Source: Sulfurimonadaceae bacterium
GTDB lineage: Bacteria > Campylobacterota > Campylobacteria > Campylobacterales > Sulfurimonadaceae
Length of the DNA: 64,000 nucleotides
NCBI GenBank assembly: GCA_041571435.1
Contig: JBFFUI010000001.1
Span: forward strand, 83,506 to 147,505
Direction: 5' to 3'
This document shows positions 1 through 64,000 of this stretch, in pieces. The notes beneath the pieces were generated by a model, which saw nothing but the letters and a program-made list of their open reading frames with translations, had not been told where the DNA came from and did not search any database. A program made the position numbers and the translations under genes. Each line of letters begins with the position of its first letter. Within the stretch, counting starts at the first letter, position 1.

Positions 1-1
1 A

Positions 2-166
2 GAAGCTGCGGCAGCCATATCCGAGGCCGAAACAACCGACACCGAAAATGTAGACAAAGGTGCAATCTCCGAAACAGCCGAAGCGGCAAATGCACTTGAA
101 GTCGGGCGGACAACCTTGAAGATCGATGACCAAAGCAGCTCATTTTTACGGGTACGGCTCCAATGA
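2..166 (+). CDS. 3' end of upstream gene, probably a type II secretion/pseudopilin-cluster protein (partial)
   Basis: Open frame from window edge (EAAAAISE...LEVGRTTLKIDDQSSSFLRVRLQ*); its TGA overlaps the ATG of the next prepilin gene (ATGA). Confidence 0.55.
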   Translation, partial: EAAAAISEAETTDTENVDKGAISETAEAANALEVGRTTLKIDDQSSSFLRVRLQ

Positions 167-663
167 GACGCCACGCATTTACCCTCATAGAGATGATGAT
201 CGCCATCACCCTCTTCTCCGTCATCATGATATTTCTCTATCAATCTATGGCCAGACTCGACAGATCCAACCAGTTTTACAGTGAAAAACTACATGGCATT
301 GTAACAGAGCAATCCCTGTTTAAAACACTCTACCTTGATCTATCTCTCTCATTGCCCAACAGTGGTGTCATCGACAATATCAACCGAGATGAAGATATGA
401 TCTTTATGCAGACATCCCATGTAGTTCACACCCATGTCATGCCTTATGTTGTCTATTTTGTGAAAGAGAAGCACCTCTACCGTGTCGAATCAGCCGCGAA
501 ACTGAGCTACCCTTTCGAGAGCAATATCAATGCCCTGATCGATGATTTCGGCCCGATAAAAAAGTTCCGTATTTACAAAAACAGTACACACTTCCTTCTC
601 CATATCAATATCGATGGCAAAGAAGACACCCTGCTAAAGATCAGACATCTAGGCGCTGTCTAA
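163..663 (+). CDS. Prepilin-type N-terminal cleavage/methylation protein (GspJ/PulJ-like pseudopilin)
   Basis: N-terminal AFTLIEMMIAITLFSVI class III signal motif. Confidence 0.8.
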   Translation: MRRHAFTLIEMMIAITLFSVIMIFLYQSMARLDRSNQFYSEKLHGIVTEQSLFKTLYLDLSLSLPNSGVIDNINRDEDMIFMQTSHVVHTHVMPYVVYFVKEKHLYRVESAAKLSYPFESNINALIDDFGPIKKFRIYKNSTHFLLHINIDGKEDTLLKIRHLGAV

Positions 664-771
664 AAAGTCTGGTTATACAGAAATATCTATGCGCAATATG
701 ATGCGTAATAGTCTTTCAGAGCATTATAATAAAGTTAGTTTTGGAAAAGTGTTGGAAGAAAGATGTATGAA

Positions 772-791
772 TCAAGGCCAAAGGCCTTGAA
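772..791 (-). terminator. Intrinsic terminator-like hairpin after rplT
   Basis: TCAAGGCC-AAAA-GGCCTTGA perfect stem just past the rplT stop. Confidence 0.7.
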
Positions 792-798
792 TTTAAAA

Positions 799-1152
799 TT
801 AGAGTGCAGCTTTTGCCTGTGCTACTACAGCAGAGAATGCAGCTGCATCGTTCATTGCCATGTCAGCAAGGATCTTACGATCTAGTTCGATGTTCGCTTT
901 TTTAAGTCCGTTGATGAAACGAGAATAGTTGATGTCATTTAGACGACATGCAGCATTGATACGGATGATCCATAGTTTACGGAACTCACGCTTTTTCTGT
1001 TTACGGTCACGGAATGCATAATACATACTGTGTTCTAGTTGTTCTTTCGCTTTACGGAAGTGCTTGTGACGACCCTGGAAGAAACCTCTAGCTAGTTTTA
1101 ATACTTTTTTATGACGACGACGTCTTACGACACCTGTTTTTACTCTTGGCAT
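799..1152 (-). CDS. rplT: 50S ribosomal protein L20
   Basis: [16 protein letters not shown]...[11 protein letters not shown] canonical L20. Confidence 0.99.
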
Positions 1153-1164
1153 ATTTTGTCCTTT

Positions 1165-1236
1165 TCTTTACTCTATGACCTTTTTCGATCTATAGGTGCC
1201 ACATAGTTGGTGGACTTGCCCAGTTTGAACTGGAGA
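1165..1236 (-). ncRNA. Candidate structured ribosomal-protein leader between rpmI and rplT
   Basis: Three consecutive hairpins on the mRNA strand immediately before the rplT SD (see findings). Confidence 0.45.
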
Positions 1237-1254
1237 ATATTGTGAAATGAAAGC

Positions 1255-1446
1255 TTACGCGATCATCGCTTTGATGTTTTTAGCATCAACGGCTGCAACT
1301 GTTTTAGGCGTGTTTTGTTGACGACGCGTTGCTGCATCTTGCTTAGTCAAGATATGGCTACGAAACGCTGTTCCACGTTTGATAGAGCCATTTTTTTTCA
1401 CTTTAAAACGCTTTACAGCGCCTTTAACTGATTTCATCTTAGGCAT
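1255..1446 (-). CDS. rpmI: 50S ribosomal protein L35
   Basis: [15 protein letters not shown]...HILTK canonical L35. Confidence 0.99.
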
Positions 1447-1640
1447 AGTGACTCCTCTCTAATTTTACTATTTTACGTCATTGCGCAAAATAAGTTCGTG
1501 ATTATAGCGAAATATCTATTAAAATTCACATGCACATGCTAAAGAGTGCGTAGATTATCCAGAGCCGCTCCCATGCCGATACAGTAAAATTGCCTATATT
1601 TTCACACTATCTGGACACTTTATTTCGCTATACTTTTTAG

Positions 1641-2003
1641 ATGTCAGAAACAGATTTAGCATTTATGATCTTACAAGCAGAAGAAGAGTTTTGCTATTTA
1701 GAAGCGCAATGTCTTAAAACAAAGAGAGATGAGTACGATTACAAGCTGCACGCACTCGCACTTATCACACTCTACAACTTTGCGCTCAATCTCAAACTTT
1801 CCGGTGGAGAACTGATGCGGCTGCTATATGAACTTGATCACAAGAGCCGTCTCTACCAACACCTCATCGCCCCCTATCTGCTGCTGCTGGATGACATGGA
1901 GCTGGTATGCAAACAGTACGGCCATAAATATTTAAGGTTTCTATCTGAAAAATCACAGCTAAAGAGCGACGAAGAGATCATGGAGATATTGTTCACAAAT
2001 TAA
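1641..2003 (+). CDS. Hypothetical helical protein
   Basis: 120-aa ORF in an otherwise empty gap; TATACT 6 nt before the ATG and no SD (leaderless-like). Confidence 0.65.
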   Translation: MSETDLAFMILQAEEEFCYLEAQCLKTKRDEYDYKLHALALITLYNFALNLKLSGGELMRLLYELDHKSRLYQHLIAPYLLLLDDMELVCKQYGHKYLRFLSEKSQLKSDEEIMEILFTN

Positions 2004-2186
2004 GTGTTAAGTGGGGATTGCACTGAAGTGATTCCGATGGATAGTTCCTGTTAAAAAACGAAGCTGGAGCTTTGTTTGAACGAGTATAGCAACATAAATA
2101 AAAGCCGTCAGAGTCTACATTACGTCGAGAGGGTAAGGCAAGCACGAGCTTCGCCGATACCTGCGGGGAAGACCCCGGTGAAAACT

Positions 2187-2720
2187 TTACTTTTTCTTTT
2201 CGTCTTTTTTCGGGATTACCAGCATATTGTAGTAACGCCCTTCAAAACGTGGCGGCTTGTCCATTACACCGATATCTTCGACCATTGGCCAGACACGTAG
2301 AAGAACTTCTTTACCTGCTTCCGGGTGTGCCATCTCGCGACCGCGTAGGAAAACACGGAACTTGACCAATTTTCCTGCTTCCAAAAACTCGCGGGCATGC
2401 TTGACTTTGTAGTTGATATCGTTATCGGCAATCTTGACAGAGAGCTTGATCTCTTTGATCTCGATCTTGACCTGATTTTTACGCTGCTCTTTTTTCTTCT
2501 TCTCTTCTTGGTACTTGAACTTACCGTAATCCATAATTTTTGCGACTGGCGGCTTTGCGTCCGGAGCGATCAGAACCAGGTCTAGGCCCATTTCGTCAGC
2601 TTTTTCCATTGCTTCACTTGTCGGGATAATCCCCAGTGACTCACCGCCATCGACGTTACAACGAACCTCCGCTACGCGGATGTCTTCGTTCATTATGGTG
2701 TTGTCTTTTTTTCGGTTCAA
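2187..2720 (-). CDS. infC: Translation initiation factor IF-3
   Basis: NEDIRV..., [20 protein letters not shown] motifs; TTG start overlaps the thrS stop. Confidence 0.98.
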
Positions 2721-4525
2721 AAATTTACCTCATTGATTTTTTGTTGAATCATCGTCAAGAACTCTGCTTCACTAAGATTATATTGTTCACGACTGCGTCT
2801 ATCGCGTATTGCAATCGTCTTGTTCTCAACCTCATCGTCACCCAGGACAATGATCATCGGAACACGCCCTTTTTCGGCAGTTCTGATACGTTTGTTCAGG
2901 CTCTCGTTTTTCGAGAAGATCTCGCTGTCAGCACCTAGATCGATCAGTTTGTCTGCCAATTCCTTGGCATATGCATTGTGTGGTTCAGCGATCGGGACGA
3001 TGGCGACTTGCGTCGGCGCAACGAACATCGGGAACTCACCAGCATAATGTTCTGTCAATATACCAATAAATCGTTCAAAAGAACCTAAAATGGCTCGGTG
3101 AATCATAACCGGCTGTATTTTATTGTTCTCATCGCCGCTGTACTCAAGCTCGAAACGCTCCGGCAGGTTGAAGTCCAATTGGATCGTTCCACACTGCCAT
3201 TCACGGCCGATTGCATCGGTGATCTTGATATCGATCTTCGGCCCGTAGAAGGCACCGCCGCCCTCATCGATCTCATAAACGAGATTGTTTTTATCCATCG
3301 CTGTTTTCAGCGCATTGGTCGAAATCTCCCATACTTCATCATCACCCACCGCTTTTTCAGGCTTCGTTGAGATCATCATCTTATAGTCAAAGTTGAACGT
3401 TGTCATGATACGGTCGACAAAATCGACGACTTCAATGATCTGCTCTTCGATCTGATCTGCGGTACAGAAGATGTGGGCATCATCCTGCGTGAACTCACGA
3501 ACACGGAAAAGGCCGTGTAGTGCCCCTGTCATCTCATGACGGTGGACAACACCGTACTCAAAGTATTTGAGCGGCAGGTCACGGTAAGAGTGCGGCTCAT
3601 CTTCGTACGCTTTGATATGTCCGACGCAGTTCATCGGCTTAACACCAAACTCCGCATCATCGATCTGCGTAAAGTACATGTTCTCGCCGTAGTTCTGGTA
3701 GTGCCCCGATGTCATCCAAAGGTCAGAACGCAGCATCTCCGGACCGCGTACCGGCTCGTAACCGCGTTTTCGGTGTGCTTTAAAGAGCAGTGACTCCAAA
3801 CGGGCACGAAGGCGTCCGCCCGCCGGAAGCCAGATCGGGAAACCGGCACCGACCTCTTCACGAAAAGTGAACAGTTTCATCTGGGCACCGATCTTACGGT
3901 GGTCGCGTTTTTCGGCTTCTGCCAGCATCGTCATATGATTTGACAGGGACTCTTTATCGGCAAAGGCAATCCCGTAGATGCGTGTCAACATCTCGTTTTT
4001 CGAGTCACCGCCCAGATAGGCCCCTGCGATCTTCAGCAGTTTAAAGTAGCGGATCTGACCGATGTTCGGTAGGTGCGGGCCGCGGCAGAGATCTTCAAAC
4101 TCACCCTGCTTGTAGATGGAGACCGTATCGCCGGGGATGCGCTTCATCACCTCAAGCTTGAGATGGTCATCGGCAAACTTCGCTTTGGCCTCATCCATGC
4201 TGATCTCATAACGCTCGATCGGGAACTTCTTCTTTGCAAAACCCAACATCGCTTTTTCAATCTTTTTGAGATCACCTTCGCCGACCTCTTCCTTGGTCTT
4301 GAAGTCATAATAGAACCCTTCTTTGACGACCGGTCCGACGTAGAACTCTGCGTCAGGATACAGCGACTTGATGGCCTGTGCCATCAGGTGGGCCGTTGAG
4401 TGTCGAAGCACTTCAAGTGCTTCCGGAGAGTTGTCAAGCTCGATCTCTTCTCCGGTAATACCGTTTGCTTCAGCTGTCAGAAGGTCAACAACCTCATCAT
4501 TGTGTTTAATCGCAATTGCGCTCAT
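2717..4525 (-). CDS. thrS: Threonine--tRNA ligase
   Basis: [46 protein letters not shown] at 4525 follows a GAGGA SD. Confidence 0.99.
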
Positions 4526-4538
4526 ACATACATCCTCT

Positions 4539-4579
4539 TTCAAAGTGCCCACCACGACAATAGGCAGAACACATTTGAA
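4539..4579 (-). promoter_or_regulatory. Candidate tRNA-Thr-mimic translational operator hairpin upstream of thrS
   Basis: TTCAAA...TGCCTA-TTGTCGTGG-TGGGCA...TTTGAA hairpin abutting the SD; loop carries NGU triplets. Confidence 0.4.
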
Positions 4580-4812
4580 GATATTAAATTTGCGTGATTT
4601 TAACTAAAAGTCCCCTTGTTTAGAGTAAAAGAAGATCGATGGGGGCTTTTTCACCAGTATAGTCTCAGTTTGGCTCTCTTCGCAATAACATTTTTCGATT
4701 ATATAAGTTATCTGTCCGATAAAACTGTTTTTAATTCTTATACGTTAGAATAATCTTATATCAATGTATAAGAACTATATTTACGTTTTTATCATCTAAA
4801 AGGGTCCCCGTT

Positions 4813-6258
4813 ATGAATACAAATGATCTCAAAGAGCTGCTCAAAAAGAGCAGCAGTTCTGAAATGCTTTCACGCCGTGACGCCCTTAAACTTATGGGTA
4901 TCTCTCCGATTGCAGCCGGGGTACTAGCGTCAACATCGTCAAGTTCGATCGCTTCGGCCGAGACAGTGGATGCCAAAGGCAAGATCGTTATTGTCGGTGG
5001 CGGTGCCGGCGGCATCATGGCACTCGCGCGTCTTCGCTCTAGCCTCGAGAACCCGGACATCACTATCATCGCACCCAATGCGATGCATATCTATCAGCCC
5101 GGACAGGTCTTCCAGGCGGCCGGGCTCTATCTACATGACGATTTGATCAAACCAAACAGTGATTTCATTCCTGATGATGTCAAATGGATCAAGGATGAAG
5201 TGGCCACTTTCGATCCGGATAACAACACATTGTTGACGCGAAGCGGCGAAAAAGTCACCTATGATTACCTGGTCGTTGCAGCGGGCATTGATTACCATTA
5301 TGAGTGGATCAAAGGCTTAAAAGAGGAAGATATCGGTACAAATGGCATCTCCAGCGTTTATCTTAACAACATGGAAAAGGGAACAACTGACGGCGGTTCC
5401 ATTACGTGGGACTGGTTCAATGCGCTCAAGCTGGCTTCTGCCACAGGCCAGAAACCGCATGTCATCTACACCCAGCCCGACACCCCTATCAAATGCGGCG
5501 GTGCACCGCAAAAGTTGCTCTACCTCTCTGCGGATCATCTGAAAAAAGAGGGGCTCTCTGCCGATTATACCTTTGCGACGGCCGTTAGCAGTCTCTTTGG
5601 CCAGAAACCGATTGCCGATTCGCTGGCCGAAGTTCAAAAGCGCTACGACACCATCACCAACAAGTTCAAACACAACCTTATCGCCATCGATATTCATAAG
5701 AAGATCGCCACTTTTGAACATCGTTATGAGATCAAAGGCGAGTACGACGAAGATCTTGAAGCGTACGATACGATTGAAAAACGTGAACTGGTCGAGATGG
5801 AGTATGACTTTATTCACATCGTCCCGCCGATGAGTGCAGCCCAGTCGGTTGTCGATTCGCCGCTCGGCTGGCAGAAAGGAACGGCAAAAGGGTGGCTCGA
5901 AGTCGACAAAGAGACCCTTCAGCACCGCCGATACAAAAATGTCTTCGGTATCGGTGACGTCTGCGGCATTCCTATGGGTAAAACAGGCGGAAGCGCCCGT
6001 CACCACGCCCCTGTTGTGGTAGAAAACCTCATTTCAGTCATGCAGGGAAAAGCGGTCAAAGCAAAATTTGACGGCTACACCGTCTGCCCGCTGAAGGTGA
6101 GCTACGGTGAGATCATCATGGCCGAGTTCAACTATGACGGACTGGCTCCAAGTTTCTCATTTTTGGCGCCGGAAAAACCACGATGGATCTGGTGGGCCTT
6201 TGACCTCTATATGCTTAAACCGATGTATTGGTATTTGATGATGCGTGGATTGATGTAA
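4813..6258 (+). CDS. Tat-exported sulfide:quinone oxidoreductase-family flavoprotein (SqrB/type II-like)
   Basis: SRRDALK twin-arginine signal; GGGAGG FAD motif; KCGGAPQK and GYTVCP cysteine motifs; MYWYLM C-terminus. Confidence 0.8.
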   Translation: MNTNDLKELLKKSSSSEMLSRRDALKLMGISPIAAGVLASTSSSSIASAETVDAKGKIVIVGGGAGGIMALARLRSSLENPDITIIAPNAMHIYQPGQVFQAAGLYLHDDLIKPNSDFIPDDVKWIKDEVATFDPDNNTLLTRSGEKVTYDYLVVAAGIDYHYEWIKGLKEEDIGTNGISSVYLNNMEKGTTDGGSITWDWFNALKLASATGQKPHVIYTQPDTPIKCGGAPQKLLYLSADHLKKEGLSADYTFATAVSSLFGQKPIADSLAEVQKRYDTITNKFKHNLIAIDIHKKIATFEHRYEIKGEYDEDLEAYDTIEKRELVEMEYDFIHIVPPMSAAQSVVDSPLGWQKGTAKGWLEVDKETLQHRRYKNVFGIGDVCGIPMGKTGGSARHHAPVVVENLISVMQGKAVKAKFDGYTVCPLKVSYGEIIMAEFNYDGLAPSFSFLAPEKPRWIWWAFDLYMLKPMYWYLMMRGLM

Positions 6259-6282
6259 AAGAGAGCGAAAGCTCATCTTACA
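6254..6282 (+). terminator. Hairpin terminator after the sqr-like gene
   Basis: TGTAAAAGAGAGC-GAAA-GCTCATCTTACA imperfect stem followed by GTGTTTTT. Confidence 0.55.
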
Positions 6283-6375
6283 GTGTTTTTGAGATGTATA
6301 AAATTTCAGATTTGATCTAGAAGAGCCGACAGCTCGCCGAGCGGTGGCTCCGGTGCAAGTCCGAAGCCGGTACTT

Positions 6376-7449
6376 TTAAGAGAGTCCGGCGGCTTCCATG
6401 CTCTTGACCTGAGCATCTGTGATGAGTGGATCAACCACCTCATCCAGCAGACCGCCCTGCATAATCTCATTAAGACGGTACAGTGTCAAATTGATACGGT
6501 GGTCAGAGATGCGGTTTTGCGGGTAGTTGTAGGTACGGATACGTCCACTGCGGTCGCCCGTTCCAACCTGCTCACTTCGCACTTCGCTGTCTTTTTTCTG
6601 TGCTTCCTGCAGCTCAAGATCGTAAAGACGCGCTTTGAGAACTTTCATCGCTTTGTCTTTATTTTTGTGCTGAGACTTCTGATCCTGGTTGGTTACGACC
6701 AGACCTGTCGGCAGGTGCGTGATCCGTACAGCGGAATCCGTCGTGTTGACAGACTGCCCGCCATTACCCGAAGCACGCATGACGTCGATCTTAAGATCAG
6801 TAGGATCGATCTGGATCTCGACATCATCGACCTCCGGCATCACGGCTACCGTGATCGCAGACGTGTGCACACGTCCCTGAGACTCTGTCGCCGGAACACG
6901 CTGAACACGGTGTGTCCCGCCCTCATATTTCAGACGGCTGTAGACCTGCTCACCTTTGATAAGCGCGATCAGCTCTTTATAGCCGCCGGCATCTGACGGG
7001 CTGGTGCTCATCAATTCGATCTTCCACCCTTTTATATCCGCATAGCGGGTATAGGCGTTGAAAAGATCGCCGACAAAGATCGCCGCTTCGTCCCCGCCCG
7101 TACCGGCACGAAGTTCCACGATGATATTGCGCTCATCATTAGGGTCTTTAGGGATAAGGAGTTTTTTGATCTCATCTTCAATAACCGGGACCTGCGGTTC
7201 AAGCTCACGGAGCTCTTCTTTGGCCAGTTCGCCAAGTTCGGCATCGGAAAGCATTGATTTGTTGTCTTCGATATCGGAAAGGAGTGCTTTGTACTCTTTT
7301 GTCTTCTCGACAATGGCAAGCATGCCCGACTGTTCTTTTGAAAGCTCAGTCATACGCTTGATATCGGATGCTACGTCCGGTGAGCTGAGAAGCTCTGTCA
7401 GTTCATCGTAGCGTTCGAGAAAAGGGGTTAGTTTATCGGCTAACTTCAA
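6376..7449 (-). CDS. prfA: Peptide chain release factor 1
   Basis: GGQ motif, PAT specificity tripeptide, RTYNYPQNR. Confidence 0.98.
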
Positions 7450-7464
7450 GGGTGTTACTTACCC

Positions 7465-7725
7465 TTAGATAGCGTTAACAGCTTGCTGAAGGCGGCTTAC
7501 TTTACGAGCAGCAGTCTCTTTTTTCAAGATACCTTTGCTTACAAATTTATGGATCTGCTGGTTAGCGATCTTAAATGCTGCAGTTGCCTCTTCTTTGTTG
7601 CCTGCTTCGATTGCAGCGCGAACTGCTTTAACAATGTTTTTTAAACGTGTGCGATAGAATCTGTTACGCTCAGTACGTTTTTCAGTCTGGCGGATTCTTT
7701 TCAATGCTGACTTATGGTTTGCCAT
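7465..7725 (-). CDS. rpsT: 30S ribosomal protein S20
   Basis: [13 protein letters not shown]...AARKVSRL; true start is internal to the long track ORF, after an AAGGA SD. Confidence 0.98.
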
Positions 7726-7825
7726 GTGCATTATCCTTATCATATAAAATTTGAGATAGAATGCTACCTTAAATATAATTAAAATCAAGTTAAGCAATAT
7801 AGAGAATTTTAAACGGAGTGTATAA

Positions 7826-9166
7826 ATGAAATTATTTGGAACAGATGGCGTCCGTGGTGAAGCCGGAACTTTTCTGACAGCCTCACTTGCGATGAAGGTT
7901 GCCATGGCTGCGGGGATATACTTCAAAGATGGTGCCAAGACCAACCGTATCCTGATCGGAAAAGACACCCGACGAAGCGGATACATGATCGAAAACGCCA
8001 TTGTCAGCGGTTTGACGGCGGTCGGTTTCGATGTGATCGAGATCGGTCCGATGCCGACACCTGCAATCGCGTTTTTAACGGAAAACATGCGTTGTGATGC
8101 CGGAATCATGATCTCTGCAAGCCACAACTCTTTCGAAGACAACGGCATTAAGTTCTTTGACGGGCACGGCAACAAGTTTTCCGAAGATGTCGAAGCAGAG
8201 ATTGAAAAGATCGCACATGATGAGGCGAAGCTTAATGCGGCTGCGGTCACGGGCAAAAATGTAGGCAAGGCGAAACGTATCGACGATGTCATCGGACGCT
8301 ATATCGTTCAGCTCAAGAACTCTTTCAGCAAAGAGTGTTCGCTTCAAGGAATGCGAATCGTTCTGGACACGGCCAACGGGGCAGGCTATAAAGTCGGTCC
8401 TACCGTCTTGGAAGAGCTGGGTGCCGAAGTGATCGTCCTTCACGATAAGCCAGACGGCTTCAATATCAACGAGGATTGCGGGGCGCTGCATCCCAAGGAT
8501 GTTCAAAAAGCGGTCGTCGAGTACCGTGCAGACATCGGCTTTGCACTTGATGGCGATGCCGACCGCATTGTTGTCGTCGACGAAAAAGGCGAGGTGGTCG
8601 ACGGTGACCAGCTGCTGGGTGCTTTGGGGTTATACCTGAAAGAGAGCGGACAGCTCAAAGGCAACGGCATCGTCGCCACGGTTATGAGCAACCAGGGGCT
8701 CGAAGACTTTATGCAAGAGAACGGGATGAAACTTTACCGTGCCAATGTCGGTGATAAATATGTTTTAGAGATCATGAATGCCCAGGGCATTAACTTCGGC
8801 GGTGAGCAGAGCGGGCATGTCATCATGCACGATTATGCCAAGACAGGAGACGGTCTTGTCTCGGCACTTCAGACACTGGCACTCGTTCTGAACAGCAAGA
8901 AAAAAGCGTCGGAAGTGTTGCGCCCGTTCAGTCTCTACCCGCAAAAGCTGGTCAACCTCAACGTCAATGAGAAAAAACCGCTTGATAGTATTGCCGGTCT
9001 GGATGAAAAATTTGCGGCCATCGACAAAGCCAACATCCGCCACCTCGTGCGTTATTCTGGAACGGAGAACAAGCTGCGTGTCCTGCTTGAAGGTAAAGAT
9101 GCCGATGAAATGGAAAAAGCGATGGAGACACTGGTAAACTTTTTCAAGAAAGCGCTCAATGGCTAA
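7826..9166 (+). CDS. glmM: Phosphoglucosamine mutase
   Basis: [34 protein letters not shown]. Confidence 0.97.
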
Positions 9167-9662
9167 GTCACTTCTTGTCATTATCCTCTCACTGATCGGT
9201 ATCTTTATTGTCGATCAGGGGATCAAAGAGTTTTTTATGCTCAAAGCTATGGAGATCTACTCTCTCCCTCAAGACGCGCTCTATGGCAAGGCCTTTGATA
9301 TCTATGAGACAAGCTGTATCAACATGCGTCTTGTCTTCAACTACGGGGTCGCCTTCTCAATGCTCTCCTTTTTGGATGAGTACCTCAAGTGGCTTCAGCT
9401 TATCTTGATCATCGGTGTTTTAGCCTATGTCATCAATCTGAAAAAGTTCTGTTATATGTTGCCTTCCGGAATCCTGATCGGTGCGGGACTTTCCAATGTC
9501 TATGACCGTTTTGTCCATGGCGGTGTGGTCGACTACATCTTCTGGCACTGCGGATTTGACTTTGCGATCTTCAATTTTGCCGATGTCATGATCGATCTTG
9601 CCGTCGCATGGCTGCTCTTTTTAAACTTCAAACCGAAGTTTTGCCAGGAAAAACAGGGATAA
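9159..9662 (+). CDS. lspA: Lipoprotein signal peptidase II
   Basis: NYGVAFS, SNVYDR, VVDY, FNFAD motifs. Confidence 0.95.
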
Positions 9663-9742
9663 TTCAACCAAGATAGGAATTTTTTCGGGTTTATAAAATC
9701 AATTTAAGTAATCCTGGTGTAAAATTCCCGTCTCTTTTCAAT

Positions 9743-9818
9743 GGTCCGTTAGCTCAGTTGGTAGAGCGCTACCTCGACAAGGTAGATGTCACAAGTTCAA
9801 GTCTTGTACGGACCACCA
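9743..9818 (+). tRNA. tRNA-Val(GAC)
   Basis: Cloverleaf GGTCCGT...ACGGACC-ACCA; anticodon arm CTACC-TCGACAA-GGTAG; TTCAAGT T-loop. Confidence 0.93.
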
Positions 9819-9935
9819 TCTTCAAAACCCCAAAACAGTAATATTTCAACACTTTTTTCAAACATACAACGCAGTACATCCCTTTGACATTTACATTACT
9901 ATTTCAAGCCAACCGTTTTTAAAAGAGCGGAACCC

Positions 9936-11570
9936 TTAGGCGATCGCAGTGAGGACAATCTCTTTGGCTTCGTCCTGTATCTGTTTGAGATGCTCGGCCG
10001 AGATGAAACTCTCCGCATAGATCTTGTAGATATCTTCTGTTCCGGAGGGGCGTGCAGCGAACCAGCCGTTGTCGGTCGTCACCTTCAGACCGCCTATCTT
10101 TGCACCGTTGCCGCTTGCTTCGATATATTTCCCGACAATGGTCTCGCCTGCAAGTGTTGTCGAGCTGACATTTTCGGCAGAGAGGTTCTTTAGTTTTGCT
10201 TTCTGCTCCGGTGTTGCAGCGGCATCGATACGGGCGTAGTAGGATTGCCCGAACTCGTTTTCGAACCCTTGGTAGATCTCGCCCGGGTCTTTTTTGGTCA
10301 CGGCTTTGATCTCGGCGGCAAGCAGGTTGAGGATGATGCCGTCTTTGTCCGTCGACCAGACGCTCCCGTTCTGACGAAGAAATGAGGCACCCGCACTCTC
10401 TTCGCCGCCGAAACCGAGACTGCCGTCATATAGACCCTCTACAAACCATTTAAACCCTACCGGCACCTCATATACCTCTTTACCTAGCGAATGGACCACA
10501 CGGTCTATCATAGAGCTCGAGACAAGGGTCTTTCCGATACGAAGGTCGTCACGCCACTGCTTACGGTGACTGAAGAGGTACCAGATGGCAACCGAGAGGT
10601 AGTGGTTGGGGTTCATCAGTCCGGCACTCGGTGTCACGATACCGTGACGGTCAAAGTCCGGATCGTTGGCAAAGGCGATATCGTACTTCTCTTTCAGGGA
10701 GATCAGTGAGGCCATGGCATAGGGTGAAGAGCAATCCATGCGGATCTTGCCGTCATGGTCGCAGCTCATAAAACCGAAGGTCGGGTCGACATGCTCATTG
10801 ACGATCTCCATGTCGAGACCGTAGACCTCTTTGATCTTTTGGTAGACCGCGATGCCTGAGCCGCCCATCGGATCAACACCGATGCGCAGGTTTGAAGCCT
10901 TGATGGCCTCAATGTCCACGATGCTCTCCAGCGCACGGACATACGGGGTGATAAAATCGAACTCTTCGATCAGGTCGCTCGCCATCGCCTCATCCAATGA
11001 CACCTTCTTGACCTCATCAAGGCCGTTGGCCAGGATCTCATTGGCACGCTTTTCAATGACAGAGGTGACATCCGTGTCTGCAGGGCCGCCGTTGGGCGGG
11101 TTGTATTTAAAGCCACCATCGCTCGGAGGGTTATGCGAAGGGGTGATGACAACGCCGTCGCTCATGACCGATGTGCCTTTATTGGCTTCAAGGATGGTAA
11201 ACGAGATCAGCGGTGTCGGGGTGTATTCGTCATCTTCGGCGATCTTGCAGCTGACCCCATTGGCAACACAGACCTGGATCGTACTCAGCTGCGCCGGTGT
11301 AGAGAGGGCATGGGTGTCTTTACCGATAAAGAGCGTTCCGGTGATGCCTGCCGACTTTCGGTACTCGCACACGGCCTGGGTAATGGCGAAGATGTGCGCT
11401 TCATTAAAACTCTTCTTGGCCGCACTCCCCCGGTGCCCAGAGGTACCAAAAGCGACCTTCTGCGTGCTGATGCCGGCATCCGGCTGTTGCATGTAGTACG
11501 AAGCGATAAGCTTGGGAATGTCTTCCAAGATGCTTTTAGGGGCTTTCCGCCCAGAGTGTGCATGCGCCAT
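9936..11570 (-). CDS. pgm: Phosphoglucomutase (alpha-D-glucose phosphate-specific, E. coli Pgm type)
   Basis: [36 protein letters not shown]. Confidence 0.95.
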
Positions 11571-11702
11571 TTTTATCCTTTTCAGTGTGTATATTGGGAT
11601 ATGCTTTTGATATCATAATCAAAAGTACATTTCAATCGACACAAATATCCTCCTTTATGCAGATGCATAAAAGATTGACGTGTCATATACGGTGAACTCC
11701 GT

Positions 11703-12326
11703 TTATTTCAAGACTGACAGTGCCTCTTTCGCCAGTGCGGTGATCTGTCCAAAATCCTGACGAACAATGGCCTCTTTCGGAACGATCCAGCTGCCGCCGA
11801 CACAGAGAACATTCTTCAGGGCCAAATAGTCCTTCATATTGTCCAGGCTGATACCGCCTGTCGGGCAGAAACGCATCTCGCTGAAAGGGCCACTGAAGGC
11901 CTTGAGCGTTGCAAGGCCGCCGACGGCAGTTGCCGGAAAGAGTTTTGCCTGCATCAAGCCGCTGTTTTGTGCAAGCATCACTTCGGAGGCGGTCGCCACC
12001 CCGGGGATAAAGGCGATTTTCTGGGCTTTGGCGCTCTCTATGAGCGCTTCGCTGATACCGGGGCTGAAGAGAAAAGCGGAACCGTGCTCGACCGCTTTTT
12101 TCAGATCGGCAGGGTTACAGACGGTTCCGGCACCGACATACATCTCGGGCATCGTTTTGGCAATAGCTTCTATCGCCTTCAGACCAGCCGGTGTACGCAA
12201 AGTGACCTCCATGATCTTGATGCCTCCTTCCAGAAGCGCTTCCGCCAGGGGCAGGGCATCTTTTTCTTCATCGATGGCGATGACCGGGACGATAGGCGAT
12301 ATTTTCATGACATCCAAAGCATTCAT
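11703..12326 (-). CDS. eda: KDPG/KHG aldolase
   Basis: EVTLRT, GAGTV, KLFPA, FCPTGGI, CVGGSW. Confidence 0.95.
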   Translation of the reverse strand: MNALDVMKISPIVPVIAIDEEKDALPLAEALLEGGIKIMEVTLRTPAGLKAIEAIAKTMPEMYVGAGTVCNPADLKKAVEHGSAFLFSPGISEALIESAKAQKIAFIPGVATASEVMLAQNSGLMQAKLFPATAVGGLATLKAFSGPFSEMRFCPTGGISLDNMKDYLALKNVLCVGGSWIVPKEAIVRQDFGQITALAKEALSVLK

Positions 12327-14152
12327 GCGCGCTCCTTGCCGGGTAGATCGAAAATGGCCGCACCCTCTTCCGCAGGGCCGACATTTTGCCGAATTGTCAC
12401 AAAAAGTTCACGGCCGAAACCGTGCCGGTTGCCGCTGAAATCGACAGGGCTGACACTGCGTCCTGCCAGCGTTGCTTCATCGACCAGAAGCGTTATTTCG
12501 CCCTTTTCTATATCCAGCCGTATCCTATCGCCACTCTGCACCTTGGCGATCAGACCGCCCTCTTCGGCTTCAGGCGTAAGATGTATCGCTGAAGGCACCT
12601 TCCCTGAAGCACCGGACATGCGCCCGTCGGTGATGATGGCCACCTTGAACCCTTTGTCCTGAAGAACGCCGAGCGGCGGCATCAGGCCATGCAGTTCCGG
12701 CATACCGTTGGCCTTCGGTCCCTGGTAGCGAACGACGGCGATAAAATCGCGTTCAAGTTCCCCCGCTTTAAAGGCCTCTTGAAGCGACTGCTGAGATTCA
12801 AAGACAATAGCCGGTGCTTCGATATAGTGTTGCGATGCTTTTAGTGCCGAAGTTTTTATAACACTCCGGCCGATACTCCCTTTCAGAAGTTTCAGCCCGC
12901 CCTCTTCACTGAATGGTGTGGCACTGCTAGAGACGACACTCTCGTCGCGCGACACTTTCGGTCCCTTTAAAAAAGTAAGTGAGCCGGATTCAAGCATCGG
13001 TTCGACGATATAATTGTGCAGTCCTTTGCCGACAATGGTCTCGACGTCGTCATGCAGAAGCCCTGCTTCCAGAAGCTGGCTGATGACAACGCTCATACCG
13101 CCCGCGTCCCTGAAATGGTTGACATCGGCCTGCCCGTTCGGATACATCCTGCAGAGCAGCGGTGTCACCTTGGAGATGGCGTCAAAATCATCCCAGTTCA
13201 AGATAATTCCCGCAGCTTTGGCCATGGCAATGAGATGAATCGTATGATTCGTCGAGCCGCCTGTGGCCATCAGACCGACGATTGCATTGACGAAACTTCT
13301 TTCATCGATAGTCTGACCGATCGGTTTATACTTTCCGGAGACCTCAGTCATACCTACAATACGCTTTGCAGCATCCTGAGTAAGGGCATCACGCAGCGCG
13401 GTATTGGTGTTGACAAAAGAGCTGTTTGGCAGCTGCAGTCCCATCATCTCGAGAAGCATCTGGTTAGAGTTTGCCGTACCGTAAAAGGTACAGGTCCCGC
13501 TGCTGTGGTAGGCGGCGGACTCGGCTTTGAGCAGTGTCCCTTCGCTCACTTTACCCTGCGCGAACTCCTGTCGGATCTTGGACTTTTCACTGTTTGAGAT
13601 CCCCGATGGCATAGGCCCTGCGGGCACAAAAACAGCCGGCAGGTGCCCAAAAGAGAGTGCTCCGATCAGCAGACCCGGTACGATCTTGTCGCAGACCCCA
13701 AGGTAGAGGGCCCCGTCATAGACGTTGTGCGAGAGGGCGATGGCGGCCCCCATTGCGATGTTGTCACGGCTGAAGAGGCTGAGCTCCATTCCCGGCTGGG
13801 ACTGTGTCACACCATCGCACATCGCCGGTACACCGCCGGCGACCTGAGCAGTAGCGCCGACATCCATCAGGGCCCGTTTGATCAACGGCGGATAGAGCTT
13901 GTAAGGTTCATGCGCCGAGAGCATATCGTTATAGGCGGTGACAATAGCAATGTTTGGCGCCACATTATGAGAAAGGGCATCTTTCTCCTGAGCGTCCATC
14001 GGGGCCATCGCGTGGGCCAGGTTGCTGCAGCCAAGCATGCCTCTGTTGACGCCGTGCGCCTGTGCAGCTGTGATCCGCGCTTTATATATGGCACGACTCT
14101 CTTGTGAACGGGTAATGATAGCCTCGGTGACTTTTACGATTATCTCATTCAT
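12323..14152 (-). CDS. edd: 6-phosphogluconate dehydratase
   Basis: CSNLAH, YNDMLSAH, AMCDGVTQ, CDKIVPG, GMPELH, TDGRMSGASGKVP. Confidence 0.97.
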   Translation of the reverse strand: MNEIIVKVTEAIITRSQESRAIYKARITAAQAHGVNRGMLGCSNLAHAMAPMDAQEKDALSHNVAPNIAIVTAYNDMLSAHEPYKLYPPLIKRALMDVGATAQVAGGVPAMCDGVTQSQPGMELSLFSRDNIAMGAAIALSHNVYDGALYLGVCDKIVPGLLIGALSFGHLPAVFVPAGPMPSGISNSEKSKIRQEFAQGKVSEGTLLKAESAAYHSSGTCTFYGTANSNQMLLEMMGLQLPNSSFVNTNTALRDALTQDAAKRIVGMTEVSGKYKPIGQTIDERSFVNAIVGLMATGGSTNHTIHLIAMAKAAGIILNWDDFDAISKVTPLLCRMYPNGQADVNHFRDAGGMSVVISQLLEAGLLHDDVETIVGKGLHNYIVEPMLESGSLTFLKGPKVSRDESVVSSSATPFSEEGGLKLLKGSIGRSVIKTSALKASQHYIEAPAIVFESQQSLQEAFKAGELERDFIAVVRYQGPKANGMPELHGLMPPLGVLQDKGFKVAIITDGRMSGASGKVPSAIHLTPEAEEGGLIAKVQSGDRIRLDIEKGEITLLVDEATLAGRSVSPVDFSGNRHGFGRELFVTIRQNVGPAEEGAAIFDLPGKERA

Positions 14153-14844
14153 CGGAAATAGACCTTTACATCAGTGACATCTTGCTGCAAGATGGAGCGG
14201 ATCGGAAGTATGTGCATATCGTCACCTTGGATCGCCTCATTATAAACGACCCGTTTCTCTTGACCCTCAAAGTGAAGATAAAGATGTTTGGCACTTAAAA
14301 TAGCCGCACGTGTCAGACTCATCCGCTCATGAGGCGCAGTTGTCGGTTTAATTGCAATACAGAGACTGCTGTTATGAAGGTCAAGCGCTTCATCGAGTCT
14401 TTCGTTACCGGGGAAAAGAGAGGCAGTGTGGCCATCTGTCCCCATACCAAGTATGACAACATCGAAAGGATAGAGCTCTTTTTCAAGCGTCTCGGTACAC
14501 TCTTTCTGCGCCGCATCTGGTGAGACGCCCTCACGATACATCCCGATGAAACGGGCTTTGGCTGCATTATCCTGAAGGAGATGTGCTTTGACAAACTGTT
14601 CGTTGCTGTCTTGATGATCGGAGGGGACCCACCGCTCATCGCAAAGACCGATAGAGACCTGTTCCCACGGCAGGTCAATACAGCGAAGTTTCTCGAAGAG
14701 CGGTTTCGGGGTGCTTCCTCCGGAGACAAGCAGCGATGCTTTTCCATTGCGGCGGATCGCTTCGACAAGGTCTTTGGCGATCTGCCCGCTCAGGTCATCA
14801 ATCAGCTCGCATTGTGTCGTAAAGGCATGCACATACTTACTCAT
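14149..14844 (-). CDS. pgl: 6-phosphogluconolactonase
   Basis: SGGSTP, DERWV, LGMGTDGHTASLFP; ATG at 14844 overlaps the zwf end. Confidence 0.95.
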   Translation of the reverse strand: MSKYVHAFTTQCELIDDLSGQIAKDLVEAIRRNGKASLLVSGGSTPKPLFEKLRCIDLPWEQVSIGLCDERWVPSDHQDSNEQFVKAHLLQDNAAKARFIGMYREGVSPDAAQKECTETLEKELYPFDVVILGMGTDGHTASLFPGNERLDEALDLHNSSLCIAIKPTTAPHERMSLTRAAILSAKHLYLHFEGQEKRVVYNEAIQGDDMHILPIRSILQQDVTDVKVYFR

Positions 14845-16300
14845 CGTGCCAGCTCCTTCCATCCCTTGCTATAAGCTGGATCGAGGCACTCGGGCCATCG
14901 GTTCCGGCCGTATAGCTCTTCATCGGAGTCAGGTTTTCAGCCCACCCTTCGATGATCCTGTCCGCCCACTTCCAGGCGGCCTCAACTTCATCAAGACGCA
15001 TGAACAGTGTCGGATTGGCACGGATAACATCCAGCAGCAGACGCTCATAGGCCTCGGGTTTACGGAGACTGTTCATCGGGGCATTAAGATCAAGCTCCAC
15101 CTGCTGAAGGCGCATCGTCTCGCTTAGCCCCGGTATCTTGTTCATCAGTTTGAGACGGATACTCTCTTTGGGCTGCAGTGTGATGACCAGTTGGTTTTCT
15201 GAAATGCAGGCACCATTGTTTGCAAAGATAGAGTGCGGCATGGTCTTAAACTGGATCACGATCTCGGAATTACGCTGACGCATCCGCTTGCCGCTTCTGA
15301 TATAGAAAGGGACCCCGTTCCAGCGCCAGTTGTCGATGTCGACACGCAAGGCGGCGAAGGTCTCCGTCGTACTGTTCTCAACCCCTTCGCCTTCAAGATA
15401 GCCCGGGACCGGTTCACCGTTGCTTGATCCTCGTGTGTACTGGGCGCGGACACTTTTCTGCTCAATATCTGCCGGCGACATGGCACGCAGTGAACGCAGG
15501 ACCTTTACCTTTTCATCACGAACGCTGTCCGCTTCGAGCGAACAAGGGGGCTCCATAGCAATAAGACAGAGCAGCTGCATCAGGTGGTTCTGTATCATAT
15601 CGCGCATCGCACCGTATTCGTCATAGTAGCCCCAGCGTCCTTCGACACCGACACTCTCTGCCACCGTGATCTGTATATGGTCGATGTTGTTGGAGTCCCA
15701 CAACGGCATAAAAAAACGGTTGGAAAAACGCAGGGCCATGATGTTTTGAACGGTGTCCTTGCCGAGATAATGGTCAATGCGGTAGACCTGACTCTCCTCA
15801 AAATAGTTCAGGACCTCTTCGTTGATAATGTGCGATGACTTAAGATCCCGGCCGATCGGTTTTTCAAGCACGACACGGCTATGCGGGGTAATGAGATCCC
15901 AATGGCTGAGCGCCTTGCAGATAGTCCCGAAAAAATCCGGCGATGTAGAGAGATAGTTGACACGTTCACGCTCGGAGTATTCATCCAGAAGCGTCTTCAG
16001 CCCTTGATAACTTGAAAAGTCAGCAAAATTGACAGCATGAACGCGAAGCCGCTGCTGAAAGGCCTCGAACTTCGCGTCATCGAATTCCCCCTCAGGTAGG
16101 AACTCCAGGAGTTTTGACTTGACCAGCGCAATATGCTCACTCTCGTCCATAACGTCACGGCTTAAGGTGATGATGCGCGAATTGGCGTTGAGATAACCGT
16201 CACTGTAGAGGAAATAGAGTGCCGGCAGCAGCTTGCGAAATGCCAGATCGCCGTGCCCTCCAAAGATCATGATGTCACAAAGGTTTTCTAATTCACTCAT
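14837..16300 (-). CDS. zwf: Glucose-6-phosphate 1-dehydrogenase
   Basis: GDLAFRKLLP, EKPIG, YRIDHYLGK, RDMIQNHL, RWNGVPFY. Confidence 0.97.
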   Translation of the reverse strand: MSELENLCDIMIFGGHGDLAFRKLLPALYFLYSDGYLNANSRIITLSRDVMDESEHIALVKSKLLEFLPEGEFDDAKFEAFQQRLRVHAVNFADFSSYQGLKTLLDEYSERERVNYLSTSPDFFGTICKALSHWDLITPHSRVVLEKPIGRDLKSSHIINEEVLNYFEESQVYRIDHYLGKDTVQNIMALRFSNRFFMPLWDSNNIDHIQITVAESVGVEGRWGYYDEYGAMRDMIQNHLMQLLCLIAMEPPCSLEADSVRDEKVKVLRSLRAMSPADIEQKSVRAQYTRGSSNGEPVPGYLEGEGVENSTTETFAALRVDIDNWRWNGVPFYIRSGKRMRQRNSEIVIQFKTMPHSIFANNGACISENQLVITLQPKESIRLKLMNKIPGLSETMRLQQVELDLNAPMNSLRKPEAYERLLLDVIRANPTLFMRLDEVEAAWKWADRIIEGWAENLTPMKSYTAGTDGPSASIQLIARDGRSWHDE

Positions 16301-16331
16301 ACCTGTCTGCCTTTTTTGCCCCTGTTAAGAG

Positions 16332-17159
16332 TTACTGTTTTTCCAATTTATAAAAGTAGTTGGTCGCTTCCACAAAACCGTCTACGCTCCCGCAGTCAAA
16401 ACGTTTGCCTTTGAACTTATAGGCGATGACCATGCCATTTTTCGCCTGTGCGCAGAGCGCATCGGTAATCTGAAGTTCGCCATTTTTACCCGGTTTCGTA
16501 TTTTCGATGACCTTGAAGATGTCCGGTGACAGGATATAACGGCCGATGACAGCAAGATTGGTCGGCGCTTTGTCAATGTCAGGTTTTTCGACCATATTGG
16601 AGACCATATAGACACCATCTTCGATCATGTTTCCTTCGATGACGCCGTACTTGTGCACCTCTTCCATCGGGACCTCCATGGTCGCGACGATACAGCATTT
16701 ATACTTGCTGTAGAGGTCTACCATCTGTTTTAAGACACCGTCGCCGTCGGGGTTGACACAGAGGTCATCTGCCAGAATAACAGCAAAAGGGTCCTGCTCG
16801 CCGACAAGGACTTTCCCTTTGTAGATCGCATCACCCAAGCCCTTCATCTCGTTTTGACGGGTATAGGTGAAGGTACATTTATCAATGATCTTGCGGATGT
16901 CTTCGAGAAGCGCCTCTTTAGATGACCCCTTGATCTGATGTTCAAGTTCATAGGAGATGTCAAAATGGTCGGTGATCGCCCGTTTTCCACGCCCCGTAAT
17001 CACCGACATGACATCACATCCGGCCTCCATCGCCTCTTCGACACCGTACTGGATAAGCGGTTTGGTCAGGACAGGCAGCATCTCTTTGGGCATTGCTTTG
17101 GTTGCAGGCAGGAACCGTGTTCCGTATCCTGCGGCCGGGAATAGACATTTTGTAATCAT
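16332..17159 (-). CDS. galU: UTP--glucose-1-phosphate uridylyltransferase
   Basis: PAAGYGTRFLPATKAMPKEMLP, VEKP, ELQITDA. Confidence 0.96.
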   Translation of the reverse strand: MITKCLFPAAGYGTRFLPATKAMPKEMLPVLTKPLIQYGVEEAMEAGCDVMSVITGRGKRAITDHFDISYELEHQIKGSSKEALLEDIRKIIDKCTFTYTRQNEMKGLGDAIYKGKVLVGEQDPFAVILADDLCVNPDGDGVLKQMVDLYSKYKCCIVATMEVPMEEVHKYGVIEGNMIEDGVYMVSNMVEKPDIDKAPTNLAVIGRYILSPDIFKVIENTKPGKNGELQITDALCAQAKNGMVIAYKFKGKRFDCGSVDGFVEATNYFYKLEKQ

Positions 17160-17202
17160 TGATTTTCCTTTTGTTGTTGTGTTTTTGGCGTTATATTACG
17201 CA

Positions 17203-18921
17203 TCAGTGTTTACCTTTAAGCCACATCATCTGATAGGGTTGAAGAGTGATCTCTCTTGTCTCGTCCAATGTAAACGAAGAGAGCAGATCATGCAGCGGAT
17301 CGATAAAATCGTCTGGAAGCTGCACCGTAACCTCCTCGTTCGAGAAGTTGTGCAGCACCACGATATATTCGCGATTATCACAGCATCGCTGGTCTATGAC
17401 AAAGAGGCGACTGTCAAGATCAAGAAATTGAAACGTTCCAAAGGGATTGAAGGCGTTTTCGTTTATGCGGATCGAGATTAGCCGTTTGTAACTGTCAAGC
17501 ATCGTCTTGGCAAGCGACCCCTGTTTTGAAAGCTCATTCTCCAGCCAATCGACATTGTACTTTTCACGGTTGATCGAACGGTTTATACCGGTGTGTTTCA
17601 CCCCGTCATGGTAGTTTCTCGAACCTACCAATGAGTGAAAGTAGATGCCCGGAACACCCGGCATGACCAAAACGGTTGCCTGTGCAAGCAGCATCCTTTT
17701 CAGACGCATCATGTCGTCTTCGTCGGGATGAGTCAGCGCATCGATGTAACTGCAGTTTAGTTCATACGGCGTTTCCGAGCCATCCTCTTCGGTCCTGTAG
17801 GAGACAAGACCGCCGTGCGACTCTATCGTCGAAACCAGATAATCGATCTCTTCGTCATTGAGGATCCCCTTGACCGGTCGCATACCGATGCCGTCATGAC
17901 TGGCGGTAAAGTTAAAAAAACAGACCTTGTCGCTCGGCAGAGTCAGGGTCTGCGCCCAGGAGGTCAAAGTTGACGTATCCCCATGCAAAATGGAGTGCAG
18001 CAGCAACGGCGGCAGCGCAAAGTTATAGACCATCTGCGCTTCGTCGTCCCCGCTTCCAAAATAAGAGACGTTCTCATGATGGGGGACATTGGTCTCCGTG
18101 ATGATAATCACCTCAGGCGCCACTTCGTGAAGCACCTCCCGCATCAGCTGGATGAGTTCATGTGTCTGCGGCAGATGCACACACTCGGTCCCGATCTCTT
18201 TCCAGATAAAAGCGATGGCATCAAGCCGGATAAGTGTCGCCCCTTTTTCGATGTAATAAAAGAGCGCATCAAGGACATTGCGCAGAACCCGGTGGTTCTT
18301 GTAATTCAGGTCGACCTGGTCCTTGCTGAACGTCGTCCAGATATTATGGATCTTGCCTTCATTATCGGTAAACTCGCTCAACAGCGGTGTCGCTCTGGGT
18401 CGGACAACCTTGCTGAGATCGGTCATAGGGTCCACTTCGATAAAAAAATCTCTAAAGTAGCTGTCACCGGAAAGGTAGGCTTTAAACCAGTCTGAAAACT
18501 GGGAGACATGGTTGATGACGCCGTCAACCATCAGACGATAATCGGCACCGATCGTTTCGATCTCGCGCCATGAGCCCATGTGCGGATCAACGGCACTGTA
18601 GTTGACGACCGAAAACCCGCTGTCAGACGAAGCCGGATAGAACGGCAGAATGTGCACCGAATTTATGACCCCATGCAGGTGATCCGTCATAAAGTCATAC
18701 AGTGTCTGCAATGAAGGTTCGTTAGCACGGTTCACCTGATCCCCATAAGTAATCAGGACAATATCTTTATGACTGAGATGATACTCGGTGGATACGATAC
18801 GCTGCTTGTATTTGAAAATAAGGTCGATAATATCGTTGACCGCTCGCTCCGCTACCTCGGGCGAATAAAGCTGGTGCAGACGCTTGTTTATGGTATGGTC
18901 TGGATCGGAGATATGTTTCAC
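17203..18921 (-). CDS. GH13_18 sugar phosphorylase, most likely glucosylglycerate phosphorylase
   Basis: LITYGD, HILPF, WTTFS, RLDA nucleophile, ITETN acid/base, ASHDGIG and PYELN loop; adjacent to gpgS. Confidence 0.85.
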   Translation of the reverse strand: MKHISDPDHTINKRLHQLYSPEVAERAVNDIIDLIFKYKQRIVSTEYHLSHKDIVLITYGDQVNRANEPSLQTLYDFMTDHLHGVINSVHILPFYPASSDSGFSVVNYSAVDPHMGSWREIETIGADYRLMVDGVINHVSQFSDWFKAYLSGDSYFRDFFIEVDPMTDLSKVVRPRATPLLSEFTDNEGKIHNIWTTFSKDQVDLNYKNHRVLRNVLDALFYYIEKGATLIRLDAIAFIWKEIGTECVHLPQTHELIQLMREVLHEVAPEVIIITETNVPHHENVSYFGSGDDEAQMVYNFALPPLLLHSILHGDTSTLTSWAQTLTLPSDKVCFFNFTASHDGIGMRPVKGILNDEEIDYLVSTIESHGGLVSYRTEEDGSETPYELNCSYIDALTHPDEDDMMRLKRMLLAQATVLVMPGVPGIYFHSLVGSRNYHDGVKHTGINRSINREKYNVDWLENELSKQGSLAKTMLDSYKRLISIRINENAFNPFGTFQFLDLDSRLFVIDQRCCDNREYIVVLHNFSNEEVTVQLPDDFIDPLHDLLSSFTLDETREITLQPYQMMWLKGKH

Positions 18922-20129
18922 GTATTATCCTTTTTAACATACTCGGAAAACTTTTCGGAAAATTCCGGCAGTACCGAACGGACGGTGATCCATGGCGAAA
19001 GCGCGGGGACGCCCATCGGATCCTGATAGAACTCCTCTGCCGCCTCTTTGATGGCACATTCAAATGCCTCAACCGCATTGATCTCTTTTTCCCGGTTATA
19101 TTTGAGTGCGTTGAGTTTGCTTAAGGCGTTGTATTTGGAGATCTCGAAACGCGACTCCTGAAAATAGGTGGCCAAAAGCGTTTTAAACGAGGCCTCAGAG
19201 AAGATAATACCCTCTTGCGCCAGGACGCGAAAGAGGGTCTTGGCAATATCATTTGCCATTTTATAGACACCGTCGCAGGAGTCCTGACTGCCGAGCTCCT
19301 GATGTTTGTGCTCGTAACTCTCCATAATCTCTGTCTGGCAGATACGTCTGTTGGAGGTGTTTTTATAGACTTCACTGAGTGTCGAGACCTCCAGTCCCCA
19401 TGTTGGCGAGATACCGATACCCCGTCCCAGCGAACGGATAAAGGCGAACTCTCCCGAAAGCGAGTAACGGAAGCTCTCCATGTAATCGAGGTACCGGTTG
19501 CTGCCGAACACTTTGACCAGCGAGTGCACAAGAGGCGAATAGAAGAGGCGTGTCACGCGTCCGTGAAGTTTGTCGGTGACACGGGAGTAAAAACCTTTAT
19601 TGAACTCAAAGTCCAAGGCCGGGTGGACAATAGGGAAAAAGAGTCTTGCAGGAACCTCGCGGGTGTAGTTGACAATATCACAGTCATGCAGTGCAAACGC
19701 ATACGCATCGACATCGGTCAGACCATACCCCAGCATAGTCCAGACGTTACGCCCCTTACCCGGTGTGTCAAGACCAGGAAACCCTTCACTGGTCAGTTGG
19801 GCATAGAGCTCTTGTATTCGCGGTCCGTCGTTCCACAGGACATCGACCTCACAAGGCAGGACCGACATCAGCTCTTTGACCTCTTCAAACTGCTCTTTCG
19901 TCGCACGATCAAGTCCAAGAATGATCTTGTAGAGGTAGGTCACCCCTTTAAGCTCTTCGATGATCCTGTACATAGCCGGGGTCTCAAACTCTGAGTAAAG
20001 GGCCGGAAGAAGAAGGACCATCCGCCGGCGTTTACCGTACTCTTTCAGCTCTAATTCCATCTCTTCGAGTGATCTGTCACCCAGTTTCTGCAATGTCGTA
20101 ATGACACCGTTTTGAAAAAAGTCAGCCAT
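18918..20129 (-). CDS. gpgS: Glucosyl-3-phosphoglycerate synthase (GT81)
   Basis: MADFFQNGVITTL N-terminus, GKGRNVW, HDCD, GRVTRL, WGLEV, YEHKHQ. Confidence 0.85.
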   Translation of the reverse strand: MADFFQNGVITTLQKLGDRSLEEMELELKEYGKRRRMVLLLPALYSEFETPAMYRIIEELKGVTYLYKIILGLDRATKEQFEEVKELMSVLPCEVDVLWNDGPRIQELYAQLTSEGFPGLDTPGKGRNVWTMLGYGLTDVDAYAFALHDCDIVNYTREVPARLFFPIVHPALDFEFNKGFYSRVTDKLHGRVTRLFYSPLVHSLVKVFGSNRYLDYMESFRYSLSGEFAFIRSLGRGIGISPTWGLEVSTLSEVYKNTSNRRICQTEIMESYEHKHQELGSQDSCDGVYKMANDIAKTLFRVLAQEGIIFSEASFKTLLATYFQESRFEISKYNALSKLNALKYNREKEINAVEAFECAIKEAAEEFYQDPMGVPALSPWITVRSVLPEFSEKFSEYVKKDNT

Positions 20130-21441
20130 TAAGTTCTCCTTGTTTTATATTTGGCTCGACCACCATCATGACGATATCGAGCAGGTTGTTGTGGGTCGGA
20201 CCCGGCATGAGCAGTTCGCCTGTCTTGGCGAAAAAAGCGTTGGAGTCAAAGGTCTCAAGATAGTATATCGGATCGATTCCAAACGCTTTCGCATTGATAC
20301 GGCTGTTCGTGTCTATAAGTGCCCCCGCCGCATCCGAGTTGCCATCAACACCATCAGTTGCAGCACTCAAAAAGGAGATCTCCGTCTTGCCGCTAAGTGC
20401 CAGCATCACACAGAGTGCCAGATGCTGGTTCCGGCCGCCCCGACCGTCACCTCTTACATTGACAGTCGCCTCACCGCCGAGAATAAAGCAGTGTCTCTCC
20501 CCCTCATAGCTCTCGGCCAGCTCAACCAGCGACGCCGCAAGTTCGTTGGCATCACCTTGAAGCGGTTTTGATACAAGTGTCGTTGCAAGCCCGGCCGTTT
20601 CCAGCAATTCTCTGGCCCTGTTGATAACAATAGTGTTCGAACCGAGGATGAAGTGACGGATACCCTTCTTCTCCGATTTCGGCGTCTCGGGATGTTTTCC
20701 CTCTGCACCTTCGCGTAAAAAGTGCTGTACACCCTGTGGCAGACTGTCGAACAGTGCAAACGACTGAAGTGACTTGATGGCATCTGCAAAGGTCGTCGTA
20801 TCAAAATAGAGCGGTGCAGAACCGATGGCGTGGAGATCATCGCCCAGTACATCCGAAAGAACAAGGACAATCCCTTTGGCTTGCGTACACGCAGCCAGCT
20901 TCCCGCCTTTGACACGCGAGAGATGCTTGCGAACGCAGTTTATCGCTTCGATAGGCATACCACCTTTGAGCATTATCGATGTCGTTGCCTGAAACTCTTC
21001 CAAAGTGATCGATGCCTCCGGAAGTTCGACCAGAGCAGAATTCCCGCCCGACAGAAGATAGATAAAAAAGTCATCTTCACCCAGACTTTCCAACTTTTTC
21101 CTCAAAGCATTAGCCGCTTTTACGCTGTTTGTCGTTGGAAGCGGATGGGTGCTTTTAATGTAGTGTGTTCCGTCAGGGAGAGCACTCTTCTCATAGGCCC
21201 CTACGATCAAGGTATCAGCGATCTTGTCGCCCAGCAGGCCCTGTACCGCTTCGGTCATCGGCAAAACTGCTTTACCCGAACCGAGAAGGTGTATCTTTTT
21301 ATACGGCTTTAATGCAATAGCCGTATCGTTTACCGTCAAGGTCTCATCCTCATAGCAGCACTGCTCTGCAATAAGATTTTGCGGTTTGATCTCTTCGATC
21401 AGTCTGTTAAAGGTGTTGAACAGCAGCTTTTTAGTGGACAT
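20122..21441 (-). CDS. Glycerate 2-kinase (MOFRL/TtuD, class II)
   Basis: GKA, HPLP, LLSGG, RKHLSRVKGG, SDVLGD, GGRNQ, TDGVDG. Confidence 0.88.
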   Translation of the reverse strand: MSTKKLLFNTFNRLIEEIKPQNLIAEQCCYEDETLTVNDTAIALKPYKKIHLLGSGKAVLPMTEAVQGLLGDKIADTLIVGAYEKSALPDGTHYIKSTHPLPTTNSVKAANALRKKLESLGEDDFFIYLLSGGNSALVELPEASITLEEFQATTSIMLKGGMPIEAINCVRKHLSRVKGGKLAACTQAKGIVLVLSDVLGDDLHAIGSAPLYFDTTTFADAIKSLQSFALFDSLPQGVQHFLREGAEGKHPETPKSEKKGIRHFILGSNTIVINRARELLETAGLATTLVSKPLQGDANELAASLVELAESYEGERHCFILGGEATVNVRGDGRGGRNQHLALCVMLALSGKTEISFLSAATDGVDGNSDAAGALIDTNSRINAKAFGIDPIYYLETFDSNAFFAKTGELLMPGPTHNNLLDIVMMVVEPNIKQGELNG

Positions 21442-22204
21442 TAAAATACTCCTTAAGCGCTTCATTCCACCCTTTTGGACCGGGGAAAGGGGCTTTCACA
21501 AGGGACGCAATATCGCAAGTGATATAACTGCCGTCAGGATGCGGTATAAGGATCGGGGTGTCAATACTTTGCAGCATTGTCAGATCGTTTTCGCTGTCGC
21601 CCAGAGCAATGCTTTTGTAAACTGTCCCGCTCGCTTTTTCATAACGCTCAATCAGTTTCTTAATGGCAGATGCCTTGTCTTGCCCTTTGGTGATAAGGTG
21701 ATAAAAACGTCCCCCTTTCACAATGTCAAAACCGTCTTCTTCTGCCAACGCTTTTAATGGCTCAAGATCACCGTCGTATTCAAGGACAAAGGGCTCGCTG
21801 AAGGTACGGTCTTTGGCTTTGGCAGCCGCATCATATGCAAGGCCTGTCCGCTGAGCTATCTCTTCGACAGACATGTCAAAAAAACCCCGCATCGGTACGG
21901 TTTCGGCATACTTGTCAAAAAAACGACGTGTTTCCGCATAAAGCGTACCAAGCGCGATCATCGTGTAGCTCCCCTTTTCAGGAATAAAGATACCTGCCCC
22001 GTTTTCGATGATAAAAGGGTCACTGATGCCCAAGGCACTCTGAAGCTCTATCACCTCGCCTTTAGTCTTGCTGGTCACGATGATCAAAGGGATGTTATTC
22101 TTTTTGATGTATTCAATCATCGGAAGTGCCGGTGCATAACTGTAGCTTCCATGGTCAAGCAGCGTACCGTCAAGGTCGGTAAATATCAAGGTGTCTGATA
22201 ACAT
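21431..22204 (-). CDS. gpgP: Glucosyl/mannosyl-3-phosphoglycerate phosphatase (HAD-IIB)
   Basis: FTDLDGTLL, TSKT, ENG, GGRFYH, LGDSENDLTML, GPKGW. Confidence 0.85.
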   Translation of the reverse strand: MLSDTLIFTDLDGTLLDHGSYSYAPALPMIEYIKKNNIPLIIVTSKTKGEVIELQSALGISDPFIIENGAGIFIPEKGSYTMIALGTLYAETRRFFDKYAETVPMRGFFDMSVEEIAQRTGLAYDAAAKAKDRTFSEPFVLEYDGDLEPLKALAEEDGFDIVKGGRFYHLITKGQDKASAIKKLIERYEKASGTVYKSIALGDSENDLTMLQSIDTPILIPHPDGSYITCDIASLVKAPFPGPKGWNEALKEYFNVH

Positions 22205-22461
22205 AATGGTACAGTATAACTTATAATGCTTATTTATATTTCACAAGGCTGTATATAATTTAAACATCTACTGTTTATTTAAGACATCACACCTGTCTTC
22301 CCGTGCCTGCAGACTATAGTAGACATGCATATCGATAGGGTTACAGACGTATCTCAGGAGCGAAACATTTTGCTGCTTTATAGTTGCGTTGGAAGTACGC
22401 ACTAAAGGCGTGTGTCACGAGCCGTTCTGGTCATTTTTGGTACGAAAACGGGTGCTCTTTT

Positions 22462-24954
22462 TTACCGGTTAGGTCCAAACGGTTTGACCAGCAAGATCAG
22501 CTTCGGCAGCAACATCAGGTCAGCGATGATCGCCATGAACATCGTCAACACTGTCAACAGTCCGAAATAGATGGTCGGAATAAAGACCGAGATCACCAGG
22601 ATCAAAAACCCTATCATGATGGCAACAGAGGTGTAGGTCATTGCATAGCCGATACTCTCATGCGAACGGTGCATTGCCGCGAGATAGTCCCTGTCTTTGG
22701 CAAACTCGATCTTATAACGGTAGATATAGTGGATCGTATCATCGACCGCTATACCAACACTGATCGCTGCAATAGTGATGGTCATCATATCCAGCGGTAT
22801 ACCGCTCCAGCCCATAAAACCAAAGATCACCCCGATCGGTATGAGGTTGGCAATCATAGCGATAACAGCGACTGTAAATGATCTGAAGAGCATGAAAAAC
22901 ATCGCACTCAACAGCAAGACCATAATACCGAGCGTCAATATCTGGGAACTGTAGAGGCTCTGGAGCATGTTGTTGTATAAGACCATGATGTTGGATAGGT
23001 GGACATTTTGCTCTTCTATGCCTAACTTTGTGACAAGGTCACTTTTGATCCTTTTGAGCAGTTCATCGCGCCTCAGATCTTCGTTTGAGTCGATGATACG
23101 CAGTGCAAACCGAGTCTGGTTGTTCTCAATACTGATATAGGGGTCTAAAACGATACTGCGGAAGTTGTCTGGGAGTTCGTTGTAGAGCAGTGCCAGCTGA
23201 AAGTTGTCCAGATCCTTCCCATCGTTGAGCGTGCGGCCGAGTTCAAGCATCGTCCCCAGAGAGAGCACTTTGCCGACTTCTGGAATATTCTCAAGATAGG
23301 CGTGGACCTTCCGGACAACATCCATCTTGTCGGGCGAAAACCAGTATTGTGCCTCGTTCTCGGAAGCAGCAAACTCCTCCTCGAAATCATCGAACTCGGA
23401 GAAAGCATCATCGGCAGCCGGCGCACTCTTTTTCTCCACTTTGGCCGCCTCCGGAGGGAAATCGATGAGAATATCTAGCGGGGTCGTTCCGCCGAGCTTC
23501 TGATCGATGACCGCCATCCCCTGATAGATCTCGGTAGAGGGTTTGAAGTAGTTGATAAAACTGTTTTCCACCATCAGCTTTGACGCACCCGAAAGACTGA
23601 ACACAATAACGGCTAGACTGATGGCAATAATCGATTTTCCGTAGCGCTCTGTAACGGTCGCAAAAACTCTTGTCGGCGAGAGTGTGGATTCAAAATATGA
23701 TACCGGTCTGCATTTTGGCATCAATATCATAATGGAGGGGAAGATTAGATAGGTCAACAACAGGGAGACCGCGATACCGACACTCATCATCAGACCGAGA
23801 TTGATCACCGGCAGGATATTTGAAAAGATCAAAGAGGCAAAGCCCGCAATGGTGGTGATAACGGCAAAAAAGGTCGGCTTTGCCATGGAGGTAACGGTAT
23901 CAAGGACCAGCTTATGCTGCGTCGATGCTTCATCCACACGTGCCAGCTCTCTGTATCGTACAATAAGGTGGATCACGATGGACATTGTAATAATCAGCTG
24001 CAGGGAGACAAAGTTGGAGGAGATCACCGTCACCTCCCAGCCGAACAGTCCGAGCAGTCCCACACTGGAGATGATAGAGACCGTGACGATCAATACCGGG
24101 ATCATGACCCAATGCAGCTCTCTGAACACCACCCAGAGCACCAGGATCAGAAGAAACAGTACAACAATACCGTACGTTTGGAGATCCTTTTTGACATAGG
24201 TGATCATATCATCGGAGATCATACTTGTTCCACCCAAAAAGAGGGTGGCATGGTTGCGGTAGCCTTCCATCACGTCGCGAATGTCCTGAATGTTTTTATG
24301 CTCGGTCATACGGAGCATGTCTCTGTGGAGTTTAAATGTTTTTACGACACTCTTCAGCTCTTCTCGCTCGGCAGCACTGATCGTCTTGTCGCGCTCTTTC
24401 TGGCGCAGAATATCTCTCTTTTTGAGCAGGTCATAATAGAGTTCATCCATATTGAGATTGATCATCAGCGCAGTCGTTTTAAAGTCATCGCTGACCAGAT
24501 TGTGCTGGTAGATCGGACTGTTGAGCAGCTCATATTTTGCCATGGTGAGATTGATGTCCGGTGATTCGAGCGTCGGAATCTTCTTAAGCATCTCTTTGAG
24601 CGGTTTGGCCGGACTCTGCATTAACGGCACGTTCAGAATAGAGGTAACCGACGCTACAGTCGGCAGACTGGTCAACGCGTCACTCAGTCGTCTGATCTCT
24701 TGACGTGATCTGGCCGAAAGAAGATCATCTTTTGGGGTATACGCGATGACTAGAAAGTCCAGTGTCTGGTAGCGTTGACTGATGAGTCGTGAATACCTGA
24801 GGTCCTTGTCGTGTTCCAGCAGCAGCGTCTCTGCCGATGCATCGACCTCCATCTTGAAGGCCTGCGTACCGAGAAAGCCCACCACTAAAAAAACAAGAAG
24901 CAGTATACTTTTTGGGTATTTTAGGATCAGCCCCCTGTACAATCCTCTTAACAT
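22462..24954 (-). CDS. MMPL/RND-family lipid transporter
   Basis: Two TM bundles with large periplasmic loops, TTIAGFASL, GIAVDDTIH, LGGTTPL. Confidence 0.88.
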   Translation of the reverse strand: MLRGLYRGLILKYPKSILLLVFLVVGFLGTQAFKMEVDASAETLLLEHDKDLRYSRLISQRYQTLDFLVIAYTPKDDLLSARSRQEIRRLSDALTSLPTVASVTSILNVPLMQSPAKPLKEMLKKIPTLESPDINLTMAKYELLNSPIYQHNLVSDDFKTTALMINLNMDELYYDLLKKRDILRQKERDKTISAAEREELKSVVKTFKLHRDMLRMTEHKNIQDIRDVMEGYRNHATLFLGGTSMISDDMITYVKKDLQTYGIVVLFLLILVLWVVFRELHWVMIPVLIVTVSIISSVGLLGLFGWEVTVISSNFVSLQLIITMSIVIHLIVRYRELARVDEASTQHKLVLDTVTSMAKPTFFAVITTIAGFASLIFSNILPVINLGLMMSVGIAVSLLLTYLIFPSIMILMPKCRPVSYFESTLSPTRVFATVTERYGKSIIAISLAVIVFSLSGASKLMVENSFINYFKPSTEIYQGMAVIDQKLGGTTPLDILIDFPPEAAKVEKKSAPAADDAFSEFDDFEEEFAASENEAQYWFSPDKMDVVRKVHAYLENIPEVGKVLSLGTMLELGRTLNDGKDLDNFQLALLYNELPDNFRSIVLDPYISIENNQTRFALRIIDSNEDLRRDELLKRIKSDLVTKLGIEEQNVHLSNIMVLYNNMLQSLYSSQILTLGIMVLLLSAMFFMLFRSFTVAVIAMIANLIPIGVIFGFMGWSGIPLDMMTITIAAISVGIAVDDTIHYIYRYKIEFAKDRDYLAAMHRSHESIGYAMTYTSVAIMIGFLILVISVFIPTIYFGLLTVLTMFMAIIADLMLLPKLILLVKPFGPNR

Positions 24955-24982
24955 CGCAAGACCTGAAAACGTACCATCATCC

Positions 24983-25576
24983 TCATGACTCTGATGTCTT
25001 CAACTTCTCGATCAATGTCGCAAATGTACCCTCTTTCAAGATCCCTGCAAACTGGGAACGGTAGGTCTGCACAATACTCACCCCCAGTATATCGACATCA
25101 TAGATCAGCCACGTCCCGTTTTTTGACTTGTAGAACTTGTAGAGGATATCTCTTTTCTCATTCTTGCTTATAAGATGAGTCGGCAGATGGATCCTCGTTT
25201 TGACATTAATCGCATCATCGATGATCACAACCTCATCGGTATAAAGGTCAAGTTTGCTCCGATAGGACTGTTTGACACGCTCTTCGAAAAGCACACTGAA
25301 GTTCTTTCGCTCCTGCGGCGTGATCTTTCCCCACTGCTCTTTGCCAAGACTCAGACGCGCCATCAACCCGAAATCGAAGAGTGGTGTGACCAGTGTCTCG
25401 ATCTTGTCGTTGCGTACCGTTCTATCCATGTTCTTGTCCTGGATCAGGCTTGTGACCTCACCGATCACTTTTTTCATCATCACCTGGATATCTCTCTTGT
25501 CATCTGCCGCAAGCGATTGCGAAAAGCCCAGAAAAGCCAGCAGTGTCACAATGGTAAAAAAACGGTTCATTCGCAC
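24983..25576 (-). CDS. mlaC: MlaC/Ttg2D-family periplasmic lipid-binding protein
   Basis: Signal peptide; FDFGLMARLSLG and WLIYDVDILGVSIVQTYRSQF. Confidence 0.85.
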   Translation of the reverse strand: MRMNRFFTIVTLLAFLGFSQSLAADDKRDIQVMMKKVIGEVTSLIQDKNMDRTVRNDKIETLVTPLFDFGLMARLSLGKEQWGKITPQERKNFSVLFEERVKQSYRSKLDLYTDEVVIIDDAINVKTRIHLPTHLISKNEKRDILYKFYKSKNGTWLIYDVDILGVSIVQTYRSQFAGILKEGTFATLIEKLKTSES

Positions 25577-25578
25577 GA

Positions 25579-26415
25579 TTATTCCTCAATCTGTTTTTGT
25601 CGGTTCTGTTCATACAGGTCACGCATAAAAGGGTAGAGCTCCAGTGCGTCCTGACGTATGTTTTCATACTCTTTCGTATGGATAGACATGTCGTTGAACT
25701 GTTTGTAGCTGATGGTCATCCAGCCCTGATAGTTGTTGTTAACAAGGTTATACTTACGGGCATCTACATAATAGATCGGATTGACATAAAAATCAATAAA
25801 ATCCCCGCTCAGGTCACGCAGGTTTGTCGGCCCGAAAAACGGCAGCACAATGTGAAAACCGCCGCCGACGCCATAATAACCAAGCGTCTGCCCGAAATCC
25901 TCTTGATGCGGTTCAAGTCCGAACCAACTTCGTGCCGGGTCAAACAGCCCAAGGACACCCACGGTCGAATTGATCACAAAACGAAGCGTCTCCGTCCCCG
26001 TATATTTCAACTTCAACTGCAAAATGTTGTTGACAGCACTCACCGGAAAATAGAGGTTTTCAAAAAAGTTGTTGACAGAGACCCGTGCCGGTTCTGGAAT
26101 CAGGTTATAGCCTCTGAAAAGTACCGGGTCAAGCACATAGACATAAAGGCCGTCATTAAAACTGGTCATGACGCGGTTGTAGCCACTCAAGGGGTCAAAA
26201 AGCTCCTCGACCGGGTCTGCCGAGAACTCCTCGCTAAACCCCTCCTCATCAAAAGCCTCATCCGCAAAATCATCCCCGTAACTGTCACTCAATGAGGTGT
26301 TATTCTCTACGCTATACGACTCGACTGTCCCAGGTGTGATCGGGTCAGTCGTTGTTGCAGCCTGTACAGATATAAACATCCCAGCAAGTAAAATAGTCAG
26401 TAGAAAAAAATGCAC
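25579..26415 (-). CDS. mlaA: VacJ/MlaA-family protein
   Basis: DPLSGYNR, RFVINSTVGVLGLFD, EDFGQTLG, LPFFGPTNLRD; start taken at GTG 26415 (alternative 26457). Confidence 0.88.
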   Translation of the reverse strand: MHFFLLTILLAGMFISVQAATTTDPITPGTVESYSVENNTSLSDSYGDDFADEAFDEEGFSEEFSADPVEELFDPLSGYNRVMTSFNDGLYVYVLDPVLFRGYNLIPEPARVSVNNFFENLYFPVSAVNNILQLKLKYTGTETLRFVINSTVGVLGLFDPARSWFGLEPHQEDFGQTLGYYGVGGGFHIVLPFFGPTNLRDLSGDFIDFYVNPIYYVDARKYNLVNNNYQGWMTISYKQFNDMSIHTKEYENIRQDALELYPFMRDLYEQNRQKQIEE

Positions 26416-26490
26416 CTTGGCACTACCCTTATTAACATTATCACAGTTTACCCTCATTATAGAAACAAACCATTAGCGCAATGTTAAGAG

Positions 26491-26898
26491 CTACTTCGTC
26501 TCTTCTTTATAATCAGCGTAAGTATCTCTGAGCAGTTTTAAAAACCTGTCGGCGTTTCGGCCACCCGCTACCGACTCAAGCATTTCAGAATTTTGTGAAT
26601 TCAAAAAGTGAAAAACCGGTGACATCTCCACCCGCAGCGCTTTAGGAAGTCCCTTGTCATTGGAGTATAGTTTTACGACAATATAGTGTTCGGCCAAATA
26701 GTCGACCACCCTCTTGTCGGTCAAGACCTCTTCGTTCATATAACGGCATGGGTAGCAATTCAGCATATAGAGATAGATCATCAGAGGCTTGTCTTCGCTT
26801 TTTGCTTTCTGGAGTGCAATACTGTACTCTTCTTGCATGTCGATTGATTGACCATGCAGTGATGCAAATGCTAAAAGTAGTGCTAAAAAATATTTCAT
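26491..26898 (-). CDS. Periplasmic thioredoxin-fold protein (SoxW/DsbD-gamma-like)
   Basis: Signal peptide, CYPC motif, cis-Pro region SPVF. Confidence 0.75.
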   Translation of the reverse strand: MKYFLALLLAFASLHGQSIDMQEEYSIALQKAKSEDKPLMIYLYMLNCYPCRYMNEEVLTDKRVVDYLAEHYIVVKLYSNDKGLPKALRVEMSPVFHFLNSQNSEMLESVAGGRNADRFLKLLRDTYADYKEETK

Positions 26899-27042
26899 CT
26901 CATCTCATATGCCGTTTTGTATCTCAACAAGTATAGCACACGGCATATTACAGCATGACCGTCTGAAATCTGTAAGAGCAGTTGAAGGCATGCCATCACA
27001 CCGGTAATTTGCTATACTTTTATAACTTATACAAGGGTGCCT

Positions 27043-28305
27043 ATGGTTTTAGCATTTTCACTTTTTTTGGTAACGCTCGTCTTTGTGATCTGGCAACCTC
27101 GCGGTTTGCAGATCGGAACAACCGCCGTTATCGGTGCGCTTGTCGCCTTGGCAATCGGTGTGGTCAGTTTTAACGATGTCCTTACCGTTACATCCATCGT
27201 CTGGGATGCGACTCTGGCATTCATCGGTATCATCCTTCTCTCTATGGTACTGGATGAGATCGGCTTTTTTGAGTGGGCCGCCCTCAAGATGGCCCATTTC
27301 AGCAAAGGCAACGGCTATCTTATGTTCATCTACATCCTGCTGCTCGGTGCTCTTGTCGCCGCTTTTTTTGCCAATGACGGTGCCGCTCTTATATTAACCC
27401 CTATCCTGCTGGCCAAGATGAAACATCTCAAGATGAACCCTGTCGCGGTCTTCGCTTTTCTGATGGCGGGCGGATTCATCGGTGACTCGGCCTCCAACCC
27501 CTTGGTCATCTCCAACCTCACCAACATCGTCACGGCCGGCTATTTCAACATCGGTTTCTGGGAGTATGCCAAGACGATGTTTCTGCCGAACGTGCTGAGC
27601 ATTATCGCTTCCGTCATCGTGCTCTTTATCTATTTCCGTAAAGAGATTCCAAAAAATATCGATGTGTCGGAGCTGGCCTCTCCTGCATCGGTCATCAAGA
27701 ATCAAACTATGTTCAATCTAAGCTGGTATTTTCTGGTGCTGCTGATGGTCGGCTACTTTATCGGTGACTACTTCAACCTTCCGGTCTCCCTTTTTGCACT
27801 CGGAGGCGCCCTCCTCTTTCTGGCCATAGCCGACCACTATAAGGCAACCAAACCCATCATGACCATCAAGGCAGCCCCGTGGCAGGTGGTCTGGTTCAGT
27901 ATCGGCCTCTATGTCGTTGTCTACGGCCTCAAAAATGCCGGTCTGACCGACATCGTCGCTTCTTGGATAACTGCACTTAACACGCAGGGCAGTGCCGTTG
28001 CCGTTATCGGAACAGGGTTTTTGGCGGCAGGACTCAGCTCTGTCATGAACAACATGCCGACCATCATGATCATGGACATCGCCATCGACCAGGTGGGTTA
28101 TGTCGGCAATGAAGCACTCGTCTATGCCAATATACTTGGGTCCAACCTCGGCCCGAAAATGACCCCGATCGGTTCGCTTGCAACCCTGCTATGGCTGCAC
28201 GTACTGGCGCAAAAGGGTGTCAAGATCGGCTGGGGCGACTATATGAAGGTCGGCTTGGTCATCACACCGCCGGTGTTACTGATGGCGCTGATAGGATTGA
28301 TCTGA
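27043..28305 (+). CDS. arsB: Arsenite efflux permease ArsB family
   Basis: IWQPRGL, FFANDGAALILTP, SNLTNI, NNMPT, LGPKMTPIGSLATLLW; ATG at 27043 after AAGGG. Confidence 0.9.
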   Translation: MVLAFSLFLVTLVFVIWQPRGLQIGTTAVIGALVALAIGVVSFNDVLTVTSIVWDATLAFIGIILLSMVLDEIGFFEWAALKMAHFSKGNGYLMFIYILLLGALVAAFFANDGAALILTPILLAKMKHLKMNPVAVFAFLMAGGFIGDSASNPLVISNLTNIVTAGYFNIGFWEYAKTMFLPNVLSIIASVIVLFIYFRKEIPKNIDVSELASPASVIKNQTMFNLSWYFLVLLMVGYFIGDYFNLPVSLFALGGALLFLAIADHYKATKPIMTIKAAPWQVVWFSIGLYVVVYGLKNAGLTDIVASWITALNTQGSAVAVIGTGFLAAGLSSVMNNMPTIMIMDIAIDQVGYVGNEALVYANILGSNLGPKMTPIGSLATLLWLHVLAQKGVKIGWGDYMKVGLVITPPVLLMALIGLI

Positions 28306-28310
28306 TCCTC

Positions 28311-28514
28311 TTATCTTTTAATCTGTATGTTCTCACCGTCACACTTTGCCACGAGACGGAACGATGCAGCCAGTTCATTTATGCGTATGACTTCTGAAAT
28401 GTCTTCGGCATCAACCGACTTTGCGGTAAGGAGAATGGTATCGTTGACTATCTCACCAAGTTCATGATACAGGAGCTCTAATTGGGACAGTTCATAATAC
28501 AAACTTTTTATCAT
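28311..28514 (-). CDS. Small hypothetical protein
   Basis: ~67-aa helical ORF (MIKSLYYELSQLELL...) convergent on arsB; start uncertain. Confidence 0.45.
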   Translation of the reverse strand: MIKSLYYELSQLELLYHELGEIVNDTILLTAKSVDAEDISEVIRINELAASFRLVAKCDGENIQIKR

Positions 28515-28728
28515 AAAAAATAACCTTTTTTGATTTACATACATTCTAACCAATTATAAAACGTAAAAAATGAATATTCCGATATGTTTGAAAAAAGTAT
28601 GTTTGAGCGGTATATTTGTAACATCACTGTAGGATCAAGAGATAAAAGAGTGTGGCAAGAGGACCGTACAGACTAAAAGGCACGGTCTCCCAAGCACGTC
28701 AGGAAAGAGAGGGTTTCGCTATAAAGCG

Positions 28729-29475
28729 TTAGTGCGTCCACTCCGTTACAAACGTCGGTGTCACCGCCCCTTTAAAAGTGATCGTTCCGTCACCGAGTCC
28801 GAGGTAGAGCGTATCGCCGCTGGTCGGATAGACTTTGGTACTGTCGCCGACCAGCCCCTCTTGGTTGGCACGGTAGAAACAGGCCGCCATCCCCGTACCG
28901 CACGCCAAGGTCTCGTCTTCGACCCCGCGTTCATAGGTACGAACACGGATCGTGCCGTCTTCCTGCACCTTGGCGATATTGACATTCGCGTTGTATTGGT
29001 AGCGTAGTTCACGCGCCCCAATGGTGTCAAAGTTGTCGATGTCGGCATCGAATGTCACCAGATGTGGCACTCCCGTGTCGAGAAGCCACCACACTTTACC
29101 GCCATGCTCGATACTTTTTTCGAGCACGCGCGGCGGTGTCAGGTCGCTCTGCACCATCTCGCCGTCGACATGGGCCTTGATCTCACCTGCCAATGTCAGG
29201 AAAGTCATGTTTTCCGGAGCAAGACCGTAACGTACCGCATAGTGGGCACAGGCACGTGAACCGTTACCGCACATCTCGGCACTCGAGCCGTCGGCATTAT
29301 AAAACTCCCACTCAAAATCAAGTGTAGCATGCGGTACGAGTACAATAAGACCGTCCGCACCGATGCCGGACTGACGATCACAAAGCTCTTTTGCCAACGC
29401 CGAACGATCTTTTTTACCAAACGCGTGAAACAGTACAAAGTCGTTGCCGTTAGCAGAATATTTTGCGATCATCAT
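28729..29475 (-). CDS. dapF: Diaminopimelate epimerase
   Basis: GNDF, EMCGNG, GVPH, ERGVEDETLACGTG. Confidence 0.96.
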   Translation of the reverse strand: MMIAKYSANGNDFVLFHAFGKKDRSALAKELCDRQSGIGADGLIVLVPHATLDFEWEFYNADGSSAEMCGNGSRACAHYAVRYGLAPENMTFLTLAGEIKAHVDGEMVQSDLTPPRVLEKSIEHGGKVWWLLDTGVPHLVTFDADIDNFDTIGARELRYQYNANVNIAKVQEDGTIRVRTYERGVEDETLACGTGMAACFYRANQEGLVGDSTKVYPTSGDTLYLGLGDGTITFKGAVTPTFVTEWTH

Positions 29476-29510
29476 GACAGCTTCCTCATTAATTAAATTG
29501 TGTGATTATA

Positions 29511-30119
29511 CTATTTTTTAGGCGCGGGGTATTTTGCTTTGATCCTGTCGACAAAAGCGGCACACTCTTTTTGAAGATGTTTAAGGTCAAGCGAGTTATC
29601 GATCACCCATGTCGCCCGTGCCTTCTTCTCATCGATCGGCATCTGCGAGGCGATGCGGCGCTTGGACTCCTCTTCACTGTACCCGTTGCGTTTCATAAAG
29701 CGTTCCAGCTGTACATCGGCAGGGGTATAGACCACAACCGAATCCTTTATATCGTAGGCATTGCTCTCGAAAAAAAGAGGGATATCGATCAGATAGGGGT
29801 ACTTGAAGCTGTCCTGTTTCTCGCTTTGGCGTTCGATCTCTTCACGGATCAGCGGGTGCAGAAACGCTTCAAGCTCCTCTCTCTTCTTCTTGTCGGCAAA
29901 GACAACTTTTCCCAGGGCGGGACGGTCGACTTTACCGCGGGGCGTAATAAACGCTTCTCCGAAGTGCTCTTTGACCCAAGCCGTGTTTTGGTCAAGGATC
30001 TTATGCGAGATAGCATCGGCATCGATAATACGCAGACCGCTTAGACCCAAAAGAGAGGCGACAGTACTCTTGCCTGTTGCAATACCACCAGTCAAAGCGA
30101 TCGCGTATTTGAATGCCAT
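29511..30119 (-). CDS. coaE: Dephospho-CoA kinase
   Basis: LTGGIATGKST, IDAD, LHPLI, DIPLFFE. Confidence 0.96.
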   Translation of the reverse strand: MAFKYAIALTGGIATGKSTVASLLGLSGLRIIDADAISHKILDQNTAWVKEHFGEAFITPRGKVDRPALGKVVFADKKKREELEAFLHPLIREEIERQSEKQDSFKYPYLIDIPLFFESNAYDIKDSVVVYTPADVQLERFMKRNGYSEEESKRRIASQMPIDEKKARATWVIDNSLDLKHLQKECAAFVDRIKAKYPAPKK

Positions 30120-30673
30120 CAGTTTTTAATAATGCCTAGGTAGGTTTTACGGATGTAGTTCGGTGTTGCGAACGCTGCCGGGTGGATGTCACAGTTATAG
30201 TACTGTTGACCATCAAGCATGTCTGCTCGGTGCAGGATGATATCCGCTGTCGGGTGATAGGCTTTGGAAGCGAGCAGCAGGGTTTCACCATTACCGATGT
30301 AATACGGCATGATGATCTTGAAATAGTTCCCGATGATCCCCATCAGATTTTTGTTGTCCGCTTCATTGTCAAGAGAAGGGTGCTTCATAACGACAAGGCC
30401 GTCATCGGTTAAGATACGGTTGACGTGGGCAATGGCTGCCGCATCCTCTGTCATGACATCCATCAGGACAACGTCTGCCGAACCATCCGGTTCGCCGCGC
30501 AGAGATGTCATCAGGTCTGCTGCCGGAACAGTTTTGCTCTTCATTGAATCGTGGCGGGCCACTTCCCTCTCAAGTGCGGTAGCATCGTCGCTTACAATCA
30601 GTACGTTTTCTGGTTTTTTTACTGTACACAGTGGAACGTGTACCATCATCTCCGGATAAATAAACTCTTTCAT
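30119..30673 (-). CDS. Short spermidine synthase-like protein
   Basis: FIYPEMMVHVPL and YYNCDIHPAAF; lacks the N-terminal domain and the GGGDG motif. Confidence 0.75.
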   Translation of the reverse strand: MKEFIYPEMMVHVPLCTVKKPENVLIVSDDATALEREVARHDSMKSKTVPAADLMTSLRGEPDGSADVVLMDVMTEDAAAIAHVNRILTDDGLVVMKHPSLDNEADNKNLMGIIGNYFKIIMPYYIGNGETLLLASKAYHPTADIILHRADMLDGQQYYNCDIHPAAFATPNYIRKTYLGIIKN

Positions 30674-30949
30674 AATTGGTTATTTCCTTAACTTTGGTGT
30701 TCAAAGACACCTTTATAGTGACGCGATTTTAACATCTTTAGATTAAGGGGTTCTCTTAAAAACGCGACTTCTCAAAAAACTAAGTTTGTATGCTGCAAAA
30801 ACAAAACTGTTTCATCAATGTTCCTGGCGACATTCCAGCCTTGGAGACTGCGCTTGGATCCCTTTTATTACAAGACATGAATCAAAATAAACATAACTAA
30901 TATAATTATTTTATGTTACCATCAAGCAATTACAAAAAAAGTGACTGCC

Positions 30950-31843
30950 ATGGTACGTTTAGTTTTCATCTTCATTATAACAGGTTCGCTTGTACTGTTT
31001 GCATCCGATATCGACTTGAACGCGTCAAAAGGGACCGACCAGAGTGTCATCGCTTCGCTTTCTCCTGCCAAAGCACAGCTCGATGTATGGAACAACGCCA
31101 AGATCGAGATCTCGTTTAACGTCCCGATCGACGCTTCGAGCGTGCAAAAGAACAATGTCAAGCTTGTGCATCTCTCCTCCAGGACCAACGACCACATCGA
31201 CGGCACCATCAGTTATGACAAATACGACAACAAAGTCGTTTTTGTGCCAAGCGCTTTACTCCCGATGGGCACTTATGAAGTGGAGATCAAAAGCCTCAAG
31301 CCGACCAAAGAACATCAAAACGAACAGATCAAGGAGATCAAGTACCGTTTTTATGTTCCCGAAGTGATTAATGACCACCAGCTGCCGCCGGAACCTGATC
31401 CTACAGTCAACAACTCAACGTTGCTTGGGATCGACGTGAACAATAACGGTGTACGAGATGATGTTGAACGTTATCTATTAAACAAATATAGAAACCATCA
31501 TCACATCGTTATCGAAATGGCGCTTCAACATGCCAGAGCTTTTCAGATCGTTATCGCCAACCCGCAAGATGCCAAAAATACTTATCACTTTATCAATGAT
31601 GCACAAGATTGTAATTTTTACTTTCAAGATGATGCAGAAGAATTTGGTGATCCGGTTTTGATTGATCATGAAATATTTAACAATGCATTCAAAAACATCC
31701 AATTAAATACCCCAACACGCATTAAAGCTTATCTAGAATATGACCGACTTCTCAGTGGAGACATTTATCCATTAACACCGATTCAAGAGCAAAAAGCCAA
31801 ATGTGATTTTGATGTCGATACATTGCTAGGTAAAGAAAGATGA
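30950..31843 (+). CDS. Secreted bacterial Ig-like (Big_5) domain protein with DxNxNGVRDD motif
   Basis: Signal peptide; IEISFNVPID...VVFVPSALL..GTYEV Big_5 pattern; LPPEPD..NNSTLLGIDVNNNGVRDDVE. Confidence 0.7.
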   Translation: MVRLVFIFIITGSLVLFASDIDLNASKGTDQSVIASLSPAKAQLDVWNNAKIEISFNVPIDASSVQKNNVKLVHLSSRTNDHIDGTISYDKYDNKVVFVPSALLPMGTYEVEIKSLKPTKEHQNEQIKEIKYRFYVPEVINDHQLPPEPDPTVNNSTLLGIDVNNNGVRDDVERYLLNKYRNHHHIVIEMALQHARAFQIVIANPQDAKNTYHFINDAQDCNFYFQDDAEEFGDPVLIDHEIFNNAFKNIQLNTPTRIKAYLEYDRLLSGDIYPLTPIQEQKAKCDFDVDTLLGKER

Positions 31844-32748
31844 AACAGCATACGTTCGCCATTTTATTTTTTTTAATGACGACACTTTTGCATTCTGAAA
31901 GCCTGACGATCAATGAACGAAAAACAGATGTATATTTTGCCAATGGAGTTTTGACAGAACAACTAAAAGCATATAGTCATATGAAGTTGATACGAAAAAG
32001 AGTTAAATCGTCTATGTATGATAATTCATCAGAAAAAATGCAAAAAGACTTGAATTTCGATATTGCCTATAATTCAACATTAGGAACGTCAGAAGATTAT
32101 TACGAAACTTACTTACAGATTGATGAGGAGAAACCTGGGTTTTTTGATGATCTTAGATCGTTTTGGGGTCGCTTTGTTACAAATGGTGTTATTGATGATG
32201 TAGAAGAGCAGATTGCAGATGCAAAATTGCATGAAGAAATGGTGCGACAAGTACACGATGCAGACTTAGAAGTGCAAATCACAAATTATGAGAGCTCTAT
32301 CAATAACGGACATGCCATAGCCGTTATCAGTCATTCACAAGGGAACTTGTTTACGAATGAGGCTTATGCGGCGGTTACGGCCGGAGATAAAAACGCATGG
32401 CGGAAAAAATATTTTAAAGCTTTCGCCGTTGCGACGGCCGCTACAAAACTGCTTGAGGAAAAGCAATATAACCCTTCCATTGTTTTTGATAACGATCCTC
32501 TTTCACGGATGGCTACCTATTTTGGATTTAAAAAAACATATAATCCAAATAGATACCAGGAACAAAAAAAAGATCAATGGGGTGATTTGAATTATTATGA
32601 CAATACAAATGCACTTTTTCATTCCTTTAAATACTATATGGGTGAACCAATCCAATACACGGACGGACATGGTGATCATAATGTTTCTACAAACATCGCT
32701 AAAGATCAAATTTTAGGTTTTATTGAAGATAGTGTTGTCAAACGATGA
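31840..32748 (+). CDS. Secreted alpha/beta-hydrolase (lipase-like), probably C-terminally truncated
   Basis: Signal peptide; FANG oxyanion region, SHSQG nucleophile elbow, candidate Asp (NDP) and His (FHSF). Confidence 0.65.
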   Translation: MKQHTFAILFFLMTTLLHSESLTINERKTDVYFANGVLTEQLKAYSHMKLIRKRVKSSMYDNSSEKMQKDLNFDIAYNSTLGTSEDYYETYLQIDEEKPGFFDDLRSFWGRFVTNGVIDDVEEQIADAKLHEEMVRQVHDADLEVQITNYESSINNGHAIAVISHSQGNLFTNEAYAAVTAGDKNAWRKKYFKAFAVATAATKLLEEKQYNPSIVFDNDPLSRMATYFGFKKTYNPNRYQEQKKDQWGDLNYYDNTNALFHSFKYYMGEPIQYTDGHGDHNVSTNIAKDQILGFIEDSVVKR

Positions 32749-32950
32749 AACAATCGCATACGTCGCCGACTGGAGCGGAGGGGTAGTGGTATTGGATGTC
32801 AGCGATCCGGCTCAACCGCATCCGATTAGCAGTTATGGCGGTACTGAAGTCGTACAAGATATCAGCTTGAACGAAAATGGTGACACACTATTTGTAGCCG
32901 ACTGGTACGGTGACCTTCACGTTGTCGATGTGAGCATCCTAAACCATTGA
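32723..32950 (+). pseudogene. LVIVD-repeat C-terminal fragment, out of frame with the upstream hydrolase
   Basis: Two repeats AYVADWSGGVVVLDVSDP / LFVADWYGDLHVVDVS; no convincing own start or SD. Confidence 0.6.
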
Positions 32951-33057
32951 ACGTTCATACGTATGGAACCGTAGAAGGGTACGGCTTCCGCCGTTAATCC
33001 CATCCTAACATCACCTCTGCTATAATCGCGATAATCATTATATTTAGCGGAGCCATC

Positions 33058-34053
33058 ATGAGCCAGATCAGCTACAAAGACGCAGGTGTCGATATCGATG
33101 CCGGAAACAGTTTTGTCGAGAACATCAAACCTTTAGTTAAATCTACACGTATCCCGGGCGTACTTGGCGGTATCGGTTCATTTGCAGGTGCATTCGAACT
33201 GCCTACAGGCTATAAAGAGCCCGTAATGCTTGCTGCGACGGATGGCGTCGGTACCAAGCTTAAACTGGCGATCGATTCGGGTATCCACAACACGGTCGGT
33301 ATCGACCTTGTTGCAATGTGCGTGAACGACCTTATCTGTAACAACGGTACCCCGTCATTTTTCCTGGACTACTATGCAACCGGCAAACTCGAAGTCGATG
33401 TCGCAACAGCGGTGGTCTCAGGGATCGCCGAAGGGTGTCGTCAGGCGGAGTGTGCACTTATCGGTGGCGAGACGGCTGAGATGCCGGGTATGTACAGTGA
33501 AGACGACTACGATCTGGCCGGTTTTGCGGTCGGTGTCGCAGAGAAGTCTGAACTGGACACGGTTAGCAATGTCCGTCCGGGGGACAAACTTTTGGCACTG
33601 CCGAGTTCAGGCCTTCACTCAAACGGCTTCTCTCTGGCACGCAAGGTGCTTTTTGAAAAGATGAACCTCGACTTCAACGAGGATTTCAATGGCAAGCCGC
33701 TGATTGAAACACTGTTGACACCGACAAACATCTATGTCAAGACCTACAAAAAATTCAAACCGCAGATCCAGGCGATGGCACACATCACCGGCGGTGGACT
33801 TGTCGAGAACCTGCCACGTGTTCTTCCTGAAAACATGCGTGCCGTTATCAAAGACGAAAACATACGCGTCCTGCCTATCTTCGACCTTATCGGCCAGCAT
33901 GTTGCCCGCGATGAGATGTTCAGAGCATTCAACATGGGTGTGGGCATGGTTCTCGTTGTTCGTCCCGAAGATGCAGCGACCATTCTTGCAGACTCAGACG
34001 CATATGAGATCGGTGAGATCACAGAAGGCCCACGCGAAGCGGTCATCGTTTAG
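33058..34053 (+). CDS. purM: Phosphoribosylformylglycinamidine cyclo-ligase
   Basis: YKDAGVDI, TDGVGTKL, GGETAEMP, SGLHSNG, HITGGG, FNMGVG. Confidence 0.98.
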   Translation: MSQISYKDAGVDIDAGNSFVENIKPLVKSTRIPGVLGGIGSFAGAFELPTGYKEPVMLAATDGVGTKLKLAIDSGIHNTVGIDLVAMCVNDLICNNGTPSFFLDYYATGKLEVDVATAVVSGIAEGCRQAECALIGGETAEMPGMYSEDDYDLAGFAVGVAEKSELDTVSNVRPGDKLLALPSSGLHSNGFSLARKVLFEKMNLDFNEDFNGKPLIETLLTPTNIYVKTYKKFKPQIQAMAHITGGGLVENLPRVLPENMRAVIKDENIRVLPIFDLIGQHVARDEMFRAFNMGVGMVLVVRPEDAATILADSDAYEIGEITEGPREAVIV

Positions 34054-34208
34054 TTCAAAAAATCTTCAAAAAACAGTGCGCCTTTCACGGCAACGCTGTT
34101 GCATGCCTCTTCTATACTGTCAGGTTTAAAACATTTCTTTCATATACACTTATTTCTGCAACAACTTTTTCGCTATACTAAACAGGACACACCATAAGAC
34201 GGGAGCCT

Positions 34209-36755
34209 ATGAAATCGATCAACACCTTGATATTTCGGCACTTTTTCACCCAGGCGCTGCTGCCTATTCTGCTCATCGAGTTCTCGCTTATCATCACCCT
34301 TTTTTTACTCAACAACTATCAGTCAAGACAGAATAAAGATGCGCTTGAGGGGATCGCGCATGAAGCCTTTATCGAGATCTCCAATCAGACCACAGCCCGC
34401 ATCAACCAGCACTTCGTTCAGGCAAAAAATGCCCTTTTGCAACTCACCAACACCAGTGAGATCTTTCTTGACATGCGTCATCAGCGTCCAAAAAACCCGC
34501 AAAACTACCAATATTACAACGGTTTTTACCAATACTCGCCGCCGCGCATCTCTCAAAATGGGTTCTACCAGTACAGACAGCCCAGCAAGACCCCCATCTA
34601 TACGACCAATCTAAAAAGACTGAATGATTACGACTACAGTATTTTAAACTCCTTCTTACCGCTTAGACCTATCGCGAAGGCGATCTTGAATACACCGCAC
34701 ACGCTTATCACCAACATATGGGTGAACATCGACAAAAAATATGCCTTTGCCTTCCCGCCTATCAATCCGAAGAAAGAGCTCTCGCCAAAGCTGGATGTGA
34801 CCAAGCACGCTTTTTACTATAATGCCGATCCCCGACATAACCCTGAAAGACGTAGCCTGTTTGTACCTCTATACAAACAGGCTTGGGCCTTAGAGAACGG
34901 CGAACTTGGCACCTATGTCAAGCCCATCTATCACCAAAACAAGTTTATGGGCGTCATAGGCTTCACACTCAATGTCAAAGAGATCGCGAGTGTTATCAAC
35001 TCCCTTGAACTTCCATTTGAAGCACGGGCTATGCTGATGGACGATGAGAACACCCTCATTGCCTCTTCAAATCCGGCAGCGATAACTGCAGACTTTGGCG
35101 CACACTCGTTTTACCAGATCTACAAAGAGAAGATACCGGGCGATAAGAGCACGATGATGATCGATATGAAAAGTATTGATGACCCCCGTTATATAGCCTA
35201 CACGATGTCCATTCAAGGAACAGACCTTAAAACTGTCATCTATGTTGAGAAGACGTCCATCTTCGCCCCTATCAATGCCGTCAGCAAACGCAGTATCCAG
35301 GTCGGAGTCTCTTTTATTATCGTCATCGCACTCTTTTATCTCTTTTTCTTCTGGTTCAACTATGTCTCACTCAAGAGACTCTCACGATCCATCACAAAAC
35401 CGCTGACCGCCATCGTCACGTTTTCTTCACAGCTTGGCCGAAAAGAGAAGTTGCATCTAGAGAACTCCAAGATCAGTGAACTTGAGAGCCTCAACACCAA
35501 CCTCAATCACACGCATGAAGAGCTTCTGGACATGTTGATCAAAGACAAAGAGACCGGTCTCTTTAACCGACGCAAGCTGGCTGATGACCTGTTCGAGACC
35601 GACGCATTATGCCTGGCAATACTCCATATTCAAAACTACCGGGCTATCTTGAACTATTACGGTCAAAACAGTGTATCTGCTCTGTTGGAAAGTATCATAG
35701 AAGCGCTCAAAAAAGAGCCCTCTCTTATCCTCTATCGCATCGCCGACAATGAGCTTGCCATACTGCTGAACAACCGGGAACCAGAATACTTTTCCGCCTT
35801 GCTTCAACAGCTCAATGCGATCCGTACCACCTATAACACGGTAGATCTTCACCCCTTTGTCTATGCCGGTATCGCACTGGTCGAAAATGACGGCAGTGAG
35901 CTGGAAAAAGCGACCCTTGCACTGCAGAACGCCCTCGACAACCAGGTTTCGACACCGACCTACTACCAAGAAGCGTTTGACAGAAGCAGCCAGGTCCGCC
36001 AAAACCTGATGTGGGCCGGACATCTCAAAGACGCGATTGCAGAAGATCGTGTCAAACCCTATTTCCAACCTATCTATAACCTTAAAACAGAGCGCATAGA
36101 GAAGTTTGAAGCGCTTGTTCGCATCGAAGAGGATGGAGAGGTCGTCGAACCCCACCACTTTTTGGAGAGTGCCGTGAAGATGGGGCGTATTCATGAGATC
36201 ACCCTGCTGATGATAGATAGGGTCTTTCAGATTGCCGCACGTTACCCGGAGCTTACTTTCTCGATCAACCTCTCGTTTAAAGACATCCGTGACACCCGCA
36301 TCCTCGATGTCATCATCAGCCAATGTACCCATTTTAAGATCAAACCGCAGCAGATCGTCTTTGAGCTGCTTGAGACAGAAGCGATCGACGATCCGCAGCT
36401 GAGCATCGCATTTTTTACCACCTTGAAACAGGCCGGTTTTGCCATCGCCATCGATGATTTCGGTAGTGGGCACTCCAACTTTGCCAACTTCTCTTCCATG
36501 CAGGTCGACTTCATCAAGATCGACGGACAGTTTGTCAAAGACATTGACACCAACCCAAGTTCCTTCAACATCAGCAGAAGTATCAGCGAGTTTGCCAAAG
36601 TGATGGGGACTCAATGTATTGCTGAGTTCGTAAAAGATGAAGCGGCGCTTAAAAAAGTGCGCGAATTAGGGATCGACTACGCCCAGGGCTTCGTGATCTC
36701 TCAAGCCGTTCCAGCAAATGAGATCGATGCCCTCTTAAAGCGAGTCAATGGCTGA
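34209..36755 (+). CDS. Membrane Cache-sensor c-di-GMP phosphodiesterase (degenerate GGDEF + EAL)
   Basis: Two TMs flank a Cache-like domain; TGLFNRR with ADNEL in place of GGDEF; EAL, DDFGSG, KIDG, AEFV, QG intact. Confidence 0.85.
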   Translation: MKSINTLIFRHFFTQALLPILLIEFSLIITLFLLNNYQSRQNKDALEGIAHEAFIEISNQTTARINQHFVQAKNALLQLTNTSEIFLDMRHQRPKNPQNYQYYNGFYQYSPPRISQNGFYQYRQPSKTPIYTTNLKRLNDYDYSILNSFLPLRPIAKAILNTPHTLITNIWVNIDKKYAFAFPPINPKKELSPKLDVTKHAFYYNADPRHNPERRSLFVPLYKQAWALENGELGTYVKPIYHQNKFMGVIGFTLNVKEIASVINSLELPFEARAMLMDDENTLIASSNPAAITADFGAHSFYQIYKEKIPGDKSTMMIDMKSIDDPRYIAYTMSIQGTDLKTVIYVEKTSIFAPINAVSKRSIQVGVSFIIVIALFYLFFFWFNYVSLKRLSRSITKPLTAIVTFSSQLGRKEKLHLENSKISELESLNTNLNHTHEELLDMLIKDKETGLFNRRKLADDLFETDALCLAILHIQNYRAILNYYGQNSVSALLESIIEALKKEPSLILYRIADNELAILLNNREPEYFSALLQQLNAIRTTYNTVDLHPFVYAGIALVENDGSELEKATLALQNALDNQVSTPTYYQEAFDRSSQVRQNLMWAGHLKDAIAEDRVKPYFQPIYNLKTERIEKFEALVRIEEDGEVVEPHHFLESAVKMGRIHEITLLMIDRVFQIAARYPELTFSINLSFKDIRDTRILDVIISQCTHFKIKPQQIVFELLETEAIDDPQLSIAFFTTLKQAGFAIAIDDFGSGHSNFANFSSMQVDFIKIDGQFVKDIDTNPSSFNISRSISEFAKVMGTQCIAEFVKDEAALKKVRELGIDYAQGFVISQAVPANEIDALLKRVNG

Positions 36756-36888
36756 CATTAGGGGTTACATAGATGATTATAAAAGAGATAGATAGTTAGG
36801 ATAACATTGAAGATTGAAGCGGCAGAAGCCGCCGCCCACTTTGCGTTTTGGCACAAGCCGAGAAGCTTGGCCTCTGCCATAAGCGGTT

Positions 36889-38343
36889 TTAGCGCGCGTC
36901 GTACACATCCTTGCGCGGAAAGATAAATGTTGAAGGGCGATCGACGACGATACGCTCTTTGTCGTCTATTGCGTATGCCCGGATTGTGATCGGGATGCTC
37001 GTATCCTTTGTGGCATCATCAACTAACAACTCATCAGCATAAAGAATGAGGACTTTCTTCTTTTTGGTACTCGGGTGTGCCGTAAACGGCTTAGTCGGTT
37101 TCAGGATCTTGATCTTGCCTTCATACGGTGCCGGTGCAATGACGTCAAAATAGAACTTATGGTCTTTGTTCTCTGTATTTTGAAGCATGAAGACATAGGC
37201 ATTATCGACACGCTTCACACCGTCCTCGACTACCTTGACATCATAGAGCCGACTCTCCTCTTTATTGATGTTAAGAAGCATATGCTCTTTTGTTGTACTC
37301 ATAAAGCCAAGGATCACCATGATAATAACAAGGATCGCAGCATATCCAAGTACTTTCGGACGGAAGAAGTTTGTCTTACCCTCCTGGTAGATCACCTCTT
37401 TATCACTTGACCAGCGGACAAGCGACTCTTTACCCAGTTTGCCCATGACGCTTGTACAGGCATCCACGCACTCCAGACAGTTGATACACTCTAATTGCAG
37501 GCCCTGTCGGATATCGATATGTGTCGGACAGACAGTGACACAAGACTCGCACGCCGTACATTCTGAATTGGGCTCCACTGTACGGATATCTTTCTCTTTG
37601 GTATAGAGTTTGGTATGCTCATCATAGATCTTACCGCCTCGGTGCGGATCGTAGATCGCCATCACCGTATCATCATCGTAAAGTACCGACTGGATGCGTG
37701 AATACGGGCAGACATAGACACAGAAATTCTCTTTGATCATGACAACATCAACGATCAGGAAAGCGGCAATACTGATCAATATACCCAAAAGAACCAAGTG
37801 CTCCATCGGATGTGCCATATAGGCGATGAAGTCTTCCGGCGGTACGAAATACCATAAGAAGTCTGCCGCTGCTACAAACGCCAGGACCGTCCATAACAGT
37901 ACTGCGATCACTTTTTTGACCTTGTTCTCCAGCTTCGACATATCGGGCTCTTGCTGCTTGTTTTTGATGCGTTTACGCAGTCGCAACAGCTTTGTCTCAA
38001 TCAGGTCACGGTAGAGAACACGAAAAATCGTCTGAGGGCACATCCATCCGCAGAAAACGCGGCCACCGACGACCGTCAGTCCGAAGATACCGATAAACAG
38101 GATCATCAGGATAAACGGCATCAGATACATCTCCTGCATGTCAAACTGTATAAAAGCAAGATGCAGTTTCATTTTGTCAAACGACAGCAGGAAAAGGTGA
38201 TTGCCGTTGATCGATATCCATGGTGCGATCAGTGCAAATGCCGTGACAAGGCCGAAGAACCAGTACCGCATAATCCGAAACGGGATCCACCCTTTTAGAT
38301 AGTCTTTTGTCGATTTTTTTTCGACGGCTACAGTTTCACTCAT
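36889..38343 (-). CDS. ccoG: Cytochrome c oxidase accessory Fe-S protein CcoG
   Basis: GRVFCGWMCPQT, FCVYVCPY, CTACESCVTVCP, CINCLECVDAC. Confidence 0.93.
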   Translation of the reverse strand: MSETVAVEKKSTKDYLKGWIPFRIMRYWFFGLVTAFALIAPWISINGNHLFLLSFDKMKLHLAFIQFDMQEMYLMPFILMILFIGIFGLTVVGGRVFCGWMCPQTIFRVLYRDLIETKLLRLRKRIKNKQQEPDMSKLENKVKKVIAVLLWTVLAFVAAADFLWYFVPPEDFIAYMAHPMEHLVLLGILISIAAFLIVDVVMIKENFCVYVCPYSRIQSVLYDDDTVMAIYDPHRGGKIYDEHTKLYTKEKDIRTVEPNSECTACESCVTVCPTHIDIRQGLQLECINCLECVDACTSVMGKLGKESLVRWSSDKEVIYQEGKTNFFRPKVLGYAAILVIIMVILGFMSTTKEHMLLNINKEESRLYDVKVVEDGVKRVDNAYVFMLQNTENKDHKFYFDVIAPAPYEGKIKILKPTKPFTAHPSTKKKKVLILYADELLVDDATKDTSIPITIRAYAIDDKERIVVDRPSTFIFPRKDVYDAR

Positions 38344-39005
38344 ACTTTCAACTCCTCTTTTGTTTTTCCGGTATGGGGACAGACGATCTTGTCTATCACT
38401 TTCTCTTCCGCATTAGCGGGAACATCGAGCGTGACAAGACCTTTTGCCACCTCTTTGAGTTCACGTGACTCGATGTAGTCCTTTAACGAACTACGGCTTA
38501 CATTCATCTCCCGCGCCATAGCACTCACACTTACGCCATTGCGGATATACCCGATAATCCGGTCGAGGTACGGATCGAACTTGGACGATGAACGGCTCCC
38601 TTTTGGACGACCAATCATCTTTTTCTCTCTGGTTTCGAGAACCTGACGCAACTGATCGATAAGACCCAGTACAAGCATCACATCACTTTTCTGGTCGATC
38701 ACTACACCGGCATTGATCACATGGAGACGCATATTGTTTTTCAAAAGACAGGCACACATCTGCAAAAGATCCGTAATATTACTGCTCAATACCCAGATAT
38801 CGGATATCAGAAGATCCCTGTTCTGATGGCTTTTAAAAAATTTTACAACCTCTTCACGTGCATCCAGCGTGTTGTTCTGTGAGGTATGATCAACAAATTC
38901 ATCAGAGATTTCGATAGCATTTGCCAGCGCATACGCATTGATGCTTTTGAGCTGCTCAAAGGCACCGTCAAAATATTTATCTGGACGGATATAACTAATA
39001 GCCAT
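38340..39005 (-). CDS. Degenerate serine-recombinase (resolvase)-family protein with C-terminal HTH
   Basis: Resolvase-like layout (YIR...EQ...D-LLI...GRPKGS...HTH SAMAREMNVSRSSL) but YIRPD replaces YxRVS. Confidence 0.7.
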   Translation of the reverse strand: MAISYIRPDKYFDGAFEQLKSINAYALANAIEISDEFVDHTSQNNTLDAREEVVKFFKSHQNRDLLISDIWVLSSNITDLLQMCACLLKNNMRLHVINAGVVIDQKSDVMLVLGLIDQLRQVLETREKKMIGRPKGSRSSSKFDPYLDRIIGYIRNGVSVSAMAREMNVSRSSLKDYIESRELKEVAKGLVTLDVPANAEEKVIDKIVCPHTGKTKEELKV

Positions 39006-39042
39006 TGACGAATAAACCTCCAATTTTTTTTATTTCATCATC

Positions 39043-39072
39043 ATTATAGACCATCTTGACGTTTAAAGTCAA
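39043..39072 (-). promoter_or_regulatory. Sigma70 promoter with overlapping TTGAC-N7-GTCAA inverted repeat
   Basis: Minus strand TTGACT-18nt-TATAAT; palindrome at 39056-39072. Confidence 0.6.
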
Positions 39073-39281
39073 TTGATTTTATATTATTTACGTCACTCAT
39101 ACGCTTTGTCGAAAAATTGTGATTTTTCTGTGATATCTGCAGAAGGTGTTGAGCGCCTCTTCCGATGCCGTTTACCTTCTAAAAGTAACGGTGGGGTATA
39201 ATAATAGAACACAAGGGCATCTCTAAAATTCTTACTATAAAAAGAGTTTTACAGTTACCCTCAATAGCGAGAGGAGAGGGT

Positions 39282-40325
39282 TTGAACCGCTTATTTATCG
39301 AATTCAGAGATCCACTGTTTGGTATCATCATCTTCTTTTGCCTTGTGTTTGTCATCGCGCTGATCTCCTATTGGTGGGGGCAGTTCAAGCGCAAAGAGGA
39401 GTCCTATCGCCTTGAGAGTTTTCTTGATGTCTTTAACTCCATGCCGACAGAGCAGGAGTTAAGGACGCTAATGAGCTCCAATACGATCTCCGACAAATCA
39501 GCACTGATCATGGCGCAGACCTTCTATCAAAACGGTGACTACGAGAAGTGTATAGAGATCTATCTTATCATGCTCGAGATACAAAAAGATCCGATGGAGA
39601 AGAAAGAGACCTTGTACCTTTTGGGACAGACCTATTTCAAGGCCGGTTTTCTGGAACGCGCACAAGAGATCTTCTTGCAGATCCTGAAACAGTTCCCCAG
39701 AACACCAAAAGCGCTGCGGTATCTGCTGATCATCTATGAGAAAATGCACCAATTCGACAAGGCACTTGAGGTTCTGGAACCTCTTGATGAACTGGGCATC
39801 GATAATAAAAAAGACCGCATCTACCTGCAGTGTGTCTCCATTATCCGTAGTGCACAGTACGGCGTTGATGAAAAAGCACGGCTTCTGTTGGCACTCTACC
39901 AGGAACACCATCTCTTAAGCTACCTTATCTTTGAATACCTCTTTCGCTTCACACCGGATCTGGCCTGGAAAAACCTTGACTTAGGTGAGGCTGAACGCAT
40001 CGTCGACATACTCTGGAATGCGCGTGAGGCTGAGGCTAATTTGGATATAATTTCATCTAACAGTTATCTGCGTGAGCTCTTTAGCGCCAAGGGGCTGGAG
40101 CGATTGGCACAAGAGAGCAGTATATTTGAGTTTGATATTCTGATCAAGCTCAACACAGCCGAACAGAGTGGAGCGACCTTGCAGTTCGATTACCTTTGCG
40201 GCGAGTGCAAACAGATCTATCCATTCAGCTTTCACAGATGCCCAAACTGCCACAGTATCGACTCGGTTGTGACCGAGATACTTTTAACAAAGGATCAAAT
40301 TGAAGCAAATTACTCTCTTCAGTGA
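39282..40325 (+). CDS. TPR protein with C-terminal rubredoxin-like Zn/Fe knuckle (LapB-like)
   Basis: N-terminal TM, TPRs (LGQTYFKAGFLERA), CGEC...CPNC. Confidence 0.75.
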   Translation: MNRLFIEFRDPLFGIIIFFCLVFVIALISYWWGQFKRKEESYRLESFLDVFNSMPTEQELRTLMSSNTISDKSALIMAQTFYQNGDYEKCIEIYLIMLEIQKDPMEKKETLYLLGQTYFKAGFLERAQEIFLQILKQFPRTPKALRYLLIIYEKMHQFDKALEVLEPLDELGIDNKKDRIYLQCVSIIRSAQYGVDEKARLLLALYQEHHLLSYLIFEYLFRFTPDLAWKNLDLGEAERIVDILWNAREAEANLDIISSNSYLRELFSAKGLERLAQESSIFEFDILIKLNTAEQSGATLQFDYLCGECKQIYPFSFHRCPNCHSIDSVVTEILLTKDQIEANYSLQ

Positions 40326-40731
40326 CGGTAGTGCCCTGGGCAATCCCGGTCCCGGTGGTTATGGGACGATCCTGCGCTATCATAACAGTGAACGCATCCT
40401 CAGCGGCGGTGAAGCCCATACAACCAATAACCGCATGGAGCTGCTGGGTGTCATCGAAGGGTTGAGAGCACTCAAAGAGCCCTGCGCGGTCGAAGTGATA
40501 TCGGACTCCTCCTATGTTGTCAAAGGGATCAATGAGTGGCTCGATGGCTGGATCAAAAGGGGCTTTAAAAAAGTCAAGAACCCCGATCTTTGGCATGAAT
40601 ACCTGAAGGCAGCCGAGCCTCATCAGGTCCACGGCACCTGGGTCAGAGGTCATGACGGTCATGATGAGAACGAGCGGTGCGACGACATCGCCCGTGCCAA
40701 AGCCGAAGAGTTTAAAGCACTCCTGAACTAA
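40300..40731 (+). CDS. rnhA: Ribonuclease HI
   Basis: [30 protein letters not shown]. Confidence 0.97.
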
Positions 40732-40748
40732 ATTTTGAAAGGTTACAG

Positions 40749-41429
40749 ATGGAAGATATAAAAAAGCTGGAAGATCGACTTAACTACAGTTTTAAAAACA
40801 AAAAGCTCATTATTGAAGCGCTGACGCACAAAAGCTATAAACAGCCCTACAATAATGAACGTTTAGAGTTTTTGGGAGACGCGGTACTCGACCTCATCGT
40901 CGGACAGTACCTTTTTGAGAAGTTCCCCAATCATGACGAAGGCAAGCTCTCGAAGATGCGCGCCTCCCTTGTCAACGAAGAGGGGTTTACACGGCTGGCC
41001 GAGCATCTTGGGTTGGGCGAACAGCTCTTTATGTCCAATGCCGAAGAGAACAACGGCGGGCGCTCCAAACCCTCCCTCCTCTCCAATGCCTTCGAAGCGA
41101 TCATCGGGGCATTCTACCTCGAAGCGGGCCTGGAGCAGGCGAGAAAGATCAGTATCAGCCTCCTCGAAGAGGTCCACCCCGACATCTCGCTTGACACCCT
41201 CTTTAAAGATTACAAGACCACGCTTCAGGAGATGACGCAGGCGCTCTTCGGTACAACACCAGAGTATAAACTCGTCGGTTCACACGGACCCGACCATAAA
41301 AAAGAGTTTGAGATCGCCGTCTTTGTGGACGACAAAGAGTACGCCCGCGCAAGTGGAAAAAGCAAAAAGATAGCCCAGCAAGAGGCTGCATCCATTGCGA
41401 TCAATCTGTTAAATAGAGGTGAATCATGA
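40749..41429 (+). CDS. rnc: Ribonuclease III
   Basis: [12 protein letters not shown]; ds[11 protein letters not shown]...SKKIAQQ. Confidence 0.97.
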
Positions 41430-42502
41430 ACCGTTTCGGCATCCGCTTTAGCTTCTCGACATTCGGGGAGTCGCACGGCAAGGCTATCGGCTGTCTGATC
41501 GATGGTGTACCGGCAGGACTCACTATCGATGAGGCCTATATTCAGGCCCAGCTTGACCGTCGCAAACCCGGTCAAAACGAATATGCCACTGCCCGCAAAG
41601 AGGCCGACAGTGTTGAGATCCTGAGCGGTGTGTTCGAAGGTAAAAGTACCGGGACCCCTATTGCGATGGTCATCTACAACACCAACCAGAAGTCCAAAGA
41701 TTACTCCAATATCAAAGACACCTTCCGACCCGGTCATGCCGACTTTACCTACTGGCACAAATACGGTATCCGCGATTACCGCGGCGGCGGACGCTCTTCG
41801 GCGCGCGAAACAGCGGCAAGGGTAGCAGCCGGCGCCGTTGCCAAGATGATGTTGAATGAGCTCGACATCAGTGTCGAAAGCGGCATCACGGAGATCGCCG
41901 GGATCCAGGCTGAGGCATTGGACTACAGTTATGTTGCAGGCAGCGAGATCTACGCTTTGGACAAAGGTGTTGAACAGGCACAAAAAGACGCGATCCTCGA
42001 AGCCAAGAGCCGCCATGATTCTGTCGGCGGTGTGGCGCAGGTCAGAATGACTAATCTGCCTATTGGTCTGGGCGAGCCGCTCTACTATAAACTCGACGGT
42101 GTCCTTGCCGAAGCGATGATGGGTATCAATGCGGTCAAGGCTGTTGAGATCGGTGACGGTGCGGCAAGTGCCAAAGCCTTTGGCTCGACCAACAACGATC
42201 CGATCCGAAACAGCGGTTTTGAATCTAACCACGCCGGCGGTATCCTCGGTGGTATCAGCAACGGTGAGGAGGTCCGCATCAACGTCTACTTCAAACCGAC
42301 CCCTTCCATCTTTATGGAACAGCATACCACGACAACAAATGATGAAGAGGTAGACTTCGCTCTAAAAGGCCGTCATGACCCTTGTGTCGCTATCCGCGGA
42401 TCTGTCGTTGCTGAAGCAATGGCGGCACTCGTCGTTGCTGATATGGTACTGCTCAATATGGGACGGACTATGGATGGTGTTAAAGGGTACTATAAAGCGT
42501 AG
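41426..42502 (+). CDS. aroC: Chorismate synthase
   Basis: GESHG, RPGHAD, RSSARET, RHDPC. Confidence 0.98.
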
Positions 42503-42529
42503 CGCTTTCGTATCTTAGCAGACTGGGTA

Positions 42530-43138
42530 CTACTTCCTGTTTGGCAATCCCGGTGTTGCTTTGTCCAGCGTCTCCAAAAGATGCTGTTCTCTCTCTTCGG
42601 AGAGCTTCCCGCTGGCAATGGTGTCGAGGATCTTCTCAGCCATCTTGACCTGAAGCTCTTTCTCGCGAATAAACATCTCTTTCTGCAACTCGTTTTCGTG
42701 CATCATTAGTTTGTCTTCACGGCGTTTTTTAAAGATATAAAAAGCAAGCGCCAAAAAGGAGAGCGTCGCGAGTGCTGCAACAAGAAGCGTGCTGTTTTTA
42801 AAGGCGAACTCGCTCTCTTGTACAAAGACAGAGAGATTATGCTCTTTGAGAGCCATCTCGTTTTGCGTTTTGAGTTCGCTCAGTCTTGTCTCCTGCTCCA
42901 TCTTATGAAGTGCCATATCCCGCTCTTTGTTGATCTTGGCGATCTCTTTTTGGGTCTCAGCTTCGATCGCCGCTATCGTAACGGCACTGCTCTGGTTTTT
43001 ACTTGCGACGGTATGGACCCGTTTTTTATCCGTCGGCTTTTCGCCCATTATGTACGGCTCTTGTCGGTTATTGTCTCCGCAGCCCGCAATAAATGCAGCC
43101 AGGATCAGTAAAATAGTGTATCTATATACCTGTTTCAT
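42530..43138 (-). CDS. Lipoprotein with coiled coils and an internal TM segment
   Basis: MKQVYRYTILLILAAFIAGC lipobox; second hydrophobic segment LLVAALATLSFLALAFYIF followed by KKRR. Confidence 0.7.
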   Translation of the reverse strand: MKQVYRYTILLILAAFIAGCGDNNRQEPYIMGEKPTDKKRVHTVASKNQSSAVTIAAIEAETQKEIAKINKERDMALHKMEQETRLSELKTQNEMALKEHNLSVFVQESEFAFKNSTLLVAALATLSFLALAFYIFKKRREDKLMMHENELQKEMFIREKELQVKMAEKILDTIASGKLSEEREQHLLETLDKATPGLPNRK

Positions 43139-43181
43139 AACGGTTATTCTACACAACTGTCGGTAAATACCTTCTCGTGAT

Positions 43182-44651
43182 CTACAGGTGTTTGTCAAAC
43201 CAGCTTGCCACCTCACTACGGATGGTGTGGCGCAGCTGGATACCCGCTACGAAATCCGTCTGTTTAGCTTTTTGCAGCAGTGTGACAAGTGCATTGCGCC
43301 GTTTGGACAGGAACGGGTGATCGATCTGATGCGGATCACCCATGACGACCAGACGCGTCTCATCACCCATACGGGTACCGATCAGTTTCAGTGTCGCGTT
43401 GGTCATGTTCTGTGCTTCATCGATAATGACAAATTTTCGTGAAATCGTCGTACCGCGAAGGTGGGCGATGTCCATCACTTCGATGTTGTACTTTGCCATG
43501 AACTGCTCCGTCGCGTTTTCACGTTGGATGGAGTTCGTAGTTCCTGTAAACTCCACCTGCGCATCGATGGAGTGTTTTGTCTGATGTTCAATCGTAAAAT
43601 TGACCGCAGAATAGAGCGGATACATAAAGTAGCCCAATTTCTGTTCCTGGTCCCCTTTACGAAAACCCAATTCAGCCTGAGGATCACTTGCTGTCACGGT
43701 GTTGCGTGCATAGACGATCCCCTCGACGATCCCCTCTTTTACCATCTCCAAACCGGCCTGGAGTGCAATCAGTGTCTTCCCCGAACCTGTTGATCCTGCA
43801 ACAACTGTCACGCTGTTCTGGGGGTGTGTCAGTATGGAGTAATAAAACTTCTGTTCTAAGTTGATAGGACGGACCAGGTTCTCGTCAAAATACTCACCGA
43901 AGCGTTTATCAAAGTCGCACCACTCCAGATGGTTATTCACATTCATTGCATACCGTTGAATACCCGTCTCGTACAACTCGTTCTGTTCGCTGCTTGCTTT
44001 CTCTATAAAGGTGATCTGCTCAAAATTGTGATGCTCATCGTCATCATCGATCTTGGGTTCATCATGATAGTAGTAGCAGTGTGCAAATTCTATGTTGTCG
44101 GCATTTTCAACACGCGAATTACGTATAGACTCCGTAGGGATGCCCTGCACTTCGGCCGCGATCTTGAACGAGATATCATTGGTCAACAGCGAAAGGCTAT
44201 AATCCTTGGCAATTTCACCGATTTTGGCATCGTTCAGTCCTTTTGCTTCGCTGAAGGTCCTATCCATCCGGTAGTCACTGCGATAGACAATATAGAGAGG
44301 AATCTCATTGTCATAGTCATGATTGCCCAGCACAGAGGGCTCAAACGGCAGGACTAAGCGGTAATAGAGGTCGTCTTTACAGGCCGCATTACTTGCGCCC
44401 TTTTTTAGACAACCCGGCAGCTCTTCAGAGGTGATCATTCCGCTCTTGTCATTATCCGAAAGCCTGAAAAACTCTCTTGCGCGAAAGCCGGCATCGGAAC
44501 GCATATCATCTTTTTTATTGTTGAGTTCGGCTAAAACAACATCGGTAATAGCGACAATATTTTTATTGTTTTCAGAGATTCTGAGAATGTTTATCGGATC
44601 ATCTAAGATAACAGAAGTATCTAGGAGGTAACAGTTTTGTGAATCACTCAA
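43182..44651 (-). CDS. PIN domain + PhoH-like ATPase (PhoH2/YlaK family)
   Basis: LLDTSVILDDP, ND..I, LLTND PIN motifs; GSTGSGKT Walker A, LRGTT, IDEAQN, GDPHQID. Confidence 0.85.
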   Translation of the reverse strand: MSDSQNCYLLDTSVILDDPINILRISENNKNIVAITDVVLAELNNKKDDMRSDAGFRAREFFRLSDNDKSGMITSEELPGCLKKGASNAACKDDLYYRLVLPFEPSVLGNHDYDNEIPLYIVYRSDYRMDRTFSEAKGLNDAKIGEIAKDYSLSLLTNDISFKIAAEVQGIPTESIRNSRVENADNIEFAHCYYYHDEPKIDDDDEHHNFEQITFIEKASSEQNELYETGIQRYAMNVNNHLEWCDFDKRFGEYFDENLVRPINLEQKFYYSILTHPQNSVTVVAGSTGSGKTLIALQAGLEMVKEGIVEGIVYARNTVTASDPQAELGFRKGDQEQKLGYFMYPLYSAVNFTIEHQTKHSIDAQVEFTGTTNSIQRENATEQFMAKYNIEVMDIAHLRGTTISRKFVIIDEAQNMTNATLKLIGTRMGDETRLVVMGDPHQIDHPFLSKRRNALVTLLQKAKQTDFVAGIQLRHTIRSEVASWFDKHL

Positions 44652-44794
44652 GTGGAGTCCTTCAAACTAGGATAGAAGCAGATAAGCGACTTGAACGAAA
44701 TAAGCCAAAATGCTCATAAATCTATTATAGCCACAAAAAAGTAAACTTTGAAATGATCTTATGTCAGTTTTTTAATCAATAAAACGGGAGATAG

Positions 44795-44815
44795 AAAACC
44801 CCGCAACAGCGGGGT
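44795..44815 (-). terminator. Intrinsic terminator after nifU
   Basis: ACCCCGC-AACA-GCGGGGT with a U-tract on the minus strand. Confidence 0.7.
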
Positions 44816-44821
44816 CGGGAT

Positions 44822-45796
44822 TTAGATAGGTAAAACGCGGATCTTGGAAGAGAGCTTCTCTTTAAGCGTCGATTCGATCGCATAAAGTGTACCGGTAGTT
44901 GATGATGAACATGATGAACATGCACCAAGATAGCGGATATAGACATCGACATACTCATCAGAGTTTTTGATGTCGATGACTTCCATGTTACCGCCGTCCA
45001 TAACCAGAAACTGACGTACGCTCTCATCGACTACAGCATCGATCGCTTTGATCTGCTGGACAAGTGTCATAGATTCAAAGTCACCGGCCGCACCGGCATC
45101 TGCTGCTGCAGCCATCTTCTCTTCATCCATCTGCTTACGTGTGTCAGCAAGGATATCCACAAGATAGTACTCGCGGTCTTCGTGACCACCCGGCTTGATA
45201 CAAGACTTACAGAAACCGCCGGCTTTGGTATAGTCTGTGATCTGCTCGACTGTTGTCAGATCATTGAGTTTGATAACCTCTTGAAGGGTTCCGAGTGAGA
45301 CACGAGCACATTCGCACACGATGATCTCTTCTTCAAAAGACTCCGCATCAACACCCATATACAGGCCTGCCGCTTTTTTAATAACGTCATACGCCATGAC
45401 CGAACAGTGCATCTTCTGAGGCGGAACGGCCGGCGTGTCCGGGTCGTCGCGCAGCGCAAACTCAACATCTATGTTCGTGATCTTGACCGCTTCTTGAACA
45501 GTCTTGCCGATACAAAGCTCCGTCATTACATCCGAAGAAGCGATCGCTGTACCACAACCGAAACTTTTGAATTTCGAGTTGACGATCTTGTCTGTCTCAG
45601 GGTCGACTTCCCAGTAAAGACGTACGGCATCACCGCAAGACTCTGCCCCGAAGTCGGCGACGATCAGCTTGTTGCCATGTTCTGCTGCTTCCTCTTCTGT
45701 AATCTCGCCCTGGTGTTGCGGGTTATTCATCAATGTTGTTACTTTATTCGAGTATGCGTCCCATAGGGATTCGCCTAAAATGTCATTCTTTGCCAT
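44822..45796 (-). CDS. nifU: Fe-S cluster scaffold NifU (three-domain)
   Basis: SCGD, FGCG, KMHCS; CEC...CKSC middle domain; GACSSC NfuA-like domain. Confidence 0.95.
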   Translation of the reverse strand: MAKNDILGESLWDAYSNKVTTLMNNPQHQGEITEEEAAEHGNKLIVADFGAESCGDAVRLYWEVDPETDKIVNSKFKSFGCGTAIASSDVMTELCIGKTVQEAVKITNIDVEFALRDDPDTPAVPPQKMHCSVMAYDVIKKAAGLYMGVDAESFEEEIIVCECARVSLGTLQEVIKLNDLTTVEQITDYTKAGGFCKSCIKPGGHEDREYYLVDILADTRKQMDEEKMAAAADAGAAGDFESMTLVQQIKAIDAVVDESVRQFLVMDGGNMEVIDIKNSDEYVDVYIRYLGACSSCSSSTTGTLYAIESTLKEKLSSKIRVLPI

Positions 45797-45820
45797 TATA
45801 AATCCTTTCTATTATATTCG

Positions 45821-47065
<1,245 letters not shown>

Positions 47066-47070
47066 TTAAA

Positions 47071-47089
47071 TAGGACAATATTTATCCTA
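47071..47089. promoter_or_regulatory. Candidate Rrf2/IscR-type operator upstream of nifS
   Basis: TAGGA-CAATATTTA-TCCTA inverted repeat ~33 nt before the start codon. Confidence 0.5.
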
Positions 47090-47320
47090 ATTTCGATTGG
47101 TGAATAATAAACTAAGCGTTGTTATAGCTCGCTTAAGATTTCTTTATACTCATTTGGCTTTAAGAAATGAGATATCTGGATAGAAAGCGCTCAAAAAAGA
47201 GGGGAGGGGAAGTCGGGAGTGTACCGGGCTCAGAGAATGACGCAAAGCGTAATAGCAGCGTTTGGATCACAATGATATATTTTAAGCCATATACCGAGTG
47301 CAAAAAAGTCAAAGGCCTTT

Positions 47321-47851
47321 TTACGCTTTGGCCCGCTTCTCTTTTTGCATACGTTTATACTCTTTTTCAAACTTTTTACGTCGAGCATACGAGAGTTTCT
47401 CTATGAAGAGCTTCCCCTGAAGATGATCCATCTCATGCTGGATGGCTATACTCAAAAGACCTTCAGCATCAATCGAACACTCTTTGCCGTGGCGGTCTTG
47501 ATAGGTAATGCTTACCTTCTCAAAACGTTCCACATCTTCGTAGAACTTCGGCACACTCAGACAGCCCTCTTGATAGACTGTTGTCCCTTCGCTGTAGACG
47601 ATCTTCGGGTTGATGATCTCGAGAAGATTAGCCTTGTCTTGTGCCCCCTCTTCATCATCATTGGGAATGTTGATGATTAGGACATCAATAGCACGGTCCA
47701 CCTGGATCGCGGCAAGACCGATGCCGTTTGTTTCGATCATCGTCTCGTACATGTCATCTAAAAACGCATGCAGATCCGCTGTGAACTCATTGACTGGTTC
47801 AGAAACTTTCTTGAGGCGTTTGTCAGGGTAAGTTACAATTGGAAGGATCAT
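47321..47851 (-). CDS. def: Peptide deformylase
   Basis: GIGLAAIQ, EGCLS, QHEMDHL. Confidence 0.97.
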   Translation of the reverse strand: MILPIVTYPDKRLKKVSEPVNEFTADLHAFLDDMYETMIETNGIGLAAIQVDRAIDVLIINIPNDDEEGAQDKANLLEIINPKIVYSEGTTVYQEGCLSVPKFYEDVERFEKVSITYQDRHGKECSIDAEGLLSIAIQHEMDHLQGKLFIEKLSYARRKKFEKEYKRMQKEKRAKA

Positions 47852-47875
47852 CGTTATTCTTTGAAAAAGAGAAGC

Positions 47876-48469
47876 TTATTCGCTTTTCTCTTTTTTAGTA
47901 AGCACTTCGTCGATCAGACCGTACTCCAGTGACTCTTGGGCACTCATGAAGTTGTCGCGATCCGTGTCCGCTTCGATCGTTTCGATCTTCTGACCTGTAT
48001 TTTTAGCCAGGATATCGTTGAGTTCGGCTTTCATACGCAAAATCTCTTTTGCCTGAATTGCGATATCGCTCGCCTGACCTTGTGCACCACCGAGAGGCTG
48101 ATGGATCATGATACGTGCATGAGGAAGTGCAAAACGCTTGCCTTTTGCACCAGAACTTAACAGAAACGACCCCATAGAAGCCGCTTGACCAATACAGATC
48201 GTCGCAACATCCGGACGGATGTAGTTCATCGTGTCATACATCGCCATACCGGCTGTGACAACACCGCCCGGTGAGTTGATGTAGAAGTAGATATCTTTTT
48301 CCGGATCTTCAGCTTCCAGGAAAAGCATCTGGGCTACGATTGTTGAAGCGACCTGATCGTTCACTTCACCACTCAACATGATAATACGATCTTTTAAAAG
48401 ACGTGAGTAGATGTCATACGAACGCTCACCACGACCTGTCTTCTCAACAACGTAAGGGATATAGCTCAT
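47876..48469 (-). CDS. clpP: ATP-dependent Clp protease proteolytic subunit
   Basis: [26 protein letters not shown]. Confidence 0.98.
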
Positions 48470-49770
48470 TACGCGTCTTTACTTGTGTCGTTAAGAAGTT
48501 TCGAAAGGACCTTGTCCTCGATCATGGCCATCTGTACCGCCGGAAGGTAACCCGACTCCTGGTACTGCTTGTAAACAGCTGCAGGATCTTGACCCATCTG
48601 CATCGCTTCAAAGTAGATGGTCTGCATGACTTCCTGCTCTTCAACAGCAATACCTTCCGCTTTAGCCAACGCATCGATGATGAATGTCGCTTTGACCGAA
48701 CGCTCAGCCTCTTCACGACCCTCTTCACGAAGTTCGGTTACTTTTGCCGCATCTTCTTGAAGTGCCTTGATCTCATCTGCGCTCATCGACTGCGCTTTTT
48801 TATTAAGGGCCATATCCATCTCTTGTTCTACAACAAACTTAGGAAGGGCGACGTCGATATTTTCAACAAGGGCTTCAAGCACTTTTGGCTTAAGCTCTTC
48901 ATTGTAAAGCTTGGTTTTTGCTTCGTTTTCAAGCTGTTCCTGGACCTTCTCTTTGACCATATCCATGGTTGCTTCCTCTTCACCCGGAAGCATTTTCGCA
49001 GCAAGTTTGGCATCTTGACGCGGTTTCTTTTTAGTCTGGATCTCGTGAACGGTTACTTTGAATTCAGCGTCTTTGCCGGCAAGTGCTTCACCGCCGTAGT
49101 TTTCAGGGAAAGTGACTTTAACAATTTTCTCTTCACCTTTTTTCATACCAATGACCTGATCTTCGAAACCTGGGATAAACTGACCTGAACCAAGAAGAAG
49201 TGAGAAACCTTGCGCCGCGCCGCCTTCAAAAAGTACACCGTCGATCGAACCTTCAAAGTCGATCAGCGCCGTATCGCCAGATTCAAGTGCACGGTCTTCA
49301 TCGACAGTGATCAGTTCAGCGTGCTGCATTGCAAGTTCATCTATGCGCTCTTTTACAGCCGCTGCAGTGATCTTAGGTGTTTTGAATGCCGGTACAAGTT
49401 TCGCATAGTCGCCTAGATCGATCGCTGGACGCATAGCAACAGTCACTTCGACATTGATACTTTCAGCACCTTTCTCAAACTTAGTTATCTGAGGCTCACC
49501 GATCATATCTTCATTGGCAACACCGATCTCTTTAAGACCCGCAGTCAGTACTTCACGAAGGGCTTCACCCTCTGCATCTTGGTCCAGCTTCTCGCCGTAC
49601 TGCTTTTTAACAGCAGACACAGGTACTTTACCTTTACGGAAACCTGGAATATTGGCTGTCTTTGCAAGCTGTTTTGCGATCTTGTCTACGTTTGAAGCAA
49701 TTGCCTCATTTGTGATCTGTGCTGCGATCGTTGCGTTGGCAGCATCGATTTTGTTCGTTGTAACGTTCAT
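48469..49770 (-). CDS. tig: Trigger factor
   Basis: GFRKGKVP ribosome-binding loop; FKBP domain FIPGFEDQ. Confidence 0.97.
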
Positions 49771-49978
49771 CTAATCCCTTTGTTGTTTGCCCTATAGTTA
49801 TAGTATATCGGCTGGATAAAAATTTTGGCAATAATATCTAAAAAGTACTAACAACTCTATTAGGATATTGAAGCAGCGGCAATATACCAAGCTTAGTTTT
49901 AGTTGCCGCCCATTTAAAAATGGATTTTTCTCAGTCGTTTCGTGCTATTGTTTTACAAATCTATTAAAGAGTACTATT

Positions 49979-50563
49979 TTGAAAAACAACGAACAAGAAG
50001 CCTTTGAATCTGCTGTCCGAACCATGATGAAAAGTGTGGGTGAAGACCCTGAGCGCGAAGGGCTCCTGAAAACACCCGAACGTGTTTTCAAAGCCTACGA
50101 GTTTATGTATGGCGGCTATAAAGAAGACCCTACAGAGATCCTACGGTCGGCTATCTTTACGAGCTCAAATGACGAGATGGTACTGATCAAGGACATCGAG
50201 GTCTATTCCACCTGTGAACATCACCTTCTGCCGATCATCGGACGGGCGCATGTCGCTTACATCCCCGACGGAAAAGTGGTAGGGCTTTCGAAGATTCCCC
50301 GTGTCGTCGATGTTTTCTCACGCCGAATGCAGATCCAGGAGCAGCTCACCGAGCAGATCGCCGAAGCGATCATGGGCGCGCTAGAACCGAAAGGGGTCGC
50401 CGTCGTGATCCAGGCACGCCACATGTGCATGGAGATGCGCGGTGTCGAGAAGATCAACTCGACAACGACATCGAGTGCGCTTCGCGGCCTCTTCAAAAAA
50501 GATGAAAAGACAAGAGCCGAGTTTTTCAACCTCATCAACGCACCGATGGGCAACCGCTACTAA
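49979..50563 (+). CDS. folE: GTP cyclohydrolase I
   Basis: [23 protein letters not shown]-like [15 protein letters not shown] start inferred. Confidence 0.95.
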
Positions 50564-50642
50564 AGCAAGGCGTTTATGCCGGCCGTTGCAGACCGATAGG
50601 ACCTTCTGCTATAATCAACAAAAATCAAATGGAGACACAAAC

Positions 50643-51221
50643 ATGAAAACCTTAGCACTCTCTCTACTGTTCGGTATGGCAATGGCACATGCGGATTGCA
50701 CTTTCTCCCAATCCGGCAGTGTCGATGTCACCTGGAAAGCCTTCAAAACACCTATGAAAGTTGGCGTCGGCGGCCACTTTACGGATGTCAGCTACAAGGG
50801 CGCGCACCAGAACGCCAAAGAGCTGCAGGCGCTTTTGACCGGTTCGAGCGTCAACATTGTCGTTGCCAGTGTCGACTCAAACAACAAAGGGCGTGACGAA
50901 AAACTGCTTAACGCCTTTTTCAAACAGATGACAGGGCCCGATATTTCGGCAACGATACGCTCACTGAAAAGTGACAGCGGTGCCAATACAGGTATCGTGA
51001 CCGTCGCTGTCGTGATGAACGGAGTGACACGCGACGTACCTATGAAATACAGCTACGCGGACAATACCCTCTCGGCTTCAGGTGTCATCGATTTGACAGA
51101 CTTCAAAGCACAGGCGGCCCTGAAATCGATCAATACTGCCTGTTATGCGCTTCACCAGGGCAAGACATGGAGCGATGTCGACATCGGTTTCACCATGTCG
51201 GTCAAAGCGACCTGCAAATAG
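50643..51221 (+). CDS. YceI-like periplasmic lipid/polyisoprenoid-binding protein
   Basis: Signal peptide after GGAG SD; WKAFKT..KVGV.G.F, S.DS....RD, CxxLHxGKTWSDV. Confidence 0.75.
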   Translation: MKTLALSLLFGMAMAHADCTFSQSGSVDVTWKAFKTPMKVGVGGHFTDVSYKGAHQNAKELQALLTGSSVNIVVASVDSNNKGRDEKLLNAFFKQMTGPDISATIRSLKSDSGANTGIVTVAVVMNGVTRDVPMKYSYADNTLSASGVIDLTDFKAQAALKSINTACYALHQGKTWSDVDIGFTMSVKATCK

Positions 51222-51240
51222 TCATAAAGTGCGTTATTGA

Positions 51241-51258
51241 AGCAGTACAGCTACTGCT
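51241..51258. terminator. Hairpin between convergent yceI-like gene and small ORF
   Basis: AGCAGTA-CAGC-TACTGCT followed by CTTT. Confidence 0.55.
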
Positions 51259-51268
51259 CTTTCTGCGA

Positions 51269-51376
51269 TCAGGGGTTCTCACCCCATCTGCGGTTGCTCT
51301 GCCGATAGTACGATAAAAGCGCCCACACTGAGCCCAAAAGCGCGATTGATCCGACGACTAACATTACACTCTCCAT
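51269..51376 (-). CDS. Candidate 35-aa single-TM small protein
   Basis: MESVMLVVGSIALLGSVWALLSYYRQSNRRWGENP*, below the ORF-track cutoff; purine-rich upstream, hairpin downstream. Confidence 0.5.
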   Translation of the reverse strand: MESVMLVVGSIALLGSVWALLSYYRQSNRRWGENP

Positions 51377-51498
51377 CCTGCTTTTCTCTTCACTGTGAAT
51401 CATAGACAAAATGCCGCAAATCGCCTCTTTCTATGACGGTTTGCCACATTTTACGGTAAATTATATTATTTTCAGTTCTTTATCGGTATATTTGTCCC

Positions 51499-53013
51499 AT
51501 GAAAAAATTACAGTGCGCCACGCTCGAAGGGATTGAAGCCATCCCTGTCTCTGTCGAATCCACGCTTACCAAAGGGCTCCCCTCTTTTACCATCGTCGGC
51601 ATGGCATCGACGGCCATCAACGAAGCGCGGGAGCGTGTCAAGTCTGCTCTCCTGGCAAACGGCTTCGTCTTCCCGCCAAAGCGTATCACCATCAACCTCT
51701 CCCCCTCCGATGTCAACAAGAACGGTTCACATTTTGATCTCGGCATCGCCCTGCTGATCGCGCTCGACAACCTGGAGAGCGACCTCTCGGCGTGGTATGT
51801 CTTCGGCGAACTCGGGTTAGACGGACGCGTCAAAGAGAACGCGCTCCTCTACCCGCTTGTACTCTCTCTTGCCAACGGCACCCACATGCAAAAAGTACTT
51901 GTCCCCAATGAGAGTCTCACCAAAGTACGCAACATTCCCAATATCGAGTTTATCGGTGTAGCGCACGTTAATGATGCGATCGCTTTTTTAAGAGGCGACG
52001 ATACCAACGTCACCCGTCAGAACGCTGCCGAGATCGAATACCCAAGCTACCGGGCCAACAAAGAGACCTACTATTTTCAGAAACACTACCCCATCGACTT
52101 TCTTGACATCAAGGGACAGGAGAATGCCAAACGGGCGGCTTTGGTCAGTGCAAGCGGTCTACATAACCTGCTGCTGGAGGGAAGCCCGGGCTGTGGCAAG
52201 TCGATGATTGCTAAACGGCTGCACTACATCCTGCCTCCCGTCACTTCCGATGAGCTGCTTGATATTGCAAAACTCGACTCGCTCGACGGTGTCAAGCCGC
52301 ACTTCAGTCCGCTGCGCCCTTTTCGCTCACCGCACCACACCTCCACACCTGCTTCCGTCTTTGGCGGCGGCAGCCACAAAGCGCAGATAGGAGAGATCGG
52401 GCTTGCGCATAACGGTATTCTCTTTTTCGACGAGCTTCCCCACTTCCAAAAACCTGTACTAGAAGCCCTCAGGGAACCGCTGGAAGACAGAAAGATCCGC
52501 ATCTCCAGGGTCAATACCAAGGTCGAGTACCCCACCTCATTTCTTTTTGTCGCAGCGATGAACCCCTGCCCATGTGGAAATCTCTTAAGCACGACACAAA
52601 ATTGCCGCTGTACCGAACGCGACATTCAGCGTTACAAGAACCGCCTGTCCGACCCCTTTCTGGACCGGATAGACCTCTACGTTCAGATGCAGAACATCAA
52701 CCCGGAAGATAGCCCCTCACACAGTTCAGAAGCGCTGCACAGACAGGTACTGTATGCCCACAAGCGACAGATGGAGAGGGGCCAAAGCGCGCTGAACGGG
52801 CAGTTGGAGGACAGCGAAATCGACAGGTTCTGTCTGCTTGAGAGTGAGGCACAAACAATTTTGGAGCAAGCCATCGTCCGCTACCAACTCTCCTTTCGAA
52901 GCATCAAAAAGATCCAGAAAGTTGCCCGGACCATTGCCGACCTGGAGAGTGCCGACAAGATCTCAAAAAGCCACCTTCTTGAAGCGCTCAGCTACAGACG
53001 CCGTAACCCATAG
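51499..53013 (+). CDS. comM: YifB/ComM Mg-chelatase-like AAA+ ATPase
   Basis: ARERVKSA, ITINLSP, GELGLDG, GSPGCGKS, RSPHH, NPCPCG, DRID. Confidence 0.9.
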   Translation: MKKLQCATLEGIEAIPVSVESTLTKGLPSFTIVGMASTAINEARERVKSALLANGFVFPPKRITINLSPSDVNKNGSHFDLGIALLIALDNLESDLSAWYVFGELGLDGRVKENALLYPLVLSLANGTHMQKVLVPNESLTKVRNIPNIEFIGVAHVNDAIAFLRGDDTNVTRQNAAEIEYPSYRANKETYYFQKHYPIDFLDIKGQENAKRAALVSASGLHNLLLEGSPGCGKSMIAKRLHYILPPVTSDELLDIAKLDSLDGVKPHFSPLRPFRSPHHTSTPASVFGGGSHKAQIGEIGLAHNGILFFDELPHFQKPVLEALREPLEDRKIRISRVNTKVEYPTSFLFVAAMNPCPCGNLLSTTQNCRCTERDIQRYKNRLSDPFLDRIDLYVQMQNINPEDSPSHSSEALHRQVLYAHKRQMERGQSALNGQLEDSEIDRFCLLESEAQTILEQAIVRYQLSFRSIKKIQKVARTIADLESADKISKSHLLEALSYRRRNP

Positions 53014-53125
53014 TCAAAACACATAATATTGGTTGATCACAAAAATAAGAATATGATATAAAAGTGCCACCGCATTAACTTAAAAGGGCTATACTTTTAT
53101 TTACCATCTTTTTAAAGGATATTAA

Positions 53126-53356
53126 ATGGCAAAGATTATCTTAATGATCAGCATCATCTCCTCGTTTCTTCTCGCATCAGACACCTCTATATTTGACCAT
53201 AAAACAGAAAAACCGAAAGAGGTCGATAATACGAAGATGTGCAACCTGTTTACTAAGAAAATCGCCGATTACAAAGCGACGATGCGCGACGATGCATATG
53301 CTCAAGCAACGCTACAGTCCTACAAAGACCGCGCCGCCGTATATTGTAAAAAATAG
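53126..53356 (+). CDS. Small secreted protein with two cysteines
   Basis: AAGGA SD, signal peptide, C...C likely disulfide. Confidence 0.7.
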   Translation: MAKIILMISIISSFLLASDTSIFDHKTEKPKEVDNTKMCNLFTKKIADYKATMRDDAYAQATLQSYKDRAAVYCKK

Positions 53357-53559
53357 AACAATATTATCACTATTCACACATTATTGAGATGCGTGATGTA
53401 AAGACAATATTGATTACTTGCCCCTTCTTCCTAAATGCGTAGGCGAGGCACGCTCATAAGCTTCATGTAAAAATATTCCAACCTAAGCTGTATTTAGATC
53501 TCTTTTTCTTGTTTATTTTGATAAGATATTTTTAAACATGATTACAGACAGGGAACAAT

Positions 53560-53874
53560 ATGAATATAACTAACATTGAAACCATTCCGGGAAAGACGAT
53601 CGTTGCACACCACGGCGTTGTCTCAGGCTCAACCGTCCGCGCCAAACATGTCGGTAGAGATATTATGGCCGGTTTTAAAAACGTTTTTGGCGGTGAGCTT
53701 AAAGGGTATACTGAGCTCTTAAGCGAGTCAAGAGAAGAAGCTATGGCGAGAATGACCAAACAGGCCAGATCTTTAGGCGCAAATGCGATTGTTAATGTCC
53801 GTTTCTCCACCTCTTCTGTTGCTGCCGGTGCTGCAGAGCTTTACGTCTATGGAACAGCTGTAAGCGTCGAGTAA
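53560..53874 (+). CDS. YbjQ/UPF0145 family protein
   Basis: GRDIMAGFKNVFGGELKGY, REEAMARM, GANAIVNVRF, YGTAV. Confidence 0.9.
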   Translation: MNITNIETIPGKTIVAHHGVVSGSTVRAKHVGRDIMAGFKNVFGGELKGYTELLSESREEAMARMTKQARSLGANAIVNVRFSTSSVAAGAAELYVYGTAVSVE

Positions 53875-54314
53875 TGGTAGATTTAATTGTATTTTTGACC
53901 CTGATCGCATTGGGGTATTTTGTAGGTTCCTACCTTGAAAAACAGCATTACCGTTCTATTCGTCAACGAGAGGTGCAATATGCTTCACTGCCTACAATCA
54001 TGCTCAAAAAACCTTTACGTCCTGAGAGTGTTACAGAGAGCCGTTTAGTCAATGGCAGTGTTGTCATCTCAATAGATTACTTTAAACGATTGGTAGCTGC
54101 ATTGAGAAACATTTTTGGCGGTAATGTCACCACCTATGAAACCCTTCTTGATCGTGCACGACGCGAAGCTGTTTTACGCATGAAAGAGGATGCTAAAGGG
54201 GCTGATGAGATTATCAATGTCCGTTTGGAAACATCATCGATCTCTAAAAACGATCTAAAAGGCAGTATCGGAAGTGTTGAAGTTCTGGCCTACGGTACAG
54301 CGCTAAAATATTGA
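53874..54314 (+). CDS. Membrane-anchored YbjQ-family protein
   Basis: N-terminal TM; LRNIFGG, RARREAVLRM, INVRLET, AYGTA. Confidence 0.85.
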   Translation: MVDLIVFLTLIALGYFVGSYLEKQHYRSIRQREVQYASLPTIMLKKPLRPESVTESRLVNGSVVISIDYFKRLVAALRNIFGGNVTTYETLLDRARREAVLRMKEDAKGADEIINVRLETSSISKNDLKGSIGSVEVLAYGTALKY

Positions 54315-55093
54315 AATATAACACTTCTCTTCCGGATGATTCGGTCAACATCTCAAAGCGATCTCCGCTTTTTGATCTGCTTTGGATGTTTACGGGGCTT
54401 TTTGTCGGTATCGTTGTGCTCTATTTCACGTTTGGTGTCATCGTCGAATACGGTATTAAAAACATCTCCACAGAACGAGAAATAAAACTGTTCTCTTTTT
54501 TACAGACGGAACAGAATCCCGAGGGGAGTTCATCGGAGGAGTTGCTGCGATTGAAAGACCTTCTTGGACGATCGCAAACATGCTACAATAGCCCCTATCA
54601 CTTTGTCGTCAATATCGTCGACGATAAAGCCATTAATGCTTTTGCCCTGCCGGGCGGAACGATCGTCTTCAATCGCGGACTTATGGACAGTGTCCATTCT
54701 GAAAATGAACTTTTTTTTGTCTTGGGCCATGAGATTGGTCACTATAAGAACAGAGATCATCTCGAAGGTATCGGACGCACCTTTTCTGCCATGGTCATAG
54801 GTAACATGTTGGGATTTTCAGACATCACCGAACTCCTTAACAGTGCTATGTCGCTCAGTGAAAGCCATTTTTCACAAACACAGGAAAGTGAAGCAGATAT
54901 ATACTCCCTTGAACTGATGCACTGTTATTACGGGCATGTCGGCGGTGCGACAGACTTCTTTGAGCATCTTCCAAAAGAGAAGTCGTTTTCACTGTATCGT
55001 TCCCATCCAGAGATAAAAAAACGTGTTCGGAATATTAAACGGTATATCAGAGAGAAAGGCTATAAGGTTCAAAAAGAATTAACGCCTTTATAG
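54311..55093 (+). CDS. M48-family Zn metallopeptidase
   Basis: TM, INAFALPGG, HEIGH, E.EAD, SHP. Confidence 0.88.
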   Translation: MKYNTSLPDDSVNISKRSPLFDLLWMFTGLFVGIVVLYFTFGVIVEYGIKNISTEREIKLFSFLQTEQNPEGSSSEELLRLKDLLGRSQTCYNSPYHFVVNIVDDKAINAFALPGGTIVFNRGLMDSVHSENELFFVLGHEIGHYKNRDHLEGIGRTFSAMVIGNMLGFSDITELLNSAMSLSESHFSQTQESEADIYSLELMHCYYGHVGGATDFFEHLPKEKSFSLYRSHPEIKKRVRNIKRYIREKGYKVQKELTPL

Positions 55094-55105
55094 TAAAAAA
55101 ACTTA

Positions 55106-56302
55106 CTAGTGGACTGAGGTACTCACGCCGCGAATCATATCCAGCCACTCGCCCATCTTCTTCTCATAGCCGATCGCCTTGAAATCGACAAAGTGTAACG
55201 GTTTGGCAAGGTACTGCTGCTCGACCCAGCCGCCGAAGTCGTGCGGATAGAGGTAGCCGCTGTTGTGCTGCTGGATAGTTTTGGGGATATCCAGCAGTTC
55301 CCCCGAGCGAACGGCCTGCTGTGCAGCATTGATCGCCATATAGGCGCTGTTCGACTTCGGTGAAGCGCAAAGGTAGATGACGGCCTGCGCCAAAATAATA
55401 CGCGACTCCGGATAACCGATCATCTTGGCCGACGTCATTGCCGATGTACAGAGTGTCAAGGCCTGCGGGTTGGCATTGCCGACATCTTCACTTGCCAGGA
55501 TGACCAAGCGTCTGGCGATGAATTCCGGCGGTTCCCCGCCTTCGATGAGACGTGCCAGGTAGTAGATCGCCGCATCCGGGTCGGAGCCGCGGATCGACTT
55601 GATCATCGCGGATGCAAGGTCATAGTGGACACCGGCTTCGGAACTGCCGCCGCTCTGCGCATTTGGGCGCAGCGAATAGAGCATCTCGAGTGTTATGTTC
55701 GTCTCCAAGACAGAAGCAAACTCCAGCAGTTTTAACATCCCTCTCGCGTCGCCGCCGCATGAACGCAAGAGGTACTCTCGCGCATCCTCTTCAACGCTAA
55801 GGTTTTCGGATGCCAGCGCCCTCTCCAGCAAGCTGTTGAGTGCTTCCAGGGAGATCGGCTTTAATTCAAAAAGAAGCGAACGAGAACGCATCGCCGCCGT
55901 TAATGAGAAAAAAGGGTTTTCCGTTGAGGCACCGATAACTAACACACTGTTAGTCTCCATAACCGGCAATAACACCTCTTGCTGATTTTTAGCCAGGCGG
56001 TGCACCTCATCAATAAATATCAGTGGCTTTTGGAGGGCATTTTTATACTGGTCAAAGATCTTACGCAGCTGCTCTATCTTGAGCGAGGTCGCATTGAACT
56101 CGTAAAAAGGAAGGTCCATCACTTTCGCGATGACACGGGCAATAGTGGTCTTGCCGCAGCCGGGAGGTCCATAAAAAAAGCTGTGCCCCAACTTTCCCTC
56201 TTCGCAGAGTCTGCGCAAGGGTGCATTGGCACTGCAGAGTTCCTCCTGGCCTAAGACACTGTCAAAGTCAGCAGGGCGTAAGAGGTGGGTGAAATCAGCC
56301 AT
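55106..56302 (-). CDS. rarA: Replication-associated recombination protein A
   Basis: GPPGCGKTT, DEVHR, STENP, KSIRGSD, SEDVGNA. Confidence 0.95.
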   Translation of the reverse strand: MADFTHLLRPADFDSVLGQEELCSANAPLRRLCEEGKLGHSFFYGPPGCGKTTIARVIAKVMDLPFYEFNATSLKIEQLRKIFDQYKNALQKPLIFIDEVHRLAKNQQEVLLPVMETNSVLVIGASTENPFFSLTAAMRSRSLLFELKPISLEALNSLLERALASENLSVEEDAREYLLRSCGGDARGMLKLLEFASVLETNITLEMLYSLRPNAQSGGSSEAGVHYDLASAMIKSIRGSDPDAAIYYLARLIEGGEPPEFIARRLVILASEDVGNANPQALTLCTSAMTSAKMIGYPESRIILAQAVIYLCASPKSNSAYMAINAAQQAVRSGELLDIPKTIQQHNSGYLYPHDFGGWVEQQYLAKPLHFVDFKAIGYEKKMGEWLDMIRGVSTSVH

Positions 56303-57159
56303 CAGTCCTTTCTCTTACCTGCTCTTTTTTTGGATATAGTTTTTTCTTCTGTCTTTACTTCTTTCGCTTTTGTTTGTATTTTCTGCAGTTTCTCTGCATC
56401 CCGTCCCGCATCCAGGAACTCACGCAGATGTACATACTCGCTGCGTTCAAGAAAGCGTGTTTTGCCGGTCGGCAGGTTGTTCAGCTCAATCCCGCCGAAA
56501 CTGAGGCGTTTCAGGTCAACCACCTCGGCATCAAAATGCGCAAAGAAGCGACGCACTTCACGGTTCTGCCCTTCGCCGATCGCGATCTTCAAAACAGAAT
56601 AATCGCCCTTGTTTTTAATGATCTGATAGGCGAAAAATGGTGCGAAGTGCATCGAAGTGACATCGCTGAGCTCATGTCCGCCGGCCGAGGCGTCCTCGAG
56701 ATCAAGTCCTTTTTTCATCCCCATCTCCATGGCTTCCGTAACAGGCCCCTTTATCTTTACCTTGTAAACACGTTCAAGGTTGGAGGTCATCAGTACATTG
56801 GCAACCCGCGAAGCGTCTGTTAACAGAAGAAGCCCTTCCGTCGCAAAGTCAAGGCGCCCTATCGGAATAAAGTGTTTATACTTATTGTCCAGCGTGTCGT
56901 AGATAATCTTCCGTCCACGCGGGTCACTTTTGGTCACCAGCTCGCCCTTTGGCTTGTTGTAGACGATCACCGTGAACTGATCGCTCGGCACGATCTTTTT
57001 ACCGCTGACCACCACTTTGACATGGCGTTCATCAACCTGTGTTGCAGGGTTTTCCTGCAGTTCACCGTCGACGTAGACATAACCCGACTGGATCACCTTG
57101 TCTGCCTCACGGCGTGAATACGTAGAGTAGTGGGCTATATATTTGTTAAGTCGCATCAT
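56302..57159 (-). CDS. rRNA pseudouridine synthase (RluB/RsuA family)
   Basis: S4 domain RLNKY..SRREAD; GRLD catalytic motif; EGQNRE. Confidence 0.9.
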   Translation of the reverse strand: MMRLNKYIAHYSTYSRREADKVIQSGYVYVDGELQENPATQVDERHVKVVVSGKKIVPSDQFTVIVYNKPKGELVTKSDPRGRKIIYDTLDNKYKHFIPIGRLDFATEGLLLLTDASRVANVLMTSNLERVYKVKIKGPVTEAMEMGMKKGLDLEDASAGGHELSDVTSMHFAPFFAYQIIKNKGDYSVLKIAIGEGQNREVRRFFAHFDAEVVDLKRLSFGGIELNNLPTGKTRFLERSEYVHLREFLDAGRDAEKLQKIQTKAKEVKTEEKTISKKRAGKRKD

Positions 57160-58133
57160 GCGATTCCCTTTTCGACCAGGTCGTGCAGGTGGAGGGCGCC
57201 GAGAATTCTCTTCTCATCATCGACCACCACCAGGAGCTGTATCTTATATTTTTCTATGAGTACCAACGCGTCGCTTGCAAGCATGCTCGCATCATCAATG
57301 GTCTTTGGGTTCAGCGTTGCCAATGCCGAGGCCGGCATCTCCAAAGAGAAGTCCGGACTCATCAGGGCGCGACGGATGTCGCCGTCACTGATCAGGCCTT
57401 TGAACTTATTGTCAACATCAACAAGCAGCACCGTACCGAGACGCCCTTCGCTGATGCTTACGATGGCCTCCTTTAACGGCGTATCCATCGAAATGATCGG
57501 CAAGGTCTCTTTGCGCATGACGTCCTCTACTTTGACATAGAGCTGACGACCGAGCGAACCACCCGGATGAAAAGAGGCAAAGTCCTCTTTTTTGAAATCC
57601 CGTGCTTTCATCAGGCAGATCGCCAAAGCATCGCCAAGCGCCAGCGTAAGAGTCGTTGACGATGTCGGCGCGATGTCCAGAGGACAGGCCTCTTTCTGCA
57701 CTTCGATCTTCATCACCAGGTCACTGAAACTGCCCAGCGTCGAAGCGCTGTTTTTTGTCATGCCGATGAGAGGAATGTCAAAACGTTTGACATGCGGCAG
57801 GATAGAACTCAGCTCTTCACTCTCGCCGCTGTAACTTATCGCAAGAACAACATCCTCTTTTGAGATCATGCCCAGGTCGCCGTGCATCGCTTCGGTCGGA
57901 TGCAGAAAAAAACTTGGTGTCCCTGTCGAGGCGAATGTCGCTGCCATCTTTGCACCGATAAGCCCGGACTTCCCGACACCGGTGACGATCAGTTTCCCGC
58001 TGCAGGCCAAAATCGTCTCGATAATCTTGTCTAGATCTTCAGAGATACTTTCTGCTGCAAACGTAAGTGCATCGGCTTCGATCCGCAGAGTCTCCCGGAC
58101 AATTGACGTATAATCGTTTTTACGACTCGGCAT
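57156..58133 (-). CDS. kdsD: Arabinose-5-phosphate isomerase KpsF/GutQ family
   Basis: GVGKSG, HGDLG, APTSST, FHPGG, CBS pair. Confidence 0.93.
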   Translation of the reverse strand: MPSRKNDYTSIVRETLRIEADALTFAAESISEDLDKIIETILACSGKLIVTGVGKSGLIGAKMAATFASTGTPSFFLHPTEAMHGDLGMISKEDVVLAISYSGESEELSSILPHVKRFDIPLIGMTKNSASTLGSFSDLVMKIEVQKEACPLDIAPTSSTTLTLALGDALAICLMKARDFKKEDFASFHPGGSLGRQLYVKVEDVMRKETLPIISMDTPLKEAIVSISEGRLGTVLLVDVDNKFKGLISDGDIRRALMSPDFSLEMPASALATLNPKTIDDASMLASDALVLIEKYKIQLLVVVDDEKRILGALHLHDLVEKGIA

Positions 58134-58228
58134 TCACTATCTCCCCGCATTGAACCGTTGGTTCTATTCATAAAGCGTATTATAGCCCAATTCGCTCACA
58201 TTAGTTATAATTAGGCAAAGGAACCTTT

Positions 58229-59620
58229 ATGCAAAATCTTTTCACTGAAATCAACTCTCTCGATCAGCGGTGTTACGATGACTTCGCGCTTAACGAAGAT
58301 ATCTTGATGGAACACGCTGCAGACGGGATGGCCGACTTTATTCACAATCAGTATGATGGACTTGAAAGCATCTGTATTGTCTGTGGTGCCGGTAATAACG
58401 GAGCAGACGGTATTGCCCTTGCCCGCCTTTTGCACCGTGATTTTGATGTCTCTCTCTACCTCTCTTTCGGGGTCAGATCGACTATGTCCAAACTCCAGCT
58501 TCAGCGTGCTGAAGCTGTGGGCGTCAAGATCGTCGATGAGCTCCAGGAATGTGACATACTGGTCGATGCCCTTTTTGGCAGCGGTTTCAGCCGCAGGTTC
58601 GATGAAGAGACCAGAGAGCTGTTGGAAGCGATGAACAACCTCAATGCAGACAAGATCGCTTGCGATATGCCCTCGGGTCTTCGCCTTGACGGGACAATGG
58701 AAGAGGAGAGTTTTGTTGCGGATGCCACACTGACCATGGGCGCGCTCAAGCGCGGCATGTTCAGCGACGCTGCCAAAGAAGTCGTCGGCACGGTCTATGT
58801 GATCGATCTGGGTGTCAGCCGAAAGGTTTATGAGAAAGGATCCAACTGGAAGCTACTGGACATGGAAGACCTCAGCCTGCCGCACCGTTTTGAACATGAC
58901 AGCCACAAAGGCAGCTACGGTCATCTCTGCGTTATCTGCGGTGAAAAGCCTGGGGCCGCGGTGATGAGCGGTTCAGCGGCACTACGTTTTGGCGCAGGCC
59001 TCGTCACCCTCATCAGCAACGAACAGGCACAGATCCCTTTTGAGCTGATGCAGTCGCACCTGCTGCCAAAAACTACCACCGCTATAGCATTGGGAATGGG
59101 CCTTGGAACGGAGTTTTCCAACGAAGAGCTGCTTTCCCTGCTAGACAATGAACTCCCGCTGCTTCTGGATGCCGACATCTTTGCCCATCCGCTGTTTAGC
59201 AAACTGCTTCAACGCAAACACCTTGTCATCACACCGCACCCGAAAGAGTTCACGACTGTGCTCAACGCATGCGGTCTTGCCGACATCGATGTCCATGAGC
59301 TGCAACACAACCGTTTCCACTACGTCGAGCTCTTCTGCAGGGCATACCCGAATGTTACACTGCTGCTTAAAGGGGCTAACGTCATCATCGCACAGTGTGA
59401 GAGCTTTTACATCAACCCTCACGGTACCAACTCGCTGGCCAAAGGGGGAAGCGGTGATGTCCTGGCCGGACTTATCGGCGCGTTGATGGCACAGGGAAGC
59501 AGTACGATCAGTGCCGCCGTGCAAGCCTCATTGGCGCACACGACCGCAGCTATGCAGGTCGACAAAAACAGCTATGCGCTGACACCCAATGATCTTATCG
59601 AAGCCGTAACGACGTTATGA
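58229..59620 (+). CDS. nnr: Bifunctional NAD(P)HX epimerase/dehydratase
   Basis: LMEHA, GNNGADG, HKGSYG, TPHPKE, LAKGGSGDVLAG. Confidence 0.92.
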   Translation: MQNLFTEINSLDQRCYDDFALNEDILMEHAADGMADFIHNQYDGLESICIVCGAGNNGADGIALARLLHRDFDVSLYLSFGVRSTMSKLQLQRAEAVGVKIVDELQECDILVDALFGSGFSRRFDEETRELLEAMNNLNADKIACDMPSGLRLDGTMEEESFVADATLTMGALKRGMFSDAAKEVVGTVYVIDLGVSRKVYEKGSNWKLLDMEDLSLPHRFEHDSHKGSYGHLCVICGEKPGAAVMSGSAALRFGAGLVTLISNEQAQIPFELMQSHLLPKTTTAIALGMGLGTEFSNEELLSLLDNELPLLLDADIFAHPLFSKLLQRKHLVITPHPKEFTTVLNACGLADIDVHELQHNRFHYVELFCRAYPNVTLLLKGANVIIAQCESFYINPHGTNSLAKGGSGDVLAGLIGALMAQGSSTISAAVQASLAHTTAAMQVDKNSYALTPNDLIEAVTTL

Positions 59621-59654
59621 CAACGTTTTACAACACCCTACAGGAAAGCACGGA

Positions 59655-60221
59655 ATGATTCATCGTAAAAAGATCGTGATCCTTTTCAGCGGAGAAGGCT
59701 CCAACCTGCTCAACATCATCGAAACACTGCACCCTGCAGAGCTCCATGTCGCTGCTGCGATCACAAACCGTCCTCATGCCGGGGGTATCGCCAAGGCTAA
59801 AGCCCACGGTATTCCGGTAGAGATCATCGACCATACACACTTTGAGAACCGGGAGCGTTTTGATGAAGCGCTACTGAAAATCATTAACGCGTATGCTCCC
59901 GATCTTGTTGTGATGGCCGGTTTCATGCGTATTCTGACGCCCGTTGTCACCGACAGCATCAGGGCGATCAATGTGCACCCCTCTCTGCTGCCACTTTTCA
60001 AAGGGGGCAACGCCATCGAGGAGAGTTTTTCAAGCGATGAAAGAGAGGGCGGTATCTCTGTCCATTGGGTGAGTTCTGAGCTTGACGGCGGCGAGGTCAT
60101 CAGCCAAGAGGCCTTTGACAAAGAGACGGATGAGACCCTCGAGAGCTTTACACGAAAGATCCGTGAACTCGAGCACAGACTGCTCCCGCAGACCATTGTT
60201 CAAATCCTTAAAGAGGATTAG
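59655..60221 (+). CDS. purN: Phosphoribosylglycinamide formyltransferase
   Basis: SGEGSN, AGFMRIL, NVHPSLLP, LDGG. Confidence 0.95.
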   Translation: MIHRKKIVILFSGEGSNLLNIIETLHPAELHVAAAITNRPHAGGIAKAKAHGIPVEIIDHTHFENRERFDEALLKIINAYAPDLVVMAGFMRILTPVVTDSIRAINVHPSLLPLFKGGNAIEESFSSDEREGGISVHWVSSELDGGEVISQEAFDKETDETLESFTRKIRELEHRLLPQTIVQILKED

Positions 60222-60319
60222 GCCTCAAGGGAAGTAAGACAGTTTACAGAGTGACTATGTTATAAACGCGACAATAAATGGATGTAGATGCAACATCCAC
60301 CCCATATCTTGGAGAAAAC

Positions 60320-61099
60320 ATGGATAACATTTTAAAAATCGGAAAATATGAACTCGGCAGCCGCCTTATCGTCGGTAGCGGAAAATACGCTGACTTTGAA
60401 ACAACCAAGGCCGCAACACTGGCATCGGGTTCGGAGCTGATCACCGTTGCCGTCCGCCGTCTGAACATCACCGACCCCGACAAAGAGAACCTGCGCGACA
60501 CATTTGCAGGTACAAATGTAAAATTTCTGCCGAATTCGGCAGGTTGTACAACGGCTGAAGAAGCGATCACAACTTTCCGTCTGACACGTGAAGCGACAGG
60601 GATCGATCTGATCAAGCTGGAAGTGATCGGCGATACGCAAAAGACGCTTTATCCTGACGTGCTGGAGACGATCAAAGCATGTGAAGTACTTGCAAAAGAG
60701 GGTTTTACGATCATGGCATACACGTCGGATGATCCGATCATGGCCAAACGCCTTGAAGATGCAGGTGCACACGCTGTCATGCCATTAGCTGCACCAATCG
60801 GTTCTGGTCTTGGTATTCAAAACCCGTACAATATTGTCTTTATCCGTGATGCCATCAACGTCCCGGTCATCGTCGATGCAGGTATAGGCTGTGCTTCGGA
60901 TGCCGCGTATGCGATGGAACTAGGCGCCGAAGGTGTATTGACCAACACGGCGATCGCCCAGGCACAAGATCCAATGATCATGGCCGAAGCGATGAAGCAC
61001 GCAGTACAGGCCGGACGCATGAGCTACCTTGCTGGCCGTATCCCGAAACGTCCATATGCAACGGCATCATCACCGGTTGACGGGATGATCCAGTTTTAA
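60320..61099 (+). CDS. thiG: Thiazole synthase
   Basis: [38 protein letters not shown] at 60320 after GGAG. Confidence 0.96.
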
Positions 61100-61242
61100 A
61101 AACCCTGTCTGTCTGCACAGTAAAACAGTGACACAGACGGGCGATACTTTATGTTCTCCTCTTTTCTTTCACTTTCAAACCACTTTTATTGTTAAAGCTT
61201 ATTCCCTGTAAAACTGCTCTATTATTGTAATAAAGGATTTTA

Positions 61243-61671
61243 ATGCGTGTTCTCTCTCTGCTGTTGTTTTTTGTATTTTCGCTATATGCATCGCCAAAAG
61301 CCGCTGAAGAGCTTGACTATCATAGCGACTACAGCAAAGCGTTAGGTATCGCAAAAGAAGAGAAGAAGCCGTTGATGCTGGTAGTTGTCACCTCATACTG
61401 TCCGTGGTGCCGCAAGTTTGAACGAAAAACACTTGCATCTAAAACCATCACACCGATAATCAAGTCGACCTATGTCCCCGTCATCGTCGACCGAAACAAA
61501 GATGCCGCACACTTTCCCAAACACTTCCAGACCGCGCGTATCCCGACCGTCTTTTTCATCGACCCGGCAGATGAGAAGGAGTATTGGGAGAGCATCGGTT
61601 ATCTCAACAAAACAGAGTTCACCGAGGCCTTACACGATGCCAAAGCGCTCTTCAAAAAGAGACATAAGTAG
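61243..61671 (+). CDS. Periplasmic thioredoxin-fold protein (SoxW-like)
   Basis: Signal peptide, CPWC, IPTVFF, GY. Confidence 0.8.
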   Translation: MRVLSLLLFFVFSLYASPKAAEELDYHSDYSKALGIAKEEKKPLMLVVVTSYCPWCRKFERKTLASKTITPIIKSTYVPVIVDRNKDAAHFPKHFQTARIPTVFFIDPADEKEYWESIGYLNKTEFTEALHDAKALFKKRHK

Positions 61672-61684
61672 GGAGTTATTACGC

Positions 61685-63028
61685 TTAGAACGTCAATATA
61701 CCCATCAGGTTCAACATGACGACAAACAAGGCGACCGGTGCAATATAGCGCAGGCTGAAATACCACAGTTCAAACAGCTTGCCAAGATGCGGTCGCAACA
61801 CCGATGCAACGCGCTCTTTTTCAATAATATAACCGACAAAGATCGCCATGATTAGGCCCCCTGTCGGCAGTAAGATGGATGCCGTGACAAAGTCCATCCA
61901 GTCAAACAGATTGCGCGATCCGAAGGTCAGTGCGTCGCCGTACGCCGTCGAGTTGGACAGTAGTGCAAGAATCCCGACAAGATAGAAGAAGAGGCCCATT
62001 GCTACGGCTGCCGAGAAGCGCGTCATCTTGAAGCGGTCGATCAGATACTGGACCATCGGCTCCACCAGAGAGACGGCCGAAGTCAGTCCGGCAAAGGCAA
62101 GGGCGAAAAAGAAGAGCACTGCAAAAAAGTTGCCCAGAACACCCATCTCATAAAAGACTGCCGGCAATGAGATAAAGACCAGTCCCGGGCCGGCCGAAGG
62201 CTCGGCACCGTATTCGTACAAAAACGTGAACAGCATCAATCCGGCCAGCAGAGCGAGTCCTGTGTCGAGAGCAACGATGATAAGCGAACTTTTGACAAGA
62301 TTGCTCTCTTTCGGCAACGAAGCAGAATAGGTAAGAATGGAACCCATCCCTAACGAGAGCGTAAAAAAGGCATGCCCGACAGCGGTCACAAACGAGTCGG
62401 AAGTGAGTTTATGCCACTCAGGATAGAACATAAATACCCATGCTTTTGAGAAAGCTTCCAGGTTGAGAGCATAAAGGAACATCCCTCCGACAATGACAAA
62501 GAGCAGCGGCATCAGGATCAGGTTGAGGCGCTCGATACCGCCTTTAATCCCGCGGACCAGGACTGCCGTAACGATCACAAAGGCAACCGTGTGATAAAAT
62601 AGCTGGGTCATGACCCCTTCATGAAGCATCTCGGAAAATACCGACTCTGCTGCCGAAACGGAATCTGGCAGCTTTGTTGCTGCGACAGTGATATAGTGGA
62701 ATATCCAGCCAATCACAACCGAGTAAAACGTCATGATCAACAGGCCGGAGACGCCCATGAAACCGCCGTATTTCCATCTCGCTTTATGACGGGGGGCAAG
62801 TTCCTCAAAACTGGTAACGCTGTCCCGACGCCCAAGATAGCCGATCAGCATCTCTGCGATCATCACCGAGAAGCCGATCATCAAAACGGTGATCAAATAG
62901 ACAAAGACGAAAGCGCCGCCGCCATTTTCACCCGTTATATAAGGAAACTTCCAAATATTACCCAGGCCGACGGCACTTCCAGCAGCTGCTAAAATAAAAC
63001 CGATCCGGCTAAAACGTGCTATTTTCAT
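61685..63028 (-). CDS. Sodium-dependent transporter (NSS/SNF family)
   Basis: GSAVGLGNIWKFPY, FFTLSLG, GPGLVF. Confidence 0.92.
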   Translation of the reverse strand: MKIARFSRIGFILAAAGSAVGLGNIWKFPYITGENGGGAFVFVYLITVLMIGFSVMIAEMLIGYLGRRDSVTSFEELAPRHKARWKYGGFMGVSGLLIMTFYSVVIGWIFHYITVAATKLPDSVSAAESVFSEMLHEGVMTQLFYHTVAFVIVTAVLVRGIKGGIERLNLILMPLLFVIVGGMFLYALNLEAFSKAWVFMFYPEWHKLTSDSFVTAVGHAFFTLSLGMGSILTYSASLPKESNLVKSSLIIVALDTGLALLAGLMLFTFLYEYGAEPSAGPGLVFISLPAVFYEMGVLGNFFAVLFFFALAFAGLTSAVSLVEPMVQYLIDRFKMTRFSAAVAMGLFFYLVGILALLSNSTAYGDALTFGSRNLFDWMDFVTASILLPTGGLIMAIFVGYIIEKERVASVLRPHLGKLFELWYFSLRYIAPVALFVVMLNLMGILTF

Positions 63029-63099
63029 TAAAATTCCTATTACGTGATGTAATTATTATAAAGAAATTTCACTTTAACACTCCTCGATGCAAAAAACTA

Positions 63100-63128
63100 T
63101 TGACAAGAATAAGAAAATATCCTATAAT
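63100..63128 (+). promoter_or_regulatory. Consensus sigma70 promoter of the tRNA operon
   Basis: TTGACA-17nt-TATAAT followed by a GC-rich discriminator TCCGCC. Confidence 0.85.
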
Positions 63129-63170
63129 TCCGCCTCACTAATCTGATATTATCATTTTAGCTGAACAGGT

Positions 63171-63248
63171 CGGGGCGTAGCTCAGTATGGTTAGAGTACC
63201 TGGTTTGGGACCAGGGGGTCGAAGGTTCGAGTCCTTTCGCCCCGACCA
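63171..63248 (+). tRNA. tRNA-Pro(TGG)
   Basis: CGGGGCG...CGCCCCG-ACCA; anticodon loop TTTGGGA. Confidence 0.95.
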
Positions 63249-63276
63249 CTTTATTTCTTATTTTTTTCAAACATAT

Positions 63277-63354
63277 GGTGAGATTAGCTCAGTTGGTTAG
63301 AGCACTGGTTTGTGGTGCCGGGGGTCGCGGGTTCGAATCCCGTATCTCACCCCA
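63277..63354 (+). tRNA. tRNA-His(GTG)
   Basis: G-1 present, C73; anticodon loop TTGTGGT; CCA end. Confidence 0.93.
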
Positions 63355-63398
63355 TTGATAGAAAACAAAAATTTGAAATAATACATTTTTTACAGTGT

Positions 63399-63475
63399 GC
63401 GCCCGTGGCTCAACTGGATAGAGTAGCGGTTTTCGGCACCGCCGGTTACAGGTTCGAATCCTGTCGGGCGTACCA
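63399..63475 (+). tRNA. tRNA-Arg(TCG)
   Basis: GCGGT-TTTCGGC-ACCGC anticodon arm; CCA end. Confidence 0.93.
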
Positions 63476-63486
63476 TTAAAAAAGAC

Positions 63487-63563
<77 letters not shown>

Positions 63564-63684
63564 CTTTTTAACGTTAAATGAACAAAGTCCATTTAACTGC
63601 GCTAGACGCTAAGTCACTAAAGCTTTTGCAAACGTATTTGCAAAGAGTTATTGATTTATTTTTAATATTGTTAACAACTCACAT

Positions 63685-63769
63685 GCGGACGTGGTGGAAT
63701 TGGTAGACACGCCAGACTTAGGATCTGGTGCCTTACGGTGTGGAGGTTCAAGTCCTCTCGTCCGCACCA
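63685..63769 (+). tRNA. tRNA-Leu(TAG), copy 1
   Basis: CCAGA-CTTAGGA-TCTGG; long variable arm; CCA end. Confidence 0.95.
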
Positions 63770-63818
63770 TTATTTGATTGTTAACTTTATTTTTGATTTA
63801 TTATTGCTAAAAGCACAT

Positions 63819-63903
63819 GCGGACGTGGTGGAATTGGTAGACACGCCAGACTTAGGATCTGGTGCCTTACGGTGTGGAGGTTCAAGTCCTCTCGTCCGCA
63901 CCA
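63819..63903 (+). tRNA. tRNA-Leu(TAG), copy 2 (identical)
   Basis: Same sequence as copy 1. Confidence 0.95.
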
Positions 63904-63912
63904 TTTAAGTGT

Positions 63913-63989
<77 letters not shown>

Positions 63990-64000
63990 AATTACAAAAA

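What the first reader, a model, noticed from the sequence alone, without database searches (positions are those of the whole stretch)
9936..22204. Self-contained glucosylglycerate store-and-burn cycle wired to an Entner-Doudoroff pathway
Seen: ten co-oriented genes gpgP-glycerate kinase-gpgS-GH13_18 phosphorylase-galU-zwf-pgl-edd-eda-pgm, most with overlapping or very short junctions. Established chemistry: GalU+GpgS+GpgP make glucosylglycerate (GG) from NDP-glucose and 3-phosphoglycerate. GG phosphorylase returns Glc-1-P + glycerate, class II glycerate kinase salvages glycerate as 2-PG, and Pgm-Zwf-Pgl-Edd-Eda turn Glc-1-P into NAD(P)H, pyruvate and GAP. The cluster has no glucokinase and no sugar permease, unlike the glucose-using ED loci of Helicobacter pylori and glucose-positive Campylobacter. 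Inference: ED here burns an internally made compound, so GG would act as a nitrogen-free osmolyte that doubles as a mobilisable carbon/reductant reserve in a probable sulfur-oxidising autotroph. I do not know of this complete synthesis + phosphorolysis + ED unit being described in Campylobacterota.
Basis: partly seen in the sequence, partly recalled or inferred. Interest (0 to 1): 0.85.

Follow-up and report, generated by a model that had tools for sequence, protein, structure and literature searches.

The report
Glucosylglycerate make-and-recycle operon fused to Entner-Doudoroff
A sulfur-bacterium relative carries one tight gene cluster that can build the salt-protecting sugar glucosylglycerate, split it again and feed its glucose into the Entner-Doudoroff pathway, which may explain why free-living relatives of Campylobacter keep that pathway although they cannot phosphorylate glucose.

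Summary
Ten co-oriented minus-strand genes (window 9936-22204) encode GpgP-type phosphatase, class II glycerate kinase, GpgS-type synthase, glucosylglycerate (GG) phosphorylase, GalU, Zwf, Pgl, Edd, Eda and Pgm.

- **Phosphorylase:** 45% identical to E. coli YcjM and has both published GG-phosphorylase signatures.
- **Own genome** (100% complete by marker genes): no glucokinase, ROK or BadF-type kinase, no GlgA/GlgP, no Gnd and no GntP permease were found. Pgi, PFK, ATP-citrate lyase and an unlinked GluP/NagP-like permease are present.
- **Recurrence:** of 59 related loci with enough flank, 22 carry zwf-pgl-edd-eda beside the GG cassette and 8 carry all ten genes, in several architectures.
- **Co-occurrence outside the host-associated families:** Edd is in 9 of 14 genomes with the GG cassette and in 4 of 111 without it.

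The synthesis + phosphorylase + glycerate kinase core is already in print, and this scan noted it earlier in another Campylobacterales genome (e1-5303507). I found no paper describing the ED fusion.

Verdict: a new variant of a known kind. ED as the exit route for GG-derived glucose is well supported by the genomes. The "reserve" role is inference, and there are no expression or metabolite data.

The parts
22251..22265 (-). Conserved upstream motif GTTTAAATTATATAC, about 32 nt before the -10-like box
   Evidence: It recurs, exact or with a few changes, in most of the 12 upstream regions aligned. It has one exact copy in the whole genome; two further sites carry 2 mismatches. Its function is unknown (promoter element or operator).
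22213..22218 (-). TATACT, a -10-like box 8 nt before the gpgP ATG. It suggests a leaderless or near-leaderless transcript start.
   Evidence: TATACT lies 6-9 nt before the ATG in 10 of 12 aligned upstream regions. Sequence read. I saw no Shine-Dalgarno sequence. The start site is inferred, not mapped.
21431..22204 (-). gpgP: HAD-IIB glucosyl/mannosyl-3-phosphoglycerate phosphatase
   Evidence: TIGR01486, 223.6 bits against a cut-off of 164.75. PDB 3ztw MpgP, E 1.1e-32, and 1xvi YedP. The N-terminal DLDGT motif can be read.
20122..21465 (-). Class II (MOFRL) glycerate 2-kinase
   Evidence: Pfam DUF4147 + MOFRL. NF041176 glycerate 2-kinase, E 8.5e-66, below its cut-off. PDB 2b8n, E 1.2e-65, and 1x3l.
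18918..20129 (-). gpgS: glucosyl-3-phosphoglycerate synthase of the Methanococcoides/Persephonella type
   Evidence: NF040724 matched over residues 3-402 of 403, E 1.5e-94, 317 bits, below the 700-bit cut-off. A family profile hits only solved GpgS/MpgS enzymes at E 1e-12 or better: 7p5l, 4y6n, 3e25, 3f1y. JGI names its homologues GpgS.
17203..18921 (-). Glucosylglycerate phosphorylase (GH13_18)
   Evidence: 45% identity over 524 aa to E. coli YcjM. TETN motif present. Loop-A Glu in place of Gln. Both signatures are named in PMC7178133.
16332..17159 (-). galU: UTP-glucose-1-phosphate uridylyltransferase, a dedicated second copy
   Evidence: TIGR01099, 387.9 bits against 326.8. A 71%-identical paralogue lies on contig C64.
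14837..16300 (-). zwf: glucose-6-phosphate dehydrogenase
   Evidence: TIGR00871, 575.9 bits against 400.6. A 31-nt gap separates it from galU, with no terminator-like site in the gap.
14149..14862 (-). pgl: 6-phosphogluconolactonase
   Evidence: TIGR01198, 190.9 bits against 124.45.
12323..14152 (-). edd: phosphogluconate dehydratase
   Evidence: TIGR01196, 959.9 bits against 708.25. The only other relative in the genome is an IlvD-like gene at 30% identity.
11703..12326 (-). eda: KDPG aldolase
   Evidence: TIGR01182, 256 bits against 156.
11571..11702 (-). eda-pgm spacer with two hairpin-forming inverted repeats
   Evidence: Sequence read. One repeat is listed as terminator-like (11674-11651). 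Whether pgm is read through or has its own promoter is open.
9936..11570 (-). pgm: alpha-phosphoglucomutase, the only copy of its type in the genome
   Evidence: TIGR01132, 877.6 bits against 778.05. tblastn of the genome finds only distant PMM/GlmM paralogues.

Best explanation
The cluster is a glucosylglycerate (GG) make-and-recycle operon joined to the Entner-Doudoroff (ED) genes.

**Synthesis (inferred from the families).** Gluconeogenic fructose-6-P is converted to glucose-6-P by Pgi, which lies elsewhere in the genome. Pgm makes glucose-1-P and the dedicated GalU copy makes UDP-glucose. GpgS joins it to 3-phosphoglycerate, and GpgP removes the phosphate to give GG.

**Mobilisation.** GG phosphorylase uses phosphate to release glucose-1-P and D-glycerate without spending ATP. 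The class II kinase returns glycerate as 2-phosphoglycerate. Pgm, Zwf, Pgl, Edd and Eda turn the glucose-1-P into NAD(P)H, pyruvate and glyceraldehyde-3-P.

**Why GG is the likely substrate.** The genome has no recognisable hexose kinase, no glycogen enzymes and no Gnd. GG-derived hexose phosphate is therefore the most likely natural substrate of this ED branch.

**Shown versus inferred.**
- Shown here: gene identities, tight linkage, recurrence of the linkage, and co-occurrence across genomes.
- Inferred: co-transcription, direction of flux, and that GG accumulates.
- Speculative: use of GG as a carbon or reductant reserve in addition to its role as an osmolyte.

Because synthesis and breakdown genes sit in one unit, control must act after transcription (salt, phosphate, substrate levels). 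Otherwise the cell would run a futile cycle.
For: **Gene identities.** The phosphorylase is 45% identical to YcjM, which RefSeq annotates as glucosylglycerate phosphorylase and which the reviews cite as characterised. It carries the TETN motif and the loop-A Glu.

**Linkage.** Six of the nine junctions overlap and two more are 31-43 nt.

**Recurrence.**
- 69 of 70 related loci with at least 3.4 kb upstream have gpgP + glxK + gpgS. 57 of 73 have galU.
- Of 59 loci with at least 7.3 kb downstream, 23 have edd, 22 have zwf-pgl-edd-eda and 8 have all ten genes.
- ED is joined in at least two ways: downstream of galU, and upstream of gpgP (L119, L124). These fall in two deep Edd clades.

**Co-occurrence, 401 genomes of the phylum.**
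- All 14 GG-positive genomes lie outside families f2/f3.
- Among the 125 genomes outside f2/f3, Edd is in 9 of 14 GG-positive and 4 of 111 GG-negative genomes. Kin are not independent. In 5 of the 9 the two loci are unlinked.
- 13 of 14 GG-positive genomes have ED or PFK. 6 of the 7 that lack PFK have ED.

**Own genome.** Not found: glk, ROK, BadF/G kinase, GlgA, GlgP, Gnd, GntP.

**Permease.** The GluP-like permease does not follow ED. It was absent from all 10 non-f1 genomes tested and present in 5 of 10 ED-negative f1 controls.

**Other support.**
- A natural GpgS-GG phosphorylase fusion of 991 aa exists.
- Literature: Arcobacter anaerophilus IR-1 has ED and no hexokinase and does not use glucose (PMC4584990, passages). 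A protein named for that species is 79% identical to the window's phosphorylase.
Against: - There are no expression or metabolite data.
- Promoter- and terminator-like sites are at chance level: 13 against 12.7 expected, and 16 against 12.6.
- Two hairpins lie between eda and pgm.
- PFK and Pgi are present here, so the Embden-Meyerhof route could take the hexose phosphate instead.
- 36 of 59 related loci lack adjacent ED, and 5 of 14 GG-positive genomes have no Edd. ED is therefore not needed for GG turnover in general.
- 4 of 13 Edd-positive genomes outside f2/f3 lack the GG phosphorylase (the marker used for the cassette), so ED has another substrate there.
- A GluP/NagP-like permease exists in this genome.
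- GpgS is below its curated cut-off, and its sugar donor and its specificity (glucose or mannose) are untested.
- One operon for both synthesis and breakdown implies a futile cycle unless an unknown control exists.
- In Mycobacterium hassiacum the authors judged that GG is not an important carbon reserve (PMC5381378, passage).
Confidence: 0.6

Rival explanations
1. GG is only an osmolyte with a recycling valve. The ED genes sit beside it because all these enzymes share the glucose-1-P / glucose-6-P node. ED then serves mainly as a gluconeogenesis-ED loop that makes NAD(P)H, or handles hexose phosphate from envelope sugar turnover. It is not a route for burning a GG store.
For: - The hexose-phosphate genes pgi, pgm and galU flank the GG cassette in many loci that have no ED.
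- 4 of 13 Edd-positive genomes outside f2/f3 have no GG phosphorylase, the marker used for the cassette.
- No Gnd was found, so Zwf is the only dehydrogenase of this branch.
- PFK offers another exit here.
Against: - Edd is about 18 times more frequent in GG-positive than in GG-negative genomes outside f2/f3: 9 of 14 against 4 of 111.
- The linkage arose in more than one architecture.
- zwf follows galU after 31 nt.
Confidence: 0.22
2. ED burns sugar taken up from outside (glucose, N-acetylglucosamine or gluconate) through the unlinked GluP/NagP-like permease and a kinase of an unrecognised family. Its position next to the GG genes is incidental.
For: - A permease over the TIGR01272 cut-off (237.9 against 202.55 bits) exists on contig C12. 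Its best match is NagP.
- Papers on free-living Campylobacteria read ED as glucose degradation (PMC11406935, passage).
Against: - No glk, ROK or BadF/G kinase and no GntP permease were found in a genome that is 100% complete by marker genes.
- The permease is absent from all 10 non-f1 genomes tested, 9 of which are Edd-positive. It is present in 5 of 10 f1 controls without ED or GG.
- None of the neighbours scanned at 9 ED loci of genomes outside f2/f3 matched a glucokinase or a sugar permease. One was a sodium-dependent transporter, and 4 matched no family.
- A. anaerophilus IR-1 does not use glucose.
Confidence: 0.07
3. The phosphorylase works mainly in the synthetic direction (glucose-1-P + glycerate to GG) as a cheaper second route beside GpgS/GpgP. 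The cluster would then be chiefly anabolic.
For: - The reaction is reversible and is used for synthesis in vitro (PMC11009771, passages).
- A GpgS-phosphorylase fusion exists.
Against: - A glycerate kinase, which removes glycerate, lies beside the phosphorylase in 69 of 70 loci that could be scored.
- I found no source of free glycerate in the cluster.
- The reviews treat the enzyme as the only known possible sink for GG in many producers.
Confidence: 0.05

Closest known systems
Glucosylglycerate phosphorylase loci (Meiothermus silvanus, Spirochaeta thermophila, E. coli YcjM; Franceus et al. 2017, seen only through reviews PMC7178133 and PMC11009771)
   Same: A GH13_18 enzyme with the TETN motif and the loop-A Glu. 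Its neighbours are glycerate kinase, gpgS and gpgP. The proposed role is as the sink that recycles GG.
   Different: Here, and in 22 of 59 related loci, zwf-pgl-edd-eda are joined to the cassette (pgm too in 8). This happens in genomes without a glucokinase. In E. coli, ycjM lies beside an ABC importer, which suggests external substrate. This cluster has no transporter.
Glucosylglycerate metabolism operon of Prochlorococcus (preprint 10.1101/2024.05.01.591941, passages)
   Same: An autotroph holds the synthesis and recycling genes in one operon. The idea that compatible solutes could act as an energy store is discussed there.
   Different: That operon adjoins a putative transporter, and the organism has glycogen. 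The authors concluded that GG was not being used more as a store. There is no ED fusion.
Glucose-utilisation ED loci of Helicobacter and glucose-positive Campylobacter
   Same: zwf, pgl, edd and eda are clustered, within the same phylum.
   Different: There glk lies about 2 kb from edd (for example G017 and G085), and all 56 Edd-positive genomes of f2/f3 have glk. Here there is no glk anywhere in the genome, and GG genes sit beside the ED genes instead.
Two-step GpgS/GpgP pathway of Methanococcoides burtonii and Persephonella marina (cited in PMC3736172, passages)
   Same: The same GpgS family (NF040724) and a HAD-type phosphatase.
   Different: The window's GpgS scores 317 bits against a 700-bit cut-off, so it is a distant member. 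Its donor specificity is unknown. A dedicated galU points to UDP-glucose.
   Same: The same core cassette in the same phylum.
   Different: That locus was described without ED genes. This one adds zwf-pgl-edd-eda-pgm.

Membership tests
Glucosylglycerate phosphorylase (EC 2.4.1.352, GH13_18) | GH13 catalytic domain of subfamily 18, full-length similarity to a characterised member | tested here: met
   45% identity over 524 aa to E. coli YcjM. The best solved relatives are GH13_18 phosphorylases. RLDA, ETN and HDG are conserved in the alignments. The catalytic roles of these residues are recalled, not tested.
Glucosylglycerate phosphorylase (EC 2.4.1.352, GH13_18) | [quoted passage not shown] | tested here: met
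   IIITETNVPH in the translation. The motif is named in PMC7178133. Sucrose phosphorylase 7qqj has a gap and other residues at this position.
Glucosylglycerate phosphorylase (EC 2.4.1.352, GH13_18) | Glu in loop A where other clades have Gln | tested here: met
   The window's PYELN aligns with IYQ of 7xdq (glucosylglycerol phosphorylase) and of 7qqj (sucrose phosphorylase).
Glucosylglycerate phosphorylase (EC 2.4.1.352, GH13_18) | Strict phosphorolysis of 2-O-alpha-glucosylglycerate | not testable with these tools
   Needs an enzyme assay.
GpgS (glucosyl-3-phosphoglycerate synthase, M. burtonii / P. marina type) | Score over the NCBIfam equivalog cut-off (NF040724, 700 bits) | tested here: not met
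   317 bits, full length, E 1.5e-94. None of 27 diverse relatives reached 700 bits either (best 481), so the model is narrow.
GpgS (glucosyl-3-phosphoglycerate synthase, M. burtonii / P. marina type) | Relationship to solved glycosyl-3-phosphoglycerate synthases | tested here: met
   The A1 profile gives 7 distinct PDB sequences at E 1e-12 or better. All are GpgS, or the MpgS of 3f1y.
GpgS (glucosyl-3-phosphoglycerate synthase, M. burtonii / P. marina type) | Glucosyl (not mannosyl) transfer to 3-phosphoglycerate | not testable with these tools
   Supported only by context: a GG-type phosphorylase and galU lie beside it.
MPGP/GpgP HAD-IIB phosphatase | TIGR01486 over its cut-off, and HAD motif I (DxDGT) | tested here: met
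   223.6 bits against 164.75. DLDGT can be read at the N-terminus.
Class II glycerate kinase (MOFRL) | DUF4147 + MOFRL architecture and similarity to solved members | tested here: met
   (2b8n, 1x3l). That the product is 2-phosphoglycerate is inferred from the family name.
Entner-Doudoroff pathway | Edd and Eda equivalogs over their cut-offs, with Zwf and Pgl | tested here: met
Helicobacter/Campylobacter-type glucose-utilisation ED locus | Glucokinase and a glucose permease linked to the ED genes | tested here: not met
   Neither lies in the cluster. No PF02685 or ROK match in the genome. The permease is unlinked, on contig C12.

The most novel reading that the evidence does not exclude
In glycogen-less, hexokinase-less rTCA autotrophs of the Campylobacterota, glucosylglycerate is the main mobilisable carbon and reductant store as well as a nitrogen-free osmolyte. 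The ED pathway of free-living members of the phylum would then exist chiefly to burn this internally made compound. This is a third kind of bacterial carbon reserve, beside polyglucans and polyhydroxyalkanoates. Phosphate-dependent phosphorolysis would act as the fast switch that makes one operon for synthesis and breakdown workable.
Probability: 0.3. Interest if true: 0.75.

Novelty: new variant of a known kind. Interest (0 to 1): 0.55.

Why it matters
- **A different reading of ED in free-living Campylobacterota.** Genome papers on Arcobacter, Sulfurovum and Sulfurospirillum report a complete ED pathway alongside missing hexokinase or incomplete glycolysis. They read ED as potential glucose use. 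The linkage and co-occurrence found here point instead to an internal substrate.
- **An overlooked osmolyte.** A study of osmoadaptation in Sulfurimonas and Sulfurovum lists proline, glutamate/glutamine and ectoine. No word beginning with 'glucosyl' occurs in its main text. A nitrogen-free osmolyte may therefore have been missed in a phylum that dominates sulfidic interfaces.
- **Testable in culture.** Named species carry homologues of the phosphorylase or of GpgS (Halarcobacter anaerophilus, Arcobacter arenosus, Malaciobacter pacificus, Sulfurimonas sp. HSL3-7). I did not check their loci for the ED linkage.

Tried and rejected
- **RNA evidence.** No RNA holder was listed for window 12300-22250, so co-transcription could not be examined and read laying was not used.
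- **Promoter and terminator scans.** These gave chance-level counts.
- **Sigma-54.** This was not a formal scan.
- **Structure of GpgS.** I used a profile search of PDB sequences instead. A single-sequence PDB search with GpgS had found nothing.
- **Franceus et al. 2017 (PMC5601347).** Not held. Its content is known to me only through the two reviews.
- **Horizontal transfer from composition.** The zwf-pgm half has 53.2% GC against 47.7% for the genome, which puts it in the top 3.4% of 6.4-kb windows. This is too weak to call a transfer. The Edd tree largely follows families (midpoint root only; it included no Helicobacter or Campylobacter rows and no outgroup).
- **Rejected: a pathogen-type glucose locus.** There is no glk and no linked permease.
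- **Rejected: an exogenous-GG catabolic locus like E. coli ycj.** There is no transporter, and synthesis genes are present.
- **Literature searches for a prior description.**: glucosylglycerate + Entner-Doudoroff, 10 papers; glucosylglycerate + campylobacter*, 8 papers. Judged from titles and abstract starts only, neither search returned a paper on this phylum's GG genes; glucosylglycerate + arcobacter anywhere in the text, 0 papers. One search was too broad to be informative. Subscription journals and bioRxiv supplements were not searchable.

Full report

NCBIfam places seven of them over curated cut-offs: GalU, Zwf, Pgl, Edd (959.9 bits against 708), Eda, Pgm, and the HAD-IIB phosphatase in the mannosyl/glucosyl-3-phosphoglycerate phosphatase family. 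The kinase has the class II glycerate-kinase architecture DUF4147 + MOFRL. It matches the solved proteins 2b8n and 1x3l at E 1e-65 and 5e-64.

The transferase matches the M. burtonii-type GpgS model end to end (E 1.5e-94) but below its 700-bit cut-off. That cut-off is narrow, because none of 27 diverse relatives reached it. A profile of 40 family members finds, among all solved structures, only glycosyl-3-phosphoglycerate synthases at E 1e-12 or better.

Six of the nine junctions overlap, two are 31-43 nt, and the last one, before pgm, is 132 nt and holds two hairpins. The flanks are unrelated genes: an RND/HpnN-like transporter upstream, and convergent glmM-lspA downstream.

**The phosphorylase.** It is 45% identical over 524 residues to E. 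coli YcjM, which RefSeq annotates as glucosylglycerate phosphorylase. The review PMC7178133 (passages) names two sequence marks of strict GG phosphorylases, and both are present:
- a (T/S)ETN motif: IIITETNVPH;
- a Glu in loop A where other clades have Gln: PYELN, aligned to the IYQ of a glucosylglycerol phosphorylase and of a sucrose phosphorylase.

The same review says these genes are frequently accompanied by glycerate kinase, gpgS or gpgP. The core of the finding is therefore already published. This scan also noted the same core in another Campylobacterales genome (e1-5303507).

**The rest of the genome.** The assembly is 2.16 Mb in 66 contigs, 100% complete by marker genes with 0.81% contamination.

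| Searched for | Result |
|---|---|
| Glucokinase (PF02685) | not found |
| ROK | not found |
| BadF/BadG-type kinase | not found |
| GlgA | not found |
| Glycogen phosphorylase | not found |
| 6-phosphogluconate dehydrogenase (Gnd) | not found |
| GntP permease | not found |
| SoxB | not found |
| Pgi | found |
| PFK | found |
| ATP-citrate-lyase domain | found |
| Second galU, 71% identical | found |
| GluP-family MFS permease, best match NagP, next to a Cof-type phosphatase, on another contig | found |

So 6-phosphogluconate can only go to Edd, and no known enzyme could phosphorylate imported hexose. ED is not the only conceivable exit, however, because PFK is present. Autotrophy is supported. 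Sulfur oxidation rests only on an SQR-like ORF in the window and on the names of relatives.

**Recurrence.** A scan of one genome per species returned the best 80 of 149 confirmed matches to the phosphorylase, as 79 distinct loci. They come from Sulfurimonadaceae (the closest at 97%), Sulfurovum, Sulfuricurvum and Arcobacter/Halarcobacter, and at 75-78% identity from Flavobacteriaceae.
- gpgP + glxK + gpgS precede the phosphorylase in 69 of 70 loci with enough upstream sequence. galU follows it in 57 of 73.
- Of 59 loci with at least 7.3 kb downstream, 23 hold edd, 22 hold zwf-pgl-edd-eda and 8 hold all ten genes.
- In Arcobacter loci pgi follows pgm. Elsewhere pgi flanks the cassette directly.
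- ED is attached in different ways: after galU (the window type), directly after the phosphorylase (L098), after an inverted pgm (L078), or upstream of gpgP (L119, L124).
- In an Edd tree of 36 rows, rooted at the midpoint only, the upstream-type loci fall in a separate deep clade. This fits more than one joining event.

**Co-occurrence.** The sample was 401 genomes of the phylum.
- The phosphorylase is in 14 genomes, Edd in 69 and glucokinase in 62.
- In families f2 and f3, the 56 Edd-positive genomes are exactly the 56 glk-positive ones.
- Outside f2/f3 (125 genomes), Edd is in 9 of 14 genomes with the GG cassette and in 4 of 111 without it (odds ratio 48). Relatives are not independent: the nine come from 5 genera in 4 families.
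- Only 3 of the 13 Edd-positive genomes outside f2/f3 have glk.
- In 5 of the 9, the ED and GG loci are unlinked, so the association does not rest on adjacency alone.
- I examined nine ED loci in genomes outside f2/f3. None of their scanned neighbours matched a glucokinase or a sugar permease. One was a sodium-dependent transporter, and four matched no family.
- PFK is present in all 7 GG-positive Sulfurimonadaceae including the window, and in none of the 7 GG-positive genomes of other families. Six of those 7 have ED. So 13 of 14 GG-positive genomes have some glycolytic exit.
- The GluP-like permease is present in 11 of 17 family-f1 genomes tested, whatever their ED or GG status. It is absent from all 10 others, 9 of which are Edd-positive.

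**Mechanism.** The best-supported reading is a make-and-recycle operon for GG whose glucose half leaves through ED.
- Per GG, phosphorolysis saves the ATP of hexose activation.
- Glycerate costs one ATP.
- By textbook stoichiometry the route gives three pyruvate, two reduced nicotinamide cofactors and a net two ATP. This is inference.

A dedicated galU copy and the single pgm serve both directions. Putting synthesis and breakdown in one unit would create a futile cycle unless the enzymes are controlled after transcription. A natural 991-residue fusion of GpgS with a TETN-bearing phosphorylase shows that the pairing is selected, but it does not say how the pair is controlled.

Upstream of gpgP, TATACT lies 6-9 nt before the ATG in 10 of 12 aligned loci. 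A further motif is conserved, and it has only one exact copy in this genome. This suggests a leaderless start and a cluster-specific control site. Neither is mapped.

**Against this reading.**
- No RNA run was listed, and the consensus scans are at chance level.
- Most related loci have no adjacent ED, and 5 of 14 GG-positive genomes have no Edd.
- 4 of 13 Edd-positive genomes outside f2/f3 lack the GG phosphorylase, the marker used for the cassette.
- In mycobacteria GG was judged not to be an important reserve (PMC5381378, passage).
- For Prochlorococcus the store idea was raised and not favoured (preprint 10.1101/2024.05.01.591941, passages).

**Literature.** I found no paper that links GG with this phylum or with ED. 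The searches are listed under Tried and rejected, and they covered only the held library.
- Genome papers report ED together with missing hexokinase and no growth on glucose in Arcobacter anaerophilus (PMC4584990, passages).
- They report ED without the oxidative pentose phosphate branch in Sulfurovum (PMC13609358, passage).
- They report ED read as glucose degradation in Sulfurospirillum (PMC11406935, passage).
- An osmoadaptation study of Sulfurimonas and Sulfurovum lists proline, glutamate/glutamine and ectoine, and its main text holds no word beginning with 'glucosyl' (PMC11800652, passages).
- Proline is reported as a major osmolyte of S. denitrificans (PMC6079173; I saw the title and the start of the abstract only).

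**Verdict.** This is a new variant of a known kind, and interest is moderate to good. It gives a testable explanation for ED in free-living Campylobacterota and points to an overlooked osmolyte.

Noticed in passing
P0244 (library protein, 991 aa; no window coordinates): A natural fusion of GpgS (residues 3-405) with a TETN-bearing GH13_18 phosphorylase (about 467-991, 43% identical to the window's enzyme). Synthesis and phosphorolysis sit on one polypeptide.
   Followed up: partly
L075, L091, L093-L097, L099, L104, L106, L121: Flavobacteriaceae (Wenyingzhuangia, Flavicella, Ochrovirga) carry gpgS and the phosphorylase at 75-83% identity to the window, but gpgP and glxK at only 32-45%. They have no galU or ED beside them. 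This looks like transfer of the gpgS-phosphorylase pair between phyla.
   Followed up: no
window 22213-22218 and 22251-22265: A TATACT box 8 nt before the gpgP ATG, with no visible ribosome-binding site, and a conserved motif with only one exact copy in the genome about 32 nt further upstream. Possibly a leaderless start and an operator.
   Followed up: partly
L076, L077, L087, L088, L098, L100, L101 and others: The Halarcobacter-type loci keep gpgS and the phosphorylase at about 75-86% identity, but their gpgP (41-46%) and glycerate kinase (30-34%) are far more divergent than in other Arcobacter loci (gpgP 54-60%, glycerate kinase 50-52%). The two upstream genes seem to have been replaced by distant versions.
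   Followed up: no
G000 contig C12:31801-33078 (L003 9802-11079): A GluP/NagP-family MFS permease next to a Cof-type HAD phosphatase, in a genome with no recognisable hexose or GlcNAc kinase. The same permease is common in family-f1 relatives. Its substrate and purpose are unclear.
   Followed up: partly
window 11571-11702: Two hairpin-forming inverted repeats in the eda-pgm spacer: TCTTTTATGCA...TGCATAAAGGA and CTTTTGAT...ATCAAAAG.
   Followed up: no
window 30119-30673: A 184-aa ORF matches spermidine synthase only in two pieces: the start of the ORF matches profile positions 60-105 and the rest matches the C-terminal end of the profile. This suggests a shortened or rearranged speE.
   Followed up: no
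window 4813-6258: An SQR-like flavoprotein that matches the type III sulfide:quinone reductase selenoprotein-subtype model well below its cut-off (187.7 against 525 bits). SoxB was not found in the genome.
   Followed up: no
L142: A contig labelled Candidatus Scalindua carries a 61%-identical phosphorylase without any of the other nine genes within 10 kb. It may be a lone copy or a binning error.
   Followed up: no

Follow-up and report, generated by a model that had tools for sequence, protein, structure and literature searches.

The Entner-Doudoroff (ED) genes zwf, pgl, edd and eda of Helicobacter and of glucose-positive Campylobacter are found in glucose-utilisation loci together with glk and a glucose permease. 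A complete ED pathway is also reported from Arcobacter anaerophilus IR-1, along with the lack of a hexokinase and of growth on glucose (PMC4584990), and all ED genes, but no oxidative pentose phosphate pathway, from Sulfurovum sp. MH2-6 (PMC13609358). For glucosylglycerate (GG), the association of gpgP, a glycerate kinase gene, gpgS and the gene for GG phosphorylase (GGaP) is in the literature (PMC7178133, with reference to Franceus 2017; also cited in PMC11009771), and Prochlorococcus is reported to have a 'glucosylglycerate metabolism operon' (preprint 10.1101/2024.05.01.591941). In mycobacteria, GG accumulates under nitrogen starvation and is mobilised by a GG hydrolase (PMC5381378; cited in PMC11009771). 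A first-pass annotation of the locus described here had pointed to a complete unit of GG synthesis, phosphorolysis and ED genes, not known to have been described in Campylobacterota. The synthesis and phosphorolysis module was already known; no paper tying GG to ED in Campylobacterota was found in the literature.

Gene content and layout of the block

The window, a stretch of 64,000 nt from a Sulfurimonadaceae bacterium, a marine relative of sulfur bacteria, contains a minus-strand block of ten genes that, in the ORF listing, occupies exactly the limits originally proposed (9936-22204). The features are given below in the order of reading of the block.

22205..22461, minus strand: AT-rich spacer of 257 nt upstream of gpgP, presumed promoter region
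21431..22204, minus strand: gpgP, HAD-IIB glucosyl/mannosyl-3-phosphoglycerate phosphatase family, 257 aa (TIGR01486, 223.6 bits; cut-off 164.75)
20122..21465, minus strand: glycerate 2-kinase family (DUF4147 and MOFRL), 447 aa (PF13660, 220.9 bits; PF05161, 114.7 bits)
18918..20129, minus strand: gpgS, glucosyl-3-phosphoglycerate synthase (Methanococcoides type, GT-A fold), 403 aa (NF040724)
17203..18921, minus strand: GH13_18 GGaP, 572 aa, GTG start (PF00128; TETN and PYELN motifs)
16332..17159, minus strand: galU, UTP-glucose-1-phosphate uridylyltransferase, extra copy, 275 aa (TIGR01099, 387.9 bits; cut-off 326.8)
14837..16300, minus strand: zwf, glucose-6-phosphate dehydrogenase, 487 aa (TIGR00871, 575.9 bits; cut-off 400.6)
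14149..14862, minus strand: pgl, 6-phosphogluconolactonase, 237 aa (TIGR01198, 190.9 bits; cut-off 124.45)
12323..14152, minus strand: edd, phosphogluconate dehydratase, 609 aa (TIGR01196, 959.9 bits; cut-off 708.25)
11703..12326, minus strand: eda, KDPG/KHG aldolase, 207 aa (TIGR01182, 256 bits, cut-off 156.05; NF004325, 271.2 bits, cut-off 241)
9936..11570, minus strand: pgm, alpha-phosphoglucomutase, 544 aa (TIGR01132, 877.6 bits; cut-off 778.05)
9743..9818, plus strand: tRNA-Val(GAC), low-coordinate border of the variable site holding the cluster

In family scans with the curated NCBIfam cut-offs, six genes (galU, zwf, pgl, edd, eda and pgm) score above them, and GpgP clears the cut-off of the MPGP-family model (TIGR01486); the glycerate kinase, GpgS and the GH13_18 enzyme fall under the equivalog cut-offs, and their identities rest on other support. 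The glycerate kinase, which reaches 222.9 bits against NF041176 (glycerate 2-kinase; cut-off 550), is supported by its DUF4147 and MOFRL domains and by its match to PDB 2b8n (E 1.2e-65). GpgS aligns with NF040724 over its full length (residues 3-402; 317.1 bits, under the cut-off of 700). Its GKG and H148-D149-x-D151 motifs are near-invariant across 68 homologues, a profile of which matches the structures of GpgS and MpgS only, and the top Foldseek matches to its AlphaFold (AF2) model (pLDDT 96) are mycobacterial GpgS. The GH13_18 enzyme is read as GGaP because its TETN and PYELN motifs match the two GG phosphorylase signatures given in the review PMC7178133; TETN is present in 78/78 and PYE[LI]N in 77/78 of the homologues with alignments of 400 aa or more. 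GpgP matches PDB 3ztw (MpgP; E 1.1e-32) and 1xvi (E 1.6e-29), and Edd shares only ~31% identity with its IlvD paralogue, which is encoded at another place on the contig. A second galU, 71% identical to the cluster copy, lies on contig C64, and the pgm of the block is the sole alpha-phosphoglucomutase gene in the genome. The family scans, motifs, PDB matches and structure model bear out all ten of the identities first assigned and the chemistry they imply.

The ORF coordinates give overlaps between gpgP and the glycerate kinase gene (35 nt), the kinase gene and gpgS (8 nt), gpgS and the GGaP gene (4 nt), zwf and pgl (26 nt), pgl and edd (4 nt) and edd and eda (4 nt), with gaps of 43 nt between the GGaP gene and galU and 31 nt between galU and zwf. 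The overlapping or very short junctions initially reported are therefore found from gpgP to eda, whereas eda and pgm are separated by 132 nt, a gap that contains a weak hairpin (11674-11651). These tight junctions suggest that the block is an operon and co-transcribed, although pgm, following its longer gap, may be on a separate transcript. A search for RNA runs containing the stretch returned none. A promoter role for the spacer upstream of gpgP can only be presumed, because a promoter-like scan of 22205-22461 gave sites no more numerous than in shuffles. The site itself varies within the genus: the RND gene and tRNA-Val(GAC) are 209 nt apart in one congener (G015), and another (G010) has a different ORF, of 718 aa, in this interval.

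A proposed glucosylglycerate cycle and the recurrence of its genes

We consider it probable that the block consists of two modules that meet at galU and together form a conserved hexose-phosphate unit, in which GG would both feed the ED pathway and serve as a store. The first module (gpgP, glycerate 2-kinase, gpgS, GGaP and galU) would make and recycle GG. The extra, dedicated GalU would activate glucose-1-phosphate (G1P), probably to UDP-glucose, GpgS would transfer the glucose onto 3-phosphoglycerate, and GpgP would then strip the phosphate to give GG. In vivo, GGaP would convert GG and phosphate to G1P and glycerate, the latter re-entering glycolysis as 2-phosphoglycerate through the glycerate kinase. 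Via the second module (zwf, pgl, edd and eda, with pgm at the end), G1P would be taken through glucose-6-phosphate (G6P) to pyruvate, glyceraldehyde-3-phosphate and NAD(P)H. GG would be a nitrogen-free anionic osmolyte with a possible second use as a reserve, its glucose half being recoverable without ATP cost. With the genes for synthesis and breakdown in one apparent operon, a futile cycle costing nucleotide triphosphates would be expected, unless there is post-transcriptional control.

GGaP might instead act in synthesis, forming GG from G1P and glycerate as a second route independent of nucleotide sugars, with which the adjacent kinase and ED genes would have nothing to do. In its favour, the enzyme can run in both directions and has been exploited for synthesis in vitro (PMC11009771), and a natural GpgS-GGaP fusion, which also counts for the two-module cycle, shows that both enzymes are made together. 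Even so, we regard this as very improbable: 69/70 loci with enough upstream sequence keep the glycerate-consuming kinase in the place between gpgP and gpgS, the cluster contains no glycerate-producing enzyme, and cellular phosphate would normally favour phosphorolysis.

The arrangement of the nine genes from gpgP to eda is not due to chance, because 6/7 further congeners with GGaP show the same order, as do 21 of 79 related loci from Sulfurimonadaceae, Sulfurovum and Arcobacteraceae, seven of the 21 continuing with pgm. Five more of the 79 hold edd, one in the usual order ending at a contig end and four in other linkages: with pgm inserted, without galU, or with the ED genes upstream (two loci). 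The GG module is physically joined to zwf-pgl-edd-eda in 26/79 loci, usually via galU and in some cases together with pgm and pgi, and the core order starts with gpgP in 71/79. Among congeners, pgm adjoins the cluster in just G002 and G007. The unit is common and not special to the window.

Against the proposed cycle, the two modules are separable. ED without GG is seen in G017, where galU is linked to zwf in a galU-zwf-pgl-edd-eda cluster that stands alone, and GG without ED in G022 and in all ten loci labelled Flavobacteriaceae or Bacteroidota with 10 kb of sequence downstream of GGaP. Among 41 relatives, 10 have both modules, one GG only, one Edd only and 29 neither, counts that overstate the support because related genomes are not independent. 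Within the family, pgm accompanies a GG or ED module in 12/12 genomes and is present in 1/13 that have neither.

The cluster of G017, and the pgi appended to the cluster in some Arcobacteraceae, favour a different explanation, to which we attach an appreciable but clearly minor probability. The ED pathway would dispose of G6P from any internal source, whether made by gluconeogenesis through PGI, released from alpha-glucan (in relatives) or recycled from envelope sugars, to give NAD(P)H and C3 units; GG would be an osmolyte and not a reserve, its genes lying beside those for ED only through the shared G1P/G6P pool. This sits less easily with a linkage that arose repeatedly and in differing arrangements; on the GGaP tree, the starred branches force at least seven changes of linkage label.

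Kinases, permeases and stores of the host genome

Marker counts put the completeness of the genome at 100%. No glucokinase (PF02685), ROK or BcrAD_BadFG (BcrAD-type) kinase, PTS EIIC, glycogen synthase (glgA above cut-off) or glycogen phosphorylase was found in it, which makes GG the only identified store able to supply the ED pathway with G1P. No 6-phosphogluconate dehydrogenase was found in the genome either, which leaves ED as the sole use for Zwf and Pgl; this is among the absences that favour the cycle, but it would also suit the disposal of G6P from any source. The presence of both PGI and PFK, through which ED can be fed by gluconeogenic G6P and G6P can leave via EMP, speaks for such disposal and against the cycle; however, making G6P by gluconeogenesis and then splitting it would bring no gain unless a store stood between. 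Similarly, 10/12 GG- or ED-bearing family genomes have another possible source of G1P, an alpha-glucan-type phosphorylase, which in G003 lies inside a pgm-gap-pgi-phosphorylase-pgk cluster, yet no phosphorylase other than GGaP was found in the window's own genome or in G002. The description of the cycle as self-contained therefore fits these two genomes and not the group. The storage and consumption of GG through ED is plausible but only partly supported, with the genome-level absences and the linkage in its favour, and PGI, PFK and the phosphorylase of congeners against it. In the accompanying picture of a probable sulfur-oxidising autotroph, ATP-citrate lyase is present, but SoxB was looked for and not found.

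It is unlikely that the ED pathway serves mixotrophy, the common assumption of genome papers, here on external sugar or GG scavenged from sediment. The cluster has neither a glucokinase nor a sugar permease, as first noted, and no transporter was found in it or its conserved neighbours, but the genome does encode one sugar-type MFS permease, GluP/NagP-like, on contig C12. In addition, the Prochlorococcus operon includes a transporter, and it has been suggested that GG is taken up there from outside (10.1101/2024.05.01.591941); PMC11406935 and PMC12261689 read the ED pathway of environmental Campylobacteria as glucose degradation. However, the permease is not linked to ED, because it is present in 15/15 congeners and 21/24 family genomes with or without Edd. 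Further points against scavenging are the biosynthetic nature of GpgS, GpgP and the extra GalU, the failure to find a hexose kinase family or PTS in the genome, and the lack of growth of A. anaerophilus IR-1 on glucose, fructose, galactose and sucrose (PMC4584990, Table 2). A hexose kinase of an unrecognised type may nevertheless be paired with the permease.

The contrast originally drawn with glucose-using ED loci is upheld by a phylum sample of 401 genomes. In two small-genome families, glk is present in 56/56 Edd-bearing genomes and adjoins edd in the six compared; in other families, it is present in 3/13 and absent in 10/13. GGaP is found in nine of these 13, the other four having ED without GG, and 5/14 GGaP genomes of the sample are without ED. 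If the proposed GG cycle is correct, it may explain the retention of ED in such bacteria without any glucose kinase.

Comparison with described systems

The GH13_18 GGaP clusters credited to Franceus 2017 and the Prochlorococcus operon resemble the block in placing GGaP beside glycerate kinase, GpgS and GpgP, in the TETN and loop-A Glu signatures, and in the proposed role of GGaP as a sink recycling GG to G1P and glycerate. They differ in that the block joins this module to zwf-pgl-edd-eda via a dedicated galU, has no transporter, and comes from an rTCA-type member of the Campylobacterota in which no hexose kinase was found. The ED loci of Helicobacter and Campylobacter encode the same four ED enzymes, with Edd 54-60% identical to that of the window. 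However, the glk of their 56/56 Edd-bearing genomes, a few kb from edd where compared, is missing from the window genome, which has GGaP and GpgS, and GGaP is present in 0/276 genomes from these groups.

Glycogen or alpha-glucan phosphorylase acting with Pgm to supply glycolysis works on the same principle, with glucose stored inside the cell and freed as G1P by phosphorolysis, and congeners carry an alpha-glucan-type phosphorylase beside pgm. By contrast, the proposed GG store would be soluble, charged, osmotically active and disaccharide-like, in a genome without the polymer enzymes searched for. Mycobacterial GG, from what is reported of it, is likewise a stress solute later broken down as ready carbon and energy. 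There, hydrolysis gives free glucose, GpgS is of the short actinobacterial GT81 type and there is no ED cluster, whereas the phosphorolytic breakdown predicted for the window would save one ATP per glucose.

Composition of the cluster and assignment of its enzymes

Ten co-oriented ORFs on the minus strand occupy positions 9936-22204 of the window, with no further long ORF among them. Their identities were assigned from Pfam and NCBIfam scans.

Genes of the cluster (window coordinates, strand, assignment)
21431-22204, minus: gpgP, HAD-IIB phosphatase of the mannosyl/glucosyl-3-phosphoglycerate phosphatase family (TIGR01486, 223.6 bits against a cut-off of 164.75)
20122-21465, minus: glycerate 2-kinase family, DUF4147 and MOFRL domains (PDB 2b8n, E 1.2e-65)
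18918-20129, minus: gpgS (NF040724, profile and fold search)
17203-18921, minus: GH13_18 enzyme, predicted glucosylglycerate phosphorylase, GGaP (PF00128 and GGaP signatures)
16332-17159, minus: galU, above its NCBIfam curated cut-off
14837-16300, minus: zwf, above its NCBIfam curated cut-off
14149-14862, minus: pgl, above its NCBIfam curated cut-off
12323-14152, minus: edd, above its NCBIfam curated cut-off
11703-12326, minus: eda, above its NCBIfam curated cut-off
9936-11570, minus: pgm, above its NCBIfam curated cut-off

The first-pass annotation had described a co-oriented block in which most junctions are overlapping or very short, and the ORF coordinates and family scans bear this out: six of the junctions from gpgP to eda are overlaps, of 35, 8, 4, 26, 4 and 4 nt, the other two are gaps of 43 and 31 nt, and a 132 nt spacer containing a weak hairpin lies between eda and pgm. 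Housekeeping genes flank the cluster: an RND/MMPL-type transporter gene lies upstream, and tRNA-Val, lspA and glmM lie downstream. A scan of positions 9400-22700 is uninformative on operon structure: it found 13 promoter-like sites where shuffled sequence gave a mean of 13.4, and 16 terminator-like sites where the mean was 13.0.

The phosphatase can be assigned to the GpgP family, within which sequence does not distinguish a glucosyl from a mannosyl substrate. The kinase has the DUF4147 and MOFRL architecture of class II glycerate 2-kinases and resembles the solved glycerate kinase 2b8n; it scores under the cut-offs of the archaeal equivalog glycerate kinase models. Edd, Eda, Zwf and Pgl together make up an Entner-Doudoroff (ED) pathway, all four exceeding curated cut-offs. 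With the exception of galU, the cluster genes are single copy in the window's own genome (G000), where a second galU of housekeeping type (contig C64:334-1146) has 71% identity to that of the cluster. Most cluster-bearing congeners likewise have two galU genes, and cluster-free congeners only the 71-73% type.

Residues 3-402 of the 403 in the putative synthase align with positions 2-399 of the 402 in NF040724, a Methanococcoides-type model (E 1.5e-94), at 317 bits against a cut-off of 700. The protein has no Pfam match and, by single-sequence search, no match in the PDB. A search of 1.84 billion representatives retrieved 1315 homologues at E ≤0.001, and in an alignment of 68 homologues a GKG motif and an HDxD motif (H148-D149-C-D151) are near-invariant. 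The profile of these 68 matches seven PDB sequences, all mycobacterial GpgS or Rubrobacter MpgS (E 1.4e-19 to 2.3e-15), and the AlphaFold (AF2) model (pLDDT 96, pTM 0.93) retrieves mycobacterial GpgS at Foldseek ranks 1-23, with TM(target) of 0.67-0.75. The GT-A fold with a DxD motif, as in solved GpgS and MpgS, is present. Its assignment as GpgS is accepted, with substrates predicted from sequence and model. The donor is probably UDP-glucose, given the adjacent extra galU; the characterised GpgS of Rhodopirellula baltica is described in a passage of PMC3736172 as using ADP-glucose.

The GH13 catalytic domain of the next enzyme scores 94.3 bits against PF00128, and its best PDB sequence matches are sucrose and glucosylglycerol phosphorylases (E 4.5e-59 to 1e-43). 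Against the sucrose phosphorylase model TIGR03852 it scores 232 bits, under the cut-off of 334, as expected of a protein that is not a sucrose phosphorylase. Passages of PMC7178133 give two marks of strict glucosylglycerate phosphorylases, a (T/S)ETN motif and a loop-A Glu that replaces the Gln of other clades. Both are found here, in 'IIITETNVP' and 'PYELNCSY', the latter aligning with 'IYQINCT' and 'IYQLTCT' of solved sucrose and glucosylglycerol phosphorylases such that the Glu stands at their Gln position. Among homologues from related loci that align over at least 400 residues, TETN is present in 78 of 78 and PYE[LI]N in 77 of 78. The protein is accepted as GGaP, its substrate being a prediction. 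Mannosylglycerate and glucosylglycerol were also considered as the product, and are rejected in view of the GGaP signatures, of GpgS being the best synthase model and of the missing VGAIYQ, the glucosylglycerol phosphorylase motif in the same source (PMC7178133).

A natural fusion of GpgS and GGaP was found among the homologous proteins, with two full-length members, P0124 and P0273, on different contigs, so that the synthase and the phosphorylase of one solute are made there as a single polypeptide. P0124 (991 aa; MEE2903252.1, named 'alpha-amylase family glycosyl hydrolase [Myxococcota bacterium]' at NCBI) comes from a Myxococcota MAG; its GpgS part (residues 1-401) and its GH13_18 domain, which carries TETN and PYEIN, each have 43% identity to the corresponding window protein. 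This fusion suggests that joint production of the two enzymes is normal for the glucosylglycerate (GG) system.

Conservation and separability of the two modules

The cluster can be divided into a GG module (gpgP, the kinase, gpgS, GGaP and galU) and an ED module (zwf, pgl, edd and eda, with pgm). Among 41 related genomes, GGaP and GpgS share the same 11, and true Edd, defined by at least 71% identity (the remaining matches, at 30-34%, are IlvD-like), is also found in 11. Ten have both modules, one (G022) only the GG genes, one (G017) only Edd, and 29 neither. Within the genus, eight of 16 genomes have both modules and eight have neither, four of these last being less than 90% complete. The nine-gene order from gpgP to eda is kept in six congeners (G002, G003, G004, G006, G007 and G009), and in another, G013, the contig stops after galU. 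Only in G002 and G007, among congeners, does pgm adjoin the cluster. However, all 12 family genomes that carry either module have pgm, against one of the 13 that carry neither, which argues that it belongs with the modules even where it is not adjacent.

Elsewhere in the family, outside this genus, the two modules are not linked. G020 and G024 have gpgP-glyK-gpgS-GGaP-galU apart from zwf-pgl-edd-eda, G022 has the GG module alone, and G017 has galU-zwf-pgl-edd-eda alone. As galU can thus either end the GG module or begin the ED module, this distribution suggests that the two were joined at galU. Two neighbouring genes may be recorded here. In G020, a divergent GH9 endoglucanase-like gene (CelD_N and Glyco_hydro_9; L027:5211-7241) lies upstream of the stand-alone zwf-pgl-edd-eda. 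In three congeners a co-oriented Na+/Pi cotransporter gene (PF02690) lies directly upstream of gpgP (loci L017:14991-16694, L018:14614-16308 and L021:4318-6012), a position that fits phosphate-consuming phosphorolysis but may be incidental.

A wider scan, with one genome per species and gene order determined by tblastn, gave 79 loci; the nearest named record, labelled Sulfurimonadaceae bacterium, has a GGaP with 97% identity to that of the window. The core gpgP-kinase-gpgS-GGaP is present in 71 of the 79, and in 69 of the 70 with enough upstream sequence; a kinase missed by tblastn was recovered by Pfam as a divergent DUF4147 and MOFRL protein. The synteny search proposed with the first reading of the locus found the unit to be real, conserved and repeatedly linked; edd lies inside 26 of the 79 loci, and the modules are separable. 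The exact nine-gene order occurs in 21 loci and is followed by pgm in seven of these (two Sulfurimonadaceae and five Arcobacter). Elsewhere among the edd loci, the usual order is broken off at a contig end (L071), pgm is inserted on the opposite strand (L040), galU is lacking (L059) or the ED genes lie upstream of the GG genes (L081 and L086). In some Arcobacteraceae pgi is appended, after pgm (L045), after eda (L038) or after galU (L100). In L079 GGaP is present as a tandem pair (72% and 73% identity), and L104, labelled Candidatus Scalindua, has a GGaP homologue of 61% identity with no gpgP, kinase or gpgS nearby.

Loci with linked ED genes come from records labelled Sulfurimonadaceae, Sulfurovum and Arcobacter/Halarcobacter. 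In a GGaP tree of 77 rows, built by a quick method and with some 'unlinked' rows representing short contigs only, the ED-linked label changes at least seven times across the starred branches, and the linkage has therefore been gained or lost several times. This is what functional coupling predicts, with the kinship of the genomes limiting the weight of the counts.

Genomic setting of the cluster and transfer of the GG genes

The cluster fills a variable slot between the RND/MMPL transporter gene and tRNA-Val, with borders at 9743-9818 and 22205-22461 (compare loci L113 and L116). This slot is occupied by the ten genes in the window and in G002, by a different 718-aa ORF in G010, and is empty in G015, where the RND gene lies 209 nt from tRNA-Val; the G007 cluster is located elsewhere. 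An integrative genomic island would be expected to carry an integrase and to repeat the tRNA end directly at its far border. Neither feature is seen: none of the ten genes encodes an integrase, and the two borders have no common word of at least 9 nt, hence no direct or att-like repeat.

The GC content of the cluster is 51.3%, against 47.7% for the genome. Recent transfer was considered on composition and is rejected, because GC3 of the cluster genes (0.50-0.66) is within the range of 16 other window genes (mean 0.587, sd 0.055) and cluster GC elsewhere follows that of the host, being approximately 31% in Arcobacter, for example. Protein identities point to exchange of the GG genes between phyla. 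ThrS has 64% identity to Arcobacteraceae and 42-43% to two Flavobacteriaceae; in the same genomes GpgS has 83-86% and 81-82%, and GGaP 79-80% and 75-78%, respectively. Edd (68-73%) and Zwf (69-72%) are closer to the ThrS baseline. On the GGaP tree, ten Flavobacteriaceae/Bacteroidota-labelled rows form one clade (support 100) inside an otherwise Campylobacterota clade (support 100). This indicates that the GG module has crossed phyla. The loci so labelled (L037, L053, L055-L058, L060, L062, L066, L068 and L083, including Wenyingzhuangia, Flavicella and Ochrovirga) comprise the four-gene GG module without ED genes, with GpgS at 80-83% and GGaP at 75-81% identity to the window proteins.

Source of the glucose and comparison with known systems

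ED loci for glucose utilisation of the Helicobacter/Campylobacter type combine the ED genes with a glucokinase and a glucose permease. The observation that the cluster has neither stands: its ten genes include no glucokinase and no transporter, and neither PF02685 nor ROK was found anywhere in the genome (2.16 Mb in 66 contigs; marker genes indicate 100% completeness and 0.81% contamination). Searches of this genome for BcrAD_BadFG kinases, PTS EIIC, glycogen phosphorylase, SoxB and 6PGD also found none; the last makes the oxidative pentose-phosphate branch unavailable. PGI, PFK and an ATP-citrate-lyase citrate-binding domain are present. The genome-wide check suggested earlier for glk, permeases and glycogen genes was mostly favourable to the proposal, with no glk and no glgA above cut-off (best scores 52 and 29 bits against 328), although contig C12 carries an MFS permease of the fucose/glucose/GlcNAc family (GluP/NagP-like) beside a Cof-type phosphatase. 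All 15 congeners and 21 of the 24 family genomes carry this permease, whether or not Edd is present, and it hence does not explain the ED genes.

Two other window genes may be noted. For the SQR-like gene at 4813-6258 the top-scoring model is 'type III SQR, selenoprotein subtype' (187.7 bits against a cut-off of 525). A 184-aa ORF at 30119-30673 aligns with spermidine synthase models over two separate stretches, residues 2-47 and residues 67-184, and, being far under their length of 262-287 positions, may be a truncated or rearranged gene.

In a sample of 401 phylum genomes with completeness of at least 90%, Edd is present in 69, of which 56 belong to two small-genome families, probably Helicobacteraceae and Campylobacteraceae. 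All 56 carry PF02685, which lies a few kb from edd in the six genomes compared, and GGaP is found in none of the 276 genomes of these families. Among the remaining 125, Edd occurs in 13, nine of which have GGaP; three of the 13 have glk and ten do not. GGaP is found without Edd in five of the 125.

The genome-level absences argue that GG is the likeliest feeder of ED in the window's own genome. An alternative store has to be considered elsewhere in the family: weak-to-moderate PF00343 matches are found in ten of the 12 genomes bearing GG or ED genes, the exceptions being the window's genome and G002, and in one of the 13 others. In the congener G003 this gene encodes an alpha-glucan family phosphorylase (TIGR02094, 442 bits against 191.7) within a pgm-gap-pgi-phosphorylase-pgk cluster for which the window's genome has no equivalent. 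The locus, L118 (G003:C1:60000-79999, ORFs 6745-18506), is a second hexose cluster comprising pgm, GAPDH, pgi, the phosphorylase, pgk, an 834-aa NDP-sugar pyrophosphorylase/phosphomutase fusion and a 679-aa protein that matched no NCBIfam model at E ≤1e-10 and, like the phosphorylase, has no counterpart in the window's genome. The proposal of a self-contained GG store-and-burn cycle wired to ED is thus sustained in part. The unit is conserved and coherent, and GG is the likeliest feeder here, but an alpha-glucan-type phosphorylase is present in ten of the 12 family carriers. A broader statement covers all of these results: in this family the ED pathway goes along with internal glucose stores, whether GG, alpha-glucan or both, and in the window's genome GG is the only one identified.

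From the gene content we infer the following route. In synthesis, fructose 6-phosphate would be converted to glucose 6-phosphate by PGI, encoded elsewhere, and to glucose 1-phosphate by Pgm; GalU would form UDP-glucose, GpgS would transfer the glucose to 3-phosphoglycerate, and GpgP would release GG. In mobilisation, GGaP would convert GG and phosphate to glucose 1-phosphate and glycerate, the kinase would use ATP to phosphorylate glycerate, with 2-phosphoglycerate rather than 3-phosphoglycerate the predicted product, and glucose 1-phosphate would pass through glucose 6-phosphate, 6-phosphogluconate and KDPG to pyruvate and glyceraldehyde 3-phosphate. By textbook stoichiometry, mobilisation of GG in this way would yield reducing power and net substrate-level ATP with no initial hexokinase step. 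As the genes for synthesis and breakdown appear to be co-transcribed, control would have to be post-transcriptional, for example through effects of ions, phosphate or metabolites on the enzymes.

A broader and more tentative proposal, which we consider possible but rather doubtful, is that in non-saccharolytic or chemolithoautotrophic Campylobacterota (Sulfurimonadaceae, Sulfurovum and Arcobacteraceae) the 'orphan' ED pathway is the mobilisation arm of an internal store and not a route for eating glucose. GG would then be osmolyte, counter-ion and the main soluble reserve of carbon and reductant, replacing glycogen in this genome and freed ATP-free by phosphorolysis; its level would be set by a constitutive cycle of synthesis and phosphorolysis, coupled tightly enough that some bacteria fuse synthase and phosphorylase. 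If a compatible solute does double as an energy reserve, models of carbon storage, survival of electron-donor gaps and osmoadaptation would change for abundant sulfur-oxidising bacteria of sediments and vents. Should the hypothesis fail, the locus would be a well-annotated known osmolyte module beside ordinary central-metabolism genes.

The claim that the unit is undescribed in Campylobacterota holds for the literature searched and for the link to ED. Searches by title or abstract start found no paper on Campylobacterota for glucosylglycerate with Entner-Doudoroff and none relevant among the matches listed for glucosylglycerate with Campylobacter*; none was found in this literature for glucosylglycerate with Sulfurimonas or with Arcobacter. 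PMC7178133, however, already documents that GGaP occurs together with glycerate kinase, GpgS and GpgP, and a passage of it calls the in vivo role of GGaP open; passages of PMC11009771 give the same association and add GG turnover. Part of a preprint on Prochlorococcus (10.1101/2024.05.01.591941) reports an operon for GG metabolism and takes up the use of compatible solutes to store energy. Passages of papers on environmental Campylobacterota repeatedly describe the ED pathway as complete in organisms that lack a hexokinase and do not grow on sugars, leaving it unexplained or calling it glucose degradation (PMC4584990, PMC13609358 and PMC11406935); those on A. anaerophilus IR-1 (PMC4584990), Sulfurovum sp. 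MH2-6 (PMC13609358) and Sulfurospirillum report ED genes with no link to GG in these passages. The conserved physical joining of GG cycle and ED pathway connects these two loose ends, the open role of GGaP and the unexplained ED pathway, in a concrete hypothesis that is testable in culture. Compared with these systems, the GG-ED unit is a new combination of known modules.
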